Shown: one piece after another, positions 1 to 64,000 of the stretch
How the letters are laid out: the number at the start of each line of letters is the position of its first letter
Position numbering within the stretch: the stretch's first letter is position 1
Source: Bacillota bacterium
GTDB taxonomy: Bacteria > Bacillota > Clostridia > Christensenellales > SZUA-584
Assembly: GCA_023459495.1 (NCBI GenBank)
Contig: JAEWTL010000118.1
Coordinates: 45,949-109,948 of the forward strand
Direction: 5' to 3'
Length of the DNA stretch: 64,000 bases
Program-made: the position numbers and the translations under genes
The notes under the pieces: model-generated
What the model saw: only the letters and a program-made list of their open reading frames with translations
Database searches by the model: none
Told to the model about the DNA's origin: nothing

Positions 1-126
1 GTCGTTCTTGTAATACCCGTACATCATTGTCAGCTGATAGAGGTCTGTCAGCATGGTCAAATTACGCATCGTCATTCCCCCATATTAATAAGCGCCCGCG
101 GGATGCGGGCGCTGGATTCAGTCTTA

Positions 127-1689
127 TCATTTTCCGTGGTTACTTTTTTGATCTTTTTTATTTTTTTCGGGCTTCTTCGGTTTTTCCTCCGCCTCCTTGC
201 CGTCGTCCTTTTTGCTGTCTTTTTTGACGCTTTCCGCGGATTTCGATTTGCCCTTGCTTGTTACTTCCTTGGCCTTATCATCCGTTTCCTCCGTCTCCGG
301 CTCCTCTTCTTTGGCCTCTTCCGCTTTCTTCTCTTCGGCTAACCCCAACTCTTCTTTGATCTGCCTTACCTTTTCTTCAAGCGCCTCGACATGGAGTTCT
401 TCCTTTTCCAGTAAATCCTCGCGGGCTTTTTCATCCTCCGCGATGATATCCCGGATCTTCTCAACGAGCAGGTTGGCCGCATCCAGCTTTTCCTGCGCAG
501 CCAAAGCTTCCGTGCTGTCTGGGTCGCTTTCCGACAGTTCGCTAAATTCTTTTTCAGCCTTTTCGGCCTCCTCCATTGCCAGCTTCAGGCGGCCTTTCGA
601 ATTATATCTGGCATAAAGCGTATCCGCTTTTTGCGTCATAGCATCCGCTTTCTTGCGGGCCGCTTTGACGCGTGCATTGTCTTCACCCAGCTCTTCAAAC
701 AACGAGTCGGCTTTTTCAGCAAGCTTGTCGGCTTTTTCGCGGACTGCCCGATAATGCGGCGAGGTGATGTCATTGTCACGGACAAGACCGGCATACCACT
801 TCGCCTTGTTCAGGTCGAACTGCGCGTTCATCAGCTTGTTCTTGCCTTTAAAGCCGTCAATCTGCGCTTCCGTCAGGCCAAGGTTGTAGTAACCGGAATA
901 CGGAAAGTAATTCCTCCGGGTAAAGTGCATGTAGACCAGATACGCAATACCGCCAAAGAACAGCAACTCGCTTAAGCCTTCGGAGACGCGGATGCTGCCC
1001 CACATCAGGCTGTCCGTACGCATCTGTTCAATCCAGAAACGTCCAAAGCCATACAAAACGACGTACATTGCGAAGACGCCGCCGCGAACTTTGATCTTTT
1101 TACGAACCAGCAGCAGAATCGCGAACACAATGAGGTTCCACATGGACTCATAAAAGAACGTAGCATGATAATATCCCGCCGGAAAGAATGTGCCGTCAAT
1201 GGTTTTGCCGGGATCGATATACACCGCCCAAGGGAAATGTTGCCATGCAGGGTTGCTGACCGCGGTGCCAAAAGCTTCCTGATTCATGAAGTTGCCCCAG
1301 CGCCCGATAGCCTGTCCAATGATGAGACCGGGAGCCGCGATATCAAGCATATCCCCGATGGCTATCCTGCGCCAGCGATAAAACAGAATTGCCGCAATAG
1401 CACCGCCGATGACGCCACCGTAAATTGCAAGCCCGCCTTCCCAGATGTAAAGCATCCGGATCGGTTCAGTCACATAGTTATCCCACTGGAATATCACATA
1501 ATACAATCTTGCGCAGATGATGCATAGCGGCACGGCAAGAAGTATGAAGTCAAGCACCATCTCGGAACGGTAACCCTTGCGTTTGGCTTCATAAACGCCG
1601 ATCACCACACCAAGTATCAGGCCGACCGCAATGATAATGCCATACCAGTAAATTTCTTTCCCGAATATCGTAAATGCGACATTGTCCAT
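127..1689 (-). CDS. lgt: Prolipoprotein diacylglyceryl transferase (Lgt) with a ~270-aa Lys/Glu/Ala-rich C-terminal extension
   Basis: N-terminal ~250 aa have the typical Lgt multi-TM pattern (YWYGIIIAVG..., GGLAIYGGVIGG, GRWGNFMNQEAFG). Start trimmed to ATG 1689, preceded by GGAGGA. The tail is low-complexity, coiled-coil-like and KE-rich. Confidence 0.9.
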   Translation of the reverse strand: MDNVAFTIFGKEIYWYGIIIAVGLILGVVIGVYEAKRKGYRSEMVLDFILLAVPLCIICARLYYVIFQWDNYVTEPIRMLYIWEGGLAIYGGVIGGAIAAILFYRWRRIAIGDMLDIAAPGLIIGQAIGRWGNFMNQEAFGTAVSNPAWQHFPWAVYIDPGKTIDGTFFPAGYYHATFFYESMWNLIVFAILLLVRKKIKVRGGVFAMYVVLYGFGRFWIEQMRTDSLMWGSIRVSEGLSELLFFGGIAYLVYMHFTRRNYFPYSGYYNLGLTEAQIDGFKGKNKLMNAQFDLNKAKWYAGLVRDNDITSPHYRAVREKADKLAEKADSLFEELGEDNARVKAARKKADAMTQKADTLYARYNSKGRLKLAMEEAEKAEKEFSELSESDPDSTEALAAQEKLDAANLLVEKIRDIIAEDEKAREDLLEKEELHVEALEEKVRQIKEELGLAEEKKAEEAKEEEPETEETDDKAKEVTSKGKSKSAESVKKDSKKDDGKEAEEKPKKPEKNKKDQKSNHGK

Positions 1690-1809
1690 GATTGTCCTCC
1701 AAAAAAAGATTATATTCATTATAGATGTTTCATTTCTGCGGGTCAAGGAAACATTCGGTTATGCCTTCCAATGAAAAAAAGAGCCACCCGCAGGCGGCTC
1801 TCATCGCAA

Positions 1810-2847
1810 CTATTTAAAAATGAATTTCTTTTGTACAATGAAGCTGACGAAAAACATCACCAGTTCAACCGGAAGCTTGGCAATATATTCATTGACATAG
1901 TGCGAGAGCCATTCGACAAGCGCTGTGTTGATCAGCATGATGCAGACTACCAGCAGATAATAACCGATCAGATGCCGCTTTAAATCCTTCTTATTGTCCT
2001 TTGCAAAGATCATATTGCGGTTGATCAGGAAGTTGATTGCTGAGCTTATGATGCGCGCCCCGATATAGGCGATCACCACGTTGAAGGCCATCTCCTTGGG
2101 GATCAACGTCAGGAAAAGCGCGTACAAACCGTAGTCCAGCAGGAAGCAGAACATCGACGATCCCACAAACAGCAATATCTGCCGGTAGATGCGCCACGAA
2201 TCCTTCAACGTATTGAAGTGAGAACCGCGGTTGTCGTTGATATAGACGGTTTGAATTTCGATCTCGCTGAGCTTGAGGCCTAAATTGGATGTTTCCAGCA
2301 GCATGTTCATCTCGTACTCATAACGTTCGCCGGAAAGCGCAAGCAGCGCGGGCAGCGAGCTTACCGGAAAAGCGCGCAGTCCGGTTTGCGTATCGTAAAT
2401 CTTCTGTCCGCTTACAAAGTTGAACACCGTCCTTGTGATGGAGTTACCGCAGCGGCTTCTAAGCGGCATTTCAGAGAATACTCGTTTCCCCAGCACAATG
2501 GTATTGTCGGAAGCAAGTAGCGCTTCGGCTACATTTTTGATGTCGCTTACCAAATGCTGCCCGTCAGCATCGGCCGTGACGACGCCGACCGCTTCTCCGC
2601 GTACACAAAGGTCGTTAAAGCCAGTTTTAAGCGCGCGGCCTTTGCCCATATTGATCGCATGAGCCAGAACACGACAGCCCATCTTGTCGAGTTCGTCAAA
2701 AATATGCGAGAACGATGCCCCACTCCCGTCATCTACGATCAGGATTTCAAGAAAGTCTTCTTCAAGCAGCTGTTTGGCAAGCGCCAACAGCTTTTCATCC
2801 GGCTTATACGCCGGTATAAGAACAGTAATCCGGTTCAACTTATCCAT
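1810..2847 (-). CDS. Family 2 glycosyltransferase fused to a GtrA-like membrane domain (polyprenol-phosphate sugar transferase type)
   Basis: N-terminus VLIPAYKPDEKL...IVDDGS...DADGQH is GT2-like. The C-terminal 4-TM part has INFLINRNMIF and SFIVQKKFIF, as in the GtrA family. Confidence 0.85.
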   Translation of the reverse strand: MDKLNRITVLIPAYKPDEKLLALAKQLLEEDFLEILIVDDGSGASFSHIFDELDKMGCRVLAHAINMGKGRALKTGFNDLCVRGEAVGVVTADADGQHLVSDIKNVAEALLASDNTIVLGKRVFSEMPLRSRCGNSITRTVFNFVSGQKIYDTQTGLRAFPVSSLPALLALSGERYEYEMNMLLETSNLGLKLSEIEIQTVYINDNRGSHFNTLKDSWRIYRQILLFVGSSMFCFLLDYGLYALFLTLIPKEMAFNVVIAYIGARIISSAINFLINRNMIFAKDNKKDLKRHLIGYYLLVVCIMLINTALVEWLSHYVNEYIAKLPVELVMFFVSFIVQKKFIFK

Positions 2848-3065
2848 ACAATTCCTTCAGCAAAATATCAGATTACCCACAACCATCGAACAACTGCAGC
2901 CGCATGACCCCGTCTTTGGAATCAAAGAAGGTACACAGGCAGCGGCGCAAATATTCCTGAACTAAAATACCATCCCCGGAACGCAAATGCAATCCAAATC
3001 TTTTCCACTCTTTCGAAGGCAAACAAATAACACCTGAGTATGTCCGGTGCTATCTGTATTCCGAT

Positions 3066-3737
3066 TTATTTCAGCTTGGTTCCGCATTCACCGCAAAAAC
3101 GCACGCTCTGGTCGTTTTCCGCACCGCAGTTCGGGCATACGTTGAGCGCAAGATTCGCGCCGCAGTTTGTGCAGAATTTGCTTTGCCCAGCCGGTTTACC
3201 GCAGTTCGGACAGAATGTTGCCTTTTGGGTAATCTCTCCCTTAAACACCTGCGTCTCGTCGGCTTTATCCCATATGTCGCGCTTCATTTTGTCCGCGCGA
3301 GCCGCCGCGATTTCCACGTTCATGCGAGGCGCACATTCCGCGCAGAGGCCAACCTCATCGTTCCAGCAGGAATCGCATACCCACTGGTGACACTTGTTGC
3401 AGCGGTGAAAATGCTGCTTTGCCTCGTTCTGTGCGGCGGCAAACGCATTCTCATGTTCCTTGTGCCACGCGGGCGACATGCCGTTGAACCGTTCGGACAA
3501 AATATGCTCGCCCTGATAAGCAGCGTTATGAATTCCGCCCAACACGCTGCCGCCAAAAAGGCTGGCTGCAGCGCCAACGCCGCGGGTGATCCCTCTGAAC
3601 AGATTGCCCTTCTTATACGTTTCGGACTCGATGAAGGACGTCTTAAAACCATCGTGGCATACGTCACAGTAGAACGTGAATTCGAATCCGGCTTCTGTGC
3701 TGTTGTCCTCGTAGTTCCGAGTAAATGCCTGCATCAT
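3066..3737 (-). CDS. Zinc-ribbon domain protein, function unknown
   Basis: The C-terminus has three consecutive CPNCG/CTNCG/CGECG zinc ribbons, and there are central CxxC pairs (CNKCHQWVCDSC...CAEC). Last gene of a three-gene operon. Confidence 0.6.
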   Translation of the reverse strand: MMQAFTRNYEDNSTEAGFEFTFYCDVCHDGFKTSFIESETYKKGNLFRGITRGVGAAASLFGGSVLGGIHNAAYQGEHILSERFNGMSPAWHKEHENAFAAAQNEAKQHFHRCNKCHQWVCDSCWNDEVGLCAECAPRMNVEIAAARADKMKRDIWDKADETQVFKGEITQKATFCPNCGKPAGQSKFCTNCGANLALNVCPNCGAENDQSVRFCGECGTKLK

Positions 3738-3758
3738 AACTGAAATTCCTCCCGTAGC

Positions 3759-4088
3759 TTATTTCTTGATCTTTTTACCGCAAGCGGTACACTTTGTATT
3801 CATAAAGAACTGTGGCATGCCGCAGCGCGGGTTGCCGCATTGCACCATCAGCGACGCCTTGCAGGCATCGCAGCGGTCTGCGACAAATGTGCGCTGCCCA
3901 CAAAACGGGCATGTGATGTAGAGTTCCCGCCCGCAGGACGGGCAGCGCTGCCAGATACGTTTGATCTCAGCGTTGCAGCCAGGGCAGGCGTCATAGAAAG
4001 GGCTAATTCTTCCGCATGCAGGGCAAAACTTGCTGTCATATCCGATCAGCGTACCGCAACCGATACACGGCTTATCGTATCCGGCCAT
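3759..4088 (-). CDS. Small multi-zinc-ribbon protein
   Basis: 109 aa with about 8 CxxC pairs (CIGCG, CPACG, CPGC, CPSCG, CPFCG, CDAC, CGNPRC, CTACG). Tightly packed between its neighbours. Confidence 0.6.
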   Translation of the reverse strand: MAGYDKPCIGCGTLIGYDSKFCPACGRISPFYDACPGCNAEIKRIWQRCPSCGRELYITCPFCGQRTFVADRCDACKASLMVQCGNPRCGMPQFFMNTKCTACGKKIKK

Positions 4089-4099
4089 AAACTCCTCCT

Positions 4100-5269
4100 C
4101 TACTGGATCAGTGATTCAATTTTCTTTTTCCAGGCATCAAAGCCGCTGTGAACCGCGCGCCCGATGAACAACCCTCGCAGCCTCGCCAGCACAGGGAGAC
4201 GGCGCAATGCACGACGGTATTGCTCATACTGCGCTTCCTCCAGTGCCTTATCGCTCAAATAAATCGGTTCCCGGCGGAAATTGACGCTTAGCATGCTGTC
4301 ATTGAACTCCAGCAGGAATCGCCGCCATTCCGGCGGGTTGAAGACACCATCCTTCGAAAGCCGGAAAACATACGTCGCTGCAGCGGTGTCCCCCACGCTT
4401 TCCATGATCAGTGCGTTCCGGGCATACACTGGCACCAGCAATATAATGCTTTCACCCGTAAGTTCGCCCATGAGTCCCCGTTTAACGCCAACAGCAAGGT
4501 CACCCGAAATGCCACTCAGATACTGAAACTGCTCCGCGATAGCTGAGCCAGAAATCGTATTCTCCAGCGCTGCAGCAAAGTCCGGCGATACAGCGCGTAC
4601 ATCGGACAGAGGCTGAACCATCCCCTCCATCAGCAGCTTCGCCAGTCTGTCGTCCACAGGTGATATCTCGCTGAGCTTTGCGCGGGTCTGGCGGATCAGT
4701 TCCTCCAACCGCGTCTGATAAGCTTGCAAAAAAGCGTCCGTGGAATACCCCATTTTGGACAATACATAAACGCGTCCCAATCTGTCAGTGATCGTAAAGC
4801 GATATGGCTGGATATCAGCGGATGTGATCATACAGAAAGGGATACGCACCAGCCCGTGCGTCACGGGCAGCGCAACCAAAGCGGTCTCACAAACCCTAAA
4901 CGACGCGCGCACAGTCTCCCCTGACGGTTCGGCAAAATATCCTTCCGTCTCAAAATGGACGGATTCCTTCATCAGCAATTCGTTGAAAAGCACTTCGTTA
5001 TACGCGCGGATGAATTTATCAGAAAAATCCTCGTACCAGTGACCGATCATGGAAAACACTACGTCACCTTCCGGCACGCTGGTATATATACGATAGTTTT
5101 GCGCGCGTATACCCGAAATATCGCTGAGGCGTATTTGACGGCTAAAGCCGGACGAACTCAGTTCCAGCATATCGTCAAAAAGGGACGCAAAAATACCGGC
5201 GCGTTTATCAGCGCCAAGTTCATAAGTCAGCGTACAGGTAATGAGCGGCTGCTTGATGGTTTCCTCCAC
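4100..5269 (-). CDS. Hypothetical protein (389 aa), first gene of the zinc-ribbon operon
   Basis: Long ORF with a coding-like composition. I recognise no family. Confidence 0.55.
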   Translation of the reverse strand: MEETIKQPLITCTLTYELGADKRAGIFASLFDDMLELSSSGFSRQIRLSDISGIRAQNYRIYTSVPEGDVVFSMIGHWYEDFSDKFIRAYNEVLFNELLMKESVHFETEGYFAEPSGETVRASFRVCETALVALPVTHGLVRIPFCMITSADIQPYRFTITDRLGRVYVLSKMGYSTDAFLQAYQTRLEELIRQTRAKLSEISPVDDRLAKLLMEGMVQPLSDVRAVSPDFAAALENTISGSAIAEQFQYLSGISGDLAVGVKRGLMGELTGESIILLVPVYARNALIMESVGDTAAATYVFRLSKDGVFNPPEWRRFLLEFNDSMLSVNFRREPIYLSDKALEEAQYEQYRRALRRLPVLARLRGLFIGRAVHSGFDAWKKKIESLIQ

Positions 5270-5351
5270 CTAAGCCCTCCCATAGACAGTGAATTCCTTA
5301 CCATTATACCAGTATAATGGGAATGAATCAATCCGAGCCGGACAAAAATGG

Positions 5352-6179
5352 TCAACAATTCCCAGTATATACGTACTGCAGCTTCTCGCGGGCGATATCC
5401 GCAAGCGTATAGACTAGTTCAACGTCCGTTGCCTCGGAATCTGCCATCCGGTAGCGCGGATAAAAGCGGGATATGTGCAACGGTATCTTTTCGCCCACGG
5501 ATGCAAGCCAGGCCGAAAGGCGGCGCATCTCGTCAAGAGAGTCGTTTTCTTCCGGCACAATCAGCGTCGTCACCTCCACATGGCAGGCGCTCGCAGAAAG
5601 CTCGATCGTACGTTTTACGGGTTCAAGGTGCCCGCTGAGCTTCTGGTAATATGCTTCCGTAAAGCCTTTCAGATCGATATTCATCGCATCGATTGACGGC
5701 AACAGCCGAATCAGCGGCTCCTCGTTAATGTAGCCGTTGGTTACCAGCACAGTCTTAAGCCCACGTTCATGCGCAAGCGCCGCGCAGTCCTTTATAAATT
5801 CATAACCAATCAAGGGCTCGTTATAGGTGAAAGCGATGCCGATATTGCGGCGTGGAACGAGATCTGCCGCCTGACTGACAAGTTCCTCAGGAGAGTACAT
5901 CGTTTCTCCTGCCTGTCCCTTGCCGCACATGGAGATCGCATGGTTCTGGCAGAACGGACAACGCAGGTTGCAGCCATAGCTGCCCACCGAAAGAATCCGG
6001 CTTCCCGGATAAAAACGGCTGAGCGGTTTCTTTTCAATCGGATCGAGCGCGACTGAGGTAACGACGCCGTAATTTTCATCCACGATTCGGCCGTCCCTGT
6101 TGCTCCGGGCGCGGCAGAAACCGGTATGTCCCTCTTCAATCACACAGCGATGCGGACAGATATCGCACTGAGCTTTCAT
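5352..6179 (-). CDS. amrS: AmmeMemoRadiSam system radical SAM enzyme
   Basis: N-terminal Cys cluster CDICPHRC...GFC, followed by the radical SAM motif CNLRCPFCQN. Overlaps the upstream AMMECR1 gene by 4 nt. Confidence 0.85.
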   Translation of the reverse strand: MKAQCDICPHRCVIEEGHTGFCRARSNRDGRIVDENYGVVTSVALDPIEKKPLSRFYPGSRILSVGSYGCNLRCPFCQNHAISMCGKGQAGETMYSPEELVSQAADLVPRRNIGIAFTYNEPLIGYEFIKDCAALAHERGLKTVLVTNGYINEEPLIRLLPSIDAMNIDLKGFTEAYYQKLSGHLEPVKRTIELSASACHVEVTTLIVPEENDSLDEMRRLSAWLASVGEKIPLHISRFYPRYRMADSEATDVELVYTLADIAREKLQYVYTGNC

Positions 6180-7561
6180 TTGTGCCGCACCACCTCAAAG
6201 CGCTCCAACGTATATTTTTCATCGGGCGATATGCCTGCTTTCTGCAGCGCAATGGATATCTGCTGCTGCGGCGTATCAACGCCCTGCAGATTCGGCAACA
6301 GCAGCCCGCGACGGTAGCCGCGGCTCACGATAACGCCATATCGCATGGCATCCAACTCATCTGTGCCGGAAACCGGCTCAGCATCCCCCAAAACGTCCAC
6401 ACTATAGACGAGTTCTGTCAGCTCCCCTGCCTCTACCGGGTCAAAACGCGGGTCGCCCGTGCCTGCGCTGATGGCATTCCGGATGATCTCGTCCGCGATG
6501 CATGTTTCCGTTGCGGATATCGTTCCAATACAGCCTCTCAGCCGTCCATGTTTTTTGAGGGATACGAACACGCCCGCGCTTCGTTCCGTTAAATCTTCCG
6601 GAAGCCCTTCAGGTCGTTTCATCGACTTGCCTGTCTTCAGATATGTCTCAAGTGATTGCCTCGCCAGCCCGACATACTCGTCTTCGGAATGCTTAATCGC
6701 TTGAAGCCGGCTGAGTTCCTCGGCTTCATATTGCTTCGCAAATCTCCGGACGTTGTCTTCTCCGGTCACCGTGAATACACAAACAGCATAACCTACGCCA
6801 AACGGGCCTTCATAGGACAGAAATTCGCTTTTAACCTCACAGCCATCCAGCACACCGGCCATTTCGATGAAGGAGCGCAGGCCGCATTCAGCGGCAGCCT
6901 CGGTGAAATCTTCTTCAAATCGTAACAGCTGCAAAAAGTCGCCTGTACGAAGCGCATCAGTAAGCTGTTGGTCAAACTCCGGCCCTTCCTTTGCAAATCC
7001 GTATGGGCCCTCTCCGGTCAGCTTATGCGAAAGGTCGCCGCTGGCCACGAGCACGGCATTTCGGTCCAGCTCATCGACAGCACGTCGGATGCACATGCCG
7101 AATCGGTAATGCTCAAGCGCGGAAAGCCCGGATATGGATATGCGCACGATATTATAATCGGTAAAGTAATGGTCAATAAAATACAGAGGGATCATGGTAC
7201 CGTGATCGAGACGGCTGTCCTTTTCCCCCATAGTTCCGGCAGATATGCCTGCCTCCTGCGCTTCTTCGCCGATTGCATGGACAAGCGCTTTATCATATTG
7301 CTTGTGCAGAGAAACCTTTTGAGCGCCAAAACGCCCGAAATCGCCTTTAGCACTTTCTCCGGGTGAAATGTGGATATAGTCTCCATACATAATGGCGTGG
7401 GGCGAGACAACGATCACTGTTTCCGGCTTCAGTTCCGCAATCTTTTTGCCTGTCCATTCAAGCGCATCCACTGTTTTTTGTATCGCCCGCTGTTCCCCCT
7501 TGCCCACTTCGGGAATAATCAGCGGCGGATGAGGAACCACAAAAGCATGAGAAATACTCAT
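6176..7561 (-). CDS. Fusion of a LigB/MEMO-like class III dioxygenase-fold domain with an AMMECR1 domain (AmmeMemoRadiSam A/B-type)
   Basis: The N-terminus (HAFVVPHPPLIIPEVG...DHGTMIPLYF...SGDLSHKL) looks like LigB subunit B. The C-terminus (GVFVSLKKHGRLRGCIGT...LLPNLQGV) is AMMECR1-like. Confidence 0.8.
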   Translation of the reverse strand: MSISHAFVVPHPPLIIPEVGKGEQRAIQKTVDALEWTGKKIAELKPETVIVVSPHAIMYGDYIHISPGESAKGDFGRFGAQKVSLHKQYDKALVHAIGEEAQEAGISAGTMGEKDSRLDHGTMIPLYFIDHYFTDYNIVRISISGLSALEHYRFGMCIRRAVDELDRNAVLVASGDLSHKLTGEGPYGFAKEGPEFDQQLTDALRTGDFLQLLRFEEDFTEAAAECGLRSFIEMAGVLDGCEVKSEFLSYEGPFGVGYAVCVFTVTGEDNVRRFAKQYEAEELSRLQAIKHSEDEYVGLARQSLETYLKTGKSMKRPEGLPEDLTERSAGVFVSLKKHGRLRGCIGTISATETCIADEIIRNAISAGTGDPRFDPVEAGELTELVYSVDVLGDAEPVSGTDELDAMRYGVIVSRGYRRGLLLPNLQGVDTPQQQISIALQKAGISPDEKYTLERFEVVRHK

Positions 7562-7677
7562 TTCGGCATCCTCCTTTAGATCATATTATATCATGAAAAC
7601 GGTAAAATTTACATTCTCGCAAAATGAAAAAACCGGCTGTTGCCGGATATGTCAATCAAAACAAATACGTTATTTTC

Positions 7678-9219
7678 TTAATCTTCACGGTCATAATATG
7701 CAGCGGTGCTCAGATTAAATTTAAGCTCACTGTCCTCTTCGATAAGCCCCAGCAGAATGCTGACGATATCCGCGTCAAACTGCGTGCCTGAACCCTTGAC
7801 AAGCTGTTCTCGGGTTTCCTCCAGTGAAAGATGCCGCCTGTAATGACGGTCGCTCATCATAGCGTCAAACGCATCCGCAACCGAAATGATGCGGGCAAGA
7901 AGTTCGATCTCGTCGCCTTTGATTCCATCCGGATACCCGCTGCCGTCCACATGCTCATGGTGGTGGCGCACGATGGGAACAATATCCTGAAACATTGAAA
8001 CCGCGGAAAGGATCATCGCGCCTTTGATGGGATGCTGCTTGACCTCGGTGTATTCTTCCTCGCTGAGCGAATAGCTCTTCAGGAGGATGTCGTCTGCCGT
8101 ACCGATCTTTCCGATGTCATGAAAGATTCCCGCAATACGCAATTTTTCAAGCTCTTCGGGAGCAAACCCAAGCTTTTCGCCGATGCGGGTGCTGTAATAC
8201 GCTACGCGATCCGAATGGCCTCGTGTATACTCATCCTTCGCATCCACCGCAAGCCGGAGCACCTCAATGGTATCCATATAGCGCACCTTTAGCTGCGCGT
8301 AAGTATTGTTCAGCTCTTCGTTCTTGGTATTGACAAGTGAGTGCAGAAACGCGTTGTTGATGGACGACGCGGCCTGTCGGGCATAAATCAGAAGTAAATC
8401 AATATCCTCATCCGCGCTGATATTGCTTACATAAATTGCTCCAATTGCAAGATTACTTTCGCCACTAAGCGGAATGATAACGCCACCCTCAGGATGCTTG
8501 ACGACCCTCATATCGGTACGCGCACGCCCGATCGCTTCTAAAAGCTCATGGTCAAGCAGATCGGGAAACTCGTCAATATCGACATCGTAAATGCCGATAC
8601 CCCGGAATATACTCTTGCGAATAAATTCACCATCGTTGTTGATTTCGTTGGCAGGAATGTCATCCACAAGTATGAACGCATCCGAACTGTGGACCATGGG
8701 CAGAAGTTGGACCAGTATCTCCTCCAGTATATTGCCGATGGGCTGAAGCTGGTAAATCTTTGGCACAGACCCCAATATGCTCTGTAGACCGTCACGGAAC
8801 TTCTGTATGGTGCGCATCTGCGAAATCGCTTTGATACCAGATTCGATTAACAGTTGCAATTGGTCAAGACGGTCACTCTTCTCACAGTATGCCTGTATAT
8901 CCAATGACTTAATGGTATTGATAGGCGGTGCAAGATCCTTATGCCCGGTCAAAAGCAGTATGTAAATTTCCTTGTTGGTCTCGCGAAGCCGCTCCACAAC
9001 CGTTTCGCCATGAATCGGTTGCATGTAATAATCGAGGATCAAAAGGTCATAATGGTTGCGTCTTAATTCCTCCAACCCTTCCAGCGGATTGGTGAAACCA
9101 ACACACGCATAACCATTACGGTTTAAAAGCGCGCTAATGCTGTCGAGAATCCCTTCTTCATCGTCGATAATCATAATGCTGTATTCGGTTGATAGCTCGA
9201 CGCGACGGTTTTTACGCAT
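7678..9219 (-). CDS. Response regulator with receiver, GAF-like linker and HD-GYP (c-di-GMP phosphodiesterase-type) domains
   Basis: Receiver motif IMIIDDEEG...LLILDYYM. HD-GYP motifs HSDRVA...FHDIGK...HHEHVDGSGYPDG. Start trimmed to ATG 9219 (GGAGG upstream), overlapping the kinase stop. Confidence 0.85.
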   Translation of the reverse strand: MRKNRRVELSTEYSIMIIDDEEGILDSISALLNRNGYACVGFTNPLEGLEELRRNHYDLLILDYYMQPIHGETVVERLRETNKEIYILLLTGHKDLAPPINTIKSLDIQAYCEKSDRLDQLQLLIESGIKAISQMRTIQKFRDGLQSILGSVPKIYQLQPIGNILEEILVQLLPMVHSSDAFILVDDIPANEINNDGEFIRKSIFRGIGIYDVDIDEFPDLLDHELLEAIGRARTDMRVVKHPEGGVIIPLSGESNLAIGAIYVSNISADEDIDLLLIYARQAASSINNAFLHSLVNTKNEELNNTYAQLKVRYMDTIEVLRLAVDAKDEYTRGHSDRVAYYSTRIGEKLGFAPEELEKLRIAGIFHDIGKIGTADDILLKSYSLSEEEYTEVKQHPIKGAMILSAVSMFQDIVPIVRHHHEHVDGSGYPDGIKGDEIELLARIISVADAFDAMMSDRHYRRHLSLEETREQLVKGSGTQFDADIVSILLGLIEEDSELKFNLSTAAYYDRED

Positions 9220-11056
9220 CCCGGACCTCCGTGTCCTCTTCATACAGCGGCAGTTGGATATAAAATTTTGTCCCCTGCCCAACGCTGGATTCGAACCACA
9301 TGTTGCCCCTGAACATGCCCTTGACCGTGCTGTGAGACATATAGAGTCCCAGCCCGGTACCATGCTTCCCCTTGGTGGTAATCATTTCTTTGAAAAGACG
9401 GTCCTTCACCTTATCTTCGATGCCTTTTCCAAAGTCGCAGATCGTAATCAGCATTTTATTGCCTTCACTGGTGATCTGCAGAATGATCTCTCCGCCCTGT
9501 TCATCATAGGATTGAATGGCATTGACAATCACATTGTCCAGTATCTGAACCAGACTGTTGACATCGCCGGGAATTCGTGTCCCCCTATCCACACGTATAT
9601 CCTGTGTGAACTTACACTGGTTCCGGACGATTTCATGCTGCATAAGTATTTTAACTCTTTTCAGCATTTCGTCAAGTGTAAACCACATATGACGCTGATT
9701 CACAAATTTCGACGCCTGATCTTTTACGGTCGAAATAATATCCGACATATATCCCGTCTGCAGTTTCATCTTGCCCAGCCACTGATACATATCCTGCGCG
9801 ATCTCCGCATGATCTTCCAAACTGACTTCAGGGTCCCCAACCGACGTTTCATATTCTTTCGCAAGGTATTGCATCTGTTCGATGCCACCTGCAATAGACA
9901 TAATGGGCGTTTTTAAGTTATGCGCAATACCGCCAATCAACTGTCCCAACGACGCGAGGCGTTCACGCTCCAGCAAGATGGATTGGTTCTCCTTGATCTT
10001 CTCTACGTCGTGGACATGCTGCGTAATGTTTTTGAACAGTAAAATTACTGCCACGCATAAGGACCTTTGGATAATGGGTGTAATCTCTACAGTGTAGTAT
10101 TGACGTACGCCGTTTAAGTCCGACACTACATCCTTTACGATGGTTGTATTCGTTTCAAGAGAACTTTGCGCCATTTCCGAAAAATCTCTGGGACCGAGTT
10201 GGCTGGGACCTGCTTCAGCAATGACGCTGCTCAATTTGACACCTTTTCGGATCATACTAAGATAATAAAAGTTATCCATAAATGTATGATTGAAATCCAA
10301 CACGTTCATGTCCTTATCCAGCACAATGAAGCTATCAGAAATCCGGTTAATCACCGTTTGCAGAGCAATCGGTGAAACTTTAAGCAGATTGAAGCGGAAC
10401 ATGCCCAATAGATACAAAGCCATTGTTGCAGAAAATGCAATAGGCGTTGAATAAACGTCAAAACCTAAAAGTTTGAATGTATATAGTACATTTGCTACTG
10501 TAGGAATAATACTTCCGATTAAAATAAGTACTGCCTGTGCTGAGAGTATGCCATTACTCTTTATTGCATACACGCTGAGTAACACAAAACCAACAAGCAT
10601 TAACGTATAGGAATATGCTGCATGGATATAAAAGTACCATCCGCATACATTTTCATTGTTCGGCGAATCTACTGCATATGTGATATAGAACAAGTGATGA
10701 CTTTCATTTGTCCAAATTATTAATAATGTAATAATCGGTACGATATACAATAGCCAGTATACCTTCGTTAATTGCTTGTCCGAATAGACTTTACCTAAAA
10801 AGATTAACGATACTGGTATCGTAGCAGATCCTATGTATGTTACTTTCTCCCAGAACTTCCACGCCTCTTTATTACCCTGCTTGTAGGCAAGACCAAGAAG
10901 GATTACTGCCAGAGTCCAGATAAATATCTGGACGACAATTGTTATGAAATGATAATGTAATGGCTTTTTGTTTTTTGCCAGTGCCAAATAGACGCACATA
11001 AATATCAACAGTACACTGGTAGCACAAGTTATATAAAATGATGGATCCATACGCAT
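9212..11056 (-). CDS. Sensor histidine kinase with a 7-TM N-terminal sensor domain
   Basis: About 7 hydrophobic helices, a PAS-like segment, a HisKA H-box (GGIAHNLKTP) and HATPase_c (GKGI...GTGLGLY). Confidence 0.85.
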   Translation of the reverse strand: MRMDPSFYITCATSVLLIFMCVYLALAKNKKPLHYHFITIVVQIFIWTLAVILLGLAYKQGNKEAWKFWEKVTYIGSATIPVSLIFLGKVYSDKQLTKVYWLLYIVPIITLLIIWTNESHHLFYITYAVDSPNNENVCGWYFYIHAAYSYTLMLVGFVLLSVYAIKSNGILSAQAVLILIGSIIPTVANVLYTFKLLGFDVYSTPIAFSATMALYLLGMFRFNLLKVSPIALQTVINRISDSFIVLDKDMNVLDFNHTFMDNFYYLSMIRKGVKLSSVIAEAGPSQLGPRDFSEMAQSSLETNTTIVKDVVSDLNGVRQYYTVEITPIIQRSLCVAVILLFKNITQHVHDVEKIKENQSILLERERLASLGQLIGGIAHNLKTPIMSIAGGIEQMQYLAKEYETSVGDPEVSLEDHAEIAQDMYQWLGKMKLQTGYMSDIISTVKDQASKFVNQRHMWFTLDEMLKRVKILMQHEIVRNQCKFTQDIRVDRGTRIPGDVNSLVQILDNVIVNAIQSYDEQGGEIILQITSEGNKMLITICDFGKGIEDKVKDRLFKEMITTKGKHGTGLGLYMSHSTVKGMFRGNMWFESSVGQGTKFYIQLPLYEEDTEVRDA

Positions 11057-11058
11057 TG

Positions 11059-14000
11059 CTACACCCCCGTAATTCCCTTCTCTTTTATAGTGTTTAAGAA
11101 AGATGCAATGTACCCTTCATCAATAACAGGCCATTCAAATCCAAGCCGTTCTAAAATCTGGTGCGTCTTTTTTGCTGTTATAATGATATTTTCATTAGCT
11201 TGGTCACCAGAAATATCTTCAATAATACCGGTCAGCCGTGACAAACTTCCTTTCTTACTCATCAAAATGACCCGTTGCATAAACTCCCGTCCGGATAGGA
11301 TCTCAATTCTGTATCCATTCATTTCAATTAATGCTATCACTTCCGCTAATGTCATAATGTTTGTATTAAACACATGAAATACAGGCAACTTCGTTTCCAC
11401 TGAGGCAAGTAACAGTATTGCATTAGCACATATATCCACAGGCGTCATTTCAATGCGGGTGTCCAGCATCTCAATGGGTATACATCCGATATCGCAAATC
11501 GTTAAGAGTCGGTTGGCAAAAGCATTCTTTTCCGGATGGTATTGAAATCTGCCATTCATGCTTACCGTTAATACACCAACACGGAAAATACGCGCGTTAA
11601 GACCTTGTTCGATGGCCTTAAGTACGATCTCCTCGGATAGAAACTTACTCTTCACGTATTCGTTATCTTCATAGTTTTGTCCGATGTCAAAATAATTCTC
11701 ATGGAATTCCCCTCGACGCATCGGGTCATCCCGATATTGTGTTCCCGATACACTAACGGTGGAAACATGAAGCAGTACGGCTTTAGCATCTTTTACGAAT
11801 TCTACAATATTCCGTGTACCCTCTACGTTTATTTGTTGGAATACCGTTGAATAACCGATGTGGTCTGTTACCGCAGCACAATGGAAGACTGTGTCAATTT
11901 CCATCAGCTCATTATATTGGTGCACAGCTATTCCCAAATGATGCTGGGTGATATCGCCCTGCACGATTTGAACGTTTGCCATCATCTTTTGTGCACTGCT
12001 TCCAAAATAAAAAACCAAAACTTCACGCAATCGTGCTGTGCATTCCTTATGACTCTTCCCGCGTACCAGACAACAGATTTTACTTTCGCCTTTTTCAATC
12101 AGTTCGGCAAGTATATGCGCACCAAGATAACCGGTGGCTCCGGTAATTAGTATGTTCTTCATGTCCGGTGGTGTAATATGCCGATATTCTTTGATGTAAA
12201 CCTTTTCGTTTTCCGTTTTGCGTACAGTTTTTGCAGTGTTCAACCTTGAACATACACCGCGCAGCGTCTGATACTCGTAAAAATCCTGAGTCCGAATCGT
12301 CCACCCATACTGCAGCAAAGCAGCCTGTACCTTGATTACGCCCAACGAATCGCCGCCCAGCGCAAAGAAACTGTCCCCCGGCTGTACAGCGCTGATCTTC
12401 AATATTCTTGACCATATCCGCGCCATGATCTTTTCTGATTTAGTCAGCTTTTCATGGGGGGTATTATCCTGCGGCTGAGCCTCATTGTCTGGGCGAGTCA
12501 ACAGTTTTCTGTTTACTTTTCCATTCAACGTAAGCGGCAGCTCCGACATCCCAATGAAAAATGACGGCACCATATATGAAGGCAGCTTCTTTGACAGGTA
12601 TTTCCTCAGCATGTCAGGCGTTATGCCCTGCTTTGTCGCGTAATACGCACAGAGAAATTTGTTTACTCCCTCGTCCCAGTCCTTTACAACCGCTTCGCTT
12701 ACTCCTTTAACTTCGCGTATCGCCGCTTCAATTTCTCCCAGCTCGATGCGCAGCCCGCGAATCTTCACCTGATGATCCACGCGGCCCTTTATCTCCATTT
12801 CGCCATTTTCCATAAAAGCACAGATATCACCCGACTGATACATAGTCTTTCCGGGCCAGTATGGATCCGGAGTAAATTTCTCCCGATTAAGCTCATCACG
12901 ATTGATATAACCAGTAGCTACACAGGCACCGCTGATATAAGCCTCACCCAACACGCCCATGGGTACCGGGCGGCGATACTTATCCAGTATATACATCCGC
13001 GTATTAATGATGGGCCTTCCAATCGTAATATGGGATGTGTGTGACAGGTCTTTAAAAGTACAGTATACCGTGGTTTCCGTCGGACCATATCCGCTGATAA
13101 TACGCGCATCTGTATATTTTTTAAGCAGCTTAAGAAGCGACAACGGGAATTCTTCCCCGCCGAGCACAATCTTCTGTATATTTCTTTTGGCTGCCGCACG
13201 AAAGGACGGATCGCTCATCATAATGCGCATACGCGTGGGCGTTGTTTGTATAAACTTCACTTGCTCAGTCTCGATTAATTCTGCAAGCATATGGGGCTGT
13301 CGCAACTCTTCTTCGGTACACAGCACCACGGTACATCCGAACAGTAAGGGCAGCAACGCATCAATCACAAAAATATCAAAAGAAACAGTAGTTACCGATA
13401 CGCTTGTCTGGCTGCTGTCATAACAGATCGTCGTCTTTGTACCTTCATACAGATTAAGCAGTGCTCTTCTGGGCAATACGCCGCCCTTGGGTATGCCTGT
13501 CGAACCGGATGTATAGATCATATAAGCAGCATCTTCCGGTCGGTCGATCGCATCCAGATTCTCTGCGTCTCCATTATCAGGCACATCCTTTAGATTCAGC
13601 ACATCACCATTGAACGGTATATTCACAGGGCTGTCGGTCAGTATAATCTTAGTATCGCTGTCTTCCAGCATAAAGGAAACCCGATCGTTGGGATAGGTGG
13701 GGTCTAGCGGAAGATACCCGCCGCCCGCTTTCAGCACACCCATTAACCCTGCCACCATATCAAATGAACGCCGTACATACAGCGCAACGATTGTGTTCCG
13801 CTGGACGCCCATCTCGCGAAGACGGTGCGCGATTTGGTTAGCCCGGTTATTGAGCTCCCAAAACGTCATGCGCTTTCCTTCTATAATCAGTGCAGCTTTG
13901 TCTCGGGAGGCTGTTGCAAGCGACTCAAGCAGCGATTGGATCGTAACGTTAAAATCAAGCGGCATATCCGTCTGGTTAAACCCCTGCGTGACCTGCCAGA

Positions 14001-17000
14001 GTTCCTGCGGCGACATCATCTCGACTCCTGCAATACACGTCTCAGGTGATTCCGGAAGAATGGTGAACAGCCGACAGAAATGTCCAGCCATGCGTTGGAT
14101 CGTGGACCGCTTAAACAGCCGCTTATTGTATTCAAAATAGCACTGTACTCCTTCTTCATCTTCGTACAGTTCCAGTGTGATATCGAACTTGGCAAAGCCC
14201 GGGTCAAACGGGTATATAGCCGTATTTGTGCCGTCCAGAGATACCTGCATATCCTTTTTCGCTACAATCAGCATCGTATCAAAAAGCGGGTTGCGGCTAT
14301 AGTCCCGTGGCAGTGCGATATCAGCGATCATGCGCTCCAGCGGACAATCTTCATTGGAGAAAGCAGCTGCACAGTATTTCGCTACACTGGCAAAGAAATC
14401 TGCAAAGCTAAGGTCTCCGCGTGGGAAGCATCGCATCGGAAGCGTGTTGATGAATACGCCCGCCATATCACGAAGCTCATCCCGCGTCCGGCCGGATATC
14501 GGCGTGCCTACAATAATATCCTCTTGTCCGGTATACTTCATCAGGAAGACATTGTAGACTGCGAGTACGGCCATAAACAATGTGCCGCCATGCTGTGCTG
14601 CGAATGACTGAAGCGCTTCTTTGGCACCCTTTCCGATTCGGAACGCATGCCGAACGCCATCAAATCGCTGTTCCGCCGGACGCGGCCGGTCGGTATGCAA
14701 ATTCAGCAACGGCAGCTCGCCCGAAAGCACGTTCTTCCAGTAATCCCGCTGTATGTTCATACTGTCGGAATGCAGAAACTCTTGCTGCCATAGCGCATAA
14801 TCCTTATATTCCAACGGCCTTTGCGCAAGCTTTTCGCCCTTGTATAGCGCAGCAAGATCGCTAAACAGTATCTTCTGGGAGCGCTGATCGCTGATGATAT
14901 GATGCACATCAATAAACAATACGTGCCGCCGTGGCGCAGTCTTGATCAGAGCGGCATGCATCAGCGGTGCGGTCCCTAAATCGAAGGGCCGGATAAGCCC
15001 TTTCAATGTACTTCTCAGCGCTTTTCGTTCACATTCCAAGGCTTCCAGAACAAGCTTTGCTTTTTTATGAATCTGCTGCCTTAAATCCGCACCGCGCAGT
15101 ACAAAGGATGTACGCAGCGTTTCATAATAATCCACCAGCCTCTGGAAGGCCGACTGAAGCCTGTAAATGTCTATATCGCCTGTAATTTCAAACGCAAGAG
15201 GTATGTTGTAAGCGACAGACCCCTTATCAGCCTGGGCTAAAATCCACATGCGCTGCTGAGCCGAAGACACCGGATAGTCATGCTGTACAGGCGCACAGAG
15301 TATAGGGCTATATGAGGATTCTTCCGCAGCGTCAATCACAGCCGCCATGTCGGCCAGCCGAGGGGCATTGTACACTTCCTCGTGGCGAAATGCGACATGG
15401 AACTGCTGCTCGATCTGCGTCATTACATTCAGTATGCTCAGGGAGTCTCCGCCCACATCAAAGAAACTGTCGTTACGGCTGATTCGTTCCAGTCCCAGCT
15501 CGGCGCCCCATATTTCCGCCAACAACCGTTCTGTAGCGGTTTCCGGCGGCTGATAGTCCTCTTTCTGATCTTCCAGATACGCCATAGGATCAGGGAGCTT
15601 ATTCCGGTCCACCTTGCCGCTGTTATTGTAAGGCAGACTGTCCACAGTTATAAATATGGACGGAATCATGTACGCGGGCAAGTCCCGGCTCAGCTGCGCC
15701 TTAATATCCACGCTCTTGGGCGGATTACCGCAAAGATACGCGCAGAGGAAGCGGCTTCCCGCTGCGTCGTTTGTATAGGCAGTCACTGCGCTGGAAGTAA
15801 CACCCGGGATGCTGAGCAGCCGATTTTCCACCTCGCCTAATTCAATTCTGAAGCCGCGTATCTTCACCTGTTTATCGATGCGGCCCAAAAATTCAATCTC
15901 ACCAAGCGGATACCAGCGCGTGAGATCCCCTGTGCGGTAAAGTTTCATGCCCGGCTCAAACGGGTTGTCAATAAACCGCGTGCTATTCAGTTCCGGCTTG
16001 TTAAGGTAACCACGAGCTACACCTGGTCCTCCGATATACAGCTCGCCTGGTACTCCAATAGGCACTGGGTTGTGGTGCGGGTCGAGGATATACGCCTTAA
16101 CATCCGGCATCGGCCGTCCAATGTTTGGGACGGCGGCATGCGAAACTTCAGCCAAGGTACAGCATATAGTGATCTCCGTGGGACCATACATATTCGTAAT
16201 ACGTGCCTGTGTACACTGCTGAATCTGTGCTAAAAGCTTTTCAGTCAGCACGTCTCCGCCTAAGCCGATTTCGCGAAAATTCGCAAGGCATTCCGGTCTT
16301 TGACGGTCCGACAAAAGTAATTCCATCCGTCCCGGCGTCACCACCATCATGTTAACATTGGCGGACTGTATCAGCCGGACCATGTTGCGGGGCACGGTCA
16401 CTTCGTGTTCCTGTGCCATTACCAAAGTCAGGCCGCTCGTCAGCGCGAGCGTATACTCCATGACACTGATGTCAAACGAAATCGATGAAGCGCAAAGAAG
16501 CCTGCCGCCTGGCGAAAGGTCCCAAAGTTCCTGCATCGAATACACAAAGTGCACGATCGAACGGTGTTCAATCTGCACGCCTTTGGGCTGTCCGGTTGAG
16601 CCGGAGGTGTATATCACATATGCGAGGCTGTCCGGTGTACAGTCGGATTTGACCTTGCCTGCGGAAGGGATTCTCAAATCCGTCCGAACAACATGCAAAC
16701 CGAGGTCATTAGGGCACTTGTATTCGTACTCTGGCGATACAATTACAATTTTTGCGCCGCTGTCGGCCAGCATGTATGCGATGCGCTCTGCCGGAATATC
16801 CGTATCAATGGGCTGAAATGCGCCGCCTGCTTTGAGGATTGCCGCCACTGCGATGCAGTAATGAATATTACGACTCACCAAAAGGCCCACGATGCTGTCC
16901 CTGCGGACGCCGAGGCTGTAAAGATGGGCAGCCAGGGCGTCGGAGCGTTCGTCCAAATCGCGATAGGTCATCGTACTGCCTGCACAGACTACCGCTGGTG

Positions 17001-18426
17001 CGTCGGGGTCTTTATCAAAGCCGTGCTGTAGAAGCTCCGTCAGCGTTTCGCCCTGTGGATAGCTGCGTGCGGTGTCGTTGAAGCGATAGAGGATTCTTTT
17101 GCGCTCTTCCTCGCCCAATAAGTCCAGCATATAGAGCGGCTTGTCGGGATGGTTGATCATATCGCGGACGATATTGGCTAAATGGATATGGAAATATTCG
17201 ATCTCCTTATCGTGGAAAAGTGGCGTAAGATGGTCGTAGTCGAGGATGAAGCGCCCTTCGTCTTCACGGTCGTTCACATGGATGCTGAGCGCGCCGGCCT
17301 GGCTGCCCGAAAAATGCCAGCGGCCCTCATAATTAAAGTGCTCAGAATTCTTCTGGAACTTCCCGTATTGGTAAGAAAGCGTAACGTCATAGAGCTCATC
17401 AAGATTCTTGTATTTTTGATGCAACTCATGCATGAGTATATCGAAAGGATATTTCTGATGCTTCAGCGCGGAAAACCACTCGTTGGATACGATTTGGGAA
17501 AACTCCGTAAAGGAAAGCTCATCGGACAACGCAATGCGCACAGGGACCATACTCACGAACATGCCAAACATGGACTTTTCATCCAGCGTCGTACGGTTTG
17601 CGACTGGCGCGCCGATGATGATATCGTTTTTCCCGGTGACGCGGTTGATATAAATCGCCAAAGCGGACAGGAACATCGCATATACGGAAATACCCGCCTT
17701 CCGGCAGTATCCCCGCATTTTCCCGGAAAACGATTCTGGGAGAATAAACACCTTGCGCTGTGCGTCAACGCACATATCGGTGGTCTTCTTCGGCTTCAAT
17801 ATGGTGGGCTCGGAAAGCTGCTCGAACCGATTCGTCCAGTAATCCCGGTCATATGCATAGCGTTTAGACTGAAGATATTGCTGCTCTGCCGAGATATAAT
17901 CGATGTATGACGGATGAGAAGCAGCCGCCGGTTCATGGCCCTCCAGCAGCTGCCGGTAGTTATCCATTACTTGATTAGAAAACTCTACAATGGAGTTGGC
18001 ATCGGATATAATATGGTGGAACTTGGCGTACAGCCAGCATTCCCCTGAGCCAACATTTAATAAGGCAAAATAGTATAGTCGGCTGTCGATAAGCGGCATT
18101 GGGGTCTTGGTCTGCAAGCTGTCCCATTCGAACAGTTTTTCAAGGCTGAGGCCCGAAAAATCCAGCGTCTCCGCGTGGTATGGTTCATATGGAGCGACAT
18201 ACTGATAGGGTGCGCCTCTGTCAGTGCTGACACGCAGCCGAATTGATTCGTTCTCCTGTAAAAATATGTTCAAGGCCCGGTCCAGCAGCGCATAATCGAT
18301 ATGGCCTTTAATTTTAAGTGTTCCGGCATTGTTCCACATCCCGGTTCCGGGATGCAGTTTCTCGGTATACCATATGCGCTGCTGCGGATGGGTGAGCTCG
18401 TATTTAACCGGATGATCCATAACCAT
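11059..18426 (-). CDS. Bimodular nonribosomal peptide synthetase, C-A-T-C-A-T-R (terminal thioester reductase)
   Basis: Two C domains (HHIISDANS, HHIISDQRS). Two A domains (YTSGSTGQPKG, YTSGSTGIPKG, GELYIGG / GEAYISG). Two T domains (FFDVGGDSLS, FFALGGDSLG). C-terminal NAD(P)-binding reductase (ILITGATGYLGAHIL). Confidence 0.95.
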   Translation of the reverse strand: MVMDHPVKYELTHPQQRIWYTEKLHPGTGMWNNAGTLKIKGHIDYALLDRALNIFLQENESIRLRVSTDRGAPYQYVAPYEPYHAETLDFSGLSLEKLFEWDSLQTKTPMPLIDSRLYYFALLNVGSGECWLYAKFHHIISDANSIVEFSNQVMDNYRQLLEGHEPAAASHPSYIDYISAEQQYLQSKRYAYDRDYWTNRFEQLSEPTILKPKKTTDMCVDAQRKVFILPESFSGKMRGYCRKAGISVYAMFLSALAIYINRVTGKNDIIIGAPVANRTTLDEKSMFGMFVSMVPVRIALSDELSFTEFSQIVSNEWFSALKHQKYPFDILMHELHQKYKNLDELYDVTLSYQYGKFQKNSEHFNYEGRWHFSGSQAGALSIHVNDREDEGRFILDYDHLTPLFHDKEIEYFHIHLANIVRDMINHPDKPLYMLDLLGEEERKRILYRFNDTARSYPQGETLTELLQHGFDKDPDAPAVVCAGSTMTYRDLDERSDALAAHLYSLGVRRDSIVGLLVSRNIHYCIAVAAILKAGGAFQPIDTDIPAERIAYMLADSGAKIVIVSPEYEYKCPNDLGLHVVRTDLRIPSAGKVKSDCTPDSLAYVIYTSGSTGQPKGVQIEHRSIVHFVYSMQELWDLSPGGRLLCASSISFDISVMEYTLALTSGLTLVMAQEHEVTVPRNMVRLIQSANVNMMVVTPGRMELLLSDRQRPECLANFREIGLGGDVLTEKLLAQIQQCTQARITNMYGPTEITICCTLAEVSHAAVPNIGRPMPDVKAYILDPHHNPVPIGVPGELYIGGPGVARGYLNKPELNSTRFIDNPFEPGMKLYRTGDLTRWYPLGEIEFLGRIDKQVKIRGFRIELGEVENRLLSIPGVTSSAVTAYTNDAAGSRFLCAYLCGNPPKSVDIKAQLSRDLPAYMIPSIFITVDSLPYNNSGKVDRNKLPDPMAYLEDQKEDYQPPETATERLLAEIWGAELGLERISRNDSFFDVGGDSLSILNVMTQIEQQFHVAFRHEEVYNAPRLADMAAVIDAAEESSYSPILCAPVQHDYPVSSAQQRMWILAQADKGSVAYNIPLAFEITGDIDIYRLQSAFQRLVDYYETLRTSFVLRGADLRQQIHKKAKLVLEALECERKALRSTLKGLIRPFDLGTAPLMHAALIKTAPRRHVLFIDVHHIISDQRSQKILFSDLAALYKGEKLAQRPLEYKDYALWQQEFLHSDSMNIQRDYWKNVLSGELPLLNLHTDRPRPAEQRFDGVRHAFRIGKGAKEALQSFAAQHGGTLFMAVLAVYNVFLMKYTGQEDIIVGTPISGRTRDELRDMAGVFINTLPMRCFPRGDLSFADFFASVAKYCAAAFSNEDCPLERMIADIALPRDYSRNPLFDTMLIVAKKDMQVSLDGTNTAIYPFDPGFAKFDITLELYEDEEGVQCYFEYNKRLFKRSTIQRMAGHFCRLFTILPESPETCIAGVEMMSPQELWQVTQGFNQTDMPLDFNVTIQSLLESLATASRDKAALIIEGKRMTFWELNNRANQIAHRLREMGVQRNTIVALYVRRSFDMVAGLMGVLKAGGGYLPLDPTYPNDRVSFMLEDSDTKIILTDSPVNIPFNGDVLNLKDVPDNGDAENLDAIDRPEDAAYMIYTSGSTGIPKGGVLPRRALLNLYEGTKTTICYDSSQTSVSVTTVSFDIFVIDALLPLLFGCTVVLCTEEELRQPHMLAELIETEQVKFIQTTPTRMRIMMSDPSFRAAAKRNIQKIVLGGEEFPLSLLKLLKKYTDARIISGYGPTETTVYCTFKDLSHTSHITIGRPIINTRMYILDKYRRPVPMGVLGEAYISGACVATGYINRDELNREKFTPDPYWPGKTMYQSGDICAFMENGEMEIKGRVDHQVKIRGLRIELGEIEAAIREVKGVSEAVVKDWDEGVNKFLCAYYATKQGITPDMLRKYLSKKLPSYMVPSFFIGMSELPLTLNGKVNRKLLTRPDNEAQPQDNTPHEKLTKSEKIMARIWSRILKISAVQPGDSFFALGGDSLGVIKVQAALLQYGWTIRTQDFYEYQTLRGVCSRLNTAKTVRKTENEKVYIKEYRHITPPDMKNILITGATGYLGAHILAELIEKGESKICCLVRGKSHKECTARLREVLVFYFGSSAQKMMANVQIVQGDITQHHLGIAVHQYNELMEIDTVFHCAAVTDHIGYSTVFQQINVEGTRNIVEFVKDAKAVLLHVSTVSVSGTQYRDDPMRRGEFHENYFDIGQNYEDNEYVKSKFLSEEIVLKAIEQGLNARIFRVGVLTVSMNGRFQYHPEKNAFANRLLTICDIGCIPIEMLDTRIEMTPVDICANAILLLASVETKLPVFHVFNTNIMTLAEVIALIEMNGYRIEILSGREFMQRVILMSKKGSLSRLTGIIEDISGDQANENIIITAKKTHQILERLGFEWPVIDEGYIASFLNTIKEKGITGV

Positions 18427-18478
18427 ATGCCTTCCCTGCCCTGTATTGCTGTCGAATTTTTGGCTATGCAGTCAACTT

Positions 18479-18706
18479 TTACGACTGCAATTTTTCCAAA
18501 TAGTCCGTAATATCCTTAACACGCGAAAAGCCGCGGATATCCTTCTCAGGCACCACGACATCAAACGCTACCTCAAATGCGCAAACCAGTTCCACGAGAT
18601 CCAAAGAGTTTATTGGCAGGTCCGCAAGCAGCTCCGTCTCAGGCGTAATCGTAATCCCGCCGCAGTCCACGTGTTCCTCAATGATCTCTTTTACTTTATC
18701 AAACAT
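18479..18706 (-). CDS. Stand-alone acyl carrier protein
   Basis: 75 aa and acidic, with a phosphopantetheine-attachment-like motif LPINSLDLVELV. Sits between the acyl-AMP ligase and the NRPS. Confidence 0.8.
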   Translation of the reverse strand: MFDKVKEIIEEHVDCGGITITPETELLADLPINSLDLVELVCAFEVAFDVVVPEKDIRGFSRVKDITDYLEKLQS

Positions 18707-20367
18707 TATTCTCCGCCTTTCACCTGATGCCGCATGATTGTTCTCTTGGTTGTCTTGGGGAACTCCTGCGTTCTTATTTCAAAATGCCGCAGCCTTTTAT
18801 ACGGCGGCATTTTGGTATTTACTTTAGCGATTGCATCATCAAGGACTTTCTCGAGCGCTTCCCTGCCCATTTGTTTTAAATGCTCCTGATCCGGGTAAAT
18901 GAGCGCTGTCAGATACTCGTTTTCCGCGTCCTCCCGCACCACCACATCGGCGATATACGAAATGCCGGAAAGCTCCTGCTCGATTTCCTCAGGACTCACG
19001 TTCTTTCCGTTTTTCAGCACGATCAGGTTCTTACAGCGGCCGGTAACATACAGGAAGCCATCCTTGTCCATGCGCCCCAAATCACCCGTTTTATACCACT
19101 CGCCGTCGAATGCTTCGGCCGTGCCCTGCGCATCATCGAGATATCCTTTCATCACGCTTTCGCCCTTAACGAGGATCTCTCCTGATTCGTCGATACGCAC
19201 CTCGCAGCACGACAGCACGAGACCTACCGCTTCCGCCTTGTGATACCGGTTGCGATTTTCAGCGATAATCGGCGAACATTCAGTAGTGCCGTATCCCTGC
19301 ACCAGCGTGATGCCGAAATCCGCAAAGCTGCGCACGAGCACCGGATTTAGCGCAGCGCCGCCGCTGATCACAAATTTAAGCCGTCCGCCAAAAAAACTCA
19401 GCACCTCTCCCAGCAGCCTGGCGCGAATATTGACGCCGACCGCAGCCAGCGCATTGCACAAACCGACCCCGAACTTCAGCTTGCTTTCCTTGCCGCTCTT
19501 CTTGGCGTTTTCCCATATCCGTTTGACGAAGGTCTCCACATAGAGTGGAACAAGCACCATAACGGTGGGCTTAAAAAGCTTCAGGCTTGCAGGCAGTGAT
19601 TTGATTCCCGGGCAGAAAGCAATGGCGGAACCGCAGTTGAGCGGACAAAGCATGCCCGCCATGGCTTCGTAGGTATGATGGACCGGGAGCACGGAAAGCA
19701 TCGTATCCTCGGGAGTATAGAGGATCAGCTCGCAGGCGGCAGTCACATTGGATGCAAGGTTTCGATGAGTGAGCATCACGCCTTTGCTGCTGCCCGTTGT
19801 GCCGGAGGTAAACAGCACCGTGCACACACGATCATCGTTAATTGTGATACCGGTGTACTGATCCTTGCCTTCCGCGACGAGTTGCTTTCCGCGAAGGACC
19901 AAATCAGGCAGGGTCAAATCCGCTTTTCCGCCGGGTTCAAACGATACGGTTTGGATGCCTTGAATCTTTTCTTTGATGAACGCAGCTTCGTCCGCATATG
20001 TGTTGGAATAAAATAAATAAGAGACCCCTGCACGCGCTGCCAATTCTGACATCGTTTCAGGCGGGAGCTCTTTGTCCAGTGGCACAATCGTAGAATTGAT
20101 GTTAACGACGGACAGGTAGGTCAGTATCCAAGGATATGAGTTTTCGCCAACTACCGCAATAGCTTGTCCGGCCAAGCCTTTTTCAAGCAGCGCATTAGCC
20201 AGCGCACAGAGCTCTTCACCGAATTGAGTGTACGAGACAGAAGTATATTCTGTCTGGCTGTTCATCGTCCGAAAAGCATCATGAAGCGTAAACTCAGCGC
20301 AGGCATTGTCGGTTAGCTCCTTCAAATTGCGCAGTCGCTTCACAGGGTACAAGGGATAGTTCCTCAC
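18706..20367 (-). CDS. Fatty acyl-AMP ligase / long-chain acyl-CoA synthetase family enzyme
   Basis: ANL superfamily motifs LFTSGTTGSSKGVMLTH, GYGTTE and YKTGDLG. First gene of the NRPS operon. Confidence 0.85.
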   Translation of the reverse strand: MRNYPLYPVKRLRNLKELTDNACAEFTLHDAFRTMNSQTEYTSVSYTQFGEELCALANALLEKGLAGQAIAVVGENSYPWILTYLSVVNINSTIVPLDKELPPETMSELAARAGVSYLFYSNTYADEAAFIKEKIQGIQTVSFEPGGKADLTLPDLVLRGKQLVAEGKDQYTGITINDDRVCTVLFTSGTTGSSKGVMLTHRNLASNVTAACELILYTPEDTMLSVLPVHHTYEAMAGMLCPLNCGSAIAFCPGIKSLPASLKLFKPTVMVLVPLYVETFVKRIWENAKKSGKESKLKFGVGLCNALAAVGVNIRARLLGEVLSFFGGRLKFVISGGAALNPVLVRSFADFGITLVQGYGTTECSPIIAENRNRYHKAEAVGLVLSCCEVRIDESGEILVKGESVMKGYLDDAQGTAEAFDGEWYKTGDLGRMDKDGFLYVTGRCKNLIVLKNGKNVSPEEIEQELSGISYIADVVVREDAENEYLTALIYPDQEHLKQMGREALEKVLDDAIAKVNTKMPPYKRLRHFEIRTQEFPKTTKRTIMRHQVKGGE

Positions 20368-20580
20368 AAATCTTCCCCCCCATCATATCGTTGTATTTAC
20401 TTGTTTTTATCTTTGAATTATCCTATCACATAATTTTCTATCTTTCAACAATAAAGCGCTATATTCCCCCTATAAATAAAAAAAGCGCCCTTTTTCGACG
20501 TGTTTTAAAGATAAAGCATTAGCTTCTCTGTATAATTCCCCCTTTTCGCTTTCCACCGCTCTCAGAAAAGTCTACTCTGC

Positions 20581-21162
20581 TTAAGCTTCAGCCGCACACC
20601 TTGCAAGAAAAGTTTCTATATTCCTCTTTTCCTTTTCAATGGTTCTGGGCGGCAGCTTCCCGCGTCCCAAACGGTCGCAATAAGCCAGAAGCGATATTTC
20701 GTGAGGCTGAACGCTGCGGAGCATTCCGCGGATATCCGCAAACGGCAGCTTATGTGCGACAAACATCACCTGCATATGCCATCTCACCAGCGAGCAGACT
20801 CTCCTGATAAAGGCTTCTTCATCCGTGCACTGGCGCAGAAAGTCCCGCGCAAGCTTTTCGCCTTCCTTGTCGTGGTCATACGCGGTAATTCTGCCGTTCC
20901 TCATTTTTGTCGTTGTCTTCTTTCCCAGATCGTGCAGCAGCGCTGCCCACATCAATGCCCGCGGATCTTGGCTTTCATGTTTCAGTGAAGCAGCAAGGTC
21001 CACCACCTGCAGCGTATGCTCTAGCACATCACCTTCAGGATGATGGTCGGGCTGCTGCTGTACCTGTTTTAAATCCGACACCATGGAAAATGGGTATTCC
21101 CGGGGAAACATATCTTCATCTAAAAGCGCCCTGAAATACATCGAAGGCGCTTTGTCGTTCAT
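20581..21162 (-). CDS. HD-domain phosphohydrolase
   Basis: HHPEGDVLEHT...LLHDLGK is an HD/HDIG-type metal-binding pattern. Confidence 0.75.
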   Translation of the reverse strand: MNDKAPSMYFRALLDEDMFPREYPFSMVSDLKQVQQQPDHHPEGDVLEHTLQVVDLAASLKHESQDPRALMWAALLHDLGKKTTTKMRNGRITAYDHDKEGEKLARDFLRQCTDEEAFIRRVCSLVRWHMQVMFVAHKLPFADIRGMLRSVQPHEISLLAYCDRLGRGKLPPRTIEKEKRNIETFLARCAAEA

Positions 21163-21222
21163 CAGATGCTGTTCCCATTCAACAAAAGTTGTTTTGATTT
21201 TATCAGCTACTCTTTTGTAGCT

Positions 21223-21266
21223 TGCCGCGCAAAACGCGAAAAATTGTCATGCAAAACGCAAAAAAA
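21223..21266. repeat. Prophage right-end transposase-binding-like repeats
   Basis: TGCCGCGCAAAACGCGAAAAA followed by GCAAAACGCAAAAAAA. Two adjacent AAACGC(G)AAAAA units sit directly at the inferred terminus. Confidence 0.6.
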
Positions 21267-21306
21267 CACGCCTATTTTACCATTTATTAGTACAATAGGC
21301 GTGTTT
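21257..21306 (-). terminator. Intrinsic terminator after the endolysin gene
   Basis: 13-bp perfect stem (AAACACGCCTATT / AATAGGCGTGTTT) with a 17-nt loop, followed on the minus strand by a T7 run. Confidence 0.65.
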
Positions 21307-21409
21307 TAATTCCATATTATAGTATTTTCGTCTGCTGTACTATAAGCCTTTTAAAGTACTTTTTTACACCAGTTTTAACACTATATTAAAAACCGATAAA
21401 ACAGGTGTT

Positions 21410-22174
21410 TTAGCACCTCAAAAATCCCAGCGTTTTGGCGCTCAGCGGGCCGCACTTGCCGTCCGGCTTCCCGCGTGTGCCGCACTCCGGATGATTTGCC
21501 TGCCACGCCCTGAATGCTGCATCGCATTTCGGCCCCCAGTTCCCGATTCCGGTCGTCTTTTCATGCTTTGTGATGCCGCAATCATAACCAAGCGCCTCAA
21601 GCTGCAGCTCCAGCGCATAGACATCGCCACCTTTGCAGTTTTTTGAAAGGGTACGAAGGAAGCAGGTTACCGTTGCCGTAGGCAGGCATTTCAGCCGCCC
21701 GTAACGAGACCACGCCGTCTTTCCAATGGACTCGCGCACAACACCGTCGTCCCGGCCTTTGCAATGAAGCACTGTTCCGTCGCCACAATAGATACCGACA
21801 TGGAACATCTCGTTCTTTGTCGCATACTTACGGAATACGAGATCTCCAGGGCAGAGATCATACTTGTCGATGGGCACGCACAGATTGAAATAGATACCGT
21901 TGGCAGTCATGTCGCTGAGTATAATCCCGATCTGTTCGAGGCACCACAACACATAGCCGGAGCAGTCGAAGAGCCGCATATCCGGATGTATAGGCAGCAT
22001 CTTGTGGATATACGCCCATACGCGGGCTATCTCCGCGGCCTTGCCATGTTCGCGGGTATTAACCCACGGCTCCGTGGCGCTGCTGGCCAGCTGTCCCTGC
22101 GCACCAAGCAGATAGCCCGATCCGTTTTTGTCCTGCTCATCAGCTATGGCGATAAACTCACTGCGCTTATCCAT
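21410..22174 (-). CDS. Endolysin: NlpC/P60 cysteine peptidase with a C-terminal peptidoglycan-binding domain
   Basis: DCSGYVLWCL...FHVGIY is an NlpC/P60 catalytic pattern. The C-terminus GGDVYALELQLEALGYDCG is PG_binding_1-like. Start trimmed to ATG 22174, overlapping the holin stop. Confidence 0.85.
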   Translation of the reverse strand: MDKRSEFIAIADEQDKNGSGYLLGAQGQLASSATEPWVNTREHGKAAEIARVWAYIHKMLPIHPDMRLFDCSGYVLWCLEQIGIILSDMTANGIYFNLCVPIDKYDLCPGDLVFRKYATKNEMFHVGIYCGDGTVLHCKGRDDGVVRESIGKTAWSRYGRLKCLPTATVTCFLRTLSKNCKGGDVYALELQLEALGYDCGITKHEKTTGIGNWGPKCDAAFRAWQANHPECGTRGKPDGKCGPLSAKTLGFLRC

Positions 22175-22727
22175 TAGACTCACCGCCAGTGTTGGACGTG
22201 TCATGCAGCTCGTCGGGTGTCTCAATAGGGTCTTCAGCTGGATCGCCGCCCGTATTTTCCGCTGCATATGTCACAACCGTTGAAAAAGTTTTTGCCTCAT
22301 TAAATTTAGTTTGCAGCGAGTGAACAAAGCCGGATCCAGCGCCGATGCCAATGCCCGTCAATACTCTTAATGTGTACTCGACAACGATACCGTTAAGTCC
22401 GAGGAATCCTAACATATTAAGACCGGACGGTATGCAGATCAAAATTCCGATCGTGCTCGTTACAAGAAACCATACCAGATTTGACGCTTTTTTGGGTGCG
22501 ATCTTTGACTTCACTAATTCAATAATTCGCTCGATCACCACGGCCAGTATCCATATTGCAAAGAATACGGCCACTGCCTCTGCAAGTTTGGCCATGATCA
22601 CATCCATCGACGGCACCGCCGCTGTGCTATCGACTGTCGTCACCACCGTATCCGCTGCCAGCGCCACAGTAGGAATCAGTGCCAGCAGAAGCACGGCCAG
22701 CAGTACTAAAACAAATACCTTCTTCAC
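22167..22727 (-). CDS. Holin-like membrane protein
   Basis: Signal/TM helix plus 3 or more further TM helices, immediately upstream of and overlapping the endolysin gene. GTG start with an AAGGAGG RBS. Confidence 0.55.
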   Translation of the reverse strand: MKKVFVLVLLAVLLLALIPTVALAADTVVTTVDSTAAVPSMDVIMAKLAEAVAVFFAIWILAVVIERIIELVKSKIAPKKASNLVWFLVTSTIGILICIPSGLNMLGFLGLNGIVVEYTLRVLTGIGIGAGSGFVHSLQTKFNEAKTFSTVVTYAAENTGGDPAEDPIETPDELHDTSNTGGESNG

Positions 22728-22745
22728 CTATTTTTCCTCCTTGTG

Positions 22746-22771
22746 TAATATAATAAGCGCCTGAAGGCGCC
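22746..22771 (-). terminator. Weak terminator-like hairpin between tail fibre and holin genes
   Basis: GCGCC-UUCA-GGCGC stem-loop followed by UUAUUAUAUU on the minus strand. Confidence 0.35.
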
Positions 22772-22787
22772 TATTTACTAATTTTAT

Positions 22788-23693
22788 TTAAGCTGTACGC
22801 ACCCAGATATATACGATGATCGACGGTTGAATATTATTATGCGCACCTCCACCGCCAGTTTCTGCGCTCGCCTGGCCTGTCCCAAATGGTGCTAAGTTCG
22901 GAGCTATTTGTGCAGTAGTAACACTTCCGGACCCATTTCCCAATATGTTGTCGTGAGAGTGCGGCGGGAATTCACCCGTCGTAAGTGTGTGCGTCTTTTC
23001 TCCGATCATTGCGCCGATTGTTCCAAAGTCGGTGTCCCCCTCTTGATATCCGACCAGCGTCATTCCCTCTACGGCGGCCCATGTACCGAAACCTAATATA
23101 TCATGCGGGTTGCGCGAATCGGTAAAGCTGATATACGGCTTCCCGATCGCATAAATTTCGTTATAATATAGTTCGTTTTTTACCGCAGTGATTATCCCAC
23201 GCAATGGATTCCCGCATATCGCGCTTTCATCCCGCTCATCAGTGATGTCTCCTTCGACGATATTGGTCGCTCCAGCGTCTATGACTATCCGAGCTAGGCT
23301 GATCTCGTACACATCATTTGTGCGCTCTGGTTCCGGGGCCTCTGGAACTGCCGCGGGCGTCCCCGGCATGATGTACGCGCGGATCCGTAGCGTGGCGGGA
23401 TCCTTGCGCACCAATATCCTATCAATGCGCGGGTTTGAAGCGTCCGCGTCCTCCAGCGTCAGCTGCAGCTGGCCGGTACCATTGTCGCGCACCCGGTAAG
23501 GATACCCGTCCACAAGCGCTTCCCCGTAATTTATGATCACTGTCATGCCGCCGCCCGGAGTAACCTGCAAATTTGTGTCCAGAGCCCATACACCCGGAGA
23601 AAGGAACTTGCGGCAGTACTCGGCAAACGGATCCGCCTCAAACCGTTTATCCGTCATTGATCCAACAAAAAAACGGCCCTCCTCGAGCGCCAT
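22788..23693 (-). CDS. Tail fibre protein with C-terminal phage tail-collar domain
   Basis: The C-terminus GEKTHTLTTGEFPPHSH...GGGGAHNNIQPSIIVYIW is tail-collar (MdpB-like). The N-terminal ~160 aa are paralogous to ORF 24546-25589. Confidence 0.8.
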   Translation of the reverse strand: MALEEGRFFVGSMTDKRFEADPFAEYCRKFLSPGVWALDTNLQVTPGGGMTVIINYGEALVDGYPYRVRDNGTGQLQLTLEDADASNPRIDRILVRKDPATLRIRAYIMPGTPAAVPEAPEPERTNDVYEISLARIVIDAGATNIVEGDITDERDESAICGNPLRGIITAVKNELYYNEIYAIGKPYISFTDSRNPHDILGFGTWAAVEGMTLVGYQEGDTDFGTIGAMIGEKTHTLTTGEFPPHSHDNILGNGSGSVTTAQIAPNLAPFGTGQASAETGGGGAHNNIQPSIIVYIWVRTA

Positions 23694-23707
23694 GGTGTAC
23701 TCCTTTC

Positions 23708-23926
23708 CTAATCGACTATAACCCAGTCGTCAGCCATAATATCGCATTGGGTGGGCGTCCACGGCCCATAGCCTCCCGTAGCGCTTTTCATGTAGATGTA
23801 AGGCAGCGTCATTTTACTGAGCGAGTCAGGCCGCTGCAATGCAGCCCACATGCCTTTTCCATTCCAGCCGTTTCTTGCTACCTTGTGCCCATTTTTAATG
23901 TGCTTTAAAGCTTCTTCAAATGGCAT
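23708..23926 (-). CDS. DUF2829 / Tad2-like small protein (candidate Thoeris anti-defence sponge)
   Basis: 72 aa: MPFEEALKHIKNGHKVARNGWNGKGMW...PWTPTQCDIMADDWVIVD. It has the GWNGKG and D-x-x-A-x-DW-x-V signatures of DUF2829. ATG 23926 is preceded by AGGAGG. Confidence 0.7.
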   Translation of the reverse strand: MPFEEALKHIKNGHKVARNGWNGKGMWAALQRPDSLSKMTLPYIYMKSATGGYGPWTPTQCDIMADDWVIVD

Positions 23927-24033
23927 TAAAATCGCCTCCTCTGCATTCCGTCTTTCAGTCCTTTTCGGTAACACGCCACGCATACCGCAGAAATTATCAG
24001 CCCTAAAGCCGCGCCTAATCCAATGATCTCCAT
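23926..24033 (-). CDS. Small single-TM protein (35 aa)
   Basis: Translated by hand as MEIIGLGAALGLIISAVCVACYRKGLKDGMQRRRF. Its stop overlaps the next start (TAATG). Below the ORF-track cutoff. Confidence 0.35.
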   Translation of the reverse strand: MEIIGLGAALGLIISAVCVACYRKGLKDGMQRRRF

Positions 24034-24047
24034 ATATCTTTTTCTTT

Positions 24048-24182
24048 CTAAAAAAGCTGTCCTAAAAACAGCATCTTCAGTGTGCCCATTGCCGCCATGA
24101 CGCTACCGCATATGAGCGCGGCCAGCAAAATCACCATCATGACCACCATCCTGCGATATCCGTAACGGCTGTATTTGCTCAT
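24048..24182 (-). CDS. Small single-TM protein (44 aa)
   Basis: Translated by hand as MSKYSRYGYRRMVVMMVILLAALICGSVMAAMGTLKMLFLGQLF. Follows the dockerin ORF by 10 nt. Confidence 0.35.
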   Translation of the reverse strand: MSKYSRYGYRRMVVMMVILLAALICGSVMAAMGTLKMLFLGQLF

Positions 24183-24191
24183 ATGCACCCC

Positions 24192-24542
24192 TTACTGATT
24201 TAAAATATAATCTCTTAACAAGTCATAATCCGTCTCGTCGACTACTCCATCCCGGTTTATATCGCCGCGTACAAGATTTGCACCTGTAAGCGGTATTTGC
24301 CCCAGATAGTGTTCCCTGATGAGCGTGTAATCTGTTATACTCACTTGTCCATCACCGTTCACATCGCCCAGCATACCAATATGCGTGGGTTTGCTCCATT
24401 GGCCATTAGGCTGCATTATACGCACCGCAACCGCATTTTTATTGATGCCGCCTAGCACTGGCGAAATCATCATCTTTTTTATTCCTTTATTCGGCCCGCC
24501 TGCAATAGGGGCTATTTTGAACCCGTATGCTCCAATCTCCAT
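24192..24542 (-). CDS. Phage protein with a C-terminal type-I dockerin-like duplicated Ca-binding repeat
   Basis: GDVNGDGQVSITDYTLIREHYLG...GDINRDGVVDETDYDLLRDYIL are two DxNxDGxxxxxD segments with dockerin spacing. Confidence 0.7.
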   Translation of the reverse strand: MEIGAYGFKIAPIAGGPNKGIKKMMISPVLGGINKNAVAVRIMQPNGQWSKPTHIGMLGDVNGDGQVSITDYTLIREHYLGQIPLTGANLVRGDINRDGVVDETDYDLLRDYILNQ

Positions 24543-24545
24543 AAC

Positions 24546-25589
24546 TTATTCCTCATACTGTACATAGATTGTGCCTGCGGGGTATATACCAGATGGCGGC
24601 GTTGCGCTTGTGCCATATAGCGGAGCACCTATTAATTCCCAGTTACCCCATGGCCCCCCACGCTTGCGCCGCATTTCAAGATATGCATTTCCAATAGCAT
24701 TCCGGATCTGAACTGCATCGTTACTATCAAATTGCATATGTATAACTTCTCCCATGGAAGGCACTGCATAAATTCCGTTTTGGGAAATGTCATCAATCGC
24801 TGTTGCGGTGCCTCGAGCCGCAAAACCATCCGCAGCCGATGTGGACAATTTCCCCGCAAGCGCCGTCACCATAGCTTCCGTGTCCGCCTTCAACCCCAAC
24901 GCCGTCGCCATTGCTGCTGCGTCTGCCTTCAACCCTAACGCTGTCGCCATCGCCGCTGCATCTGCCTTCAACCCCAATGCTTCAATAAGCCCCGTGATCG
25001 TACTTATCGCTTGCGAGTGATTAGTGTTTGCCTTCCCAGCCAATGCAGCAACTAAAGCGTCCATGCGGTCTCGTGTGACTCTGTTTTCTGCAAGCCCGCA
25101 AAGGTCATTATCATCGCGTTCATCAGTAACCATATCTGCAGTGATACCAAGGACACCTGGTCCGATAAGCACCCGAGCGAGGCTAATTTCGTAAATATTC
25201 CCTTCGCGCGTGAGGTCAGTTGGTACAGGGCTCGCGGCAGGCGTACCGGCAAGAACAGTCATTATAATGCTTGAAACTGCCGATGATTTATCCCGTCGCA
25301 AAATAATCCGGTCAATGCGGGAATAAGTGGTATGAGACGCAGCAATCGCGAGCGTCTTGATACCGGAGCTGTCATCCTTCAGCCCATAGAGCCCGCCCTG
25401 AACGGTTGCAAAGCCGTATCCTACTTTAACCTGCATGCCGCTGTCGTCGGCATAAACCTGTAGGTTGGTTCCCAGCTCCGGCACGCCGTCAAAGAAAAAC
25501 GTGCGGAAGTACTCGGCGAATTCGTCTGCCTGGTACTCATTGCCCTTAACTTCGTCGTAGTCCCAAAACCGGCTTATTTCTGCTGCCAT
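24546..25589 (-). CDS. Tail fibre protein (paralog 2) with an Ala-rich 13-aa tandem repeat
   Basis: The N-terminal domain aligns with ORF 22788-23693 (EFAEYFR..., RIDRIILR, YEISLARV, DERDD..CG). The central and C-terminal parts are different. Confidence 0.75.
   Translation of the reverse strand: MAAEISRFWDYDEVKGNEYQADEFAEYFRTFFFDGVPELGTNLQVYADDSGMQVKVGYGFATVQGGLYGLKDDSSGIKTLAIAASHTTYSRIDRIILRRDKSSAVSSIIMTVLAGTPAASPVPTDLTREGNIYEISLARVLIGPGVLGITADMVTDERDDNDLCGLAENRVTRDRMDALVAALAGKANTNHSQAISTITGLIEALGLKADAAAMATALGLKADAAAMATALGLKADTEAMVTALAGKLSTSAADGFAARGTATAIDDISQNGIYAVPSMGEVIHMQFDSNDAVQIRNAIGNAYLEMRRKRGGPWGNWELIGAPLYGTSATPPSGIYPAGTIYVQYEE
24886..24985. repeat. 39-nt coding tandem repeat (about 2.5 copies) inside the tail-fibre gene
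   Basis: GCCTTCAACCCNAACGCNGTCGCCATNGCNGCTGCNTCT repeated, encoding (A)LGLKADAAAMAT. Confidence 0.8.
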
Positions 25590-26704
25590 TATCTAATCAC
25601 TCCAATCTGGCGTATTTCATCATAAACGATGTTCCGGTGCCGCTTGCCGAACGTGGGCACGGCTTTGATCTTCCCGCGTTCATAAATTTCCTTTACCTCG
25701 GTGATCTGTACGTCCAGCTCGACGCCGAAGTCGGCGCTGGACAGCGTCACAAAATCGCCAAGATCCCAGTCAACGCCGTAGACATACGGCCCGTTCGGGA
25801 CAATGTCGCCTGTTAATGTCCGTACCACAACATAGTCTTTCAGTTTATACTTGCCTTCGTATATCAGGTCGGCAATGTTATCAATGCTGCCACAGTCGAT
25901 GAACGTTTCGCGGCGGTTATAGCCGGTCTTGATTTCATCATCCTCATAGATGACCTGAATCAGACGGGCTTCATCTTCACCTGCTCCGCCGAGGTACGCG
26001 GTATTGTAATATTTACTCTTGTCCACGCCGTATTTGAGCGTCGCGATATTGCTCCACGCGGTCGAAAACACTACGGGGCTTGAGCTGCTGGCGGTATGGT
26101 CGTTACCGTGGATGGTATCAAATACATACCGATTATTTTCGAGATCAATGGATATTTCGTAACCAACGCCGTACACTGTCCCGATTTTTTTAAACGCATC
26201 CGACAGCTGAGCAAAGCGGCTTGACCAACGAATAGCCGCTCCGCGTCCCTGATCCGGAGCAATAACGATGTTGGCCAGCGCTCGGTTTGTATCTTCCGGA
26301 TCTACCATATGCCGAGCGACCATCTGCTTCATAATGGTCTCTACCGGGGCGTCCGGATCACCGACTGCCGGATACCGATCGTACCCGTAATACTGTGTTT
26401 CTGCGATCTGGTCGGGTACAGTATCACGCCATCGGCAGAGGTCTTTTAGCTCGCCGCCTTTGTTTACAACCTTTTTAAAGAGCTTTCCCATCTCACTTGA
26501 TGGGAAATTAATTATCCCGGCTCGGTGCGTATCCAAAAATACGATCGTATCTTCCGTGAGCTTATCCGCGCCTCGCTTATTCAGGCTGCAGTGGATCTCA
26601 AACGATCCGATTTCCCACAGCTTACGCGTCCACTGAATGGAGGAGCAGCTGTCTATGTAGGCGCGTGGCGTAAAGTCCAGCGCCTGTGCGCGTAAAACAG
26701 GCAT
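25589..26704 (-). CDS. Tail/baseplate protein (siphovirus Gp37-like)
   Basis: Sits after Dit. The N-terminal pattern SIQWTRKLWEIGSFEIH recalls the Sipho_Gp37 family. Confidence 0.55.
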   Translation of the reverse strand: MPVLRAQALDFTPRAYIDSCSSIQWTRKLWEIGSFEIHCSLNKRGADKLTEDTIVFLDTHRAGIINFPSSEMGKLFKKVVNKGGELKDLCRWRDTVPDQIAETQYYGYDRYPAVGDPDAPVETIMKQMVARHMVDPEDTNRALANIVIAPDQGRGAAIRWSSRFAQLSDAFKKIGTVYGVGYEISIDLENNRYVFDTIHGNDHTASSSSPVVFSTAWSNIATLKYGVDKSKYYNTAYLGGAGEDEARLIQVIYEDDEIKTGYNRRETFIDCGSIDNIADLIYEGKYKLKDYVVVRTLTGDIVPNGPYVYGVDWDLGDFVTLSSADFGVELDVQITEVKEIYERGKIKAVPTFGKRHRNIVYDEIRQIGVIR

Positions 26705-26705
26705 A

Positions 26706-27596
26706 TTACCAACCTCCCCACCAGGGCAGCGTGGCCACTGTCACAGTAGAGGTCTGCCCGTCATCTCCGGATACGTACTGCAGCAGGTTCTCACCCGGAT
26801 CCAAACGGAATAGAGTGGAGGACAGATCAAGATATCCAATCGCGTCCTCTGTGATTCCGTTTGAGTGCGTGATCGTCAAAGACGGCTTGCCGGGTACCGT
26901 GCCGGGCGTAGTGTCGATGCGCATTGTATCGCCTTCCACAAGCGGCTTGTCCGCCCGAAGTCTGATATACTGGCCGGTACGAACCTTAATTACCTCCGGG
27001 CGCGTAGCAGGTCCGGTAATCTCCATCTCCACGTGTGACGGCCTATTACCAAGGTTGTAGATCGCGTCCTGGTACCCGCGGGCGCCGAAGCGCACCGCAC
27101 CCATCCGAAGGGGGAATTGCATGCCGCCACCCAAGTAGGCAAGTCGGATGCGGTTATACGCATTCCCACGCCAATTGGAGTCCGGACAGTAAAACACAAC
27201 CTGCTCGGACTTAAAATAGTCCGCAACACGGTCGAACTTCTGCGGCCCTGTTTTGACTGATGCCGGGATCCATACAGTGCCGTTCTCGTTTGTGTATTCC
27301 AGACGGCCCAGCGCACCGCCTTTGTGCCAGTACGGATCAAGCAGCGTCAGTATATCCCGGCGCTTTTCAAACAACGCCTTTTGCGTAGCCCCATAGACAT
27401 GAAACTTAACTGTGACCTGACGCGGTCCGATATCCACATCATCAAGCGGTGCGCCATCCAGCCCGGCGGGCTCCGAGGTGCTTTGCTGTACATCACCGGC
27501 GCCGGTACCGTCGATTGACTCAAATAAATACGGCGGGTCCGTGCTGAAGACCGCCGCATTACCTCGCGGGTTTATATACGTGACGCTTTGCCGCAT
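26706..27596 (-). CDS. Distal tail protein (Dit-like)
   Basis: Immediately downstream of the tape measure gene. The N-terminus YINPRGNAAVF...LFESIDGTG is typical of the siphovirus tail-component family. Confidence 0.7.
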   Translation of the reverse strand: MRQSVTYINPRGNAAVFSTDPPYLFESIDGTGAGDVQQSTSEPAGLDGAPLDDVDIGPRQVTVKFHVYGATQKALFEKRRDILTLLDPYWHKGGALGRLEYTNENGTVWIPASVKTGPQKFDRVADYFKSEQVVFYCPDSNWRGNAYNRIRLAYLGGGMQFPLRMGAVRFGARGYQDAIYNLGNRPSHVEMEITGPATRPEVIKVRTGQYIRLRADKPLVEGDTMRIDTTPGTVPGKPSLTITHSNGITEDAIGYLDLSSTLFRLDPGENLLQYVSGDDGQTSTVTVATLPWWGGW

Positions 27597-27605
27597 CGAA
27601 TCACC

Positions 27606-30600
27606 TCACAATGCCGTTATGGCAGCTACAATATCGTCGATCATTTCTTGCCGTTCGGACGGCGTCATGCCCCCGTCAGCTCCGGAGCCCAGTACAGTAA
27701 TCTGGATTGTTGGGCTGATGATCTTGGTACTCTCGGTTACTGTGGTTGTAGACGTCCCGCCGCCGGACGCATAGAACTGATCCGCTGCCGCGTTGGCCAT
27801 GCTGGCCAGCTGCGCCTGATATGCCGTAAACCTTGCGGTCAGGCTATCAAACCAAAGATCGATGTCTCCGACCGCCGACGTAAAACCATCCACTAACTGC
27901 TCACCGAGAGACTGGCCGGTGATGTTGTAGTCTGAAGCGTACGACTCAAGCAGGCTTAAGATATCATCCTGTGTGCTGGCCATCAGCAGCTTTTGGGCCT
28001 CGGCCTGCAGCTTCTGGGCCTCGGTCATACTGTCGTATACTTTGTCCACGGCGTTCATCTGACCCTGCAGGGCTTTGGTCTGCGTATCAACCGTATTGTT
28101 GATGTCATCGATCTGATCCTGCAGCGCTTCCTTTTGGGCCTCGCGCTGTTGTGTTACCAGCCAATCATTGAGATCCGCCTGGGCGGCCACCAGCTGCTCC
28201 TGCAGCTTACGGCGATTATACGCATCCTGCTCGTAGAGGATCGCCTGCTCCAGCATCGACACCTTGCGGCGTTTTTCCGCTTCGACTTCGGCGTCGTCTT
28301 CCTGCTTCGTCAGATCATCCAGCGCATTGATCTGCCGCTGGATTGCCTTGACCTGCTCATCACCCCATTGCTGCCACGCATCGATGGAGGCCTGAAGCGT
28401 GTCCTTTTCAGCCTCGCGCATGGAGCCATACCGGTTCTTCAGGGCGCTTATGATAGCGTCCGTGAGGGACGTCAGCTCGTCGACTTGCTGCTGGCGGATT
28501 GATTGCTGGACGTCATACAGCTGCTTCTCCAGCTCGATCCGCGCGTCAACGCCCTCTTTGTAGGACGTGATGATCTGCTTCAGGTACGCTTCCTGCTCCT
28601 TCAGCGTGAGCTGGCCATAGTAGACCTTCAGATCGTATTCCTGCTTCTCCAGATCGCGCTGCGCCTCGTAACGCTGCTTCTCCAGATCCTTGCGGGCATC
28701 AGTTCCGGCCTTATACGTCGCGATCATGGCATCCAGCGCCGCGATCTCTTCGCGCAGTGTCAGCTGATCCATTGCCTGCTGATAATCGAGATCGTCTTCA
28801 GCTAATTGCTTGCGCAGGGAATACAGCCGCTCTGTGAGATCTTCTTTTTCAGCGGTGGTCTTGGCGTACTTGGCCAGCGCCTTTTCCAGCAGCGCGATTT
28901 CCTCGGCGGTGGTGATCTGATCCAACGCTGCTTTGTGCTCGATTTGATTAAGCTGGTTCTGGAGGGCTTTGTTTGTGCTGGACCCGCCGCCAGACGGAGT
29001 TTTAATTGCTGAGTTGTACGACTTATCCAGCTTTATCTTTCCGTCGGCGTCAATGCTCATGCTGCCCAGCTGCTCCATCTTCGCGATCAGCTTATCCAGC
29101 ACCACCAACATACGACCACCTTCCTCAACTGTGATCGTTCGTGCTGTCACCATTGCAATGATCTGCGCTCTGGCAGCGTGTGCAGCGGCCAACGCAACAG
29201 CATATTCTGCCTGAGCCAGCACTTCTTTTAAGTCGATGTCATCCTGTATAGATGGGAGCATGCCGTCAATGGCGTCTTCTTCAACGCCGTATTGCTGAGC
29301 CAAATACGTCCTGGCCTCGGCAGCTGCCTTCGCCGCTTCTGCAGACGTATCCACACCAGAGGTGTAGTCCTGTATGGCTTTTATGGCGGCTTTCAAACGC
29401 CCAACTTCCTGCATAGCGTCCTGCAGGTCTTCATATGCACTGGCTACTGACCGAAGACTGTCGGCAGCGTCCTCGAGCGTCATTTTGAGGGCTTTCTCAT
29501 GCAACGATAATTCGACTACCTCATCAGAGGTTAAAACGACGGCCTTTTTTAGATCATACAGCGCGTCCACCTCTTCTCGGCTGCTGGCATGATTGATCGC
29601 ATCATTGATGGCCTGCTCGATCTGAGTGATTAACGCATCGTACTCGGCGATCTCATCTTGTGATGCCAAGCCCTCATAGATACGCTGCCGCAGTTCTTCT
29701 GCGCGGGCGTAGGCTTCCTCTCCAGCTCCGGCGAACAATCTGTCCAGTACACTTTTTATAAAGTCTTCCGCAATCTTAGTATCGCCGGTATCCGAAAGGC
29801 CTGCGATGAGAGCGTTTATAAATGAATTGATAATATCCACATCGCTGGTAGGTACATTCGCAGCAATCTCATTGAAGTTATTGATCATATTTTGTATGAA
29901 AGCCTTAACTTCATCCGTAGTTAAAGCTTTACCATCCTCAAATGCCTGAGTAATGGCTGTATTTAAAGCCGTAGATATGGCTATCTGTAGTTCTTCTGGG
30001 ACATCTTTTCCTTCTGTCTGCGCCGTTAAAACCATCACTTGAAATATTGTTTTTATAGAATCACTTACCTTTGTTTTTATATCTTCTATATCATCTTCAA
30101 TATCTCGTTTGGCGTTTTTATTCATTGCAATCATAGACTCTAAAAAACCAACGGCGTTTTGATCAGGTGCAGGAGTGGCTAATGTTTCTTCAAGCTCGCG
30201 TTCTCTTGCCGCTATTTCTTTTTTAACCTGTTCGAGGCGCTGCGCTTTTGTGATATAATCTTCAAACGCCTGATTAAATTTATTTTCATCATCCGGCTCC
30301 GACTCCTGCAATTTTAACAGTAACAACTCACGTTCAGTTTCTAGCTGTTCCTTCATTAAAGCCAGATTTCCTGCGAGCAGTCTGCCCTCATCGTCAACGG
30401 CGGCAACGGTATACCCATATGTTTCAACGAGCTCTGCTCGTATGTCAAGCATGCGCTGTGTGTCTTCAGCTGTTTTGACTACCTTATTGTTAAGTTCTTC
30501 ATATTCGGAGATTAAGCCGGATGCATCATAATTATCACTTCTGAGGTTGTTAATCTCTTCGTGTAACTCCTTTATTCTTTCTTTTTGTTCCTCGATCTTC

Positions 30601-31367
30601 TTGTTGACTGCATTCACCACCATAGTTATGGCCATAATTACAATTCCGACAATACCGAATGCTGCTGATATGGCAGCAGCTGCAGTACCAGCGGTCACCG
30701 CAGTCTCCGTAAATCCTTGCTTTAAAAAACGAATCTGCTGAATTAACCCTGATACTTGGCTAACAGCGCCGCCGCTTGCCTGGCCTACGACATACAACGA
30801 ATTGGCAACAGAGTCGAGTCCCATTTTGGTCTGGGCTGATTGTTTCTTGGTTTCTTTAAGCTGCTCATTCAGCAGTTCTGTACCTTGTTCAGAATTAGTC
30901 TTTATATTAATCGCCGCTGCGACCTGCTCCTGCTGTACTTTTAAAGCTCGTAGATCATCTTCTGCTTGGTTAGCCTTTTCTCCCAGCTGGTCCAAAAAAC
31001 CATTGAATTGGTCCCCGTTAAATTTAGCATTGAACGCGGAATAATCTTCGAAAGTTTTTTCCGCATCATTAAGCGCCTGCTCTTGAGACCTTATCTTTTC
31101 TTCTAACCTTACAAATTCGTCCTGCAGCTTAGTAAGAGACATGCCGTTATATTGATTGCTCATCTCCGTAGCGGATGAACTCACCTGCTTCGTGATGGCA
31201 TCCATTGCCGTTCTGGTTTCAGCTGCAGCTCGCTGGACGTTTTCACGGACTGTGGTAAATACCTTGCCAACCTGCTGGATTGCCTTTGTAGACCGACTCT
31301 GTGCTTCCTCAGCACCTTCAGCCTCGGTGCTTAATATAAATTTGAGTTCTTCTTCCACTGCCATCAC
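27606..31367 (-). CDS. Tape measure protein
   Basis: 1253 aa, highly alpha-helical and coiled-coil, with a central hydrophobic segment (AAAISAAFGIVGIVIMAITMVV). Sits downstream of the chaperone genes. Confidence 0.9.
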   Translation of the reverse strand: MMAVEEELKFILSTEAEGAEEAQSRSTKAIQQVGKVFTTVRENVQRAAAETRTAMDAITKQVSSSATEMSNQYNGMSLTKLQDEFVRLEEKIRSQEQALNDAEKTFEDYSAFNAKFNGDQFNGFLDQLGEKANQAEDDLRALKVQQEQVAAAINIKTNSEQGTELLNEQLKETKKQSAQTKMGLDSVANSLYVVGQASGGAVSQVSGLIQQIRFLKQGFTETAVTAGTAAAAISAAFGIVGIVIMAITMVVNAVNKKIEEQKERIKELHEEINNLRSDNYDASGLISEYEELNNKVVKTAEDTQRMLDIRAELVETYGYTVAAVDDEGRLLAGNLALMKEQLETERELLLLKLQESEPDDENKFNQAFEDYITKAQRLEQVKKEIAARERELEETLATPAPDQNAVGFLESMIAMNKNAKRDIEDDIEDIKTKVSDSIKTIFQVMVLTAQTEGKDVPEELQIAISTALNTAITQAFEDGKALTTDEVKAFIQNMINNFNEIAANVPTSDVDIINSFINALIAGLSDTGDTKIAEDFIKSVLDRLFAGAGEEAYARAEELRQRIYEGLASQDEIAEYDALITQIEQAINDAINHASSREEVDALYDLKKAVVLTSDEVVELSLHEKALKMTLEDAADSLRSVASAYEDLQDAMQEVGRLKAAIKAIQDYTSGVDTSAEAAKAAAEARTYLAQQYGVEEDAIDGMLPSIQDDIDLKEVLAQAEYAVALAAAHAARAQIIAMVTARTITVEEGGRMLVVLDKLIAKMEQLGSMSIDADGKIKLDKSYNSAIKTPSGGGSSTNKALQNQLNQIEHKAALDQITTAEEIALLEKALAKYAKTTAEKEDLTERLYSLRKQLAEDDLDYQQAMDQLTLREEIAALDAMIATYKAGTDARKDLEKQRYEAQRDLEKQEYDLKVYYGQLTLKEQEAYLKQIITSYKEGVDARIELEKQLYDVQQSIRQQQVDELTSLTDAIISALKNRYGSMREAEKDTLQASIDAWQQWGDEQVKAIQRQINALDDLTKQEDDAEVEAEKRRKVSMLEQAILYEQDAYNRRKLQEQLVAAQADLNDWLVTQQREAQKEALQDQIDDINNTVDTQTKALQGQMNAVDKVYDSMTEAQKLQAEAQKLLMASTQDDILSLLESYASDYNITGQSLGEQLVDGFTSAVGDIDLWFDSLTARFTAYQAQLASMANAAADQFYASGGGTSTTTVTESTKIISPTIQITVLGSGADGGMTPSERQEMIDDIVAAITAL

Positions 31368-31380
31368 CTCCTTAGTTGCA

Positions 31381-31410
31381 AATTAAAAAGCACCTCTTAG
31401 AGATGCTTTT
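31381..31410 (-). terminator. Intrinsic terminator after the lipoprotein moron, just upstream of the tape measure RBS
   Basis: Minus strand AAAGCAUCUCU-AAG-AGGUGCUUU stem followed by UUUUUAAUU. Confidence 0.6.
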
Positions 31411-31429
31411 GGCCTATTCAAGTGGTCTC

Positions 31430-31930
31430 TTATGGATATGTTACCCATTCCAACTCGGCGTCTGCAAGTTCAGTTACGCTTCCATCTTCATAGGTACATT
31501 CTATTACCGCTGCTCGAAAGGATGTAAAACCAGGCACGTTATATATAGACGTGCTGAGATCTCGATCTGTCATGTACCCTTTTTCAAGGTTTACTCCTTT
31601 ATCAATAATAGCATCATAGTCACTGCCATATCGGCTTATTACCTTTCCGTCCATATCAAATAACTGTATCTTGATCTTATACCCAGTTACGACTTTTTCT
31701 CCAGTGTTTTGAACCTGTACTTGGAGACCATATGAATCCTCTGCTATTTTATTAAACCCCATTTGCACGATTATCACCGGCATCTTTAACGGCACGGGCG
31801 TTGGTGTCGGCGTATCCAACGGTGTGGGCTCCGTAGACATGGATAGGCTTTCAGTGTGAGATACTGCGCCGCAGCCAGAAACAAGTAAGAAAACGGGCAA
31901 TATCAGTAAGATAATAACCAGCTTTTTCAT
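31430..31930 (-). CDS. Lipoprotein (moron) inserted in the tail module
   Basis: Signal peptide plus lipobox MKKLVIILLILPVFLLVSGC, a Pro/Thr linker, then a beta-rich domain. ATG 31930 is preceded by GGAGG. AT-rich relative to its neighbours. Confidence 0.75.
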   Translation of the reverse strand: MKKLVIILLILPVFLLVSGCGAVSHTESLSMSTEPTPLDTPTPTPVPLKMPVIIVQMGFNKIAEDSYGLQVQVQNTGEKVVTGYKIKIQLFDMDGKVISRYGSDYDAIIDKGVNLEKGYMTDRDLSTSIYNVPGFTSFRAAVIECTYEDGSVTELADAELEWVTYP

Positions 31931-31999
31931 GTGCCTTCCTCCAATATATTTATTGCCCACATTCTACCACTTCTCAGCGCGCTTAGCCACAGTTTTCTC

Positions 32000-32029
32000 T
32001 TGCAAATAAGAAATATATGGCGATATAAT
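32000..32029 (+). promoter_or_regulatory. Near-consensus sigma-A promoter for the plus-strand moron
   Basis: TTGCAA - 18 nt - TATAAT, 25 nt upstream of ATG 32055 (GGAGG RBS). Confidence 0.55.
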
Positions 32030-32054
32030 CTCTTTATACGCTTTGGAGGTCTTT

Positions 32055-32423
32055 ATGTTCAATTCAAAAGATCAGGAACGGGTATTGAGCCACTTGCTGA
32101 GTATACCAACTACTGTTCATAACACAATCATCAAACCGAATCATATACTTTCATCCATACCAGGAATATCAGAAGATGACTTTTATAATTATCTTCTTTG
32201 TCTTGAGTATAAAGGTTATGTAGTTTTAAACTGTGCAGATTATCCGGAAAGCGACGACTTTTATACTATTAACATTACTCCATCCGGCGTCAGTTACTTT
32301 TCTGATAAAGCCGAAGCGCGCAGGCAGGACTGGCGGCGATGGCGGATGAATATCGGCGTAGCCGTAGTTTCAGCTCTTACCGGCGCAATTCTTGCTCGCA
32401 TCAGCATGCTACTTTGGCCATAA
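32055..32423 (+). CDS. Membrane-anchored small protein (moron) on the opposite strand to the late genes
   Basis: 122 aa. The soluble N-terminal domain may be winged-helix-like. Then an Arg/Trp-rich stretch and one C-terminal TM helix. Low GC. Confidence 0.6.
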   Translation: MFNSKDQERVLSHLLSIPTTVHNTIIKPNHILSSIPGISEDDFYNYLLCLEYKGYVVLNCADYPESDDFYTINITPSGVSYFSDKAEARRQDWRRWRMNIGVAVVSALTGAILARISMLLWP

Positions 32424-32519
32424 CGCCAGCGTAGCTATAAATCCCAGTATCACAAAAAACAGCGCAAGACAGACGTAATCCCATGGCGTTTCGATAAAAT
32501 GCTTTCGCTCTTTTTTCAT
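32409..32519 (-). CDS. Small single-TM protein (36 aa)
   Basis: Translated by hand as MKKERKHFIETPWDYVCLALFFVILGFIATLALWPK, with an AGGAGAG RBS. Convergent overlap with the plus-strand moron. Confidence 0.3.
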   Translation of the reverse strand: MKKERKHFIETPWDYVCLALFFVILGFIATLALWPK

Positions 32520-32530
32520 TTTACTCTCCT

Positions 32531-33147
32531 TTACCACTCTTCGGCGCTAACCGCCACCACTTTTTTCTTCTCTTTGTCGATTTTGTGCATATCATTATGG
32601 GCGTCCAGCACCAGGAGAAATTCGTCGAGGTAGTACTCCTCGAGCAGCTGTTTCTTGCTTATGCCGAGCGTTTCAGCGATTGCAATCCAACGCTGGAACC
32701 AGTATTCGGTGTCGGCAGCTTGCCCAGTATCGGCGTGAGCAGCCCCGACACGTCGGCGAAAAAACCGGACATATCGTTCATCGCCCAGTATTCTTTAAAC
32801 ACGTCGCATACTTCCTTTGGGGTAAGATAGTCCCTGATCCGCGCCTTGTCGACGCCCAGGATCACGGCCAGCATTGTAATGATATACTCCGGAGCCACTT
32901 TCAGCAGCCGCGTAATAATGTTGGCCATGCCGGTATCGGTGAGCGTCATGAGCTCCGCAATGACTTCGGTCATGGTCTTTCCGGGAAAGAGATCCTGTAG
33001 GATATCCATCGGCAAGCTTTCAATTTCACGCATGGCGTCAAGGTAGACGCCGATCGGAACTTTCTTTACTTCAATGCCGTGTACCGTCTTCGGTTTCGGC
33101 ATAGAGATATTCGCGCTTGAATTGCGCTTGAAAATGTTCATACCCAT
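32531..33147 (-). CDS. Tail assembly chaperone, -1 frameshift-extended product (GT-like)
   Basis: A -1 slip at U UUU UUC (32764-32758) opens a frame with no stop until TAA at 32531-32533. It encodes ...TEYWFQRWIAIAETLGISKKQLLEEYYLDEFLLVLDAHNDMHKIDKEKKKVVAVSAEEW. Confidence 0.6.
32659..33147 (-). CDS. Tail assembly chaperone (G-like, zero-frame product)
   Basis: 162-aa ORF between the major tail protein and tape measure genes. Contains the slippery site. Confidence 0.7.
   Translation of the reverse strand: MGMNIFKRNSSANISMPKPKTVHGIEVKKVPIGVYLDAMREIESLPMDILQDLFPGKTMTEVIAELMTLTDTGMANIITRLLKVAPEYIITMLAVILGVDKARIRDYLTPKEVCDVFKEYWAMNDMSGFFADVSGLLTPILGKLPTPNTGSSVGLQSLKRSA
32758..32764 (-). other. 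Programmed -1 ribosomal frameshift slippery heptamer
   Basis: Zero-frame GGT TTT TTC gives X XXY YYZ = U UUU UUC. I checked the frame arithmetically against the ORF start at 33147. Confidence 0.6.
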
Positions 33148-33212
33148 ATAAACCCTCCATAATGTTCAGGGGATGGGGGAAGCCCACCCCCTGACCGATC
33201 TTTGTTAGCCGA

Positions 33213-33779
33213 CTATGCTGCGGGCAACTGGTCGATGCTATTCAGCCAGTCGTAGGTCCCGTCCGCCGAGTCCTTCACGAACTCAGGCCGCCCATCCGCC
33301 TCGCGGTAGGTGTTTCGGAATTTGATCTTGTAGGTCTGCGCGTCGATCTTATCCGTGGTCTGTGTCGTGTGATCAATCTTGATGGACAGTACCTTGCAGG
33401 CATAGTACTTCCACATCCGGAAATTACCACTCAGCAGAGGCGCTGCGCAACCAAACGCGAAAGCGATACCTTCGTCGTCTTTTTCGAAGTAGTAAGTCTG
33501 ATCCGCCTCAACATATGTACCGCCCTTCAGCGCGGCCTGCAGTTCGAGCGGCAGCTCATCCACTTCGAGCTCCATGTCCTGATAACGGTACCTGCTGCCG
33601 GTAGCATAGATGCCGTCGTCTCCGGGGATCTCGTATTCCGTACGCACTTCATCCTTTGTCAGACTCCGCGCGCCGACAAACGCCTTCATCGTCCCGGTAG
33701 CATAGGTTGTCGAGTCATTGGTCGTAATCGGCCAGTAACGGGCAGCCCGAAAACCGATCAAAGCTTTTAATTCACCCAT
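33213..33779 (-). CDS. Major tail protein
   Basis: 188 aa. The call rests on its position between the head-tail connector genes and the chaperone, and on a stable GC-rich hairpin directly downstream (33150-33200). Confidence 0.65.
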   Translation of the reverse strand: MGELKALIGFRAARYWPITTNDSTTYATGTMKAFVGARSLTKDEVRTEYEIPGDDGIYATGSRYRYQDMELEVDELPLELQAALKGGTYVEADQTYYFEKDDEGIAFAFGCAAPLLSGNFRMWKYYACKVLSIKIDHTTQTTDKIDAQTYKIKFRNTYREADGRPEFVKDSADGTYDWLNSIDQLPAA

Positions 33780-33796
33780 TGTTGAATCATCCTTCC

Positions 33797-34174
33797 TTAT
33801 GGTTCGTTTTTACCGCCAAAGGCGGCTTCGATGTAGTAGACCACCCGCTTACCGTCATCGGACAATTTGCGGGGGCCGCTGCGGGGCCTTGCGACGCAGC
33901 TCCGGCTCTCGGTGAGCTGGATCGGCGTCTCATCCCTGCCGCTGTCGAGGAGCAAGTGCAGCGCGTATGCTGCCGCATAAGCGTTATCACCATCAAACCG
34001 GCGTACCTGTATCTGTACGAATCGCCAGCAGCCGCCGGTTGTGATCTCGGGGACCTTATGCCCCCAAACGAGCAACCCGATGCATTCATCAGGCAGATCC
34101 GGCATGGTGTCACGGTAAATATCCGAGTATCCATTGGCTATTAAAAAGGCCTTTAAATCCTCTGAAAATATCAC
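33797..34174 (-). CDS. Tail completion / tail terminator-like protein
   Basis: The call rests on position in the connector cluster only. Confidence 0.45.
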   Translation of the reverse strand: MIFSEDLKAFLIANGYSDIYRDTMPDLPDECIGLLVWGHKVPEITTGGCWRFVQIQVRRFDGDNAYAAAYALHLLLDSGRDETPIQLTESRSCVARPRSGPRKLSDDGKRVVYYIEAAFGGKNEP

Positions 34175-34636
34175 TTAAACACCACCTTTTATTGCGTCTT
34201 TTACGGCATTGACCAGATATTCTCTCGCAGCCTCCGAGCGCGTCACGACCACGACTTCAAGGTACTTTGCTTCACCATTTTCATGGTAAAACTCCACGTG
34301 CTCATGTTGCACAAAGGCGTAAGCGGATGCGAACCCGATCTCTACCACAGTCACATTGCTTTGCGGAATGTTAGGTTCGCTCAATATCGTGGTGCTGCCG
34401 TCATCGTTTCCATGGGCGATCAGCTCGCCATTGACAAGAATATACCCGCTGCCTCGCAGATCGCCCGTGTCCTTTGGCGCTTTCTGAACCGCCCTGCCCA
34501 GCCAGTCAACTGCAATATCGATAATGGCGCGGAAAGGCGCGTTATTTACGCTTGTAATAACCCGGTCCATCTTGGCCTTTATCGCTCTGTAGGCCCGCTC
34601 ATAATCGGCGGCTGTCTTGATCACCCATGTGGCCAT
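34175..34636 (-). CDS. HK97 gp10-family head-tail joining protein
   Basis: Pattern ...AVQKAPKDTGDLRGSGYI... is typical of HK97 gp10-like proteins. Confidence 0.7.
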   Translation of the reverse strand: MATWVIKTAADYERAYRAIKAKMDRVITSVNNAPFRAIIDIAVDWLGRAVQKAPKDTGDLRGSGYILVNGELIAHGNDDGSTTILSEPNIPQSNVTVVEIGFASAYAFVQHEHVEFYHENGEAKYLEVVVVTRSEAAREYLVNAVKDAIKGGV

Positions 34637-34947
34637 CAGAAATATACCTCCCGGTGCAGTTCCTTGCCCATAAGGTCGGTTTCGATATCAACCGTCAGCA
34701 CCGGCCATTCGCGGCCCTGCCACACGACCATGTCACCGAGCTCGATAGGCGCAGTGGTCATCACATAAGCCTGGCTGATCACCTGCTCGCCTTTTTCATT
34801 ACGAACCAGTCGGCGGGACGACTCGACGCGGCCTTTAATCACCGTTGGATCTTCCGGAGCTGCAGGGGAGTATATCGCGGCACCGTTGTCTTTGATCCCT
34901 GTACGCCGCCGCCAACCGATGTCCTGCATCGCGAACAGCTCAAGCAA
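34636..34947 (-). CDS. Head closure / head-tail adaptor protein
   Basis: 103 aa. The call rests on position and on translational coupling (ATGA-type overlaps). Confidence 0.5.
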   Translation of the reverse strand: MLELFAMQDIGWRRRTGIKDNGAAIYSPAAPEDPTVIKGRVESSRRLVRNEKGEQVISQAYVMTTAPIELGDMVVWQGREWPVLTVDIETDLMGKELHREVYF

Positions 34948-35392
34948 ACGGCACCCCTCCTAACAAGTAACGGCGCAGCAGCCGTTCCGCCTGTGAACTA
35001 AATAACCCATAAGCGGATCCGCTGCCGTACTGCTCGGATAGCTTACCAGCGCTGAACGAAGTGATGCCCTGGGCGCGCAGCTGCTGCCGTTTGTCCATCT
35101 GTTCAATCATGCCGATGCTCGCCGCGGCTTCCAGCGCCTGTGCCTGCTTAACCGCGCCCGGCACGGTATCCTGAAAGTCCCGAGGGAACTGCATCTGCTG
35201 ATCCGGATCGAGCCTGCGGCCCGTCAGCGGCAGGCTATCGATCCACATCGCCGCCTGCAGGAGGTAAACTTCCTTGTCGCCTGTGGTTAGCGCCGTCCAT
35301 GCGATGCGCCGGGAGTCGGTCGACAGCATCATGCTGCCGATGATCTCGTCGGCCTCGGCGGCGGTGATGTACGTATCAACTCCCGGCGTCAT
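34940..35392 (-). CDS. gp6-like head-tail connector protein
   Basis: N-terminus YITAAEADEIIG..., plus its position after the capsid accessory genes. Confidence 0.55.
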   Translation of the reverse strand: MTPGVDTYITAAEADEIIGSMMLSTDSRRIAWTALTTGDKEVYLLQAAMWIDSLPLTGRRLDPDQQMQFPRDFQDTVPGAVKQAQALEAAASIGMIEQMDKRQQLRAQGITSFSAGKLSEQYGSGSAYGLFSSQAERLLRRYLLGGVPFA

Positions 35393-35408
35393 AGCGTCTC
35401 ACTCCTTA

Positions 35409-35975
35409 TCAGCCCGCGTTGAGCGTCAGGTCGTCGCTGCCCAGCCCGATGACATACCCGTCAGTGTCGAGCTTTACAACGGTGACCTTATCGTCACCGG
35501 ACGTCATCGGCTCGATGTCGTCGCCCGTCTCGATATCCAGCCATGTATCGTCCGGCACATCCTTGTACAGCAGCGCCGGGGCCGTCGTCGCTCCGGTCTT
35601 ATACTTGTACGTACCCGCGCCGGTGATCGCGATGTCGGACGTTCCTTCCGTGGCGCCCGCGGTCGACGCAACCGTCACGGCTGCCAGATACTTTGCGCTG
35701 AGGCTGGTCTCGATCGCGCGCACCAGCACCTGCTTGGTGTCAGGGTCCTCGCCCTGGTCGATCGTAATGCCAAGCCAAGCACACAGCTCGCGCAGCTGCG
35801 CGGGAGTCAGCGTATCAAGCAGCGTCAGCTCGTGCTTACTGCTGTCAATACTGTAGCCCTGATCGTCGAACCAGTCCGTGTCAGCGTCCGCCACTACTGC
35901 CGCTGCACCGTTGACAAAGTCCACGTCGCCCGGCGTGTAGTTATGCTCCTCGTTAGGAGCGTAGATCCTCGGCAT
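35409..35975 (-). CDS. Head-associated protein with HeH/SAP-like motif and Ig-like C-terminus
   Basis: LTPAQLRELCAWLGI is an HeH-like motif. The C-terminal part is Thr/Gly-rich and beta-like. Confidence 0.45.
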   Translation of the reverse strand: MPRIYAPNEEHNYTPGDVDFVNGAAAVVADADTDWFDDQGYSIDSSKHELTLLDTLTPAQLRELCAWLGITIDQGEDPDTKQVLVRAIETSLSAKYLAAVTVASTAGATEGTSDIAITGAGTYKYKTGATTAPALLYKDVPDDTWLDIETGDDIEPMTSGDDKVTVVKLDTDGYVIGLGSDDLTLNAG

Positions 35976-36226
35976 CAGGCTTTCCCTCCTTTTTTGCTAT
36001 CCGCCTCGGATTTTTGCGGCGGCGGTTCTTTAGCCGGATCTGCAGCTTTTGGCGGCTTCTGATCCTTGTCAGGCTTGACGGGCTTGTCTTTGGTCACCTC
36101 GTAACCATGGCGCTGCAGCCACTCGGCGGCGGGCGAGTTGTCCGTAACTCCGACGCCACCAGTGAACTTCACGCCAGCAGAAGTGCCGCTGTAGCCCTCA
36201 ACAGGGGACTTCACGGTATACATCAT
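35975..36226 (-). CDS. Small capsid-associated protein with a Lys/Pro-rich tail
   Basis: 83 aa, directly after the major capsid gene. Its C-terminus is KPVKPDKDQKPPKAADPAKEPPPQK. Confidence 0.45.
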   Translation of the reverse strand: MMYTVKSPVEGYSGTSAGVKFTGGVGVTDNSPAAEWLQRHGYEVTKDKPVKPDKDQKPPKAADPAKEPPPQKSEADSKKGGKA

Positions 36227-36235
36227 GCTGCCCCC

Positions 36236-37186
36236 TTACACGATCTTGATCTTACGCAGTACACCCGCCGACTTCGAGTTCTTAATCGCCATGGCGGCGA
36301 CCATTTCGACGGCACCAGTCTTGACCGCATCCGAGGACTTCATATCCGGCAGATACACCTCAACCAGCTTATCACCTTCGGGGCTCACGCCGTGAACGCC
36401 GTCCAGGCCGAGGCGGACCGGGTAAATTGAGGTTTCACCGTTCGTCGTCGGGATGATCGGGTTGGAAGAGCCGGGTTTATCGCCCAGCGACATTACCAGC
36501 GCGGATCCCCACTGAGTCGCTTCGGTGCCGTAATTGGCCTTGCTGGTGAGGTTGATACCGGCGCGGTCCATGACGCTTTGGAACTTGGCGTACAAGCCCT
36601 TGTTCATGAGCCAAAGCGTCGGAGATCCATCCAGCAGTGCCTCCAGATCGCGCAGCGCATCGAGGAACGTTTTCCAGTTGCTATCGATGGCGGATGAGGA
36701 AGAAAGATCGATCGCCGCAGACGGGATGATCTCTGTCACGCCGCCCGCAACCGCCTTATCAATTCCGTCAAACTGCGTAGCGTTCACACCGCTGTCGCCG
36801 TTGATAGCCATGTCGTGGAACAGCGCCCGCGTTGCCTTGACCTTCTGTTCCGACTGCATCTGGATATGATTTATCCGCAGCCGCTCATGCTGGATGATGA
36901 CGCGATCGAGGTTGTACGAACCGCCGAACACCTTCAGGTTCACGGTGATCTGCTCCGTCTTGGTTTCCTGCGGCGTATAGTCGCTGTTGATCGCGCGCGG
37001 CGCCGCAGTGGGTTGCGTGGTCACGCGATTGTATACGTACGCGAGGGTCTGACCGTCACCCTGAGGCAAAACGGTATTGTCAAACGGCAGCATGTCAAGC
37101 AGGCCGGACTTCCGGAACTCATCAATGACGAGCCCAGTCAGCTTATCCTGCGACAGTGCCTTGGCTTCTGCCAATGTAAGAGGCAT
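36236..37186 (-). CDS. Major capsid protein
   Basis: 316 aa, immediately downstream of the scaffold gene. The N-terminus MPLTLAEAKALSQDKL is typical of this capsid family. Confidence 0.8.
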   Translation of the reverse strand: MPLTLAEAKALSQDKLTGLVIDEFRKSGLLDMLPFDNTVLPQGDGQTLAYVYNRVTTQPTAAPRAINSDYTPQETKTEQITVNLKVFGGSYNLDRVIIQHERLRINHIQMQSEQKVKATRALFHDMAINGDSGVNATQFDGIDKAVAGGVTEIIPSAAIDLSSSSAIDSNWKTFLDALRDLEALLDGSPTLWLMNKGLYAKFQSVMDRAGINLTSKANYGTEATQWGSALVMSLGDKPGSSNPIIPTTNGETSIYPVRLGLDGVHGVSPEGDKLVEVYLPDMKSSDAVKTGAVEMVAAMAIKNSKSAGVLRKIKIV

Positions 37187-37214
37187 AACTTTTTCTCCTT
37201 TTTATATTTTGGTC

Positions 37215-37739
37215 TTACTGCTGAGCGATGCGTTCTTCGATCGCAGCGCCCCACGTTGTTTTCTGAGCATCTCCGCCACCGCCAGCTGGCGGCGGGTTCC
37301 CGCCTGCGCCCGGCACAGACACTTCGCCGAAAGCCCAGCCTTTGGACTGTTTCAGCGCCGCGATCTGATCATCCGCGCCGACAAGGTTTCCCGCTTCGTC
37401 GAGGCTGATCTTACTCTTATCGAGCAGCGCACCTACGGCGATGACGTCCTTTGCCTGCTCCGCATACAACTTGGCGTCGAGCTTTCTATCCCGCTGCAGC
37501 GTGGCGTTTTCGCCCTTCAGCTTCTCGTTGTCTGCCTGGAGCGCCGCCGCGTCGACCTTCTCGAGCGCCGCCACCTTTTCTTCAGCGGTCTTTCTGTCAG
37601 CATCGGCCTTGTCGAATTTGTCCTTGGCGACATACCCGCCGTCAGCGAGGTTGGCCAGCTTGATCTTGTCGTTGCCCTTCAGGGCAGTTTCCAGCTGAGT
37701 GTAGAGCTCATCGCCCAGTACCGGTTTCAAAAATTCCAT
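37215..37739 (-). CDS. Scaffolding protein (GP20-like)
   Basis: MEFLKPVLGDELYTQLETALKGNDKIKLANLADGGYV... is a helical, acidic/basic repeat pattern. Confidence 0.8.
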   Translation of the reverse strand: MEFLKPVLGDELYTQLETALKGNDKIKLANLADGGYVAKDKFDKADADRKTAEEKVAALEKVDAAALQADNEKLKGENATLQRDRKLDAKLYAEQAKDVIAVGALLDKSKISLDEAGNLVGADDQIAALKQSKGWAFGEVSVPGAGGNPPPAGGGGDAQKTTWGAAIEERIAQQ

Positions 37740-37850
37740 GTGGATCCTTTCTCCCCGTAGATTTAGTTTAAGGGCCGGTCTACTCCGGATACTCGCGGGG
37801 CCATGCAGTTAAGCGCCCGGCATGGTAGGCAGAATTTATAAAAACAGCGC

Positions 37851-38903
37851 CTAAGCGCCACTTTTATCTTTGATTTTGGAAAGTACATATTTATAGTCGC
37901 GTTGCATATCGCGCCACCTATCACCGTTTGCGCGTTTGATTGCCCGAAACGCGCTGAGTGTCTTTGGTGCACTGTCGCCAAGATATGCGCGATACCTTTC
38001 CCACTGTCGGCGGTCGCGGCGCTGGTCGCGCTTATCGGCCTGCATGGCATTATAGGCATCGACTTCCTGCTGGGCACGGGTATCGCCTCGTAGAGGCTTC
38101 TTTGCATCCTCCAGATACTGCGCGCGCTCTTCATCGGTCCATAATGCCTCGACGGTGAGCACAACTACATGCCTGCAATTGGGGTGGATGACCTTAAACC
38201 CCTTATCGAAACCCGGCACGTCCGAGAGGGCAGGGAAGCGCTTGTCTTTCCCTGAGATCGAAAATATGCGACCCTGGATCGGCGCGCATACCTCACAGGT
38301 AGGGTAGTGCTCCGAGAACTTAACCAGATCATAGCCCAGCTGCTCGCCGGTCGACGTTGTTGCGCTATTGGTGGCTTCACGCGTGGTGGTGCGCGCCACC
38401 AGATCCGCGTATCCATCTAAACGAAACTGCCGTCCGGATCCGCCGGTCACCGTCGTCATGCCTTCGGCCTGCAGGCGCTCAAGAATCCGCCGCCTGGCTT
38501 CACGTATCGTCTGGCCGGTGCTGAGCTTCTCCGCTATTGCATCAATGCCAATCTGACGGATGTTGTCCGCCAAATGCCTGCCGAAATAATGGTTGGCCTC
38601 GACAAGCTGGTCCACCGCGTTTTCTGCTATGATCTGCATTGCGCTGCGGTTCAAGCCTCCGAACGGCCCGGCCTGTATATCCGCCAGCGCTTTGGCTTCT
38701 GCAGCGGTATACGATTTCTTGACCAACTCCGCCAGGTCCTTAGCCGCAGCCGCATCCAGCTTAGCAACTTCCTTTTCGATCTCCGCGACGAGCCGTTTGT
38801 AATATCGCTTCCAGCTCGCGCCCTCCGACATCTCGGCGATTTTCTTCAGCAGCCGTTTATATGCCGCCTGATAATACTTGATCAACCGTTCCTGGGCGGT
38901 CAT
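37851..38903 (-). CDS. Head morphogenesis protein (Mu F / SPP1 gp7 family)
   Basis: Follows the portal gene. Has conserved ...CEVCAP...HPNCRH... motifs. Confidence 0.8.
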   Translation of the reverse strand: MTAQERLIKYYQAAYKRLLKKIAEMSEGASWKRYYKRLVAEIEKEVAKLDAAAAKDLAELVKKSYTAAEAKALADIQAGPFGGLNRSAMQIIAENAVDQLVEANHYFGRHLADNIRQIGIDAIAEKLSTGQTIREARRRILERLQAEGMTTVTGGSGRQFRLDGYADLVARTTTREATNSATTSTGEQLGYDLVKFSEHYPTCEVCAPIQGRIFSISGKDKRFPALSDVPGFDKGFKVIHPNCRHVVVLTVEALWTDEERAQYLEDAKKPLRGDTRAQQEVDAYNAMQADKRDQRRDRRQWERYRAYLGDSAPKTLSAFRAIKRANGDRWRDMQRDYKYVLSKIKDKSGA

Positions 38904-40285
38904 TCTTCATCGCCTGCGCCTTCATCATCTCCGGCTATTCTGGGCACGGTAACCGTAGGCGACATAGCGGCCTCTTCGTCATGAATCTGATTCTGCTCTT
39001 TTTTAGTATCGTCATCGCTGAGACCGCGCTTTTTGATTGCACTATATTGGCTCATGACCGCTTTTCCGCCTGTCGCAGATGACAGCATCTCCAGCTGTTC
39101 TTTTTCGTCGACCGGAAGACCGTCGCTCCAATAGAGCTTCAGTGTGTTTTTGTTGATTTTAATGTTATTGAGCTTTGCAAGGTTGTAAATTACCCGCTTT
39201 ACTGTTGGGCTATTGAGACTTACCAGCCGCTGCGCCTTAATGCGCGGCGATACCATGCGCAGCTTTAGGGCAGTACCTGATGAATCACTGGCATCCCCGC
39301 CTGCGTCTGCGAAAGCCTGTCCCATCTCGGATAAAATATAGAGTTGATCGAGCAGTATCTCGATCTCTTTCCAGTTGCTTTCAAGGTTTCCATCCCAAAC
39401 GACGTATCCGAAATCAGGGTCGTCTTTACTTTCGCGTTGAAAGTAGTTGCCCAGTGGAACAAAATATTGCTTCGTACGTTCATCCCACTCCAGCGCCGAC
39501 TTTGGCCCGCTCATACTCGGCTCGCTGTGCTTATCGAGGATCGTATCTGCGCAGTGTAAACGCCACATAAGCTCGGCAATGATGCTGTTTACGATATTAT
39601 AATCATCCAGCCCGAAGACGCTGCCGCTATGCGTCAGGTTCGTCAGCCGCTGCACCGCCGAAATTTCCAGCCCGGTCGATTTAGTGACCGGCGCGCTAAT
39701 TAAGCCTCCGATCGTGCTGCTATCTGCATTGAACTTATGCTTCCGGATCTCAATCTTGCCCGACGAGTGGATCTCCGCGTACAGCGCTGACGGCTTCCCG
39801 TCGGCGTCGGTATCGGTCGGATATACGATAACGTCCTGCAAAATACGCTTCAGATTCGACGGATCCACGATCGGTATCCAGTGCTGTGGGTTGGCCTCTG
39901 TGATTTCCTTGCCGACGAACTTAATCAGCCCGTTTCCGTACCGGCTGACGTCGATGATATTTTCATAGAGCATGCTAAAAAAATTCAGATCGTTCAGCAG
40001 CTCCATCAACTGATCGGTTTCGCCTTCCGTTTCGATTGTCGGAGACTCCCCGCACACAAAATCAGCTGTCTTTTTAGAGAGCAACTGGTGATAGTTGAGG
40101 ATCGTTTTCACGCTGCTGTTTTTCTTCTTGTACTGATCAGCCAATTTAACAAATCGGGCTTTCCATACCTCGTCATGTTCCGTAAGAAAAAGCCGTTCAT
40201 GTTCCTGGTACCGTTTGATCCGGGCTGCCTCGCTCGGGGGAGGCCATGGCTTACCTTCAGCCAGCCAGTTTAAATTCGTCAGCAT
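38900..40285 (-). CDS. Portal protein
   Basis: 461 aa between the large terminase and the F-like protein. Acidic C-terminus. Confidence 0.8.
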   Translation of the reverse strand: MLTNLNWLAEGKPWPPPSEAARIKRYQEHERLFLTEHDEVWKARFVKLADQYKKKNSSVKTILNYHQLLSKKTADFVCGESPTIETEGETDQLMELLNDLNFFSMLYENIIDVSRYGNGLIKFVGKEITEANPQHWIPIVDPSNLKRILQDVIVYPTDTDADGKPSALYAEIHSSGKIEIRKHKFNADSSTIGGLISAPVTKSTGLEISAVQRLTNLTHSGSVFGLDDYNIVNSIIAELMWRLHCADTILDKHSEPSMSGPKSALEWDERTKQYFVPLGNYFQRESKDDPDFGYVVWDGNLESNWKEIEILLDQLYILSEMGQAFADAGGDASDSSGTALKLRMVSPRIKAQRLVSLNSPTVKRVIYNLAKLNNIKINKNTLKLYWSDGLPVDEKEQLEMLSSATGGKAVMSQYSAIKKRGLSDDDTKKEQNQIHDEEAAMSPTVTVPRIAGDDEGAGDEE

Positions 40286-40294
40286 ATGACCTCC

Positions 40295-42091
40295 TTATAC
40301 CGCCACATTTACAAAGCCTGCGCTGCTGCGCCGTGATGCCAGACTGCGTGCGCCCTCGAGGGCATCCGGTCCATCGTCGTGATCGCCCATAGGGAAAAAC
40401 CTCAACTGCTCAAGCAGCCGTTTATGTTCACGGTTAAATTTGATGTACTTGTTTTTGATGTCAGGCTGCAGCGTCTGGATGCGCAGCGTTTTATCCGATG
40501 TCTGGTTGACCTCCACGATAGGGAGGTAGACCCGTGCCGCCGCGCTGGCCTTGGCGAGCTGCTCCTTCAAGAACCACTGAAACTGGTTCGTTTCAGCGCC
40601 GAACTTGCGGTAACGCTTATTAAACTGCTTTTGAATCCACCGGGCCTTGCCGAGGACATCCTCGATGATCCTATCCGGATGACGCCGCTCAATATCAGCG
40701 TCGGCCACAAGCATGTATCCGGTCTTCTTATCCAGCGCCAGCGTAATGATCGCGGAAAAGTCGCTCTTCTTTGTTTTGCCGAGCGATGGATCCACAAAGC
40801 CAAAGAACTCCCATCGCGGATCGCGGAAGTCGATCTCGGCGGGGTTGTAGTAATCAAACCACTCTTCATTGAACAGACAGTCGTCCGGATTGATCGGTTC
40901 ATTCTGTAACTCACTGTTGAACGCGGATATGCCACCGTCGATGCGCTCGCGCATCAAGTCATAGTAGGAGTTCTTTTCTTCCCACAGCACCTGTGTTCCG
41001 GCCAACATCTCATCCCGGTGAGCTTCGAAGAATGCTCGCGCATCCGTTTCGTGGTTATCGTTCGACAGATCGATATAGATTTTCTCCCAGTCATCCCACA
41101 GCTTGGATCCGGAAAAGGATAGCACAGCTTTGTACTTTTTGCCCTTGAATCCCGGATTCTTCAGGATCTTTGCAAGGAGGCCGTCATAATGCAGCATGGT
41201 GCCGATGTACACAAAGTCTGTGTAACTATCACCGGCTTTCAGCACGGCCTTGGTAAACCAGTCGTTCAGCTTCTTGCGCTGTTCCGGTGTCTGAACGTTC
41301 GTATCGTTTTCCATGTCATCCAGGATGACCAGATCCGGACGCCAGTTCTTATGCTTCAGACCGCGGACCTTTTGCCCGGCGCCCATGGCCTGCACCTTAA
41401 TGTTAGTCTTGGTGACGATGACGTCCTCGCGCCAAATGCTACCGCGCAGTTCGCCAAAGTCCTCCCGGATGGCCTCATTCTCTTCTAACTCCTCGGCGTA
41501 GGCAGCGAGGAATCCCGCAGCCTGGCCGTAGGTGTCGGACATCAGAATGATGAAGTGCTTATATTCATATAACGTGGCATGCAGCCCGTCCTTGAACGTG
41601 AAGTTTGTAGACTTCGCGTGGCCACGGGGGGCCGCGGTCGCCCGGCGGCAGCCCGGTTTCTGGTTGATGGCTTTTTTATTGTCCAGTGGATTGAGGCCCT
41701 TCATGACACCTTCGGCAAAAAGGGCGTCCAGCTCACGGTGGAACGGCGGCGACGGACGGCTGAAGTAATGGGGCAGATACGCCCGGCCAAAGTAGTTGAG
41801 ATCAAACGCCGCCAGCTTCTTGCGCAGGCCGTCCGGCCCGGTAAGCTTTGCGCCAGCTCGCAGCTGCGCCAATAGCTCGGCACGGCGTGGATCACCATCC
41901 ACTGTTAAACACTCTTCTAAAAGTGTTTTAATAGCGTTAAAATCAACCTTTAAACCTTCGTCACTTTTACGGGCTGCCTCTGCAATCGCATCACTTAGCT
42001 TCTGTACACTACGCTTTTTAGCCTCATTCACTTGGCAGCCCCCCCTTTGTCTATGAAAATGAAGCCCTACGAGGCGATCTGAGCGCGGCAC
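40295..42091 (-). CDS. Terminase large subunit
   Basis: Walker-A-like RGHAKST, DLVILDDMEND (Walker B) and a C-terminal nuclease region. The true start may be the in-frame GTG at 42031, preceded by GGGGGG. Confidence 0.9.
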   Translation of the reverse strand: MPRSDRLVGLHFHRQRGGCQVNEAKKRSVQKLSDAIAEAARKSDEGLKVDFNAIKTLLEECLTVDGDPRRAELLAQLRAGAKLTGPDGLRKKLAAFDLNYFGRAYLPHYFSRPSPPFHRELDALFAEGVMKGLNPLDNKKAINQKPGCRRATAAPRGHAKSTNFTFKDGLHATLYEYKHFIILMSDTYGQAAGFLAAYAEELEENEAIREDFGELRGSIWREDVIVTKTNIKVQAMGAGQKVRGLKHKNWRPDLVILDDMENDTNVQTPEQRKKLNDWFTKAVLKAGDSYTDFVYIGTMLHYDGLLAKILKNPGFKGKKYKAVLSFSGSKLWDDWEKIYIDLSNDNHETDARAFFEAHRDEMLAGTQVLWEEKNSYYDLMRERIDGGISAFNSELQNEPINPDDCLFNEEWFDYYNPAEIDFRDPRWEFFGFVDPSLGKTKKSDFSAIITLALDKKTGYMLVADADIERRHPDRIIEDVLGKARWIQKQFNKRYRKFGAETNQFQWFLKEQLAKASAAARVYLPIVEVNQTSDKTLRIQTLQPDIKNKYIKFNREHKRLLEQLRFFPMGDHDDGPDALEGARSLASRRSSAGFVNVAV

Positions 42092-42204
42092 CCTGCCGAA
42101 CGCCCAAACACACCAGCGCGGACTTTTGAATACGCTTTAAAATCTCTTGAACGTTTTAAAACACCTTTAAATTAAAAAGGCCTCCAAAAAAGGCAGGGTC
42201 GGAC

Positions 42205-42294
42205 ATCCGGGCGGCAATTTTGCCCGGATTTGTGGCCGATATTACCCCGTTTCGGGCCCGCCGGGGGACGAATCAACCCCGGCGGACGAAACGG
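42205..42294 (-). promoter_or_regulatory. Two very stable hairpins in the 231-nt gap between the NusG-like and large terminase genes
   Basis: Hairpin 1 (42247-42294) has 8-bp and 9-bp stems: CCGUUUCG/CGAAACGG enclosing CCGCCGGGG/CCCCGGCGG. Hairpin 2 (42205-42229) is ATCCGGGC/GCCCGGAT. Neither has a clear U-tract. Confidence 0.5.
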
Positions 42295-42322
42295 TTTTGG
42301 AGGTGCACTATGGGTATCAAAC

Positions 42323-42844
42323 TTATTTTAACGGTTCATCGTCAGCCTCTTCGGTATCACCGTCGCTGTCTCCGGCGGCGGTGACCACCGATAGGCTGAT
42401 CTCGTGAGGCTCTCCCGCAAGGGTGATCCTCACCTTCGCGCGCTTGGCGCGTGTGTTTACGCTGACGATCTCTGGTTCGTGGCCCTTGAGCGGGCCAGTC
42501 ATCACCGCACCGTCTTGATCCAGTTCGGATGGTTGCAACGGTTTTCCGCCGCTTGCCAGCCATGTGATATATTCCGCTTCTTTCCTCGACAGCTCTGTTG
42601 GCTGCTTGTCGCCCAGGAAGCGTATCACATGCGGGATGCCCTTAATCTTATAGTAGGCTTTCAAATCCATAGCCATATCCACAAAGACATACCCGGTGAA
42701 CAGTGTCCGCTCGCGCTGGACCTCTTTGCCGTTCTTACGCTCCAGCGCAATCTCCCGCGGCACCATGGCACCGAAGTACAGCCGCCGCAGCTCGTCCCGG
42801 ATGGCCATCTCTTGGCCGGTCTGGACATGGAGCACATAGATCAT
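42323..42844 (-). CDS. NusG-family transcription antitermination paralog (LoaP/RfaH-like)
   Basis: NGN motifs YVLHVQTGQE...LFTGYVFVDM...IPHVIRFLG, followed by a KOW-like segment. Confidence 0.8.
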   Translation of the reverse strand: MIYVLHVQTGQEMAIRDELRRLYFGAMVPREIALERKNGKEVQRERTLFTGYVFVDMAMDLKAYYKIKGIPHVIRFLGDKQPTELSRKEAEYITWLASGGKPLQPSELDQDGAVMTGPLKGHEPEIVSVNTRAKRAKVRITLAGEPHEISLSVVTAAGDSDGDTEEADDEPLK

Positions 42845-43380
42845 GCGGCACCGCCCTTCTCGGCAAGGAACTTACTGACCTCGGTATACAGATCCGGACG
42901 CTCCTTGGACATCGCTTCGAAGAACTGCGCCTTGATCTGCTCGAAGCCCGCTTCCAGTGCATCTTTGTTCTGGATATCGATCCGGGACTTGTAGGCCGCA
43001 GCCCGGATCAGAGCCGAGGACTCGCGGAGCAGCTTCTCCGGATCCATCTTAGCCAGCTCGTCGGGCTGCTTCTGCTGAATTGCCTCAAGTACCTGATGAG
43101 AGAGCAGCCGGATGATAGCTTCGCTCGCGTCCAACTGCGGATACTTGCCGACCTCATCCATGATGACACGGAAGTTTTCCTGTGCCATCCGGAGGGACTG
43201 CACCGTGGCGTTCAGCGTGCTCGCATGCCGCCAGACGGAAGTAACCGATATCTCGTAACCCTGCTGCTTGATGTAATCCGCGATCTCTCCGTATGTGCAG
43301 TCAGTTTGCATCATCCGCTCGACCGTGTCCTTGATGGGCTGCGGAAGAGCGTCGATCTTGGAGTGCTTACGCCTTGCCAT
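42841..43380 (-). CDS. Terminase small subunit, Mu gp27-like (DUF3486)
   Basis: N-terminus MARRKHSKIDALPQPIKDTVERMM...TYGEIADYI is typical of the gp27 family. Confidence 0.7.
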   Translation of the reverse strand: MARRKHSKIDALPQPIKDTVERMMQTDCTYGEIADYIKQQGYEISVTSVWRHASTLNATVQSLRMAQENFRVIMDEVGKYPQLDASEAIIRLLSHQVLEAIQQKQPDELAKMDPEKLLRESSALIRAAAYKSRIDIQNKDALEAGFEQIKAQFFEAMSKERPDLYTEVSKFLAEKGGAA

Positions 43381-43392
43381 GCGTCACACCCC

Positions 43393-43728
43393 CTAAACCC
43401 TAACCAGCGAGTCTTTGATCCCAAACGCGAGCAGCTGGATACCCTTCGCGGTGAGCTTCGCTTCAAGCTTCCGGTAATCCACATCCGCAAGGCCCGCCTC
43501 TACGTTGGCCTTGGTCTCGCAATCCCGGAGGTGGATATACCCGGCTTCAAAAAGATAGTTGACCGCATCGAGGAGTTCATCTTCCTCAATGTCCGGGTGG
43601 GCGTATTGGATGGCCGTCAGCTTGTTGTACGCATGACGGAGGATATTGATTGTACGTAGGACGCGGCCCGTGTTGTCAACAAAGTTACCGGCGCGGATAC
43701 GTTTCTTCAGTTCGTCGCGTTCATCCAT
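43393..43728 (-). CDS. Hypothetical phage protein
   Basis: 111-aa ORF with coding-like composition, translationally coupled to its neighbours. Confidence 0.5.
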   Translation of the reverse strand: MDERDELKKRIRAGNFVDNTGRVLRTINILRHAYNKLTAIQYAHPDIEEDELLDAVNYLFEAGYIHLRDCETKANVEAGLADVDYRKLEAKLTAKGIQLLAFGIKDSLVRV

Positions 43729-44047
43729 TCTTGCTGCCGCCTCCTTTGATATCGAGCAGGATCTCCATGATCCGATCGAGTTTGCGGTCTGTCTTCGCCT
43801 GTTCCCTGAAAAAGTCTTCTTTGGTCAGATAGTTGGTCTTGATCTCTCCGATTGTCCTTTCGAGAGCTGTTACCTCATCGCGCAGCTCGCAGACTTCCTC
43901 TTTGGAAGCCTTACAGCTTTCTAGTGTATCTACACGCTCGGCGAGCTTGTCCGACTGGTTGATCGTGCGCTTCAGGAAAAAACCGATTATGCCCACAACG
44001 ATGCCCACAGCGCTCAGTGCAATTGCGATGATCCCACCAGTATCCAT
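43721..44047 (-). CDS. Membrane-anchored coiled-coil protein (first late gene)
   Basis: Start trimmed to MDTGGIIAIALSAVGIVVGIIGFFL (one TM helix), followed by a coiled coil. Confidence 0.55.
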   Translation of the reverse strand: MDTGGIIAIALSAVGIVVGIIGFFLKRTINQSDKLAERVDTLESCKASKEEVCELRDEVTALERTIGEIKTNYLTKEDFFREQAKTDRKLDRIMEILLDIKGGGSKNG

Positions 44048-44057
44048 CTGACACCCC

Positions 44058-44096
44058 ATAAAAAAAGTAAGGTCTTGGCTGATACCAAAACCTTAC
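44058..44096 (-). terminator. Strong intrinsic terminator downstream of mor
   Basis: 12-bp stem GUAAGGUUUUGG/CCAAGACCUUAC, loop UAUCAG, followed by U7. Confidence 0.7.
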
Positions 44097-44097
44097 C

Positions 44098-44129
44098 ATT
44101 ATATCGCTTGACCATAAAGCAAAGCGCTT
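44098..44129 (-). promoter_or_regulatory. Candidate Mor-dependent late promoter
   Basis: TATAAT (44103-44098) directly abuts the terminator stem. There is no good -35. The palindrome AAGCGCTT (44122-44129) and the direct repeat TCAAGCG x2 occupy the -35 and upstream region. Confidence 0.4.
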
Positions 44130-44167
44130 GATGTATTTTGTTTGCTATACTACTTTTATAAACTACT

Positions 44168-44491
44168 TTAAACTGCCTCTGAGGTGTCATCGAACAAGCT
44201 GATCTGGCCTACTACGGGCGGTATGGAAGGGCCAACGATCTGGCGCACCCACTGCTCCGATATCCCGTACCTAATTGCAAGCTCGCGATGGTTGTATCCA
44301 GTGTACTCCTCTTTGATCAAGCTGTCACGCACTTTTATTGTCAGCTTATCCACAGTGGGGATATACATCGTGCAGCCCGCAAACATTTCAACCAGCTTGC
44401 GATAAGCTTCTATCCCGATTGCTTCGGCCACCCGGCGCGGCTCGTCGGCTAGATGCTCCAGCTGCAGCTGCTCAAGTAGATCTATTGCCAT
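44168..44491 (-). CDS. mor: Mor-family transcriptional activator
   Basis: ...FAGCTMYIPTVDKLTIKVRDSLIKEEYTGYNHRELAIRYGISEQWVRQIV matches the Mor/C family including the C-terminal HTH. Confidence 0.8.
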   Translation of the reverse strand: MAIDLLEQLQLEHLADEPRRVAEAIGIEAYRKLVEMFAGCTMYIPTVDKLTIKVRDSLIKEEYTGYNHRELAIRYGISEQWVRQIVGPSIPPVVGQISLFDDTSEAV

Positions 44492-44981
44492 CGCTACGCT
44501 CCTTTCTGCGCTCTGCCGACGCCACGTACCGCTTCAGCTTTTCGATTAGCTGCCCGCCAGTATACGGTGTAAGCCATCGAAACGGTTCTTCGACGGTGGC
44601 GTCGACAAGCAGCTCTTTTTTGATCACACCGACCATGCGTTCTCCGGCGGTCGCTTTGGACTTCTTATCGTCCAGCTCGATTAGTCGGTAGATGTACCGC
44701 CATGCCAGCCGCTGCTGCGCTTTGTTCATCCGCCCGGCAGGCGTATTGTCGGTGGCTGCCGGAGGCAATGGCGCGCGGCGGGACTTGCCCTGAAGGAGGG
44801 GGAGCAGCTCCCGCTCCACATTGTAAAAATCGCCATCACTCAGATCCTTAACCGAACCTTTGCCGGTAACCCGCATTACAATCGCATGCAGATTATCGTC
44901 CTTGTTCCCGGACTCAAGGACGCCTGCAGCCGCGCCCAGCGCGTAGATCCGCCGTACCTGTTCCTTCGTAATTGCACCCAT
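44472..44981 (-). CDS. GemA / Mu gp16-like protein (DUF1018)
   Basis: ITKEQVRRIYALGAAAG...SVKDLSDGDFYNVEREL is typical of gp16. Confidence 0.7.
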   Translation of the reverse strand: MGAITKEQVRRIYALGAAAGVLESGNKDDNLHAIVMRVTGKGSVKDLSDGDFYNVERELLPLLQGKSRRAPLPPAATDNTPAGRMNKAQQRLAWRYIYRLIELDDKKSKATAGERMVGVIKKELLVDATVEEPFRWLTPYTGGQLIEKLKRYVASAERRKERSDGNRST

Positions 44982-44996
44982 GTCAACCTCCTTATC

Positions 44997-45356
44997 TTAC
45001 CGTCCCGATGCTGCCCGCTTCTTACGCTTTTTCTTCTTTGGCTGGCTTTCCCGCTCCAGCCGCTTCCGGAACGCGTCCATTCTTTTATCTACCGCAGTTT
45101 TGGTTTTATCTTCTATCCTCTTCCAAAGCTCATCATTTGATATTTTCCCATCCTGACAATCCCGCAGCCATAGGACATTTTCCATAATGTCTGCTAACCG
45201 ACGGGCAAGAGGCTTGTCGCAAAACTGCTGATTCTCGGCAAGGCCCTGCACATGGAACATGCATTCATGCAGCAGCTGTGTTGACACCCTGAATGAATCG
45301 GCTTTCACACGGTCCATTATGTCCTGCGCCCACTCGCGCTCCTGCTTCGGCGTCAT
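44997..45356 (-). CDS. Hypothetical phage protein with a basic C-terminus
   Basis: 119-aa ORF with a KKKKRKKR tail. Confidence 0.5.
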   Translation of the reverse strand: MTPKQEREWAQDIMDRVKADSFRVSTQLLHECMFHVQGLAENQQFCDKPLARRLADIMENVLWLRDCQDGKISNDELWKRIEDKTKTAVDKRMDAFRKRLERESQPKKKKRKKRAASGR

Positions 45357-45871
45357 TTCGCGCCCTCCTGCAGCTGCTCCTTGTCGACCTCGTACCAGAA
45401 GACGTCCTTGATCTCTAGCTTAGCGCCGACAGCTGAAACCTGTGTTTCCGAGTACTTGCCGAGCTTCTTTTTATCAATTTTGTCAGGCTGCGGCACCAGA
45501 CAATCTTTCATGCCCAGCTTTTTTAGCTTCTGAACAATATCCTCGATCTCAGTCTTTCCTTTGGGCAAGATGACCTTGGTCGACTTCCGGAACCCGAGCT
45601 TACCAAAAGTCATAGCCTTGGTCTTTGCCTTGCCAAGATCGTCGGTGTGAGCATTTGCAAACAGCTGCAGCTGTTTTTTCATAGACTCAATGCGCTTTAG
45701 CCATGGCTCTGCCGCTATCTCGGCAGCGGCCTTGGCGGCGGCGATCTCTTCTTGCATCTTCGCTTCGATCCCGGCGATGACACGTTCATACTCACCGATA
45801 TCCGCCAGCGTAAGGTTGGCGTCATCCCAAGTCTTTAATATGCTGACCTCTTCCATCCGTACTCTTGCCAT
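45353..45871 (-). CDS. gam: Gam-like host-nuclease inhibitor
   Basis: Coiled-coil N-terminus (IAGIEAKMQEEIAAAKAAAE...) and a C-terminal beta region, as in the Mu Gam family. Also fits synteny with gemA/mor. Confidence 0.75.
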   Translation of the reverse strand: MARVRMEEVSILKTWDDANLTLADIGEYERVIAGIEAKMQEEIAAAKAAAEIAAEPWLKRIESMKKQLQLFANAHTDDLGKAKTKAMTFGKLGFRKSTKVILPKGKTEIEDIVQKLKKLGMKDCLVPQPDKIDKKKLGKYSETQVSAVGAKLEIKDVFWYEVDKEQLQEGAK

Positions 45872-45883
45872 AGTTAGACCTCC

Positions 45884-46135
45884 TTAAAGAAGATTGTTTT
45901 GCTTTTTACCTGATCCCGCAATTGCATCGTTATAGCTTTGATATTGTGGCTCACGATGACCGTTCAGCAAATCGCACTGATACCCGACCGCCATCTTTTT
46001 ATAAGGGCACTTATAACCGGTCAACAAGCAGTTAATTTCGTTCCATTCTGGAGACCCTACCTTCGGAAAGTTTGGGCATTCACCACATTGCTTCGGTCTC
46101 AGACAACTATTACAATCACATTCACTAGCACACAC
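45884..46135 (-). CDS. Cys-rich small protein
   Basis: Start trimmed to GTG 46135 (AGGAGG 10 nt upstream). It has 12 Cys, including CDCNSC and CGEC. Confidence 0.4.
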   Translation of the reverse strand: MCASECDCNSCLRPKQCGECPNFPKVGSPEWNEINCLLTGYKCPYKKMAVGYQCDLLNGHREPQYQSYNDAIAGSGKKQNNLL

Positions 46136-46140
46136 TATTC

Positions 46141-46656
46141 TTACGCCTCCTCTGTATATGGATCCGGCAGAGACCAATCCCAGTATGACCGGCTCCCGTA
46201 ATCCTGTCTAAACCAGTTCCGTCCATTCCGGCCCGCAAAGTAGAGATAGTCATCAGGCAGCACGCGTCCCACATCGTCACTTCCCAGCTGCTCCCTGACC
46301 CACCTGTCAACTATATCCGCTGCCAGCTCGCGCAGCTCCTCGGTTACCGGAGCGGACGCACGATACGCGAACTGATGCTTTGCTGTTACAACTTCGGTGA
46401 TCGTGCTGCCCCACATGCCCGCGTCGACGCGGTTGAGCGCGCACCAGACCACCGCTGCCTGTTCCATGCGGCTATCCACTCCGCGGGCCTCGGCCCATAC
46501 CAGCTGCGCAAGTATGTCGATCTCATCGTCTGATACCTTGATAATCATTGGCTCCTTCTCGGGCTCTGAGATACCCAGAGCCGCCGCGTGGGCGATGCTC
46601 GGCATGGTGATGAGCAGCGCCGCCGCGATGAGAATGCAGGTGATAAGCTTTTTCAT
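46141..46656 (-). CDS. Secreted SleB/CwlJ-family cell wall hydrolase
   Basis: Signal peptide MKKLITCILIAAALLITMPSIAHA. Hydrolase_2 motif LAQLVWAEARGV...VVWCALNRV. Confidence 0.75.
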   Translation of the reverse strand: MKKLITCILIAAALLITMPSIAHAAALGISEPEKEPMIIKVSDDEIDILAQLVWAEARGVDSRMEQAAVVWCALNRVDAGMWGSTITEVVTAKHQFAYRASAPVTEELRELAADIVDRWVREQLGSDDVGRVLPDDYLYFAGRNGRNWFRQDYGSRSYWDWSLPDPYTEEA

Positions 46657-47081
46657 TGCGATACCTCGCTATCGGCTTCGACTGCCATTGGCCGTGTCGT
46701 CGCGCCTTTAACGGAAGGCTGATCCTCCGACCTGATTTCATAAAACGCAAACGGATATTTATCCGAGTGCTTTGTTCCGGGTTGTGCGCGGCCTGTCAGT
46801 ATGTCTGAGCAGTCCCATGCGCTGCAATCATGGAAACTTAGTCCTTTTGGATAGGCAAGTCCTGCACCGCAGTCGCAGCGAGCATAGGCTGCATAACGAA
46901 GTTCATCATCGGTGTAAATTTCTTTTGGTTCTTTAAATTCAATTTTTGGACGAACTTCCACGCGCCCTTGTGTAAAAGCATCAAAAAGTGCATTTTTCAA
47001 AGCGTGTTCGCAGTTTATTTTTTCTTCCAGTGTTTCGCATCGTTCCAACTGTTGTTTGAGTTCCTCGATTGTTTTATCCAT
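46653..47081 (-). CDS. Hypothetical phage protein
   Basis: 142-aa ORF, coupled to the downstream gene by a 4-nt overlap. Confidence 0.5.
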   Translation of the reverse strand: MDKTIEELKQQLERCETLEEKINCEHALKNALFDAFTQGRVEVRPKIEFKEPKEIYTDDELRYAAYARCDCGAGLAYPKGLSFHDCSAWDCSDILTGRAQPGTKHSDKYPFAFYEIRSEDQPSVKGATTRPMAVEADSEVSQ

Positions 47082-47106
47082 TGCCGTTTCTGACCTCCAT
47101 CATTTG

Positions 47107-47115
47107 TGATATAAT
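47107..47115 (+). promoter_or_regulatory. Extended -10 promoter predicting a leaderless mRNA
   Basis: TGaTATAAT at 47107-47115. The A of ATG 47122 is exactly 7 nt after the -10 hexamer, and no SD sequence lies in between. Confidence 0.45.
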
Positions 47116-47121
47116 GCCCCC

Positions 47122-47340
47122 ATGAGAGTTGACTCTATTGAAAAATGGTCCGAAGTATCCGTTAAGCTTGAAGCTCGCGGATACATGCTCTGGCAAACGC
47201 AGTTCGGTATTGAGAGCCCCAACGGATTTATTGCCCGGTTCATGGTTCCTGATGACGCCCTCAAGCGCGTTGAGCTTGTCACGTTTGACGCGCAGGTCGC
47301 TGATGCTATGGTGCGGTATAAGCCGCCGCAGCGCTCATGA
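47122..47340 (+). CDS. Hypothetical protein, plus-strand cassette gene 1
   Basis: 72 aa with plausible codon usage. The antisense 139-aa ORF looks non-coding. Confidence 0.5.
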   Translation: MRVDSIEKWSEVSVKLEARGYMLWQTQFGIESPNGFIARFMVPDDALKRVELVTFDAQVADAMVRYKPPQRS

Positions 47341-47564
47341 CTGACTCCATCAAGGTTGGCTGCGCGCCCCGCCGCATCGTCCTCGACTGGCCCGCTGCTT
47401 ACGTCGAGGATCCGGACGGTATCTGGTACCCTGTGGTAACCAGTATGCCTGACCGTTGCCGTGACTGTGAGCATGGTGACCATTGCGGGCAGTTCGTCGA
47501 TCAGTACGTTACCGAGCACCGCATGACCGCGTTCGTCGACATCATTTATCCGCTTGGGTTGTAG
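47337..47564 (+). CDS. Hypothetical Cys/His-containing protein, plus-strand cassette gene 2
   Basis: ATGA overlap with gene 1. High third-position GC. CRDCEHGDHC motif. Confidence 0.5.
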   Translation: MTDSIKVGCAPRRIVLDWPAAYVEDPDGIWYPVVTSMPDRCRDCEHGDHCGQFVDQYVTEHRMTAFVDIIYPLGL

Positions 47565-47814
47565 GGTAGCGTCTCAGCTCCTCCAACTGCCGTTGCCTCT
47601 CAGGAATAAAGTCGCTCAGGTCTGCCTCCTGTAGCGCCCAATTTAACCCACCGCGCCCTGAGCAGTGCGGATCTATGCGCACCGACTTATAGTGTCCAAC
47701 CGCCCATTGCTCTGATATGACTTCATGCTTGTTACGGCAATCAATCGCTGCCTTATATGTGCCGTGCATGAGGTCGCATACTGGGCAGCGGTACCATGTC
47801 TCAACGTGCGCCAT
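47542..47814 (-). CDS. Small zinc-finger protein
   Basis: CPVCDLMHGTYKAAIDCRNKH. Confidence 0.5.
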   Translation of the reverse strand: MAHVETWYRCPVCDLMHGTYKAAIDCRNKHEVISEQWAVGHYKSVRIDPHCSGRGGLNWALQEADLSDFIPERQRQLEELRRYPTTQADK

Positions 47815-47826
47815 TTTTGATCTCCC

Positions 47827-48444
47827 TCACTTCTCATCCGCGAACGGATCCAGCGCCAGATGATCCAGATTGCCCACGGGCCGCTCAAACGCTGAGCGCT
47901 GGCGGCTGTCAGCTTTTGTAGATGGATTCCCATCCTTGTAGCGCCGCCACTTCGCGCCACCGTTCGCATACTCTGAGCAGATCAATACCGTGCTCCCTGC
48001 TACTTTCTGGCCAAAAAACTCTGCGAGAGACCGGGCAGGGACAGCATACGGTCCGTTATTTGCAGTCATACGGACGACCTTGGCATGCCGGTCTAGCAGC
48101 ATCCTGAGTTCATCCCACGAATACTCACCGCGGCGGCGGGCCACATCAATGGCCGCGCGCATCTCCTTGGTGAGCTTCCGGTGCTTAATCAGACCGAGGG
48201 TGTTATAAAAGTCAAACACCTCCTGATACGGATTTCCTTCTGGCATTTCGGCTATCTCGGCACGCTGCAGATATTGCCCCGCTTTTTTCTTCCATACGGC
48301 GGCTTCTATCTGCGCCTTTTTGATTTCCAGTTCTAACTTCTCGATTTTATCCGCCAACACGGATACCGCATTGGCGTGACAGCGCACATGCACATGGGCC
48401 TCATCAGGATCAACTACAAAGTCACATATTGCGCACCGCTCCAT
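47827..48444 (-). CDS. Phage protein with conserved phage C-terminal domain (Phg_2220_C-like)
   Basis: Start trimmed to ATG 48444 (GGAGGG RBS). ...FDFYNTLGLIKHRKLT...RSLAEFFGQK... resembles that family. Confidence 0.5.
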   Translation of the reverse strand: MERCAICDFVVDPDEAHVHVRCHANAVSVLADKIEKLELEIKKAQIEAAVWKKKAGQYLQRAEIAEMPEGNPYQEVFDFYNTLGLIKHRKLTKEMRAAIDVARRRGEYSWDELRMLLDRHAKVVRMTANNGPYAVPARSLAEFFGQKVAGSTVLICSEYANGGAKWRRYKDGNPSTKADSRQRSAFERPVGNLDHLALDPFADEK

Positions 48445-48445
48445 A

Positions 48446-48871
48446 TCAGTTCTCCCTCCGGCAGATCCATCCGCCAACCTGATCATCCGCTGTCACTGCA
48501 AAACGCGCGGGCAAATGTATCCCGTGATCCTTAAATGCTGCCGCCAGCTCATGGCTGCAGATCTGCGCAGCATGCTTTCGCCGGGTGATCTGGAACCCGG
48601 ACGCGCTCGGTATCATCACCAGAATGGTGCCCTGACTGTTGACCCGGATATCCATCCGGTCAGCAGTCAGACCACTTAGCATGCTCTGCGCCAACCGGAT
48701 CCTACAGGATGTCTGGTACGGCTGAATCAGCATTGTATCCGGTGCCAGCGAGACCGGAGGATGCAGCTTCTCAAAGTACTGAAGATTCACGCCGCTCTTT
48801 ACCTGCGTCGCCTCGATCTCCTTCTGCCTCGCGATCTCTCTTTCGTCCTGCGTCTCTCCCCAGATCTTCAT
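48446..48871 (-). CDS. Hypothetical phage protein
   Basis: Start trimmed to ATG 48871 (GGAGGT RBS). Confidence 0.5.
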   Translation of the reverse strand: MKIWGETQDEREIARQKEIEATQVKSGVNLQYFEKLHPPVSLAPDTMLIQPYQTSCRIRLAQSMLSGLTADRMDIRVNSQGTILVMIPSASGFQITRRKHAAQICSHELAAAFKDHGIHLPARFAVTADDQVGGWICRREN

Positions 48872-48881
48872 ATGACCTCCA

Positions 48882-49595
48882 TCATCCCGCGCGTACCCCA
48901 AGCCGTTGCTCGATGATCCGCACGTTTTCCTCCATAATCTCGCCGCCTACCGCGCTATAGCCTTCCAGCTTTGCAGCCACCAGCGTGCTCCCGCTGCCCG
49001 CGAACGGGTCAAGTAGGGTTTCACCCGACTCCACGATCCTGATCAGCGCCCGCATCAGCTCCACGGGTTTCGGTGTCTGATGCATTCTTTCCTTGCCGGT
49101 CGGCATGGGACACCGGTATATTCCGGGTAGCACCGGCACGTCGCGGGTGATCGGCATAGGCCCATTGGATCCCCATGCCACATACTCGCACTGTGCCCGG
49201 AAGCGCCCATTCTGTGGCCTCGCATTAGCCTTATCCCACGGCACCATGCCACGCCATGTCCACCCGGCCCACTGCATCGCATCCGTTAGAGACGGCAGCT
49301 GCCTCCAGTCGCTGAACACTACGATCGGAGCTCCTGCTTTACACGCCTGCCGGGCGTCGTACATCCATTCAGCCATCCAGCGTGTCCAGCTTCGCTGGTC
49401 CTTGGCGTCGCCCTCGAAGTCGGCATACGGGCAAGCGCCTTTTGTGCTGGTATACTTTTTGCTGGTCGCCTGCTGTTTTGCCCCGATCGTCTGCCCTCCG
49501 CTTGAATACGGAGGATCTGTTACTACTCCGCCGAAGGTCCCTTTCCCAAACTGCCTTATGACCTGCAGACAGTCACCTTGTATAATCCGTATCAT
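48882..49595 (-). CDS. Orphan DNA methyltransferase (N6-adenine or N4-cytosine, DPPY type)
   Basis: IIQGDCL...VVTDPPYSSG (motif IV) then ...LLDPFAGSGST (motif I), which is the beta-class order. No adjacent endonuclease gene. Confidence 0.85.
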   Translation of the reverse strand: MIRIIQGDCLQVIRQFGKGTFGGVVTDPPYSSGGQTIGAKQQATSKKYTSTKGACPYADFEGDAKDQRSWTRWMAEWMYDARQACKAGAPIVVFSDWRQLPSLTDAMQWAGWTWRGMVPWDKANARPQNGRFRAQCEYVAWGSNGPMPITRDVPVLPGIYRCPMPTGKERMHQTPKPVELMRALIRIVESGETLLDPFAGSGSTLVAAKLEGYSAVGGEIMEENVRIIEQRLGVRAG

Positions 49596-49610
49596 GTTTG
49601 CCCCCTTTAT

Positions 49611-49624
49611 CGAACATATGTTCT
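49611..49624. promoter_or_regulatory. Cheo-box-like LexA operator upstream of the methyltransferase gene
   Basis: CGAACATATGTTCT fits CGAAC-N4-GTTC. TTGACA (49653-49648, minus strand) lies upstream, with a weak -10 (GAACAT) 17 nt after it that abuts the box. Confidence 0.45.
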
Positions 49625-49649
49625 ATGTTCTCTCGGAGGCAAGGCTTTG

Positions 49650-50039
49650 TCAATGCTTTTCGCGCATGCGGGGGATGGTCAGATCATCCCGGACGCGGGG
49701 CGTATAGTGGCGGTTCTGGTGGTATTCATCTACCTTGCGGACTTGCCCCAGCAGCGCGCTTAGTTCATTCAGCAACTTTGGATGCGACCTCATGAACGCG
49801 TCGATCGGCCCCGTGCACTCCTCGATATCCTTGTGATAGCGGCGAGAGATGAGTGTTTTCTGCAGCTCGCGGCTGACTCGGGTCCGCGACTTCGCGTCCT
49901 TTGCTGAAAGCTCAAGCTCATGCTGTAGGTCAGAAATCTCTTTTTCCCGGTCACTGACAACTCCGCCGTGGAAGCCGTAATCACTGACCGACCGCTTCAA
50001 AAAGTTGATCGCATTCTCAAGTTCCTGCGCGTAGTTCAT
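49650..50039 (-). CDS. Hypothetical phage protein
   Basis: 129-aa helical ORF with a GGAGG RBS. Confidence 0.55.
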   Translation of the reverse strand: MNYAQELENAINFLKRSVSDYGFHGGVVSDREKEISDLQHELELSAKDAKSRTRVSRELQKTLISRRYHKDIEECTGPIDAFMRSHPKLLNELSALLGQVRKVDEYHQNRHYTPRVRDDLTIPRMREKH

Positions 50040-50119
50040 ATTGCCTCCAGTACCAGTTGGATGTATAATTTTATCAATCTATCCGCTAGGTATAGCATAC
50101 TGATTGTGCGAACTTTAGC

Positions 50120-50193
50120 GGGCCTTACGCTCCATGGCTATGCGGGAGTTTACCCCCCAAACTCCCGCTGCCATGGTCTCTCCCCACAGGCCC
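50120..50193 (-). ncRNA. Unclassified 74-nt extended stem-loop RNA element
   Basis: Nested stems GGGCC/GGCCC, CCAUGGC/GCCAUGG and GCGGGAGUUU/AAACUCCCGC. Asymmetric internal loops and a G6U apical loop. Intergenic, directly 3' of twister-like copy A. Confidence 0.4.
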
Positions 50194-50209
50194 TGCTATC
50201 GGGCTTCAT

Positions 50210-50290
50210 CCTCACTCTGCATTTTCACGGGCTGGTGACCGTCGGCTGTTAACCGGCTGCATTAAGGCAGGAGCGGTAGCGCTCCTTGGC
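50210..50290 (-). ncRNA. Twister-like self-cleaving ribozyme motif, copy A (with P3 insertion), plus 5' hairpin
   Basis: Minus strand: AGGAGCG-CUAC-CGCUCCU hairpin, then CCU-U|AA-UGCA-GCC-(GGUUAACAGCC)-G-ACGG-UCACCAGC-CCGU-G-AAAA-UGCA-GAGUGAGG. Predicted cleavage is between 50264 and 50263. Confidence 0.55.
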
Positions 50291-50301
50291 AGTTAATCAT
50301 T

Positions 50302-50826
50302 CTAAGCGGTGCCATCCTCGCTCGGCTTGGCCTCCGACGCAAAACCACTTAAAAACCAGTGCTTATCATCCTTGTTGATGTTATAAGGGATAGCCTCATC
50401 ATTCTTTTCATCGTAGCCGCCGTAATTTGTCCAGTTGTCACCATTCACAGACGTCTGATTCCACCCAATGGCTATGCAGTCTTCGTCCGCAAGTGCGCTT
50501 TCAATCACATTTGCTTGTTCTTTCAATGAAGTCTCACCCTCGAAAGCCCTGAAAGCATCAATAACCTGCTGAAAGTTTTCGCGCTTTATAAGGGCATAAT
50601 CATAGGTGGTTTGCAATGCGATCTGTTCGTACTCCGGCATCCTTTCAAATGCATCGTTCAGTTGATCGAATCCGGCCTGACCACTAAACATTGGAAAGGT
50701 TCCACCATAATATTTGTCGTATAGGAAGTTCCATATGGCGATTCCTCCACGCCACGAATTTTTAATCTCCGCAAGAAAGTATGCATCTCCTTTTTTGTCA
50801 AACCCAAACATCTCCGTATAGCTCAT
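50302..50826 (-). CDS. Hypothetical 174-aa protein bracketed by the two twister-like motifs
   Basis: GGAGGG RBS. Sequence MSYTEMFGFDKKGDAYFLAEIKNSWRGG.... I recognise no family. Confidence 0.65.
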   Translation of the reverse strand: MSYTEMFGFDKKGDAYFLAEIKNSWRGGIAIWNFLYDKYYGGTFPMFSGQAGFDQLNDAFERMPEYEQIALQTTYDYALIKRENFQQVIDAFRAFEGETSLKEQANVIESALADEDCIAIGWNQTSVNGDNWTNYGGYDEKNDEAIPYNINKDDKHWFLSGFASEAKPSEDGTA

Positions 50827-50849
50827 CCACGATTACCCTCCTTCAAATT

Positions 50850-50922
50850 CCTCACTCTGCATTACACGCGGGCTTGTGACCGCCGTCGGCTGCATTACGG
50901 GGTAGGAGCTGTCACGCTCCTA
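50850..50922 (-). ncRNA. Twister-like self-cleaving ribozyme motif, copy B, plus 5' hairpin
   Basis: Minus strand: GUAGGAGC-GUGACA-GCUCCUAC hairpin (includes the UAG stop), then CCCG-U|AA-UGCA-GCC-GAC-G-GCGG-UCACAAGC-CCGC-GUGUAA-UGCA-GAGUGAGG. It aligns element by element with the O. sativa twister core UAA-CACU-GCC-AAU-G-CCGG-UCCCAAGC-CCGG-AUAAA-AGUG-GAGGG. Confidence 0.65.
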
Positions 50923-51132
50923 CGCGATGTCTTTTGGAGGATCCTTCAGGCTCACAAGAGGCTTGTCTACGATCTTCAGGCATTTTGTTGCAAACCCTCC
51001 GGACTTTCCCTCAAGCAGAACGCATTCCGTTCCGCATACGTCATATGGTTCCGACCGTGTTTTCCACACCTTGTTCGGATACATCCGCGCTTCCGCACAG
51101 TTGACCATCTTCACTTCCGTTCCGACCTTCAT
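50920..51132 (-). CDS. Hypothetical small phage protein
   Basis: 70 aa with a GAGGAGG RBS. Confidence 0.55.
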   Translation of the reverse strand: MKVGTEVKMVNCAEARMYPNKVWKTRSEPYDVCGTECVLLEGKSGGFATKCLKIVDKPLVSLKDPPKDIA

Positions 51133-51340
51133 TTGGCACCTCCTCTAAAATCTCGTCCATCGGCTCGCTTCCGGTCGTCTCCAGCAGTATTGCCGGAGGT
51201 GCGGCCAGCAGCTGATATCCCTTCGTAATGTGGTGCAGCCGCTTTCCGATGTCGACGACCACCACTCCGACCTGCTCTTCCGGGGCAAATCGCTGCAGAT
51301 ATTCAATCAGCTCTCCGCATGTCATAATCCTTTCCGCCAT
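51041..51340 (-). CDS. Hypothetical small phage protein
   Basis: 99-aa ORF. Its last ~30 codons overlap the next gene, so the 3' end is uncertain. Confidence 0.4.
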   Translation of the reverse strand: MAERIMTCGELIEYLQRFAPEEQVGVVVVDIGKRLHHITKGYQLLAAPPAILLETTGSEPMDEILEEVPNEGRNGSEDGQLCGSADVSEQGVENTVGTI

Positions 51341-51552
51341 CCTTTCTTCGCCGCCATCTTATCCAGATCACGCTGCGCCTCATCGGCGGTCTCCCTGCAA
51401 GGGCATCCCGGCAAGCTCCGTGCGCCAGTCCTGTCCCTCAAGTATTTCCGTGCCCGGTATGCCGAGTTGTCGCCTAGCCCTGCGCTGCTGGGCGCGATGT
51501 GGTACATATTGCCCTTAGCGTCGTGGTACGTAGCTCCTGCAAACCACTCCAT
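51322..51552 (-). CDS. Hypothetical small phage protein
   Basis: 76-aa ORF in the operon frame pattern. Confidence 0.45.
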   Translation of the reverse strand: MEWFAGATYHDAKGNMYHIAPSSAGLGDNSAYRARKYLRDRTGARSLPGCPCRETADEAQRDLDKMAAKKGWRKGL

Positions 51553-51562
51553 AGTGCTCCTC

Positions 51563-51757
51563 CTAATTTGATTTCTTACCGGCCCATGCCAGTATCACTG
51601 CAATGACCGGGATCAGCGGGATGATCGCCTCGCCGCCGGTGGCGTCAAACCCGCGCTCGATATCGGCCAGTCGGAAGAGGAACGGTGTCAGGCCCCAGCA
51701 GATCCCGGCCAGCACCGCCCATCTCCGGAAGCGGCGGCTCGCCCACAGCCGCCTCAT
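51563..51757 (-). CDS. Small two-TM membrane protein
   Basis: Start trimmed to ATG 51757 (ATGA overlap with the upstream stop). MRRLWASRRFRRWAVLAGICWGLTPFLF...IIPLIPVIAVILAWAG. Confidence 0.45.
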   Translation of the reverse strand: MRRLWASRRFRRWAVLAGICWGLTPFLFRLADIERGFDATGGEAIIPLIPVIAVILAWAGKKSN

Positions 51758-51960
51758 GGTGTAGGGGACAGCGATTCCTGTATGCGCTGCGCGAGCCTGT
51801 CCACCTTGTCGTAGACCGTACCCCGGCCCAGGCGGATATCCTTGCTCTCGACATGGAGCCTTTCCGCGATGGCATACATCACATAATTGGCACCTTCGGA
51901 ATATCCGTGCCACGTGGCTTCGGTAGCCATCCGCTTAAGATCCTGCTCAGGTTGTCCCAT
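51754..51960 (-). CDS. Hypothetical small phage protein
   Basis: 68-aa ORF coupled to both neighbours. Confidence 0.45.
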   Translation of the reverse strand: MGQPEQDLKRMATEATWHGYSEGANYVMYAIAERLHVESKDIRLGRGTVYDKVDRLAQRIQESLSPTP

Positions 51961-52240
51961 CTGCGAAAGCCTCCTCCCGGATAAATACGTGGACTGTCTG
52001 CAAACCGTGATGTATGCCGCAGGTGCCTAAAAAGCGATATCCCGTCAGGTCCGGCGCTTCATATTCGGAGCCGAGAATGATCACGGTGTATGGCTCGGTT
52101 GCCGCCCGGTCCGAGTCGATGAGGGCGAACAACACGATGCCTTCGTGCTGCTCCATTACGCTTAGTACCTTGGCATTCTCCGGCAGCTTCACGGTCTGGG
52201 CTGCGGTAATCTGCATTGCGTACTTTTTGACCGTCATCAT
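51947..52240 (-). CDS. Hypothetical phage protein
   Basis: 97-aa ORF overlapping the MuB-like stop by 4 nt. Confidence 0.5.
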   Translation of the reverse strand: MMTVKKYAMQITAAQTVKLPENAKVLSVMEQHEGIVLFALIDSDRAATEPYTVIILGSEYEAPDLTGYRFLGTCGIHHGLQTVHVFIREEAFADGTT

Positions 52241-53178
52241 ACCGCCACCGCCAGCTTCATCTCCATATGCTTCGCCATGCCCACAAGGCCATCATAGCTG
52301 GTGTTCTCATTGTCCATCGCATTAACATAGAGGTTCATGGCACCGCGCAGAGCCTGGGCGCTGCGCGCGATCCCCAGCAGCAGATCGATTGCCTTTTCAT
52401 CTTCCAACGCCGGAAACAGCAGCTGGATGTCCTCGCGCTTGATCTGCATATAGGTGTAGACCTTGCGCTGCCGGGTGCGGTTATTGATCTGCGCGAATTC
52501 AGCGCGCTTCTTACCGCCTGCATTGTTTACCGTGTCGCTGTTTCCGATCAGCGCGATCCCCAGCGTTTGGCCGAGCTCGTCAAAGTAGTCCGACAGCGCG
52601 CGCAGCGCTTCCAGCGTCTTGATGGGCAGATGTTGGGCCTCGTCGACGATGATCACCATTCCATCCCGGAGCTTGGCGGCAAGCCCGAGCCACATCTCGT
52701 CGTTGGTACGTTCTGTGACATTGAGCTTCGCGCAAAGCACTTTCAAAAGAGCTTTAACGGTCGTTATGCAGGGGTTTAATGCCACGTATACGGCATCGTT
52801 CGGGTGGTCGCGGAAGAACTTCTTGGCGGCCATAGTCTTTCCAATCCCCGCATCACCGCATGCGATGGCCAGCCCGCCCTTCAGCTGGCAGTTTCGAATC
52901 ACCTCATAGACCTTGGTGGATATCGATGTACCCACGTACCCGCTGCTGGTAAGCTCGTACCCAGGCGATGCGGCGGCAGCTTCCTTGGTTTCGAAATAGC
53001 TGATCAGCTTTGCGAATTTCGCATCCTCATCCCCTTTGTATACGCCGCGGCGCAATGGGGACATGGTCGACGATGGTATTCCTACGATTGCGCAGGCCTT
53101 GTTTTGGCTCCCAACGGTCTTTTCCAGCTCCGCGAACTTCGTCAGGGCCCATTGCTTTTGCATGCTTGTTAACTCCAT
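52237..53178 (-). CDS. MuB-like AAA+ transposition ATPase
   Basis: N-terminal HTH-like region, Walker A GDAGIGKT and Walker B MVIIVDEAQ. Start trimmed to ATG 53178 (GGAGGAGG RBS). Confidence 0.8.
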   Translation of the reverse strand: MELTSMQKQWALTKFAELEKTVGSQNKACAIVGIPSSTMSPLRRGVYKGDEDAKFAKLISYFETKEAAAASPGYELTSSGYVGTSISTKVYEVIRNCQLKGGLAIACGDAGIGKTMAAKKFFRDHPNDAVYVALNPCITTVKALLKVLCAKLNVTERTNDEMWLGLAAKLRDGMVIIVDEAQHLPIKTLEALRALSDYFDELGQTLGIALIGNSDTVNNAGGKKRAEFAQINNRTRQRKVYTYMQIKREDIQLLFPALEDEKAIDLLLGIARSAQALRGAMNLYVNAMDNENTSYDGLVGMAKHMEMKLAVAV

Positions 53179-53194
53179 ATGCAACCTCCTCCAT

Positions 53195-55162
53195 TTATTC
53201 CGAGCGGCGCTTCGCCGCATTACGGTTCATTTTGCTCATGTCGATCAGCACGCCCGTGGTGCCTTGACCGACAGCCTCCTGCATGGGCATCTCTTCGCCG
53301 GATGTTACCGGTACGATGACCTTGGGCTGCTGGATCAGCATACCTTCCTTGCCAGCGTGCGCCCGGCGCACAGCGAGGTCCAGCATGTCGATGCTGCGGG
53401 CGGCGGGTACCGCACCCTTCAGCGCGGCAAGCTCCGACTTCACAGCCTTGTGCACGCGGCGTACGGTCTCCTGTGCCACCTTGACGGCTTCCGGATTGTC
53501 ATTAAACAGAACCATCGTGTCTCGCGCCATGGGTACCGTTCCGATGTAGCGGTCCGTCTCTGCGTCGTAGATACGCACGCTGTATAGGTTCGCGGGGTTG
53601 TAGCGGACGTATATCTCGGTACCCTGCAGCCGCCATGTATCTTCGTCCCAGTAATAGAGCTTTTCGTCGCAGATCGTGATATGCACACCGTTTTGACCAA
53701 CCTTCTGCTTACGAGTGCTGCGCATCAGCATCAGGTTGAGATCATCCGCAGAGGCTTTGCGCTGCGCCTGAATATACTCATTCCAGATGTCGATCCGGCG
53801 CTTACCATGGTCCTTTTCTACCGCGCCGCCATAGCTCCCGACGTTAAATTGGCCGTCGATGAAGTCCGAGATCATAACGCGCAGCTCGCCGTCCAGCGGT
53901 ACCAGTCCTTGCTTGAGCGTATATTTCAGGCTCTCCGGACGCTCCATCACGTTTCCGCCGCAGAATGTCTCAAACAGCCTCGATATCGTTCCTTTAAAGG
54001 TGTTAAAAGTCCGTTCAATAGGCTTCGCCTTGGCATTACGCACCAGGGCGTTGCGCAACTCGATCCCCAGCCGGGTAAATATCGGCGGCGGATCGGATAC
54101 AAGGTCTTGGCTCTTCCGGCTCCTGTGGCCGCGCCCGGCAAGGTCGTGGGTGAGAAACTCGGAGCCGTTATCGAAGTAGACAACTTTCGGGATTCCAAAG
54201 CGTAGGATTGCGTGCCGTAATGCCAGAACGGTGGACTGGCTGCATGGATTGTCTGTCAAGTTCCATCCGACCATGACTCCGCTTCGGGCGTCGATGAACG
54301 CTGTCAGGCTCATGCGGTGCTCCACCTTGCTGCCATCATCCCGATAGGAGAAGATATCCAGCGTATGGTTGTCCGCCACCCAGTAATCGTTTGGAAAAAG
54401 CTCATCGTACATCCGGACGATATATGGCGCGCACCGGTCGGAAAATGCCTTGTTGCCCTGTCGACCCAATGTGACCACGGCAGCGGCGATCTTCTCCGCC
54501 TGGCGGCGGAAGGTACGCTCACCCGGAAGGTCTGGCACCAGTTCCGGCGAGAACTCGGAGATCCAGTATTGTGTCAGCTGATAGCATTGGCTAATCGAAA
54601 GCTGCCGTTCGTCCAGATATGCGGTCAAAAACCAATCCCAGGCTTCTTTCGGAATCCCGCATTGGCCACGGTTCCATCCGCCCCGGTGATCGATGAGGCC
54701 TTCGATGTCACCGGCTTTATATGCCGCCCATTTGCGGTAGAGGATATCTTCGCTTAGGGCGATGTCCTTATAGTGCAGTTTCATCATGCTGACAAACAAC
54801 GGATCCGCGTCAGTCTTTCGGTCATATTTAGCCCGGCAAGCCTGCCATTGTTCCAACACGTTTGTCCAAAAAGAGATCTGTTCACGTTCCGCTGCGCTGT
54901 ATTCATCGAAGCTCCGCGCCGGGCGCGCTGCCTTCGGCGCTTTTGGCGCTACAGGCAGCAGCGACTCGCCCTTTAGGTTGGAGTAGTACTTGCGCTGCAG
55001 CTCCTGCGGAAGCGAACTGGCCGGGACCATATACTGCTTGCGGTTGTTAGCCGGGTTTGAATGTTCCTGAGCATAAATAGCCCCGGTTTTGATCTGCTCC
55101 CGGATATATCGCTCGCTACAGTTCTTCAATTCGGCTACTTGTTTTACTGTCAATAGATCCAT
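53195..55162 (-). CDS. MuA-like DDE transposase
   Basis: N-terminal HTH (LTVKQVAELKNCSERYIREQI), an rve-like catalytic core (WVADNHTLD...YFDNGSEF) and a large Mu-transposase-type C-terminal domain. Confidence 0.9.
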   Translation of the reverse strand: MDLLTVKQVAELKNCSERYIREQIKTGAIYAQEHSNPANNRKQYMVPASSLPQELQRKYYSNLKGESLLPVAPKAPKAARPARSFDEYSAAEREQISFWTNVLEQWQACRAKYDRKTDADPLFVSMMKLHYKDIALSEDILYRKWAAYKAGDIEGLIDHRGGWNRGQCGIPKEAWDWFLTAYLDERQLSISQCYQLTQYWISEFSPELVPDLPGERTFRRQAEKIAAAVVTLGRQGNKAFSDRCAPYIVRMYDELFPNDYWVADNHTLDIFSYRDDGSKVEHRMSLTAFIDARSGVMVGWNLTDNPCSQSTVLALRHAILRFGIPKVVYFDNGSEFLTHDLAGRGHRSRKSQDLVSDPPPIFTRLGIELRNALVRNAKAKPIERTFNTFKGTISRLFETFCGGNVMERPESLKYTLKQGLVPLDGELRVMISDFIDGQFNVGSYGGAVEKDHGKRRIDIWNEYIQAQRKASADDLNLMLMRSTRKQKVGQNGVHITICDEKLYYWDEDTWRLQGTEIYVRYNPANLYSVRIYDAETDRYIGTVPMARDTMVLFNDNPEAVKVAQETVRRVHKAVKSELAALKGAVPAARSIDMLDLAVRRAHAGKEGMLIQQPKVIVPVTSGEEMPMQEAVGQGTTGVLIDMSKMNRNAAKRRSE

Positions 55163-55168
55163 GTCATA

Positions 55169-55229
55169 CCTGCCTCATCAGTACCGGGAGGTTATCCCCG
55201 GCAGACCGCCCGCAGGCGGTTTCGGCTTA
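55169..55229 (-). ncRNA. Type-II hammerhead ribozyme motif, copy 1
   Basis: Minus strand: UAA-GCC-GAAA-CCGCC-UGCG-GGCGG-UC|UGCCGGGG-AUAACC-UCCCGGUA-CUGAUGA-GGCAGG. CUGAUGA, GAAA, the A15.1-U16.1 pair and the GUC cleavage triplet are all present. Predicted cleavage is between 55204 and 55203. In cis, stem II is only GGC/GCC, possibly plus UAU/AUA. Confidence 0.7.
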
Positions 55230-55412
55230 TTCTTCGATTCTCCCATCCACCGTATAGCGGTGCGGGTCAGATACAGTCAAATGCTCGCCGCATACTAAAC
55301 AATCAAAGTCCCGTGTCTTAAATCCTTGATTGTGAGCTGGGAATATGACCTCTACGCGATTTTTAGCTCCACATTTCGGACATGTTGTTTCGATCTTGCC
55401 TGTCATATCCAT
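55227..55412 (-). CDS. Small zinc-ribbon protein (61 aa) bracketed by the two hammerhead motifs
   Basis: CPKCG...CLVCG, with an AGGAGGG RBS. Confidence 0.6.
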   Translation of the reverse strand: MDMTGKIETTCPKCGAKNRVEVIFPAHNQGFKTRDFDCLVCGEHLTVSDPHRYTVDGRIEE

Positions 55413-55436
55413 CGAAAACCCTCCTAAACATAATTT

Positions 55437-55507
55437 GAAACCTGCCTCATCAGTGCCGGTAGGTCGTCCCCGGCAGACCGCCCGCGGGCGGTTTCGGCTA
55501 CTGTTTC
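55437..55507 (-). ncRNA. Type-II hammerhead ribozyme motif, copy 2
   Basis: Minus strand: GAAAC-AGUA-GCC-GAAA-CCGCC-CGCG-GGCGG-UC|UGCCGG-GGACGACCUA-CCGGCA-CUGAUGA-GGC-AG-GUUUC. Stem II is GGC/GCC plus GUUUC/GAAAC. Predicted cleavage is between 55476 and 55475. Confidence 0.8.
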
Positions 55508-55677
55508 CGATATCTTCTGGCGAATCTTTCAGCCTTTAGATCGTCTATGATATCCGCGGCTTCCCGGCATGTAAGTTCATTGGCCTCTTTTTCTGTATAG
55601 TCCGCCAGATCCACTTGAAGCTGATCGATCAGTTCCTGCATATAGCTCTTCTGGCCGTCGGTGATCATAAATGACAT
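55498..55677 (-). CDS. Hypothetical small acidic protein (59 aa)
   Basis: Start trimmed to ATG 55677 (AAAGGAAG RBS). The longer ORF-track N-terminus lacks an RBS. Confidence 0.45.
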   Translation of the reverse strand: MSFMITDGQKSYMQELIDQLQVDLADYTEKEANELTCREAADIIDDLKAERFARRYRKQ

Positions 55678-55727
55678 TGCAATCTTCCTTTCTACTCTCA
55701 ACTGCGGTTCCGGCTTATCTGTTCTTG

Positions 55728-55736
55728 TGTTATACT
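55728..55736 (+). promoter_or_regulatory. Extended -10 promoter for plus-strand ORF 55759
   Basis: TGtTATACT with a weak -35 (TTCCGG) 17 nt upstream. Confidence 0.35.
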
Positions 55737-55758
55737 CATAAAAAAAGGGGTATAGCAC

Positions 55759-56028
55759 ATGCTGATTGATGGAATCGATATTATTAAAGAGGCTAACGAA
55801 TTCGCGAGCATCATGCTGAGAGAAGCTATAAAAGATAAGCCGCTTTCAATTGACCTCTACAAGCTTTTAAAATCTCCTGCCGTTTTAAGCTCTGAATATG
55901 GTAAGCGTATAGTAGACAACATTGTCCTTGGTGCTATAGCGGCCTACCATGCCCAGTTGAGAGAAAAACTACTCGAATTAGGCATTGATATCGGGGAGAT
56001 GACTTTTAATGGGTCACCCGCAGAATAG
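55759..56028 (+). CDS. Hypothetical AT-rich plus-strand ORF in the early region
   Basis: 89 aa. No competing minus-strand ORF across 55678-56005. Composition is clearly more AT-rich than its neighbours. Confidence 0.45.
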   Translation: MLIDGIDIIKEANEFASIMLREAIKDKPLSIDLYKLLKSPAVLSSEYGKRIVDNIVLGAIAAYHAQLREKLLELGIDIGEMTFNGSPAE

Positions 56029-56527
56029 CGAATACCCCCTTTACCGTCTCTGTTTTTTCGGTATATTCTAGCGTTGTTCTGCACCTAGCTTTATCGCTCA
56101 TCCGCTCCATGTCGATCATCACGCCGGACGCCGTTCCTTCCGGATCCATAACAGGGATGATCATTCTAACCTGACTCCGCTTGAACCACCGGAAGCAGCG
56201 CTCGGCAAAGCATCGTTCCGCGCTGATCGCTTCCTTAAAAAACTCTGCCACCTGATACCCGCCCTCATGATTCAAGCTTAAGACCACATAGGACATTTGA
56301 TTTTCGAGGTTGTGTGCCAGCACGTACTCGTTCATGTAAACAGCCAGCACCTCATAACCGTCAGGGAGTACCTGCCCCACAACAGGGTAGGCACGGCCTT
56401 CCGGCGTTGTGTTCAGCAACGGGCCAACCTTCGCACCGCAGACCGGGCATGTCCACTCCTTTTCTGCCGCTGCGGAAAGCATTGCTTCACCGCATATCGG
56501 GCATACACGTTTCACCATCCAAAGCAC
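56006..56527 (-). CDS. Hypothetical protein with an N-terminal zinc ribbon
   Basis: CPICGEAM...CPVCGAKV. Confidence 0.55.
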   Translation of the reverse strand: MLWMVKRVCPICGEAMLSAAAEKEWTCPVCGAKVGPLLNTTPEGRAYPVVGQVLPDGYEVLAVYMNEYVLAHNLENQMSYVVLSLNHEGGYQVAEFFKEAISAERCFAERCFRWFKRSQVRMIIPVMDPEGTASGVMIDMERMSDKARCRTTLEYTEKTETVKGVFAILRVTH

Positions 56528-56568
56528 CTCCTTCGTTTATTGCACAGCAGCCTGGCTGTGATAATCCT

Positions 56569-56961
56569 TTAAGGTTTTAACAATTGGCCAAGTAACAATG
56601 TAAGCCATACGGATATGCCTCCCGCCACAAATGGAATAATATACTCCCATGGGAGGCTGCACTTTTTTGAAGGCTGTTTTATCTCACGCCCGCATTTCGG
56701 GCAAAAACACCTAAGCTTGGGTAAACCCATAACTTTAGATGATATGAAGCCGCATTCGCACTCAATTGTCTTTATTTCCAATGCTTTGGGATCATCTTTC
56801 CCTTGCTTTGAGACACGGTACTCGTGATCCTCAGCCGCGTCGTCTGTAGAAATAATGAATCCTAAGAGTTGCGCCTCATCTTTATTAAGTCGTTTTCTTT
56901 TTATGATCATTCTGGCCTCACAAAGCGCTTCATACGTCCGCGTTGTCATAGTAATTGCCAC
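56569..56961 (-). CDS. Hypothetical protein with a zinc ribbon and a C-terminal TM helix
   Basis: CECG...CFCPKCG, then IIPFVAGGISVWLTLLLGQLL. Confidence 0.55.
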   Translation of the reverse strand: MAITMTTRTYEALCEARMIIKRKRLNKDEAQLLGFIISTDDAAEDHEYRVSKQGKDDPKALEIKTIECECGFISSKVMGLPKLRCFCPKCGREIKQPSKKCSLPWEYIIPFVAGGISVWLTLLLGQLLKP

Positions 56962-56967
56962 AGGTTC

Positions 56968-57171
56968 TCACCTCCTTTTAAATAGATCATCAATTGTTGT
57001 ATCCAGTAGGCATGCTAGCTCTGGAAGCAAATCAGTCCGGGGCATTGATCTACCCGTCTCCCACATAGCAACAGTTGACTGAGCGACGCGCAGCTTTTCT
57101 CCGAGCTGCACTTGCGTAAGCCTCTTTTTTTTACGATATTCTTTTATCTGATTCATTTTATTAAGACCCAT
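56968..57171 (-). CDS. Cro/Ner-like XRE-family HTH regulator
   Basis: KKKRLTQVQLGEKLRVAQSTVAMWETG. First gene of the early operon, divergent from the repressor gene. Confidence 0.8.
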   Translation of the reverse strand: MGLNKMNQIKEYRKKKRLTQVQLGEKLRVAQSTVAMWETGRSMPRTDLLPELACLLDTTIDDLFKRR

Positions 57172-57203
57172 ATGATCACCTCTGGTACGAAATATCGCCT
57201 ACG

Positions 57204-57300
57204 TTGATATTATATATCTACCACATTGATAATTCAATATATATATCAATATTTTATCAAAATTATATTAATCTTATTGATATTATCATTTATATTGATA
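57204..57300. promoter_or_regulatory. Operator/divergent promoter region with six TTGATA/TATCAA repeats
   Basis: TTGATA at 57204, 57226, 57277 and 57295. TATCAA at 57244 and 57255. The candidate repressor promoter is TTGATA (57277-82) - 16 nt - TGaTATATT (57296-57304). Confidence 0.55.
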
Positions 57301-57336
57301 TATTATGAGGAAAAGGGCGATCGGTAGGCGGTAATT

Positions 57337-57930
57337 ATGAGTAAATTAAAAGAACTTCGTAAACAAAAAAGGCTCACCCAAAGCGAAGTGGCTAGTTATC
57401 TGGGTATATCTCAAAACACATACTCTTACTGGGAGAATGATAAGGTGAAAATAGACAATCAGTCTTTAATAAGATTGTCTAAATTATATAATACATCCGT
57501 TGACTATATTCTTGGTAATAATTCAAAAACTCCCAAAGGTATACAAATACCCGTCTTGGGTAGAATCCAAGCCGGTATACCCATAGAGGCTATACAAGAA
57601 ATACTTGATTATGAAGAGATACCACTCGATTTAGCAAAACAAGGAGATTTTTTAGCGCTACAAATTAAAGGGAATAGTATGGAGCCGAAATTTTCTGAAG
57701 GTGATACGGTTATAGTAAGAAAGCAAGATGATATCGAGAACGGTGAGGTAGGCGTAGTTATAATCAACGGATCTGACGCTACAATAAAGCGTGTTTTTAA
57801 ACATAATGATGGCCTGTCATTGGTGGCTACTAATACTGCCTATTCACCAATGTTTTTTACAAAAGATGAAATTTTATCTCTACCTGTTTCTATCATTGGT
57901 AAAGTCGTAGAATTAAGAGCAAAATTTTAA
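57337..57930 (+). CDS. Phage repressor, XRE HTH plus S24 (LexA/cI-type) autopeptidase domain
   Basis: HTH RLTQSEVASYLGISQNTYSYWEN. S24 catalytic pattern GNSMEP ... ATIKRV. Confidence 0.9.
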   Translation: MSKLKELRKQKRLTQSEVASYLGISQNTYSYWENDKVKIDNQSLIRLSKLYNTSVDYILGNNSKTPKGIQIPVLGRIQAGIPIEAIQEILDYEEIPLDLAKQGDFLALQIKGNSMEPKFSEGDTVIVRKQDDIENGEVGVVIINGSDATIKRVFKHNDGLSLVATNTAYSPMFFTKDEILSLPVSIIGKVVELRAKF

Positions 57931-57976
57931 AACAAAAATATACTCTTTTATATCGAAAAAGCAGGTTGGTCTATAT

Positions 57977-58534
57977 TCATTTTTCTTGGTTAATATATCT
58001 ATAAAGCGTTGTCTGTGATACTCCAGACAGGCGGCAAACCTCGCTGACTGAGTGATCCCCTGAACGGTAGAGCTTCAGTGCGGTATCAATTGCGCGCGGA
58101 TTCGTGCGTGGACGCCCGCCGATCCGGCCACGGGCACGGGCGCTCTTTAGCCCCTCGTTTACTCGCTGCACAATGAGATCTCGCTCAAACTCCGCAAAGG
58201 ACTGAAATACCTTCATCATAAGGCGTCCCTGTGGCGTGCCGGTATCGAAGTTTTCCTTGATGGATACCAGTATCACGCCTCGAGAGATAAACCATTCTAC
58301 CAAATCCAAAAGGTCCCGCATGGAACGCCCTAATCGCGACCATGACTCCACAACGACCGTATCGCCTTCCCGCACTTTATCCTTAAGCCGGTTCAGCTCC
58401 GGACGGATCGGCTTCGTGCCCGTATACTTTTCCGTCAGTATCTCATCACAAGGATAGGCGGACAGCTCATCAATTTGCCGGTCGTTGTTCTGGCCCGTGG
58501 TGCTTACACGCGCATAACCATATACCTTATTCAT
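57977..58534 (-). CDS. Small serine recombinase (resolvase/invertase family)
   Basis: YGYARVSTTGQNNDRQ catalytic N-terminus and a C-terminal HTH (SVSEVCRLSGVSQTTLYRYI). Start trimmed to ATG 58534 (GGAGGTG RBS). Confidence 0.9.
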   Translation of the reverse strand: MNKVYGYARVSTTGQNNDRQIDELSAYPCDEILTEKYTGTKPIRPELNRLKDKVREGDTVVVESWSRLGRSMRDLLDLVEWFISRGVILVSIKENFDTGTPQGRLMMKVFQSFAEFERDLIVQRVNEGLKSARARGRIGGRPRTNPRAIDTALKLYRSGDHSVSEVCRLSGVSQTTLYRYINQEK

Positions 58535-58740
58535 ATCGTTCACCTCCAAAACCACTTTATCATTAACATAACTTATTGGCAATAATGATTTTGGTGATAT
58601 TTTTGGTAACGATTTTAAGCCATTTTCGGGGCCTTTTTTGAGCTCTAAAAATCTTACCTTTAACTTTAGTTTTTGGTAATCACTTTTGGCTAAAACATTA
58701 GCATCAAAATTGCCTTTAGAATACCGATTAAAACAGCGTC

Positions 58741-58788
58741 ACGGAACCAAGTTCCGCGCGATTCGTGTTTTTGTTCCGCGAGTTCCGC
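58741..58788. repeat. Cluster of GTTCCGCG repeats (candidate recombinase or transposase-accessory site)
   Basis: Inverted pair CGGAAC-CAA-GTTCCG (58741-58755), plus direct GTTCCGCG at 58772-58779 and 58781-58788. Confidence 0.5.
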
Positions 58789-59040
58789 GAGAATTTGAGC
58801 CGCAGGTACCGTTAAATAAAATCATGGCTGCGGACACTGTTTTAATGATTTTAACGCTATAGAATAGGCTTTTCGGCTGTTTTAAAATAGTTCTATAATG
58901 GCTTTTAACATAAAAGTGAAAACGGCCTCTGATCCCTGGGCTCCAGGGCAGATTCGCCGTTTTTCGTTTGACAACACTGTTCCAATGCCTCGCGCAATTT
59001 TGCACATCCGCCACGCCTGAATCACGCCTTTTGAACGGCT

Positions 59041-59078
59041 TTTTTTCGGTTTTTCAGGTTTTTCACGCCTTTTTTCGG
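59041..59078. repeat. Prophage left-arm internal transposase-binding-like repeats
   Basis: Four tandem TTTTTC(N)G units (complement CGAAAAA-like), 138-175 bp from the inferred terminus. This is similar to the spacing of Mu L2/L3. Confidence 0.5.
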
Positions 59079-59160
59079 TTCATTGCTCTCATTCTGGTTT
59101 TGCTTGTCAAACTACATCTTTCCTGCATGTCTCTATTTTCCGCAATCAACAGAAAACCAT

Positions 59161-59216
59161 CCGCAAATCGCAAAAACATCTAGCCACATATGTATCTGCG
59201 TTTTTGCGGCGTTTCA
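59161..59216. repeat. Prophage left terminus
   Basis: Reading inward from 59216: TGAAACGCCGCAAAAACGCAGA. An inverted CGCAAAAAC copy lies at 59169-59177. Related to the right-end sequence TGCCGCGCAAAACGCGAAAAA. Confidence 0.6.
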
Positions 59217-59366
59217 GTCTTCGTAATCGTCCAGACTGCATTCCCGCGATCCGCAGTTCGGGCACTCTACAGCGTCCGGGACATCGTCCGGATCATGGGC
59301 GTAGTCAGGTTCAAAGTTTTCCACGGAAAACGTGTATCCGCAGTCCTCACATAGATATCGATCCAT
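59214..59366 (-). CDS. Small zinc-ribbon protein (50 aa); its stop codon overlaps the prophage terminus
   Basis: Translated by hand as MDRYLCEDCGYTF...VECPNCGSRECSLDDYED, with an AAGGAGG RBS. The TGA stop is the TGA of the terminal TGAAAC. Confidence 0.5.
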   Translation of the reverse strand: MDRYLCEDCGYTFSVENFEPDYAHDPDDVPDAVECPNCGSRECSLDDYED

Positions 59367-59475
59367 TGTGCAGCCTCCTTATATATTTTGACCGTTTCAA
59401 TTCATACGGCCTGATAAAACTGGTTTATCGTTTATTTAATTATATCACAATTTCGCTGATTTTGCACGCGCGGGG

Positions 59476-60228
59476 TCAAAATATCTCCAGTTCAATTGGA
59501 CAATGATCCGATCCCATAACGCCGTCATGAATAATAAAATCATGAAGCGACTCTGTAGCGCGCTGCGAGATGCAGCCGTAGTCGATTCGCCAGCCTGCGT
59601 TTCGCGCCCGTGCATTGAACCGATACGACCAGTAAGTATATCGGCCTTCTGCATCAGGATAAAGCTGGCGGAAGGAGTCCACGAAACCCGCGTCCAGCAG
59701 CTCTGTGAACCTTGCACGCTCCTCGTCCGTAAAGCCCGCCGTATGGTGGTTGGACGACGGATTCTTCAGGTCGATCTCTTTATGAGCCACGTTAAGGTCG
59801 CCGCAGACAACTACCGGCTTTTTTGCGTCCAACCCCAGCAGGTACGCACGGAAAGCGTCATCCCACTCCATTCGGTACGAGAGGCGTTTGAGCTCCTCCC
59901 CCGAGTTGGGCACGTACACGCATACAAAGTAAAACTCCTCAAACTCCAGCGTAATCACGCGCCCTTCGGTATCGTGCTCCGGTATACCGATACCGTACGA
60001 CGCGGAAAGTGCCTCCTTGCGGCTGAACACCGCCGTACCCGAATAGCCCTTCCGCTCGGCATAGTTCCAATATTCGTTATAGCCCGGCAGGTCGAGCGCA
60101 ATCTCCCCCTGCTGCAGCTTGGTTTCCTGCACGCAGAATATATCCGCGTCCATGAGCTTAAAAAAATCCACGAAGCCTTTGCCGTAGCAGGCGCGCAGCC
60201 CATTTACATTCCACGATATTATTTTCAT
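59476..60228 (-). CDS. xth: Exodeoxyribonuclease III
   Basis: MKIISWNVNGLRA...CVQETK...GSDHCPI are the ExoIII/AP endonuclease family motifs. Confidence 0.9.
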   Translation of the reverse strand: MKIISWNVNGLRACYGKGFVDFFKLMDADIFCVQETKLQQGEIALDLPGYNEYWNYAERKGYSGTAVFSRKEALSASYGIGIPEHDTEGRVITLEFEEFYFVCVYVPNSGEELKRLSYRMEWDDAFRAYLLGLDAKKPVVVCGDLNVAHKEIDLKNPSSNHHTAGFTDEERARFTELLDAGFVDSFRQLYPDAEGRYTYWSYRFNARARNAGWRIDYGCISQRATESLHDFIIHDGVMGSDHCPIELEIF

Positions 60229-60253
60229 CGACCCCTATACCCCCTTATATCAT

Positions 60254-61192
60254 CTATACGTCTTTAAACAGCTTCAGGTATTCTCCGTAACCTTCCTTCT
60301 CCAAATCTTCCTTCGGGATAAACCGCAGCGCAGCCGAATTGATACAGTACCGCTGACCCGTTGGCTCCGGGCCATCGTCGAACACATGGCCCAGATGAGA
60401 TGCATCGGACCGCACCTCCGTGCGCTGTCGCCCGAAGCTTAAGTCCTCTTTGTATTCAATCCGCTGTTCGTCGAGCGGCTTGGTGAAGCTCGGCCAGCCG
60501 CAGCCCGAGTCGAACTTGTCGAGCGATGAGAATAGCGGCTCCCCTGTCACCACATCGACATAGATGCCCTGCGTGTGGTTGTCCCAGAATTCGTTGCGAA
60601 AGGGCGGCTCCGTATCGCTCTCCTGCGTGACGCGGAACTGCATATCCGTCAACCGCTCACGCAGAGGCGCTTTTTTGTCCCACACACTGCGGATGAAGGG
60701 CGCACGGCCCGAGGCCTCTTTGTATTTCTTGTAACGATCCGGATTCTTCTCATAATAGCGGCAGTGATACCCTTCCGCTGGATAGAACGGAGCCGCAGGC
60801 AGTATCTTTGTGCGTACCGGCTTACCCATCAGCGTCTCAACGCGCCGCAGCGATTCCTCCGCAATGCGCTTTTCTTCCCCGTCGCGGACGAATATCACGG
60901 GCTTGTACTGCGTACCACGGTCGGCAAACTGTCCGCCACCGTCGGTCGGGTCGATCTGACGCCAGTATACATCGAGCAGGTCCCGGAAGGAGACCTTCTC
61001 CGGATCATAAGTCACCTGCACGGCCTCATAATGGCCGGTATCGCCCGCGCATACCTGCTCATAGGTCGGGTTTTCCACGTGCCCGCCCGTATAACCGGGC
61101 AACGATTCAATAACGCCCTCTACATGCGCAAAGGGCGGCTCCATGCACCAGAAGCACCCTCCCGCAAATACAGCAGTTTTTTTCTCACTCAT
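60254..61192 (-). CDS. msrAB: Bifunctional methionine sulfoxide reductase MsrA/MsrB
   Basis: MsrA GGCFWCME, and MsrB ...GCGWPSF...RYCINS. Start trimmed to ATG 61192 (AGGAGGTG RBS). Confidence 0.9.
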
Positions 61193-62243
61193 TTTGATCA
61201 CCTCCTGCGTAGTATTCCCTGAAAATATCCAGCGCCCGCCCAAACGCCTTTGGAACGGGTTTTTCATCAACATCCTGCATCCGCACCCACTCCAGATTCT
61301 CGGCGGCAGGTACAGGCTTGTCCAACTCGTATAAGCAGACGTCCATCTCCCAGCGCTGATGGGTAAACGTATGCTTAACACGCCCAATCAATTTGCCGGT
61401 CGGCAGCGCAAGTCCATATTTCTCTAAGAAAAGCAATTCACTCTCGGCATTTACCCGCATCTCCACCGCGGGCAGTCCCCACATCCCAGCCAGCAACGCA
61501 CCCTTTGGGCGGTGTTCTATCAGTAACAACCCATCGCTGACCACAGCAGCGACACACACTTTAACTTCGCGCGGCGGCTTTTTAGGCGTTTTGACGGGTA
61601 TCTGTTCGACCATGCCCTGCGCATATGCTGTGCAGAGCGGAGCAACCGGGCAGCCCGTACATTCAGGCGATTTGGGTTTGCAGATAAGCGCGCCCAGCTC
61701 CATCAGCGCCTGTGTAAAATCCGACGTGCGGTTCGGCGGCATCATCTCCTGCACGCGGGTCCTAACCTCCCGCCGGGCAGCCGGCGTAGAAATGTCGGAC
61801 AGCAGTCCGTCGATGCGAGCGATCACGCGCAGCACATTCCCGTCCACTGCAGCGCAGGGCTTGCCCATCGATATGCTCATCACCGCGCCTGCAATGTATT
61901 CGCCTGCGCCCGGCAGCGCCAGCCACCCCTCCAGCGTTTCCGGAAATCTTCCATCCAACTGGCCCGCGACGATCTGTGCAGCCCGGTGAAGATTGCGCGC
62001 ACGGGAGTAGTAGCCCAGCCCTTTCCACGCGTTGAGCACGTCGATCTCCGGCGCACTCGCCAGCGCAAATACGTCCGGGAATCGATGCATGAAATCAAGA
62101 TAATACGCGATCACCGTATCAACGCGGGTCTGTTGCAGCATCGTTTCGGACACGAAAATCGCATATGGGTCACTTGTATGCCGCCACGGCAGATCCCTCT
62201 TATTCTTGTCATACCAGTCCAGCAGCAGTTCCGTGACGTTCAT
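61185..62243 (-). CDS. mutY: A/G-specific adenine DNA glycosylase
   Basis: [15 protein letters not shown], HhH-GPD motifs, the 4Fe-4S cluster loop [13 protein letters not shown] and a NUDIX-like C-terminus. Start trimmed to ATG 62243. Confidence 0.9.
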
Positions 62244-62328
62244 ACATTCCTCCTGCGTATATTGTAGCATAATACCGGATTTTCGAAAACAAAAACGCGC
62301 CGTGCGGAGCGGAGAAAAATGCTGCGTA

Positions 62329-63156
62329 TTATATATCCGGGCCACTCCTTTCAGCAAAATCATTGAGGCTGCCAAAGCGGTAGCCCATGCTCTCCCATTT
62401 GGTCAGCACGTCGTCCAGTATTGCCGCGTTGGTCGCGGAAGTAATATGAAGCAGCGCGACCTCTCCGGGGTGGGTGCGTGAAATGACGGTATTCATCGCG
62501 TCCGCTGTATTCGGCTGGGCATCGATGAGCCAGTCCTTGTAGGCAAAGCTCCAAAACGCTGTCGTATAGCCGCACCGCTGCGCATACTGCAGCAGCATTT
62601 CGCTGAAATTGCCCTCCGGCGGCCGAAAGAATTTCGCAATATGATGTCCTGTCTGCTCAAACAGCAGATCGTCAAGATCGGAGAGTTCCTTGCTGAACGC
62701 ATCGTAGTCCGTCATGGCCGCCATATTCTTGTGGTTCATAGAATGGCTGCAGATGAGGTGCCCCTCATCCAGCATCCGTTGGACGATCTCCGGCTGGGTC
62801 TTGATGTAATGGCCAACCAGAAAGAACGCAGCCGGTGCGTTATGCGCTTTGAGCGCATCGAGTATTGTGTTCGCGTATCCGTTCTCGTATCCCCCGTCAA
62901 ACGTGATATAGATTACTTTGTCGTCCGGACTGCCGATGGATATGATGTCATAGTTATACGCAAACGCAAATTCCCGGTTTCGCTCGGGTTGCAAACCGTC
63001 GGCACGCGGCATGCAATACCAGCCGTACTGCGTCGTCAGCGTGTGTGCGGTCTGATTAAAAACCATCGCGGATACAAGCCCCAATGGCTGGGACAGTACG
63101 ATCAGGATAACATCCAGACATGCCACAATATATAGTGCGATCTTTCCTCGTTTCAC
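62329..63156 (-). CDS. Polysaccharide deacetylase (NodB homology, PdaA-like) with an N-terminal TM anchor
   Basis: ITFDGGYENGY...FFLVGHY...HSMNH. Start trimmed to the in-frame GTG at 63156 (AAAGGGAG RBS), because the longer ORF overlaps the gerQ-like gene. Confidence 0.8.
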   Translation of the reverse strand: MKRGKIALYIVACLDVILIVLSQPLGLVSAMVFNQTAHTLTTQYGWYCMPRADGLQPERNREFAFAYNYDIISIGSPDDKVIYITFDGGYENGYANTILDALKAHNAPAAFFLVGHYIKTQPEIVQRMLDEGHLICSHSMNHKNMAAMTDYDAFSKELSDLDDLLFEQTGHHIAKFFRPPEGNFSEMLLQYAQRCGYTTAFWSFAYKDWLIDAQPNTADAMNTVISRTHPGEVALLHITSATNAAILDDVLTKWESMGYRFGSLNDFAERSGPDI

Positions 63157-63272
63157 GGCAGCTCCCTTTCGAGAAGATTCCTGATATATGGCTATGAGCC
63201 GGGACGGTTTGATATTCACCTGCGGGAGCGCAAAAAAAAGCCCGGCCGCAGCCAGGCAAAAACAAGAAGATG

Positions 63273-63722
63273 TCAGCCATAGATTGTTACGAACTTGATT
63301 GAATACAGGTCGCACATAAGCAGGTCGTCTGTCTGGAACGGCTGCAGCACGATGTAGCTTGCGCCGACCTCCATCAATACGCCGATACGGTCGACAAGCG
63401 CACCGGAGGTGCCAATCAGAAATTCGACGCGCATGTTGCATCCGATAAAGTTCCGCAAAAATCCCGCCGTATAATACGGGCTCTGAACCGTGGAAGGCGT
63501 ATCGCTCGAAACCGGCGGCATCAGCGCGGTGCCCGGTCCCATCGAGGGCTGCATCTGCATTCCGGCAGAAGGCGTACCCTGCTGTGTGCGCGTCCTTATG
63601 TTTGTCATCTGCGGGCAAGTGGACACTTGAGGCCCGGTTGTCATCCCGGCTGTCCCTGCCATACCCTGCCCGTTCGTCCTTTGATCTCCCTGAACCATGC
63701 CCTGGTTCCATTGGCATGCCAT
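63273..63722 (-). CDS. gerQ: GerQ-like spore coat protein
   Basis: Gln/Gly/Met-rich N-terminus and a conserved C-terminal block ...MRVEFLIGTSGALVDRIGVLMEVGASYIVLQ...CDLYSIKFVTIY. Adjacent to a cwlJ-like gene. Confidence 0.6.
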   Translation of the reverse strand: MACQWNQGMVQGDQRTNGQGMAGTAGMTTGPQVSTCPQMTNIRTRTQQGTPSAGMQMQPSMGPGTALMPPVSSDTPSTVQSPYYTAGFLRNFIGCNMRVEFLIGTSGALVDRIGVLMEVGASYIVLQPFQTDDLLMCDLYSIKFVTIYG

Positions 63723-63744
63723 ATTGTCTTCCCCCTATCCAAGA

Positions 63745-64000
63745 TTATGTCTCAGCATACAGAGCGGTCGGCTGAAAAAAGCAGTGCTGATTAACCCGGT
63801 TGAACTGCACGCCTGTTCGATTGTATGGAAAATACGGCGGACATGACGCGCTGAACGGATTCATATACCAGAGCGTCTGAATCGCGCCCGAATGTACATT
63901 GCCCGCGAGTGCCCAGTCCGCCACATCGTAATGGATCTGATCGGGAGGGCTGCTCCAAACCGTCTGCGGGTTGAACTCGCCGCCCACAGTCGACATGTAG
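63745..64000 (-). CDS. cwlJ: CwlJ/SleB-family cell wall hydrolase, C-terminal part (runs off the window edge)
   Basis: ...ALAGNVHSGAIQTLWYMNP...QHCFF is the Hydrolase_2 C-terminus. The ORF is open to the window end. Confidence 0.65.
   Translation of the reverse strand, partial: YMSTVGGEFNPQTVWSSPPDQIHYDVADWALAGNVHSGAIQTLWYMNPFSASCPPYFPYNRTGVQFNRVNQHCFFQPTALYAET

Follow-up and report, generated by a model that had tools for sequence, protein, structure and literature searches.

A twister-P1 homologue with P0 and P3 stems and a rare L4 substitution in the early operon of a Mu-like prophage

The stretch of DNA analysed here (64,000 nucleotides, referred to as the window) represents a bacterial chromosome with a Mu-like transposable prophage, the early region of which carries two twister-like elements. 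Copy A lies between two same-sense genes of the early operon. Judged from its sequence and predicted fold, it is truly homologous to the self-cleaving ribozymes of the twister class; it belongs to type P1 and carries both optional stems, P0 and P3. The minus strand of 50268..50209 matches the Rfam family twister-P1 (RF03160) from end to end (model positions 1-68 of 68), with a score of 56.9 bits and an E-value of 3.9e-10 (cmscan in E-value mode, 64 kb, 4227 families). In the same run copy B was also matched over model positions 1-68 of 68, with 42.1 bits and an E-value of 6.8e-6. The sequence-only reading had described copy A as a second twister-like copy, which is borne out by this full-length match and by over 250 relatives that share its core, found in phage contigs and gut Clostridia genomes. 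We regard it as probable that copy A acts as an active double-pseudoknot twister which would process neighbouring cistrons of the early operon.

Neither copy reaches the gathering cutoff of RF03160, 67.2 bits, and both are therefore missed by default annotation; at Rfam gathering thresholds no twister was found in the window, and only two type II hammerheads were reported. Scores of 63.2 bits (copy A) and 68.1 bits (copy B) were obtained with R1, a covariance model of the phage subfamily. Searching the whole window with this phage-specific model and the filters off revealed no further twister copies.

Structure and family membership of copy A

The segments of copy A are listed in Table 1 together with other features of the window. 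The helix layout proposed for it earlier could be traced base by base, comprising P0, P1, P2, P3, P4 and both pseudoknots.

Table 1. Coordinates of the twister copies, their segments and other features of the window
Feature	Coordinates	Strand	Basis or remarks
Twister copy A, type P1 with P3 stem	50209..50268	minus	RF03160 and R1
Copy A, P0 auxiliary hairpin: AGGAGCG (50286-50280), loop CUAC, CGCUCCU (50275-50269)	50269..50286	minus	sequence, MFE fold
Copy A, linker G	50268	minus	sequence; P0 thus one nt from P1
Copy A, P1: CCU with AGG	50267-50265, 50212-50210	minus	only 3 bp
Copy A, predicted scissile bond, U-1 (50264) / A1 (50263)	50263..50264	minus	Rfam alignment, Osa-1-4 U6/A7 homology
Copy A, P2: UGCA with UGCA	50261-50258, 50221-50218	minus	sequence, MFE fold
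Copy A, GCC after P2 5' strand	50257-50255	minus	sequence
Copy A, P3 mini-hairpin GGUU/AAC/AGCC (G-C, G-C, U.G, U-A)	50244..50254	minus	sequence, MFE fold
Copy A, single G between P3 and P4	50243	minus	sequence
Copy A, P4: ACGG (50242-50239) with CCGU (50230-50227)	50227..50242	minus	sequence, MFE fold
Copy A, loop L4 UCACCAGC	50238-50231	minus	sequence
Copy A, variant C, place of Osa-1-4 A28	50234	minus	position mapping
Copy A, GAAAA after P4 3' strand, before P2 3' strand		minus	sequence
Copy A, G45 A46	50217-50216	minus	sequence
Copy A, T1 3' strand GUG	50215-50213	minus	sequence
Copy A, T1 pseudoknot: CAC with GUG	50237-50235, 50215-50213	minus	sequence
Copy A, T2 pseudoknot	G50257-C50231, C50256-G50232	minus	sequence
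Twister copy B (type P1 without P3; L4 with canonical AAGC)	50849..50901	minus	RF03160, R1
Copy B, predicted cleavage	50897/50896	minus	sequence alignment
Copy B, P0 hairpin GUAGGAGC / GUGACA / GCUCCUAC	50902..50923	minus	sequence, MFE fold
129-aa ORF, downstream of copy A	49650..50039	minus	phrog_2717
174-aa ORF, bracketed by the two twisters	50302..50826	minus	phrog_19610
Type II hammerheads	55164-55227, 55436-55499	minus	RF02276, above gathering cutoff
MuA-type transposase	53195-55162		
MuB-like ATPase	52237-53220		
Gam	45353-45871		
GemA	44472-44981		
Portal	38900-40285		
Minor capsid protein 2	37851-38903		Pfam Phage_min_cap2
Host NRPS gene	11059-18426	minus	

In copy A the nested helices P1, P2 and P4 follow one another in family order with the N/AA internal loop, the pseudoknots T1 and T2 are both present, and the core and catalytic bases U-1/A1/A2, G45, A46, A29 and G30 all occupy their aligned places. 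In the twister mechanism A1 serves as the general acid and G45 as the general base, and A2, A46, A29 and G30 are core bases (PMC5113685, PMC10249389, PMC11662667). The predicted place of cleavage, between 50264 and 50263, had been named by the sequence-only reading and agrees with both the Rfam alignment and homology to Osa-1-4. The auxiliary hairpin P0, which begins 15 nt past the stop codon (50304-50302) of the 174-aa ORF, lies directly 5' of P1, and P3 is placed on the 5' side of L2 between T2 and P4; both the P0/L0 auxiliary stem and the P3 position have already been described (PMC11662667). One deviation, which does not disqualify the element, is the C at 50234 in place of the first A of the L4 motif AAGC.

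The MFE fold of 50290-50207 consists of exactly P0, P1, P2, P3 and P4. The MFE z-scores of the isolated RNAs of 64-84 nt are weak (-0.5 to -1.7), as is to be expected of a fold resting on two pseudoknots that are beyond the folding program, and they were used as evidence neither way. Such z-scores, together with a score under the gathering threshold, could be taken to favour a chance resemblance to the twister consensus. This explanation can be practically dismissed for copy A in view of an E-value of 3.9e-10 over the whole window, the presence of two copies in one operon with hundreds of same-core relatives, and the occurrence of the element at the orthologous position in two relatives, L040 and L305.

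Copy B with its P0 (50923..50849) is built to the same plan without P3, having GCGG/CCGC as P4 and UCACAAGC as L4. The P0 of copy B includes the stop codon UAG (50922-50920) of an upstream 70-aa ORF, and the RBS GAAGGAGGG begins 5 nt beyond the 3' end of the copy B ribozyme. The predicted cleavage sites of the two copies (50264 and 50897) are 633 nt apart, in accordance with the '600 nt' given earlier. The change in P4 is compensatory as claimed, with an outer pair A-U in copy A and G-C in copy B, and the L4 sequences CAGC and AAGC were likewise found as described. Two other statements hold in part. The 'about 45 nt' said to be nearly identical is roughly right, since the copies share four identical blocks amounting to 39 nt in sum, and P0 plus ribozyme are 73% identical over 81 nt. 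The 11-nt insertion relative to copy B does lie at the published P3 position, but it is not a clean one, being an 8-nt indel plus substitutions when compared with the L040 orthologue.

Relatives and structural covariation

Relatives were collected in IMG/VR with the pattern UAAUGCAGCC-N(1-30)-GGUCAC-N-AGCCCG, which matched at least 120 contigs. In the one-genome-per-species GTDB set the same pattern matched 82 stretches, mostly from gut Clostridia (Lachnospiraceae, Oscillospiraceae, Ruminococcus, Ruthenibacterium, Enterocloster and Hungatella) and some from Collinsella. A BLAST search of 49600-51200 against 50,697 GenBank phages (distant mode) returned nothing.

The pattern matches yielded 101 distinct copies (alignment A1), in which double-sided changes occur in every pair of P1, every pair of P3 and the outer pair of P4 (GC, 36; AU, 34; CG, 19). 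The P3 columns covary in those relatives that possess this stem, which measures 4-6 bp and is found at the same place in about a third of the relatives. The covariation score of P1, P3 and P4 was 0.211, compared to 0.058 for shuffles (reached by 0 of 500) and 0.039-0.051 for slid partners. P2, T1 and T2 were fixed by the pattern itself, and the model R1 was therefore built without pseudoknots; its search of 100 loci gave 147 hits, including 29 distinct twisters outside the pattern. Among 123 distinct hits the middle pair of T1 was A-U in 100, C-G in 10, G-C in six and U-A in two, and double changes were found in the other two T1 pairs as well. T2 was G-C in 121 of these hits and A-U in two, and the P2 changes comprised A-U to G-C and C-G to U-A. 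Thus, structural covariation is apparent at the sequence level in all six helices, P1, P2, P3, P4, T1 and T2. A clean compensatory change in T2 is seen in the upstream twister of L189 (5316-5372, minus), where A13-U31 (GCAACC ... AAGUCC) replaces G-C.

The similarity of copies A and B could in principle reflect a repeated protein-binding site in DNA or RNA, or a recombination boundary, with ribozyme structure being irrelevant. Such a reading might draw on the closest relative, L040, in which the same bracket encloses a non-homologous 192-aa ORF (140-718) between conserved twisters and conserved downstream genes, so that the 55-80 nt could be DNA-level joints. A linear binding site, however, predicts none of the compensatory double changes seen in six helices including two pseudoknots, and the covariation therefore largely rules out a mere protein-binding repeat. 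The sequence-only reading had named conservation without structural covariation as the finding that would count against a ribozyme, and compensatory changes in all nested helices and both pseudoknots were observed instead. Furthermore, the twister copies are co-oriented with the genes throughout the 100 loci, and copy A matches in full length an RNA family with solved structures. We consider the binding-site or boundary explanation very unlikely, a recombination role being possible only as a by-product.

The low Rfam scores are shared by related phages. All seven type P1 twisters scored with Rfam in Mu-like phages (the window, L040 and L189) have 40-57 bits, 10-27 below the cutoff, those of L040 and L189 reaching 40-53 bits on RF03160, which suggests that the cutoff excludes the whole phage subfamily. 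Default pipelines leave these copies, and probably much of the subfamily (more than 200 copies seen), unannotated.

A hairpin of -8 kcal/mol or lower is present within 36 nt upstream in 83% of 105 unique copies versus 27% of control windows, and it ends 0-5 nt ahead of the cleaved U. Of some 2,000 natural twisters surveyed elsewhere, approximately 10% had P0, and its role was called unclear (PMC11662667). P0 is thus much commoner in the phage subfamily than in published natural twisters.

Some of the relatives are circularly permuted, with AAUGCAGAGUGA followed by a closed P1 hairpin and then by UAAUGCAGCC...GGUCACAAGCCCG, an arrangement resembling type P5. They are found in L011 (741-787), L038 (710-760) and L048 (3291-4609), the last of which has four copies about 400 nt apart.

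The C28 substitution and predicted activity

The C at 50234 occupies the place of A28 of Osa-1-4, the trans Watson-Crick partner of A46 in T1. In Osa-1-4, L4 consists of U24 C25 C26 C27 A28 A29 G30 C31, T1 is formed by C25-G49, C26-G48, C27-G47 and A28-A46, and T2 by G13-C31 and C14-G30 (PMC5113685, PMC10249389). The base at position 28 was left free in the pattern scans. Among the IMG/VR matches listed, 134 of 135 viral instances have A and the only C is that of copy A; in the GTDB scan all 96 genome twisters have A and none C, and the same holds for the 29 extra twisters found by R1 in the 100 loci. One 'C' hit in the genome set, L261, was a chance non-twister and was left out. In sum, at least 259 relatives carry A at position 28, and under 2% carry C. 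A scan of IMG/VR targeted at C revealed one more case, in L189, and a similar scan of 241 million metagenome records two others, L300 and L301. These three copies are otherwise intact, with 65-70 bits on R1, and vary among themselves in P3 and P4.

The four natural C28 twisters (window, 50209-50268; L189, 4839-4894, minus; L300, 676-731; L301, 2472-2535) all have CCU/AGG as P1, which is found in only 24 of 101 family members; the chance of this for the other three is about 0.01. The shared P1 could be due to common descent or to coincidence (n=4). L189 and the window each have a pair of twisters, and in each pair C28 is found in the downstream copy.

An assembly error is not the source of the substitution: the locus recurs unchanged in assemblies ERZ28600768 and SRR13358454, and a contig from ENA and one from Logan match the window at 100% identity across 1600 and 1280 nt, C28 included. 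One caveat is that both contigs may share one sample and so may not be independent. The orthologues of copy A in L040 and L305 have P0 and the canonical A28 and lack P3, indicating that both C28 and P3 are recent and derived in the lineage of the window. No orthologues other than these two were found by searches with the downstream 23-mer, with the 129-aa neighbour in IMG/VR and among 5.8 billion proteins. The outer pair of P4 is A-U in the window, G-C in L040 and G.U in L305, indicating that pairing was kept in this lineage as the sequence drifted.

C28 most likely represents a recent lineage-specific substitution in a ribozyme that would still be at least partly active. In a complete single-mutant scan of Osa-1-4 only G13, G30, A46 and G48 were intolerant to all substitutions (PMC5113685). 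Natural twisters with an A-to-C change at the trans Watson-Crick A.A pair cleaved like controls, with no significant loss (PMC11662667); this paper does not name the side of the pair, but since A46 is intolerant, the tolerated cases presumably lie on the A28 side. By analogy, this suggests that A-to-C at A28 is tolerated by twister.

The same substitution may be read in another way: copy A would descend from a twister but have lost all or most of its catalytic activity. C28 would weaken T1 beside the active site, and a short P1, a weak P3 and the P0 hairpin would add to the loss; the RNA would then be a young relic, or merely a spacer or 5'/3' structure that folds. Few twister positions are as conserved as A28, and the rarity of C (0 of 96 genome twisters, 1 of 135 listed viral ones, two in the targeted scan of the metagenome records) fits mild counter-selection; the recency implied by A in the L040 and L305 orthologues fits a young relic. 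P1 has just 3 bp, even if this helix is reported to be dispensable, and P3 is marginal, with four pairs including U.G and a triloop. An imperfect longer pseudoknot (PK2 in PMC11662667, which corresponds to T1) and P0 each reduce mean cleavage; in vitro, twisters with P0 had a mean cleavage of 0.40 and those with both P0 and P3 of 0.67, versus 0.85 (PMC11662667). Against impairment stand the absence of significant loss in that survey for A-to-C at the A.A pair, the position of A28 outside the four fully intolerant ones, the otherwise perfectly intact state of four independent C28 twisters (63-70 bits) and the pairing of P4 maintained in the lineage of copy A. Impairment thus appears possible but rather unlikely, and on the sequence evidence we lean towards meaningful self-cleavage by copy A. 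Having C28 in one lineage and the canonical base in an orthologue, copy A offers a natural experiment on a near-invariant T1 position.

Prophage context, putative role and comparison with known systems

All genes in the twister region are located on the minus strand. The Phage_min_cap2 protein of the prophage is taken to be the Mu F-type head protein. The host NRPS encoded beside the prophage has 2455 aa with the domain order C-A-T-C-A-T-R, ending in a reductase domain.

The 174-aa protein has no relatives in 185,579 species genomes in a protein-based search, and a single relative in IMG/VR (44%, L217), which occurs without a twister. The 129-aa ORF has orthologues in L040 (87% aa identity) and L305 (60%), each also preceded by a twister. 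Copy A is separated from the next start codon by 170 nt, while most relatives directly precede the RBS. About 60 nt following copy A (block 50132-50208, minus; L040 781-855) are approximately 95% identical to L040 versus 80-84% for flanking genes. The block contains the hairpins GCCC-GAUAGCA-GGGC (50204-50190) and CCAUGGC...GCCAUGG (50176-50132), with a compensatory change from A-U to G-C in L040, and the roughly 60 nt gave no match in Rfam. The window has an extra 90 nt or so after the conserved block that are absent from L040. A small ORF from the AUG right after copy A (MKPDSRACGERPWQREFGG, then stop) was considered and rejected, its length not being conserved in L040 and no usable SD spacing being present; the conservation of this region is better explained by the RNA hairpins.

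The same layout recurs across relatives: after the stop codon come P0, the cleavage site, the ribozyme and then the next gene. A same-strand ORF of at least 60 codons lies ahead of the cut in 144 of 170 unique relatives, at a median distance of 24.5 nt (interquartile range 18-37), the corresponding distances from the end of the upstream ORF in the window being 23 and 38 nt. An RBS with a start codon follows within 80 nt downstream in 70 of 105 relatives. Two to four copies are present in 39 of 100 loci, always co-oriented and with a spacing of 299-3297 nt. Neither a sigma-70-like promoter nor an intrinsic terminator was found on the minus strand of 49900-51200, the latter result indicating that P0 is not a terminator.

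By analogy with other bacterial ribozymes, intercistronic mRNA processing is the likely role of copy A. For bacterial twisters and hammerheads the processing of polycistronic transcripts into pieces differing in stability or translatability has been proposed but never demonstrated; it would probably benefit phages, and the biological role of bacterial and phage twisters has been called elusive (PMC6765202). In the prophage, the RNA of copy A within a long early transcript would fold into the double-pseudoknot twister and cut itself between U50264 and A50263. The upstream mRNA piece would carry a 2',3'-cyclic phosphate and be closed off by the P0 hairpin, which would serve as a protected 3' end. 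The downstream piece would have a protected start, its 5'-OH being enclosed by the compactly folded ribozyme. Neighbouring cistrons could thereby be uncoupled in stability and translation; the protection of ends would follow from established RNA-decay biology.

In the window and in L040 the conserved twisters enclose unrelated genes, which hints that the ribozyme sequences may double as recombination joints for gene cassettes. A bolder and distinctly improbable extension of processing is a natural cistron insulator ('stop codon, P0, cut site, twister, RBS') of transposable phages of gut Clostridia, combined with DNA cassette joints and with C28 copies as slow or conditional cutters. If true, it would give every small early gene a protected 3' hairpin end and a 5'-OH ribozyme-capped start, the conserved 55-80 nt would be joints for swapping cassettes between phages, and rare C28 copies such as copy A would leave two cistrons partly coupled.

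A RAGATH-28 motif (42197-42282, minus; 39.5 bits versus a cutoff of 45.3) immediately follows a NusG-like gene of the phage (42323-42844; Pfam NusG, 2e-16) and precedes a 598-aa ORF, the first of the structural operon; the motif is also present in L040 (7506-7590, plus) and L189 (629-716, minus). It may be the element on which the NusG paralogue of the phage acts in late-operon antitermination. With two twisters, two hammerheads and RAGATH-28 at fixed positions in one transcription direction, the prophage provides a compact system for the idea of intercistronic processing.

The two type II hammerheads, 5 kb upstream of the twisters, bracket a single 61-aa zinc-ribbon ORF (55227-55412), and each starts at the stop codon of its upstream ORF. 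Of the pair, the downstream hammerhead stops 2 nt short of the Mu transposase ATG (55162), whose only SD-like sequence, GAGG, is located inside the ribozyme. Like the twisters, they belong to a self-cleaving class, are situated at gene boundaries on the coding strand and form a pair around one small gene. Unlike copy A, they represent an unrelated fold and family, score above the cutoff and have no P0-type hairpin.

Synthetic ribozyme insulators such as RiboJ use a self-cleaving RNA and a hairpin to separate a cistron from the upstream RNA context. In contrast to copy A, RiboJ-type insulators are engineered and hammerhead-based and carry the hairpin downstream of the cut; in copy A the hairpin is upstream, and an insulating function would be inferred.

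The twister type P1 class (RF03160, clan CL00120) is attributed to Roth et al. 2014, as cited in PMC11662667. RF03160 and copy A have in common the order P1, U/AA, P2, GCC, (P3), P4 with L4 UCxCAAGC, AAA, P2', GAGxG, P1', as well as two pseudoknots, optional P0 and P3, and a bacterial context near phage genes and hammerheads. They differ in the middle pair of T1, which is C-G in the consensus and A-U in copy A (compensated), in the near-invariant first A of AAGC, replaced by C, in a P1 of 3 bp and in the score below the cutoff. Osa-1-4 of Oryza sativa, known from a crystal structure (4OJI) and mutational scans (PMC5113685, PMC9901934), maps one to one on the core of copy A (U6/A7, G13-C31, C14-G30, C25-G49, C27-G47, A29, G45 and A46). 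However, it has no P0 or P3, a P1 of 5 bp and a eukaryotic rather than phage origin, and its C26-G48 and A28 correspond to A-U and C in copy A. The class, the permutation type, the auxiliary stems, the phage context and the hammerhead neighbourhood have all been published already, and the twister pair changes nothing known about the class. What is not routine is the sub-threshold scores, the rare A28 substitution with canonical orthologues, the high frequency of P0 and twisters that flank non-homologous genes.

Follow-up and report, generated by a model that had tools for sequence, protein, structure and literature searches.

The window analysed here (the whole 64,000-nucleotide stretch of DNA) contains a Mu-like prophage, and within the early operon of that element four self-cleaving RNA motifs of two classes, corresponding to two hammerheads and two twisters, are found within 5.3 kb on the minus strand (Table 1). 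Mu-like genes recognised in the window by Pfam and PHROG matches encode MuA, MuB, Gam, GemA and Mor. A divergent promoter and operator region, situated between genes for a LexA-like repressor and a Cro/Ner-like helix-turn-helix protein, is presumed to be the start of the polycistronic early transcript. A scan of the sequence placed a group of promoter-like sites at 57.2-57.3 kb, and revealed neither internal promoters in the early operon nor minus-strand terminator-like sites down to 49.5 kb; a single polycistronic early transcript, as an initial annotation of this DNA had proposed, is therefore plausible.

Table 1. Features of the early region of the prophage, by descending position in the window.
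Feature	Position	Strand	Evidence and remarks
LexA-like repressor gene	57337-57930	+	Peptidase_S24 and HTH_3 domains
Divergent early promoter/operator region	57204..57363	.	Cluster of sigma-70-like sites
Cro/Ner-like HTH gene	56968-57171	-	HTH_3 domain
Upstream type II hammerhead	55436..55499	-	RF02276, 43.6 bits, E 1e-5; model R2, 76.1 bits
61-aa ORF (orphan cargo)	55227..55412	-	CxxC...CxxC (zinc-ribbon-like); GGAGG Shine-Dalgarno upstream
Transposase-leader type II hammerhead	55164..55227	-	RF02276, 51.8 bits, E 9e-8
MuA-like DDE transposase	53195..55162	-	Pfam Mu-transpos_C, rve, HTH_Tnp_Mu_2; phrog_310, E 5e-98
MuB-like AAA+ transposition protein	52237..53220	-	Pfam AAA_22; phrog_296, E 2e-48
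P0 hairpin of upstream twister	50902..50923	-	GUAGGAGC-GUGACA-GCUCCUAC, directly 5' of twister
Upstream type-P1 twister, without P3	50849..50901	-	RF03160, 42.1 bits, E 7e-6; model R1, 67.7 bits
174-aa acidic protein (pI 4.3), phrog_19610	50302..50826	-	phrog_19610, E 1e-28
P0 hairpin of downstream twister	50269..50286	-	AGGAGCG-CUAC-CGCUCCU, directly 5' of twister
Downstream type-P1 twister, short P3	50209..50268	-	RF03160, 56.9 bits, E 4e-10; model R1, 83.5 bits
129-aa ORF, phrog_2717	49650..50039	-	Next cistron past twister slot; kept in L050 and L052

A scan of the whole window at Rfam gathering thresholds returned exactly two matches, both to Hammerhead_II (RF02276, gathering score 37) on the minus strand, and these lie on either side of the 61-aa reading frame (55412-55227) that the initial annotation had described as bracketed by such motifs. 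Each contains the full core (CUGAUGA, GAAA and GUC), and either copy reads ...CGAAAC...GUC^U...CUGAUGAG..., with stems I and III closed and GCC/GGC forming a stem II of 3 bp, and in each copy loop I pairs with the 3' tail in a 4-bp pseudoknot (ACCU/AGGU). The type II architecture of closed stems I and III, an open stem II and a loop I-tail pseudoknot extends over 13 related sequences (92% of cells paired), in which the three stems and the pseudoknot covary: 11 pairs are altered on both sides, stem II (CG to UA) and three pseudoknot pairs among them, and the observed value was reached by none of 500 shuffles. The two copies in the window are near-identical, and where they differ the pairing is kept (for example, G-U versus G-C in stem I). 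Cleavage is predicted at C55476^U55475 and at C55204^U55203. At its 5' edge the upstream hammerhead overlaps the stop codon of an 86-aa ORF (55498-55758), and the 3' tail of the transposase-leader hammerhead (GAGGCAGGU) is the only Shine-Dalgarno-like sequence available to the transposase AUG at 55162, which lies 12 nt past the CUGAUGA. The upstream hammerhead is missing from the closest relatives (L050 and L051), and nucleotide homology comparison with the nearest relatives demonstrated that this motif and the 61-aa ORF together constitute a clean indel. The corresponding 61-aa protein matches Pfam zinc-ribbon families below threshold only, has no homologue except itself among 5.8 billion proteins, and is absent from about 175 related loci.

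The twisters were identified with E-value scans, and both fall short of the gathering score of the type-P1 family (RF03160; 56.9 and 42.1 versus 67.2 bits) because GGUCAC.AG and GAGUG replace the consensus GGUCCCAAG and GAGGG, a variation in which both partners of the middle T1 pseudoknot pair have changed in compensation (C-G to A-U). With the pseudoknots assigned after PMC5408937 (T1 as L4 CCC with L1 GGG, and T2 as L2 GC with L4 GC), T1 reads CAC/GUG in the window and the T2 nucleotides GC...GC are present, while P2, P4 and the U^A site are found as UAA-UGCA...UGCA-GAGUG, with P4 as ACG/CGU or GCG/CGC. Among 109 related phage twisters T1 covaries, occurring as CAC/GUG (88), CCC/GGG (4) and CUC/GAG (2), as well as in the further compensated forms UAC/GUA, UGC/GCA, CGC/GCG and CCA/UGG. 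The compensated T1, together with the E-values in Table 1, bears out the placement of twisters around the 174-aa frame (50826-50302), and the junctions predicted in the initial annotation (50896/50264 and 55475/55204) match the independently derived cleavage sites, which for the twisters are predicted to be U50897^A50896 and U50264^A50263. The termini of both window twisters lie in P1, which is only 2-3 bp long; P1 is dispensable for twister catalysis (PMC5113685), and P0 is a known optional stem (PMC5408937).

The P0 hairpin of the upstream twister overlaps the stop codon of a 70-aa ORF, the Shine-Dalgarno sequence (GGAGGG) and AUG of the 174-aa frame lie 22 nt downstream of that twister, and a syntenic twister is present in L050-L054. 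The downstream twister is orthologous to that of L050, where the site is intact, and in the window it carries a C in L4 (GGUCAC-C-AGCCC) at a position where all 98 scorable related twisters have A, as does the upstream copy; its activity is consequently less certain than that of the other three motifs. Judging from this substitution it may be slow or dead, and in the latter case the 174-aa mRNA would be trimmed at its 5' end only. The substituted position is presumably A28, according to our own numbering of the Osa-1-4 sequence. Deep mutagenesis (PMC5113685) places A28, so numbered, outside the four positions at which any substitution abolishes activity. The 174-aa protein itself displays no Pfam match, and an AF2 model of it (pLDDT 87.8) no fold match in the PDB; it has 340 homologues, and 47 other loci encoding such homologues contain no ribozymes.

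Of the related phages, 17 have sequence that extends far enough upstream for the comparison, and all 17 carry a ribozyme immediately 5' of the transposase gene (16 hammerheads and one pistol). All eight loci found by way of MuA (L055 included) have a ribozyme directly 5' of that gene, as do all nine further loci with enough upstream sequence, six of the nine by automatic scoring; in L082 and L111 the hammerhead directly adjoins an ORF of 660-678 aa, and in L099 a pistol (64.7 bits) replaces it. In related phages the A and B transposition genes are followed by a twister, and seven further contigs present the order hammerhead, A, B, zero to three small ORFs and twister, with a spacing of 3.3-3.8 kb between the ribozymes. 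As read from these sequences, the conserved property is cleavage and not the motif. The slot between the twisters holds three unrelated families: phrog_19610 in the window, phrog_3205 in L050 and phrog_5671 in L051 and L052. In L053 and L054 a lone twister stands at this place without cargo, and in L054 phrog_3205 is instead bracketed by a twister-sister and a hammerhead. The bracketed genes are thus interchangeable cargo, and the ribozymes are the points at which nucleotide homology of the window to L050, L051 and L052 is lost. Bacillus phage BalMu-1 has the same operon and no ribozyme, and since it runs that operon without one, ribozyme function is not essential to Mu-like phages generally.

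The ribozymes occupy leader positions. Among 28 hammerheads, 89% have a start codon preceded by a Shine-Dalgarno sequence between -12 and +40 nt of the ribozyme 3' end, and among 107 twisters 64% do, as compared with 21% of random same-strand positions; hammerheads have a median distance of 15 nt, and twisters one of 26 nt, to the next such start. The 36% of twisters that lack a close start codon include the downstream twister of the window (169-nt gap). Stop codons of upstream genes adjoin or overlap the ribozyme or its P0 hairpin, and a P0 hairpin ending at most 3 nt from the twister accompanies 78% of 111 related twisters, versus 35% of controls. Folding of the transposase leader as it would exist after cleavage predicts a flush 8-bp hairpin at its 5' end.

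The observed motifs, their positions and conservation, and the variability of their cargo are, on balance, probably accounted for by a role as constitutive self-cleaving punctuation of a long early transcript, which would be cut in vivo to the presumed benefit of the phage, insulating or stabilising individual cistrons; the same processing role has been proposed in PMC3088659 and PMC6765202. Punctuation is favoured because the ribozymes are found about 15-25 nt upstream of starts and because hairpins are present on both of the new RNA ends. Each ribozyme would fill a gap between a stop codon and the following start, with the Shine-Dalgarno sequence and start codon of the next gene within about 1-25 nt, such that co-transcriptional cleavage would part the neighbouring cistrons. 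After cleavage by a type II hammerhead, the upstream RNA would end in the stem III hairpin followed by C>p, and the downstream RNA would begin with the stem I hairpin, flush with the 5'-OH; after cleavage by a type-P1 twister, the upstream RNA would end in the P0 hairpin followed by NNNNU>p (the hairpin at 50902..50923 would thereby become the 3'-terminal hairpin of the upstream cleavage product), and the downstream RNA would retain the compact twister body. Every gene would then reside on its own hairpin-capped mRNA, its stability and translation uncoupled from those of its neighbours, and we infer that the terminal hairpins are protective. The conserved sites of such cleavage would be (i) directly 5' of transposase gene A, where in the window's clade the hammerhead pseudoknot tail would also serve as the ribosome-binding site of that gene; and (ii) after the A-B or early block. 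The existence of two 'pairs' in the window would reflect the gain of a second ribozyme copy by an accessory gene beside a conserved site, with the upstream hammerhead and the orphan 61-aa ORF representing an insertion relative to the nearest relatives. The discrete ORF-bearing RNAs with 5'-OH and 2',3'-cyclic phosphate ends that the initial annotation envisaged are supported as a predicted outcome, the motifs being real, on the same strand and in one operon, and the comparative evidence favours what it had listed as an alternative, an expression of the bracketed genes that is uncoupled from the remainder of the operon.

Comparison with the related phages favours cutting of the transcript into separately stable messages over the formation of RNA circles, which had been the headline of the initial annotation. 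According to that very improbable reading, cleavage by both ribozymes of a pair excises an RNA (272 nt with the 61-aa ORF, or 633 nt with the 174-aa ORF) that is then sealed, by host RtcB or by the reverse ribozyme reaction, into a stable and translated circle; if true, these would be the first natural protein-coding RNA circles generated by small ribozymes in a bacterium. Tornado, retrozymes and viroid-like RNAs hold both ends in a stable stem or rod. The window resembles those systems in that two flanking ribozymes would release 5'-OH and 2',3'-cyclic phosphate ends that RtcB can join (in part, PMC4918200), and the near-identity of the hammerheads would in principle allow the ends of the excised RNA to rebuild one nicked hammerhead; some twister pairs in relatives are similarly 94-98% identical. 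The cleaved halves, however, would be joined only by a 3-bp stem II or a P1 of 2-3 bp instead of a stable pairing of the ends, folding of the excised RNAs predicts 0.0-0.06 pairs between their first 15 and last 30 nt, and in L052 the 5' strand of the downstream P1 (GCGG) is not complementary to the 3' strand of the upstream P1. The two twisters of a pair share between 0.57 and 0.98 identity (0.77 in the window), and relatives do not require matched ends at all: in place of a conserved matched pair they have unmatched, single, mixed-class or substituted ribozymes, as in the mixed bracket of L054, the lone ribozymes at equivalent sites of L050, L051, L053 and L054, and the pistol of L099. No RtcB was found among 20 window ORFs scanned (all those of RtcB size included), and Perreault et al. 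sought circular or spliced products and detected none (PMC3088659). The headline is therefore not sustained by the evidence, which lends circularisation no specific support and argues against such a design.

Cleavage might also serve ends other than insulation. In Firmicutes a 5'-OH can mark RNA for decay by RNase J1, and cleavage could, by analogy, destabilise the downstream cistrons; if programmed, exposure of transposase genes A and B and the later early cistrons to RNase J-type decay would keep the transposase low or set a gradient of expression along the operon. This account, which we regard as unlikely, draws on the glmS/RNase J1 precedent in Firmicutes (Collins et al. 2007, as cited in PMC6765202), and would agree with the strict conservation of a site directly 5' of a gene whose protein is usually kept scarce and with the overlap of the transposase Shine-Dalgarno sequence and the hammerhead pseudoknot tail. 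The glmS ribozyme is alike in cleaving itself within an mRNA leader and altering, through the new 5'-OH, what becomes of that mRNA, but it is ligand-dependent and destabilising, whereas the window motifs have no known ligand and their products are capped by hairpins: downstream products would begin with a flush stem I hairpin or a twister body, structures of a kind that blocks 5'-end-dependent nucleases, the capped upstream products likewise suggest persistence, and both A and B are required for lytic replication of a transposable phage. The ribozyme sequences, at ~55-65 bp, could alternatively act mainly as homology patches in DNA for the exchange, gain and loss of accessory cassettes, with RNA cleavage secondary. 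The homology breaks at the twisters with unrelated cargo between them, the clean indel, and the near-identical direct repeats formed by some pairs all suit this explanation, and BLAST homology endpoints fall within 30 nt of ribozymes in 7.0% of cases (5.4% de-duplicated) versus 2.5% at random; that two- to threefold enrichment is nonetheless modest, and in part trivial because a conserved island lies beside variable genes. The covariation of stems and pseudoknots around invariant catalytic cores points to selection on the RNA fold and not merely on DNA identity, and one site can be occupied by different ribozyme classes, so that a primary role in DNA is judged quite improbable. It is compatible with a role in processing, and the ribozymes may possibly, if rather less than probably, be plug-and-play joints that combine RNA-level insulation of accessory genes with DNA-level homology for cassette exchange. 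The lineage-specificity of the upstream hammerhead, the altered invariant position of the downstream twister and the lack of homologues of the 61-aa ORF could lastly be taken to mean that one or more copies, especially those two motifs, are decaying by-products of duplication without a function of their own; that is extremely improbable, given that both hammerheads retain a perfect core, all stems and the pseudoknot, that the differences between them preserve pairing, and that L050 has an intact orthologue of the downstream twister site.

The preferred role in transcript punctuation has a counterpart in synthetic biology. RiboJ is reportedly a synthetic insulator derived from a satellite-RNA hammerhead by Lou and colleagues in 2012. 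There, as in the window, a self-cleaving ribozyme lies right in front of a ribosome-binding site, so that cleavage strips away the preceding RNA context and gives the message a structured 5' end, and the short median distances to the next start found for both phage classes fit that functional analogy; the window arrangement differs in being natural, in lying between cistrons and in also shaping the 3' end of the upstream message, and its insulating effect would be presumed. The closest published parallels are the hammerhead clusters of prophages (Perreault et al. 2011, PLoS Comput Biol; PMC3088659), which flank prophage genes and for which single-gene mRNAs were proposed and circles considered. 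Both sets contain type II hammerheads with a loop I-tail pseudoknot that flank single genes or short blocks in prophage operons, and in both the flanked genes vary; the window, unlike those clusters, has pairs of both hammerheads and twisters in a single operon, and the transposase gene of its clade has its ribosome-binding site within the hammerhead tail. The present comparison adds that the transposase-leader hammerhead site is positionally conserved and that a pistol can replace it. Ribozyme clusters associated with Mu-like phages (Perreault 2011; Weinberg 2015) are likewise composed of several classes within a few kb, and in the window four ribozymes of two classes share one strand beside Mu-like genes, with a RAGATH-type motif nearby. 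The literature considers the exact motif unimportant in such clusters and calls the biological reason for them unknown, and the initial annotation was correct that the bracketing is unexplained (PMC6765202 and PMC10085705). It overrated the novelty of the locus, as the arrangement and the ideas of single-gene mRNAs and of circles were all published in 2011; that hammerheads flank prophage genes, and that such ribozymes are linked to Mu-like phages, had likewise been published before.

Thousands of hammerhead, twister, pistol and related ribozymes are found in bacteria and phages, most strongly beside Mu-like genes, and their purpose has been in question since 2011-2015. The window locus and its relatives sharpen that question, without answering it, into testable statements: (i) that there is selection for cleavage at fixed operon positions whatever the ribozyme class, most clearly directly 5' of the transposase gene; (ii) that both cleavage products carry hairpins as a result of the permutations in use (type II hammerhead, and P0 plus type-P1 twister); and (iii) that the small bracketed genes are exchangeable cargo. 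If insulation were confirmed, these ribozymes would be natural equivalents of a part in wide use in synthetic biology, and would offer phages a way to make their accessory genes portable. The window twisters further belong to a large phage subgroup, with T1 as CAC/GUG, that lies below the Rfam gathering score: no twister reached the RF03160 threshold in 14 related loci scanned, whereas model R1 detects about 30 there, which indicates that the gathering score excludes the whole subgroup and that routine annotation would overlook it. Elsewhere in the window, an E-value scan yielded a weak match to RAGATH-28 at 42282-42197.

A Mu-like transposable prophage spans approximately 20.5-57.9 kb of the window, and the ribozyme region lies within its early operon. 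Along the minus strand, that operon comprises small ORFs, a hammerhead, a 61-residue ORF, a second hammerhead, the transposase gene MuA, the AAA+ transposition gene MuB, several further small ORFs, and then a twister, a 174-residue ORF, a second twister, a 129-residue ORF and a DNA methylase gene, with Gam, GemA and Mor encoded later. No terminator-like site or convincing internal promoter was found on this strand between 57.2 and 49.5 kb, a result that makes plausible the single polycistronic early operon proposed in an initial annotation of this DNA, and that argues against the bracketed ORFs being independent transcription units. The same annotation had described four ribozyme motifs and two bracketed ORFs, every coordinate of which was reproduced by Rfam scans and the ORF list; its cleavage junctions were also the same as the scissile bonds placed independently from alignments (C55476^U55475 and C55204^U55203 for the hammerheads, and U50897^A50896 and U50264^A50263 for the twisters).

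Positions of ribozymes and associated genes (window coordinates unless a locus is named)
Feature	Location	Strand	Score or remark
LexA-like repressor gene	57337-57930	+	opposite a Cro/Ner-like gene, with promoter-like sites clustered between the two
Type II hammerhead, upstream copy	55499-55436	-	43.6 bits (Rfam gathering score 37)
61-aa ORF	55412-55227	-	between hammerheads
Type II hammerhead, downstream copy	55227-55164	-	51.8 bits (Rfam gathering score 37)
MuA	53195-55162	-	
MuB	52237-53220	-	
Type-P1 twister, upstream copy	50901-50849	-	42.1 bits, E 7e-6
174-aa ORF	50826-50302	-	between twisters
Type-P1 twister, downstream copy	50268-50209	-	56.9 bits, E 4e-10
Pistol ribozyme	L099 (related locus) 9895-9962	-	64.7 bits; gap upstream of MuA

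At Rfam curated thresholds the window as a whole yielded exactly two matches, both type II hammerheads. The core is complete in each, stem II has 3 bp, and loop I forms a 4-bp pseudoknot with the tail (ACCU/AGGU). When these two were aligned with 11 hammerheads from related phages, pairing across the three stems and the pseudoknot reached 92%; both sides had changed in 11 pairs, including a C-G to U-A exchange in stem II and three pairs of the pseudoknot. The observed covariation value was matched by none of 500 column shuffles, and pairing fell to 30-43% in shifted registers. In the upstream hammerhead, the tail GGCAGGUUUC (55436-55460, minus strand) is also complementary to GAAACC-GCC on the 5' side of the hammerheads (55204-55227, minus strand), with which it forms a long-range helix in the minimum-free-energy fold of the excised 272-nt RNA; that helix is probably a product of chance, since related hammerheads do not share this feature in their tails.

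Both window twisters score below the Rfam twister-P1 gathering score of 67.2, an unusually high cut-off, and were seen in permissive scans. They carry GGUCAC.AG/GAGUG in place of the Rfam consensus GGUCCCAAG/GAGGG, and the deviating positions correspond, in the published twister structure (PMC5408937), to the middle pair of pseudoknot T1, which has been altered on both sides from C-G to A-U. T1 is CAC/GUG in 88 of 109 twisters of related viral contigs, CCC/GGG in four and CUC/GAG in two, and the remaining variants include the compensated forms UAC/GUA, UGC/GCA, CGC/GCG and CCA/UGG. Twisters with a CAC/GUG T1 are very common in IMG/VR contigs (at least 120 matching stretches in L057-L136), and no twister-P1 at the gathering threshold was reported in 14 related loci scanned; they are a large genuine subgroup that is left out by the Rfam threshold and escapes routine annotation. 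In phage contigs L081 (1895-9902), L080 and L112, twisters of the same kind lie scattered among tRNA genes and a tmRNA gene, which suggests that they also punctuate phage tRNA arrays.

The downstream window twister displays a C at the L4 position of the non-canonical A-A pair of T1, which by our count is window position 50233; because this replaces an A that is fixed in 98 of 98 scorable related twisters, that copy may be slow or inactive. The position presumably falls, by our own numbering, outside the four sites of the rice twister that are wholly intolerant of change. Those four sites, at which any substitution abolishes activity, are described in a deep mutagenesis study (PMC5113685).

Analyses of related loci established where such ribozymes recur. 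In all seven viral contigs of a set whose MuA is 40-85% identical to that of the window, 1-30 nt separate the end of a type II hammerhead from the start of MuA (six of these hammerheads were found at the Rfam threshold, and that of L055 by our own hammerhead model). In nine further MuA-bearing loci, found via the twister pattern and with enough upstream sequence to judge, eight again harbor a hammerhead, and L099 instead harbors a pistol ribozyme in the same gap. The MuA-leader site, immediately upstream of the transposase gene, thus holds a self-cleaving ribozyme in 17 of 17 loci, regardless of class. A weak group I intron match (L099 10258-10686, plus strand; 29.7 bits, under the gathering score) adjoins the pistol. 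The window, L050-L055 and seven additional contigs all have a twister after the A and B genes; in those seven, hammerhead and twister are spaced 3.3-3.8 kb. Because a hammerhead precedes A and a twister follows A-B across these relatives, the conserved bracket is hammerhead-[A, B, a few small genes]-twister, and bracketing is tied to operon position. BalMu-1, a cultured but more distant Bacillus phage (MuA identity 37%), gave no Rfam match in its early region at E values up to 0.1; it marks a limit of the pattern, and was set aside as a cultured relative for experiments.

Bracketing is not tied to the genes that are bracketed. The 174-residue protein belongs to a well-conserved phage family (phrog_19610; 340 homologues, with invariant WNQTSV and PYN motifs), and twister bracketing as a trait of that family was ruled out by our own twister and hammerhead models, which found neither ribozyme at 47 loci that encode a homologue, drawn from genomes, viral contigs and metagenomes, copies of the window phage excluded. 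In genome contigs such loci emerged from a profile scan, a single-protein scan having found none. Close homologues reside in compact non-Mu operons, surrounded by methylase and restriction-alleviation genes, where gaps of 10-66 nt leave no space for a ribozyme, and the order of the 174- and 129-residue genes is kept in L015 with no ribozymes. The 61-residue ORF has no homologue in 5.8 billion proteins.

The cargo of the twister slot is also variable. In L053 and L054 gam comes immediately after a lone twister. In the window, L050, L051 and L052 one cargo gene and then a second twister follow the first; that gene belongs to phrog_19610 in the window, phrog_3205 in L050 and phrog_5671 in both L051 and L052. 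Nucleotide homology between the window and the latter three loci runs to the first twister, is absent over the cargo and returns at the second twister. The phrog_3205 gene is found again in L054, upstream of MuA, between a twister-sister ribozyme and a hammerhead. Compared with L050 and L051, the window carries the upstream hammerhead and the 61-residue ORF as a clean insertion; in those two loci the homologue of the 86-residue gene abuts a single hammerhead. Short brackets that enclose a small ORF or two are common among these phages: of 40 pairs of consecutive ribozymes, 15 are spaced 250-750 nt apart.

Comparison with Pfam, PHROGs, NCBIfam and PADLOC placed the cargo proteins only in phage families without assigned function, with no defence annotation. 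The 174-residue protein is acidic (pI 4.3) and its AF2 model is confident (pLDDT 87.8); that predicted structure has no PDB match with an E value below 0.5, and its BFVD matches are uncharacterised phage proteins only. Judged from gene context, the family is a candidate anti-defence gene: a 73%-identical homologue in the non-Mu phage L047 is encoded in an early block with Lar-type restriction-alleviation and DNA methylase genes.

The ribozymes are closely associated with the leaders of downstream genes. Of 28 hammerheads, 89% have a start codon preceded by a Shine-Dalgarno sequence within -12 to +40 nt of their 3' end (median 15 nt); for 107 twisters the figure is 64% (median 26 nt), and for random same-strand positions it is 21%. 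Stop codons of upstream genes abut or overlap the ribozyme. Cleavage by a type II hammerhead is predicted to leave the upstream RNA with the stem III hairpin and C>p, and the downstream RNA with the stem I hairpin flush with a 5'-OH. In 78% of 111 cases, versus 35% of controls, a GC-rich hairpin of very diverse sequence precedes the twister at a distance of no more than 3 nt. It is not a new feature, corresponding instead to the optional stem P0 already described (PMC5408937); the reading offered here, that P0 would become the 3'-terminal hairpin, or cap, of the upstream product after cleavage, is our own. The MuA start codon follows CUGAUGA by 12-13 nt in L050, L053 and the window itself, and by approximately 15 nt (by eye) in L051 and L052, so near that MuA has no Shine-Dalgarno-like sequence other than the stem II strand of the hammerhead with its pseudoknot tail (GAGGCAGGU or GGCAGGUGA). 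More distant relatives have a separate one. We infer that the hammerhead may be linked to translation of the transposase.

The leader position, the structured ends and the overlap with the MuA ribosome binding site fit a device that would cut the early operon into hairpin-capped messages, each with a defined leader. Such punctuation would be constitutive and indifferent to ribozyme class, insulating the transcripts from one another, and the two small brackets would have arisen by insertion or exchange of accessory genes beside conserved cleavage sites. We consider this mechanism somewhat better than an even prospect, and the most likely of those weighed. Destabilisation of the message, in the manner of glmS, appears unlikely. 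A role mainly at the DNA level, in which the ribozymes serve as recombination joints, is less likely still; it would be compatible with punctuation, and BLAST homology endpoints across all loci are enriched two- to three-fold within 30 nt of ribozymes. Because that enrichment is only modest, the idea is retained as an addition or rival rather than as the main explanation. That one or more copies are simply decaying duplicates is the least probable reading of all.

The initial annotation had further proposed that the bracketed ORFs may be released as excised, and possibly circular, mRNAs. Discrete excised or trimmed mRNAs are indeed likely; circles are unlikely, and circular mRNAs as the purpose of the brackets seem very improbable, only slightly less so than decaying duplicates. 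As RtcB would not need the ribozymes to match, circles keep a small probability; nothing in the design points to them. No RtcB was found among 20 window ORFs scanned, and comparison of the window pairs and related twister pairs, together with folding of the excised RNAs, revealed no hybrid ribozyme or end pairing that would favour circles. In a would-be hybrid ribozyme, no more than 3 bp (stem II) or 2-3 bp (P1) would join the cleaved halves, and in partition-function folds of the excised RNAs the expected number of pairs linking the first 15 nt to the last 30 nt is 0.0 for the 272-nt RNA and 0.06 for the 633-nt RNA. Nor are matched pairs needed at these sites: adjacent twisters have a median identity of 0.80 (range 0.57-0.98; window pair 0.77) versus 0.71 for unrelated ones, the 5' strand of the downstream P1 in L052 cannot pair with the 3' strand of the upstream P1, and mixed-class brackets and lone ribozymes occupy the same positions. 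In the single published search, Perreault et al. considered spliced or circular products and detected neither (PMC3088659).

Both the arrangement and the two main ideas of that annotation are already in print, so that this locus is a new instance; the finding is not unprecedented. Two studies (PMC10085705, PMC6765202) report that twisters and hammerheads have gene neighbourhoods in common, that the strongest ribozyme associations are with Mu-like phage genes, and that the exact motif seems unimportant, the reason for these associations being stated there as unknown. The annotation's remark that the function of bracketing is unexplained agrees with those accounts, and no newer paper that resolves the function of phage-associated ribozymes was found in the literature searched. 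The window locus and its relatives yield concrete, testable predictions on this recognised open question.

Additional elements were noted in and around the prophage. Between the downstream twister and the 129-residue ORF, a structured region of approximately 80 nt (50120-50205, minus strand) forms a long hairpin, CCAUGGCAGCGGGAG...CUCCCGC..GCCAUGG, which has no U-tract and no Rfam match. The 175-nt stretch that holds it displays an MFE z-score of -3.4, and the hairpin, present only in the window phage and L050, is kept in the latter, where A-U has become G-C in what looks like a compensatory change. A RAGATH-28-like RNA (42197-42282, minus strand), which lies a short way upstream of the large terminase gene (40295-42091), scores 39.5 bits, under the gathering score of 45.3; this weak match is probably real, because a clear RAGATH-28 (72.8 bits) is found in a related phage contig (L133 10983-11062). 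Immediately outside the prophage, a serine recombinase (resolvase) gene (57977-58582, minus strand) adjoins the repressor end; it may belong either to the phage or to some neighbouring element. The host flank encodes a 2455-residue, two-module NRPS with a terminal reductase domain (11059-18426, minus strand), beside which lies a two-component pair (7678-11056, minus strand) in which a 7TM histidine kinase is coupled to a response regulator that carries an HD domain (Pfam HD_5, HD).

Follow-up and report, generated by a model that had tools for sequence, protein, structure and literature searches.

The early region of a phage-like element in the bacterial DNA analysed here (a stretch of 64 kb, hereafter the window) contains, between two small minus-strand genes, a short RNA resembling the twister ribozyme. 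The question is whether this RNA, termed copy B in distinction from a second match downstream (copy A), belongs to the twister class, whether it is likely to cut and what its cutting could mean for the transcript carrying it. The preliminary description of the locus had read the minus-strand RNA as a twister by aligning it with the core of the O. sativa ribozyme. The RNA had been written correctly to the base, with each named element at its place, and the reference core quoted for comparison agrees with what we take to be the O. sativa sequence. The range proposed then (50850-50922) covered the proper segment but clips one base at each end, the ribozyme occupying 50849-50901 and the preceding hairpin 50902-50923. 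Read from 50901 to 50849 on the minus strand, the RNA of copy B is CCCG-U/AA-UGCA-GCC-GAC-G-GCGG-UCACAAGC-CCGC-GUGUAA-UGCA-GAGUG-AGGA (the slash marks the predicted cut), and it is composed of the following elements:

50849..50901, minus strand: type-P1 twister ribozyme without P3 (copy B), assigned by Rfam RF03160 and by covariation in sets of 98 and 12 relatives
50902..50923, minus strand: upstream hairpin, probably the optional stem P0, with 8 bp between GUAGGAGC (50923-50916) and GCUCCUAC (50909-50902) and the loop GUGACA
50901-50898 with 50852-50849, minus strand: P1, having only two Watson-Crick pairs, C50900:G50850 and C50899:G50851
50894-50891 (UGCA) with 50861-50858 (UGCA), minus strand: P2, 4 bp
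50888-50884, minus strand: replacement of P3, a three-nucleotide loop GAC closed by C50888:G50884
50883-50880 (GCGG) with 50871-50868 (CCGC), minus strand: P4, 4 bp
50879-50872, minus strand: loop L4
C50878, A50877 and C50876 with G50855, U50854 and G50853, minus strand: pseudoknot T1, complementary, three Watson-Crick pairs
G50890:C50872 and C50889:G50873, minus strand: pseudoknot T2, complementary
G50857 and A50856, minus strand: conserved bases
U50897 and A50896, minus strand: predicted scissile bond between them, from the Rfam model alignment

Searched with cmscan against all Rfam, copy B (50901-50849, minus strand) aligns with twister-P1 (RF03160) over the full model (1-68) at 42.1 bits, with E = 6.8e-6 when the whole 64-kb window is considered against 4227 families and E = 1.3e-7 when a 1.2-kb neighbourhood is searched. 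Thus the twister reading gains a full-length match with a significant E-value, although the score stays below the gathering score of the family, and the bond implied by the model alignment coincides with the one previously expected to break. Neither strand has an ORF of at least 40 aa overlapping 50849-50901. The minimum free energy fold of 50925-50845 (-29.4 kcal/mol, z = -2.3) recovers the upstream hairpin, P2 and P4. When the elements are compared with the published twister consensus (Roth 2014 / Weinberg 2015, as summarised in PMC5408937), stems P1, P2 and P4 appear in nested order with the internal loops L1 and L2, T1 joins L4 with the 3′ side of L1, T2 joins the conserved GC of L2 with two bulged bases of L4, and the strongly conserved bases of L1 and L4, including the A located 3′ of the scissile bond, are in place as judged by the capitals of the Rfam consensus. 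P2 and P4 form as the preliminary description proposed, P1 is indeed as short as it stated, and the conserved GCC that it pointed out matches those capitals, as do UAA, GGUC.CAAGCCCG and GAG.G. Copy B departs from the capitals only by the middle pair of T1, which is covarying, and by the P4-P2 junction, GUGUAA versus UAAA. The modest Rfam score is explained by the absence of the P3 hairpin, which accounts for 21 of the 68 model positions, by mismatches in the two outer pairs of P1 and by the junction being one base longer. Both pseudoknots lie outside the scoring of the Rfam covariance model, and T1 is also outside a model built for this work (R1; the two window copies and an O. sativa sequence), which matches copy B by construction. 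On its sequence, copy B truly belongs to the known twister class, of which it is a sound though unremarkable representative, and self-cutting is predicted for it.

The genomic surroundings were defined by the following features:

53195-55162, minus strand: 655-aa protein with Mu-transposase C-terminal and integrase-core domains
52237-53220, minus strand: MuB-like AAA ATPase
48882-49595, minus strand: DNA methyltransferase
42323-42844, minus strand: NusG-like protein
38900-40285, minus strand: SPP1-type portal
57337-57930, plus strand: repressor with HTH and peptidase S24 (CI/LexA-like), diverging from the early operon
55499-55436 and 55227-55164, minus strand: two type II hammerheads (RF02276, 43.6 and 51.8 bits, gathering score 37)
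42282-42197, minus strand: RAGATH-28-like RNA (39.5 bits, cut-off 45.3)

The genes around copy B belong to a Mu-like transposable prophage, and their arrangement places copy B approximately 6.4 kb into its early operon. Along the minus strand the order is small ORFs, hammerhead, 61-aa ORF, hammerhead, MuA, MuB, small ORFs, hairpin and twister B, 174-aa ORF, hairpin and twister A, and onward, so that the 61-aa ORF, with a hammerhead on each side, comes just before the Mu-type transposase gene, while twister B sits between ORFs and is co-oriented with them. Scanning of 49500-52000 revealed no terminator-like site and no same-strand promoter-like site close by. Location among phage-like genes, near hammerhead and RAGATH RNAs, is typical of bacterial twisters and is found here; twisters beside hammerheads in phage-like neighbourhoods represent the classic context of the class (PMC8782182, PMC6765202, PMC4604424). 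The 61-aa ORF has weak zinc-ribbon-like matches, and the second hammerhead ends 2 nt before the MuA-like ORF. The RAGATH-28-like RNA, which lies in this operon as the hammerheads do, is flanked by the NusG-like gene and by a 598-aa ORF preceding the portal gene; RAGATH-28 occurs at threshold in two twister-bearing phage contigs (L170, L196) and below threshold in L129, and the presence of a NusG paralogue beside it hints at an antitermination target.

Relatives of the prophage were sought via MuA, resulting in seven IMG/VR contigs with MuA identity of 85, 79, 72, 59, 48, 40 and 40%. Six of the seven (L126-L131) carry one or two twister-P1 matches each, ten in total, always downstream of MuA/MuB and on the same strand, with 36-54 bits in Rfam and 45-74 bits with model R1; a type II hammerhead lies just upstream of MuA in five of these six (L126-L130). 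The arrangement is a constant one, in which the hammerhead is followed by MuA, MuB, several small ORFs, hairpin and twister, one ORF of 132-192 aa, hairpin and twister, conserved genes; within the stretch examined, L129 and L130 have a single twister each. The conserved positions of the motif, whose loss in related prophages had been named beforehand as grounds for abandoning the twister reading, are kept in these relatives. As a separate observation, three ribozyme classes are represented by four ribozymes within 12 kb of L130 (3013-3084 and 9928-9991 of that contig): besides its twister it holds two type II hammerheads and a twister-sister, the last scoring 57.5 bits against a cut-off of 34.

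The gathering score deserves separate consideration. The curated value for RF03160, a member of clan CL00120, is 67.2 bits; copy B does not reach it, the other 11 twisters scored with Rfam in the window and in L126-L131 range from 36 to 57 bits, all below it, and another 18 IMG/VR loci, some of whose twisters have a P3 stem, gave no twister-P1 match of 67.2 or more. Since all phage twisters examined miss this value, it is taken as a strict operational threshold and not as counter-evidence. At Rfam gathering thresholds the window yields the two type II hammerheads only, and standard annotation leaves this group of phage twisters unannotated despite strong covariation. A Twister-P5 match in one contig (L139) overlaps a type-P1 match and is most likely a threshold artefact: the P5 gathering score being far lower (37.6 versus 67.2), the P5 match alone is listed there.

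Covariation was assessed at two scales. The set of Mu-like twisters comprises 12 sequences, two from the window and ten from the six related contigs; 92.1% of its cells are paired versus 17-46% with slid partners, and seven pairs are changed on both sides (n = 12). Thus the last pair of P2 is A:U in 9, G:C in 2 and U:A in 1, the outer pair of P4 is G:C in 7, A:U in 3 and C:G in 1, the first pair of T2 is G:C in 11 and A:U in 1, and the closing pair is C:G in 11 and U:A in 1, while in P1 two central pairs alone are conserved (C:G in 11/12 and 10/12). When IMG/VR was scanned with a pattern for the subtype's 3′ half, it yielded at least 120 stretches in at least 80 loci, nearly all with full-length matches and often with extra same-orientation twisters 0.3-3 kb away, adding at least 86 further twisters in IMG/VR contigs. 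The wide alignment, fitted to model R1, contains 98 sequences, 91 of them distinct, among the matches listed; L116 and L117 do not count as independent, as both come from other assemblies of the same element. Among the matches listed, 96.2% of its cells are paired (17-42% when slid), double changes are seen in 16 of 18 pairs, and compensatory changes occur in P1, P2, P3, P4, T1 and T2. For the 91 distinct sequences among the matches listed, the first T2 pair is G:C in 78 and A:U in 13 with zero broken cells, the closing pair is C:G in 69 and U:A in 22, and T1 is paired in 99.6% of cells with double changes in all three pairs, its middle pair being A:U in 84, G:C in 4, C:G in 2 and U:A in 1. 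The CAC:GUG pseudoknot had earlier been said to covary on the basis of its comparison with the rice sequence, and its pairs do covary across the wider family; because every locus was picked up by a pattern that required CAC…GUG in one of its twisters, this variation comes from second copies only.

Immediately 5′ of the motif the sequence bears out the 8-bp hairpin of the preliminary description: it directly abuts the first base of P1, and the upstream 70-aa ORF has its UAG stop (50922-50920) within it. Such elements are common, since 71 of 94 distinct phage twister sites, among the matches listed, have a stable hairpin ending 0-2 nt before P1, its sequence not being conserved; the 36 nt upstream of twisters have a mean minimum free energy of -10.6 kcal/mol, versus -5.0 at random positions of the same loci. 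As the twister consensus includes optional stems P0, P3 and P5 (PMC5408937), the hairpin of copy B is probably the optional P0. A similar stem is known in the hatchet, another ribozyme class, where most members (about 90%) have, a few nucleotides before the cleavage site, a hairpin of non-conserved sequence that is dispensable for catalysis (PMC4604424). Both the type-P1 twister and the hatchet cut near their 5′ edge, so that the upstream product would otherwise end unstructured, and we infer that P0 supplies it with a terminal hairpin, comparable in this respect to stem III of type II hammerheads. Two other roles were considered and rejected. Compensation for a weak P1 finds no support in the mean number of P1 pairs, 3.39 with the hairpin versus 3.30 without it, and an intrinsic terminator is contradicted by the lack of a U-tract and of any terminator-like site in 49500-52000.

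Downstream, the ribozyme passes directly into the translation initiation region of the next gene. The units flanking copy B are:

50920..51132, minus strand: 70-aa ORF (phrog_32066) with a GAGGAGG ribosome-binding site and PHROG hits
50836..50844, minus strand: Shine-Dalgarno-like GAAGGAGGG, about 4-5 nt past the ribozyme and about 9-10 nt before the ATG
50302..50826, minus strand: 174-aa ORF (phrog_19610), bracketed by twisters B and A
50286-50269, minus strand: upstream hairpin of copy A
50268-50209, minus strand: twister copy A with a short P3 (RF03160, 56.9 bits, E = 3.9e-10)
U50264 and A50263, minus strand: predicted cut of copy A between them, from the model alignment
50264..50896, minus strand: predicted 633-nt RNA if both twisters cut, derived from the two model alignments

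The four nucleotides AUUU separate copy B from GAAGGAGGG, and the ATG of the 174-aa ORF is at 50826-50824. Among the matches listed, 70 of 94 twister sites have a Shine-Dalgarno sequence and a start codon within 60 nt downstream (median offset 11 nt), compared with 29% of random positions. The 174-aa protein has no Pfam family, its PDB matches are insignificant and its PHROG is without assigned function. A rival 99-aa ORF (51041-51340, minus strand) overlaps the 70-aa ORF by 92 nt in a different frame and was picked in place of it by the gene caller on the public assembly L116. Copy A carries UCACCAGC in place of the UCACAAGC present in 96 of the other 97 aligned twisters among the matches listed, so that base 50234, a near-invariant A of loop L4, is C; on account of this base copy A may be impaired despite its higher Rfam score. 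Behind copy A a gap of 170 nt (50040-50208, minus strand) precedes a 129-aa ORF, the L126 homologue of which (87% identical) has a GTG start 23 nt after the twister, the first ~45 nt past the ribozyme being conserved; the window gene may start earlier than listed or have a disrupted 5′ end.

Comparison with the closest relative (L126) shows how sharply the ribozyme is delimited within its surroundings. Copy B and its counterpart are identical at 52 of 53 positions and the identity continues through the Shine-Dalgarno stretch, while the flanks on both sides are essentially unrelated: the gene behind the Shine-Dalgarno stretch is not conserved and the small ORFs upstream are non-homologous. This 98% identity amid unrelated flanks indicates purifying selection. 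The spacing of the twister pair in L126, 633 nt, equals that in the window. The gene behind the twister varies, being phrog_19610 in the window, phrog_3205 in L126, phrog_5671 in L127 and L128, Mu Gam-like in L129 and L130 and a MazE-like antitoxin in L131, while the genes beyond this slot are 80-87% identical among close relatives. The 174-aa protein has 340 homologues, and in more than 110 loci with a homologue from viral, genome and metagenome collections an adjacent twister was found in none; the closest homologues (73-77% identity) have an upstream intergenic gap of just 0-66 nt, also without a twister. The ribozyme therefore belongs to the phage backbone and not to the 174-aa gene. Comparison of 49600-52300 with GenBank phages by blastn gave no match. 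In L130 a homologue of the twister-bracketed gene of L126 is located between the twister-sister and a hammerhead. The twister pairs within L126, L127 and L128 share phage-specific variants (loop GGC, GUC or GAU; junction GUGUAA, GAGUAA or GAAAA); of the two window copies, B has the type of L126 and A that of L128. This pattern suggests that the copies evolve in concert within a phage and recombine between phages. One might go further and regard the hairpin-twister pairs as a ribozyme-delimited slot, from which an accessory gene is released as a self-contained mRNA and whose frozen 53-bp ribozyme DNA doubles as a homology patch for gene swapping, but in this full form the proposal is speculative and rather unlikely.

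Taken as a working model, copy B is very probably a functional type-P1 twister, predicted to cleave itself within the long RNA transcribed from the early region of a Mu-like transposable prophage and most likely cutting that mRNA into separate pieces. During transcription the upstream hairpin would fold first, and P2, P4 and both pseudoknots would next assemble the twister core; the 2′-OH of U50897 would then attack the phosphate before A50896, giving co-transcriptional self-cleavage. The chemistry is adopted from published twister work, according to which catalysis involves a conserved G together with the A that follows the scissile bond, and a short P1 has precedents, this stem being dispensable for cleavage in vitro and having 2 bp in the env22 crystal structure (PMC5408937). 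The upstream product would end with the hairpin followed by CCCGU and a 2′,3′-cyclic phosphate, and the downstream product would begin with a 5′-OH buried in the folded twister core and followed by the ribosome-binding site of the 174-aa gene. If twister A cuts as well, a 633-nt monocistronic mRNA with structured ends would result, containing the 5′-OH, the twister B core, the Shine-Dalgarno sequence, the 174-aa ORF and the copy A hairpin with GCCUU>p, with a stability and translation independent of the genes on either side. A 5′-OH end may not be protective by itself, as it can reportedly, from work on glmS, be a target of RNase J1 in Firmicutes. Processing of polycistronic mRNAs by bacterial twisters stands in the literature as a hypothesis with unproven biological effect (PMC6765202).

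Several other explanations must be weighed against this model. That an ordinary intergenic hairpin region resembles the twister consensus by chance might be argued from the shortness of the motif (53 nt), the G+C-rich DNA and a thermodynamic z-score of only -2.3; but the E-value, already corrected for the window and 4227 families, the second twister match 633 nt away, the ten matches at the equivalent place in six relatives and the T1 and T2 complementarity, which holds although the model does not use it, leave this practically negligible, and together with the covariation in both alignments they effectively refute it. Copy B could also be a decayed relic that folds without cutting and persists as a structured spacer. 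Its score below the gathering value, a P1 reduced to 2 bp and the C at the near-invariant A of copy A, which tells that deviations do occur in this phage, agree with such a fate; decay is nevertheless quite improbable, because the Rfam capitals are kept save for the P4-P2 junction and the middle pair of T1, which covaries, the identity to the L126 copy persists amid unrelated flanks, compensatory changes across relatives maintain all helices, and loss of P1 is tolerated in vitro (PMC5408937).

Two further readings accept the motif and assign it a different role. The ribozymes may be selected mainly at the level of DNA, as 53-bp repeats which flank an accessory gene and serve as a homology patch for cassette exchange, RNA cleavage being secondary. 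This would agree with the replacement of the gene between or after the twisters among close relatives whose genes beyond remain conserved, with the twister being an island of identity at a mosaic junction, with the sharing of variants by copies of the same phage while the two window copies resemble different parental types, and with the twister-free homologues of the 174-aa gene elsewhere. A pure version of it, however, would not yield RNA-level compensatory changes in six helices and leaves unexplained both the sequence-variable upstream hairpin and the constant placement on one strand ahead of a ribosome-binding site; we regard it as unlikely as the main role, though it and RNA cleavage are not mutually exclusive. 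Paired ribozymes flanking a single gene also bring to mind excision of the 633-nt RNA by both twisters and its closure into a circular mRNA by an RtcB-type host ligase. The ends produced by twisters, 5′-OH and 2′,3′-cyclic phosphate, suit RtcB substrates. Such circularization is nonetheless very improbable, given that for analogous prophage hammerheads neither spliced nor circular products were detected (PMC3088659) and that L129 and L130 have one twister each in the stretch examined. Processing of the early mRNA by a cleaving twister is thus the reading we prefer.

How far copy B differs from known systems can be specified. With type-P1 twisters (RF03160; the P3-less O. sativa crystal form) it shares the order P1-UAA-P2-GCC-three-nucleotide loop closed by C:G-P4-UCNCAAGC loop-P4′-A-rich junction-P2′-GAGNG-P1′, two pseudoknots and the predicted cut before the conserved A (PMC5408937). 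It differs from the O. sativa representative by an A:U rather than C:G middle pair of T1, and from type-P1 twisters by two Watson-Crick pairs in P1 instead of 4-5, a P4-P2 junction one base longer, the upstream hairpin and a score below the Rfam cut-off. The env22 ribozyme (4RGE, 5DUN; PMC5408937) likewise has a P1 of two central pairs, and in the Mu-like clade too the two central pairs alone are conserved; at the outer P1 positions, however, env22 has U, engaged in base triples, where copy B has C and G. The closest functional analogy is provided by prophage hammerheads, same-orientation ribozymes flanking single genes or short blocks of inconstant gene identity, which were proposed to cut long phage transcripts into gene-length mRNAs and were found to cleave in vitro and in E. 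coli for three arrangements (Perreault et al. 2011, PMC3088659). They belong to another class, whereas the pair described here consists of twisters in the early region of Mu-like phages, downstream of MuA/MuB.

The locus leaves the definition of the twister unchanged, and its upstream hairpin is probably already present in the published consensus as P0. What it offers is a clean, naturally repeated layout for a genetic test of the processing hypothesis, namely stop codon, hairpin, twister, ribosome-binding site, gene, hairpin and twister, which Mu-like prophages carry in their early operon on a transcript that also contains hammerheads. Useful in addition are the recurrent ribozyme-bracketed slot for a variable gene in Mu-like phages and a twister group missed by default Rfam thresholds. 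Should the slot proposal prove true, self-cleaving ribozymes would contribute to phage mosaicism in addition to processing mRNA.
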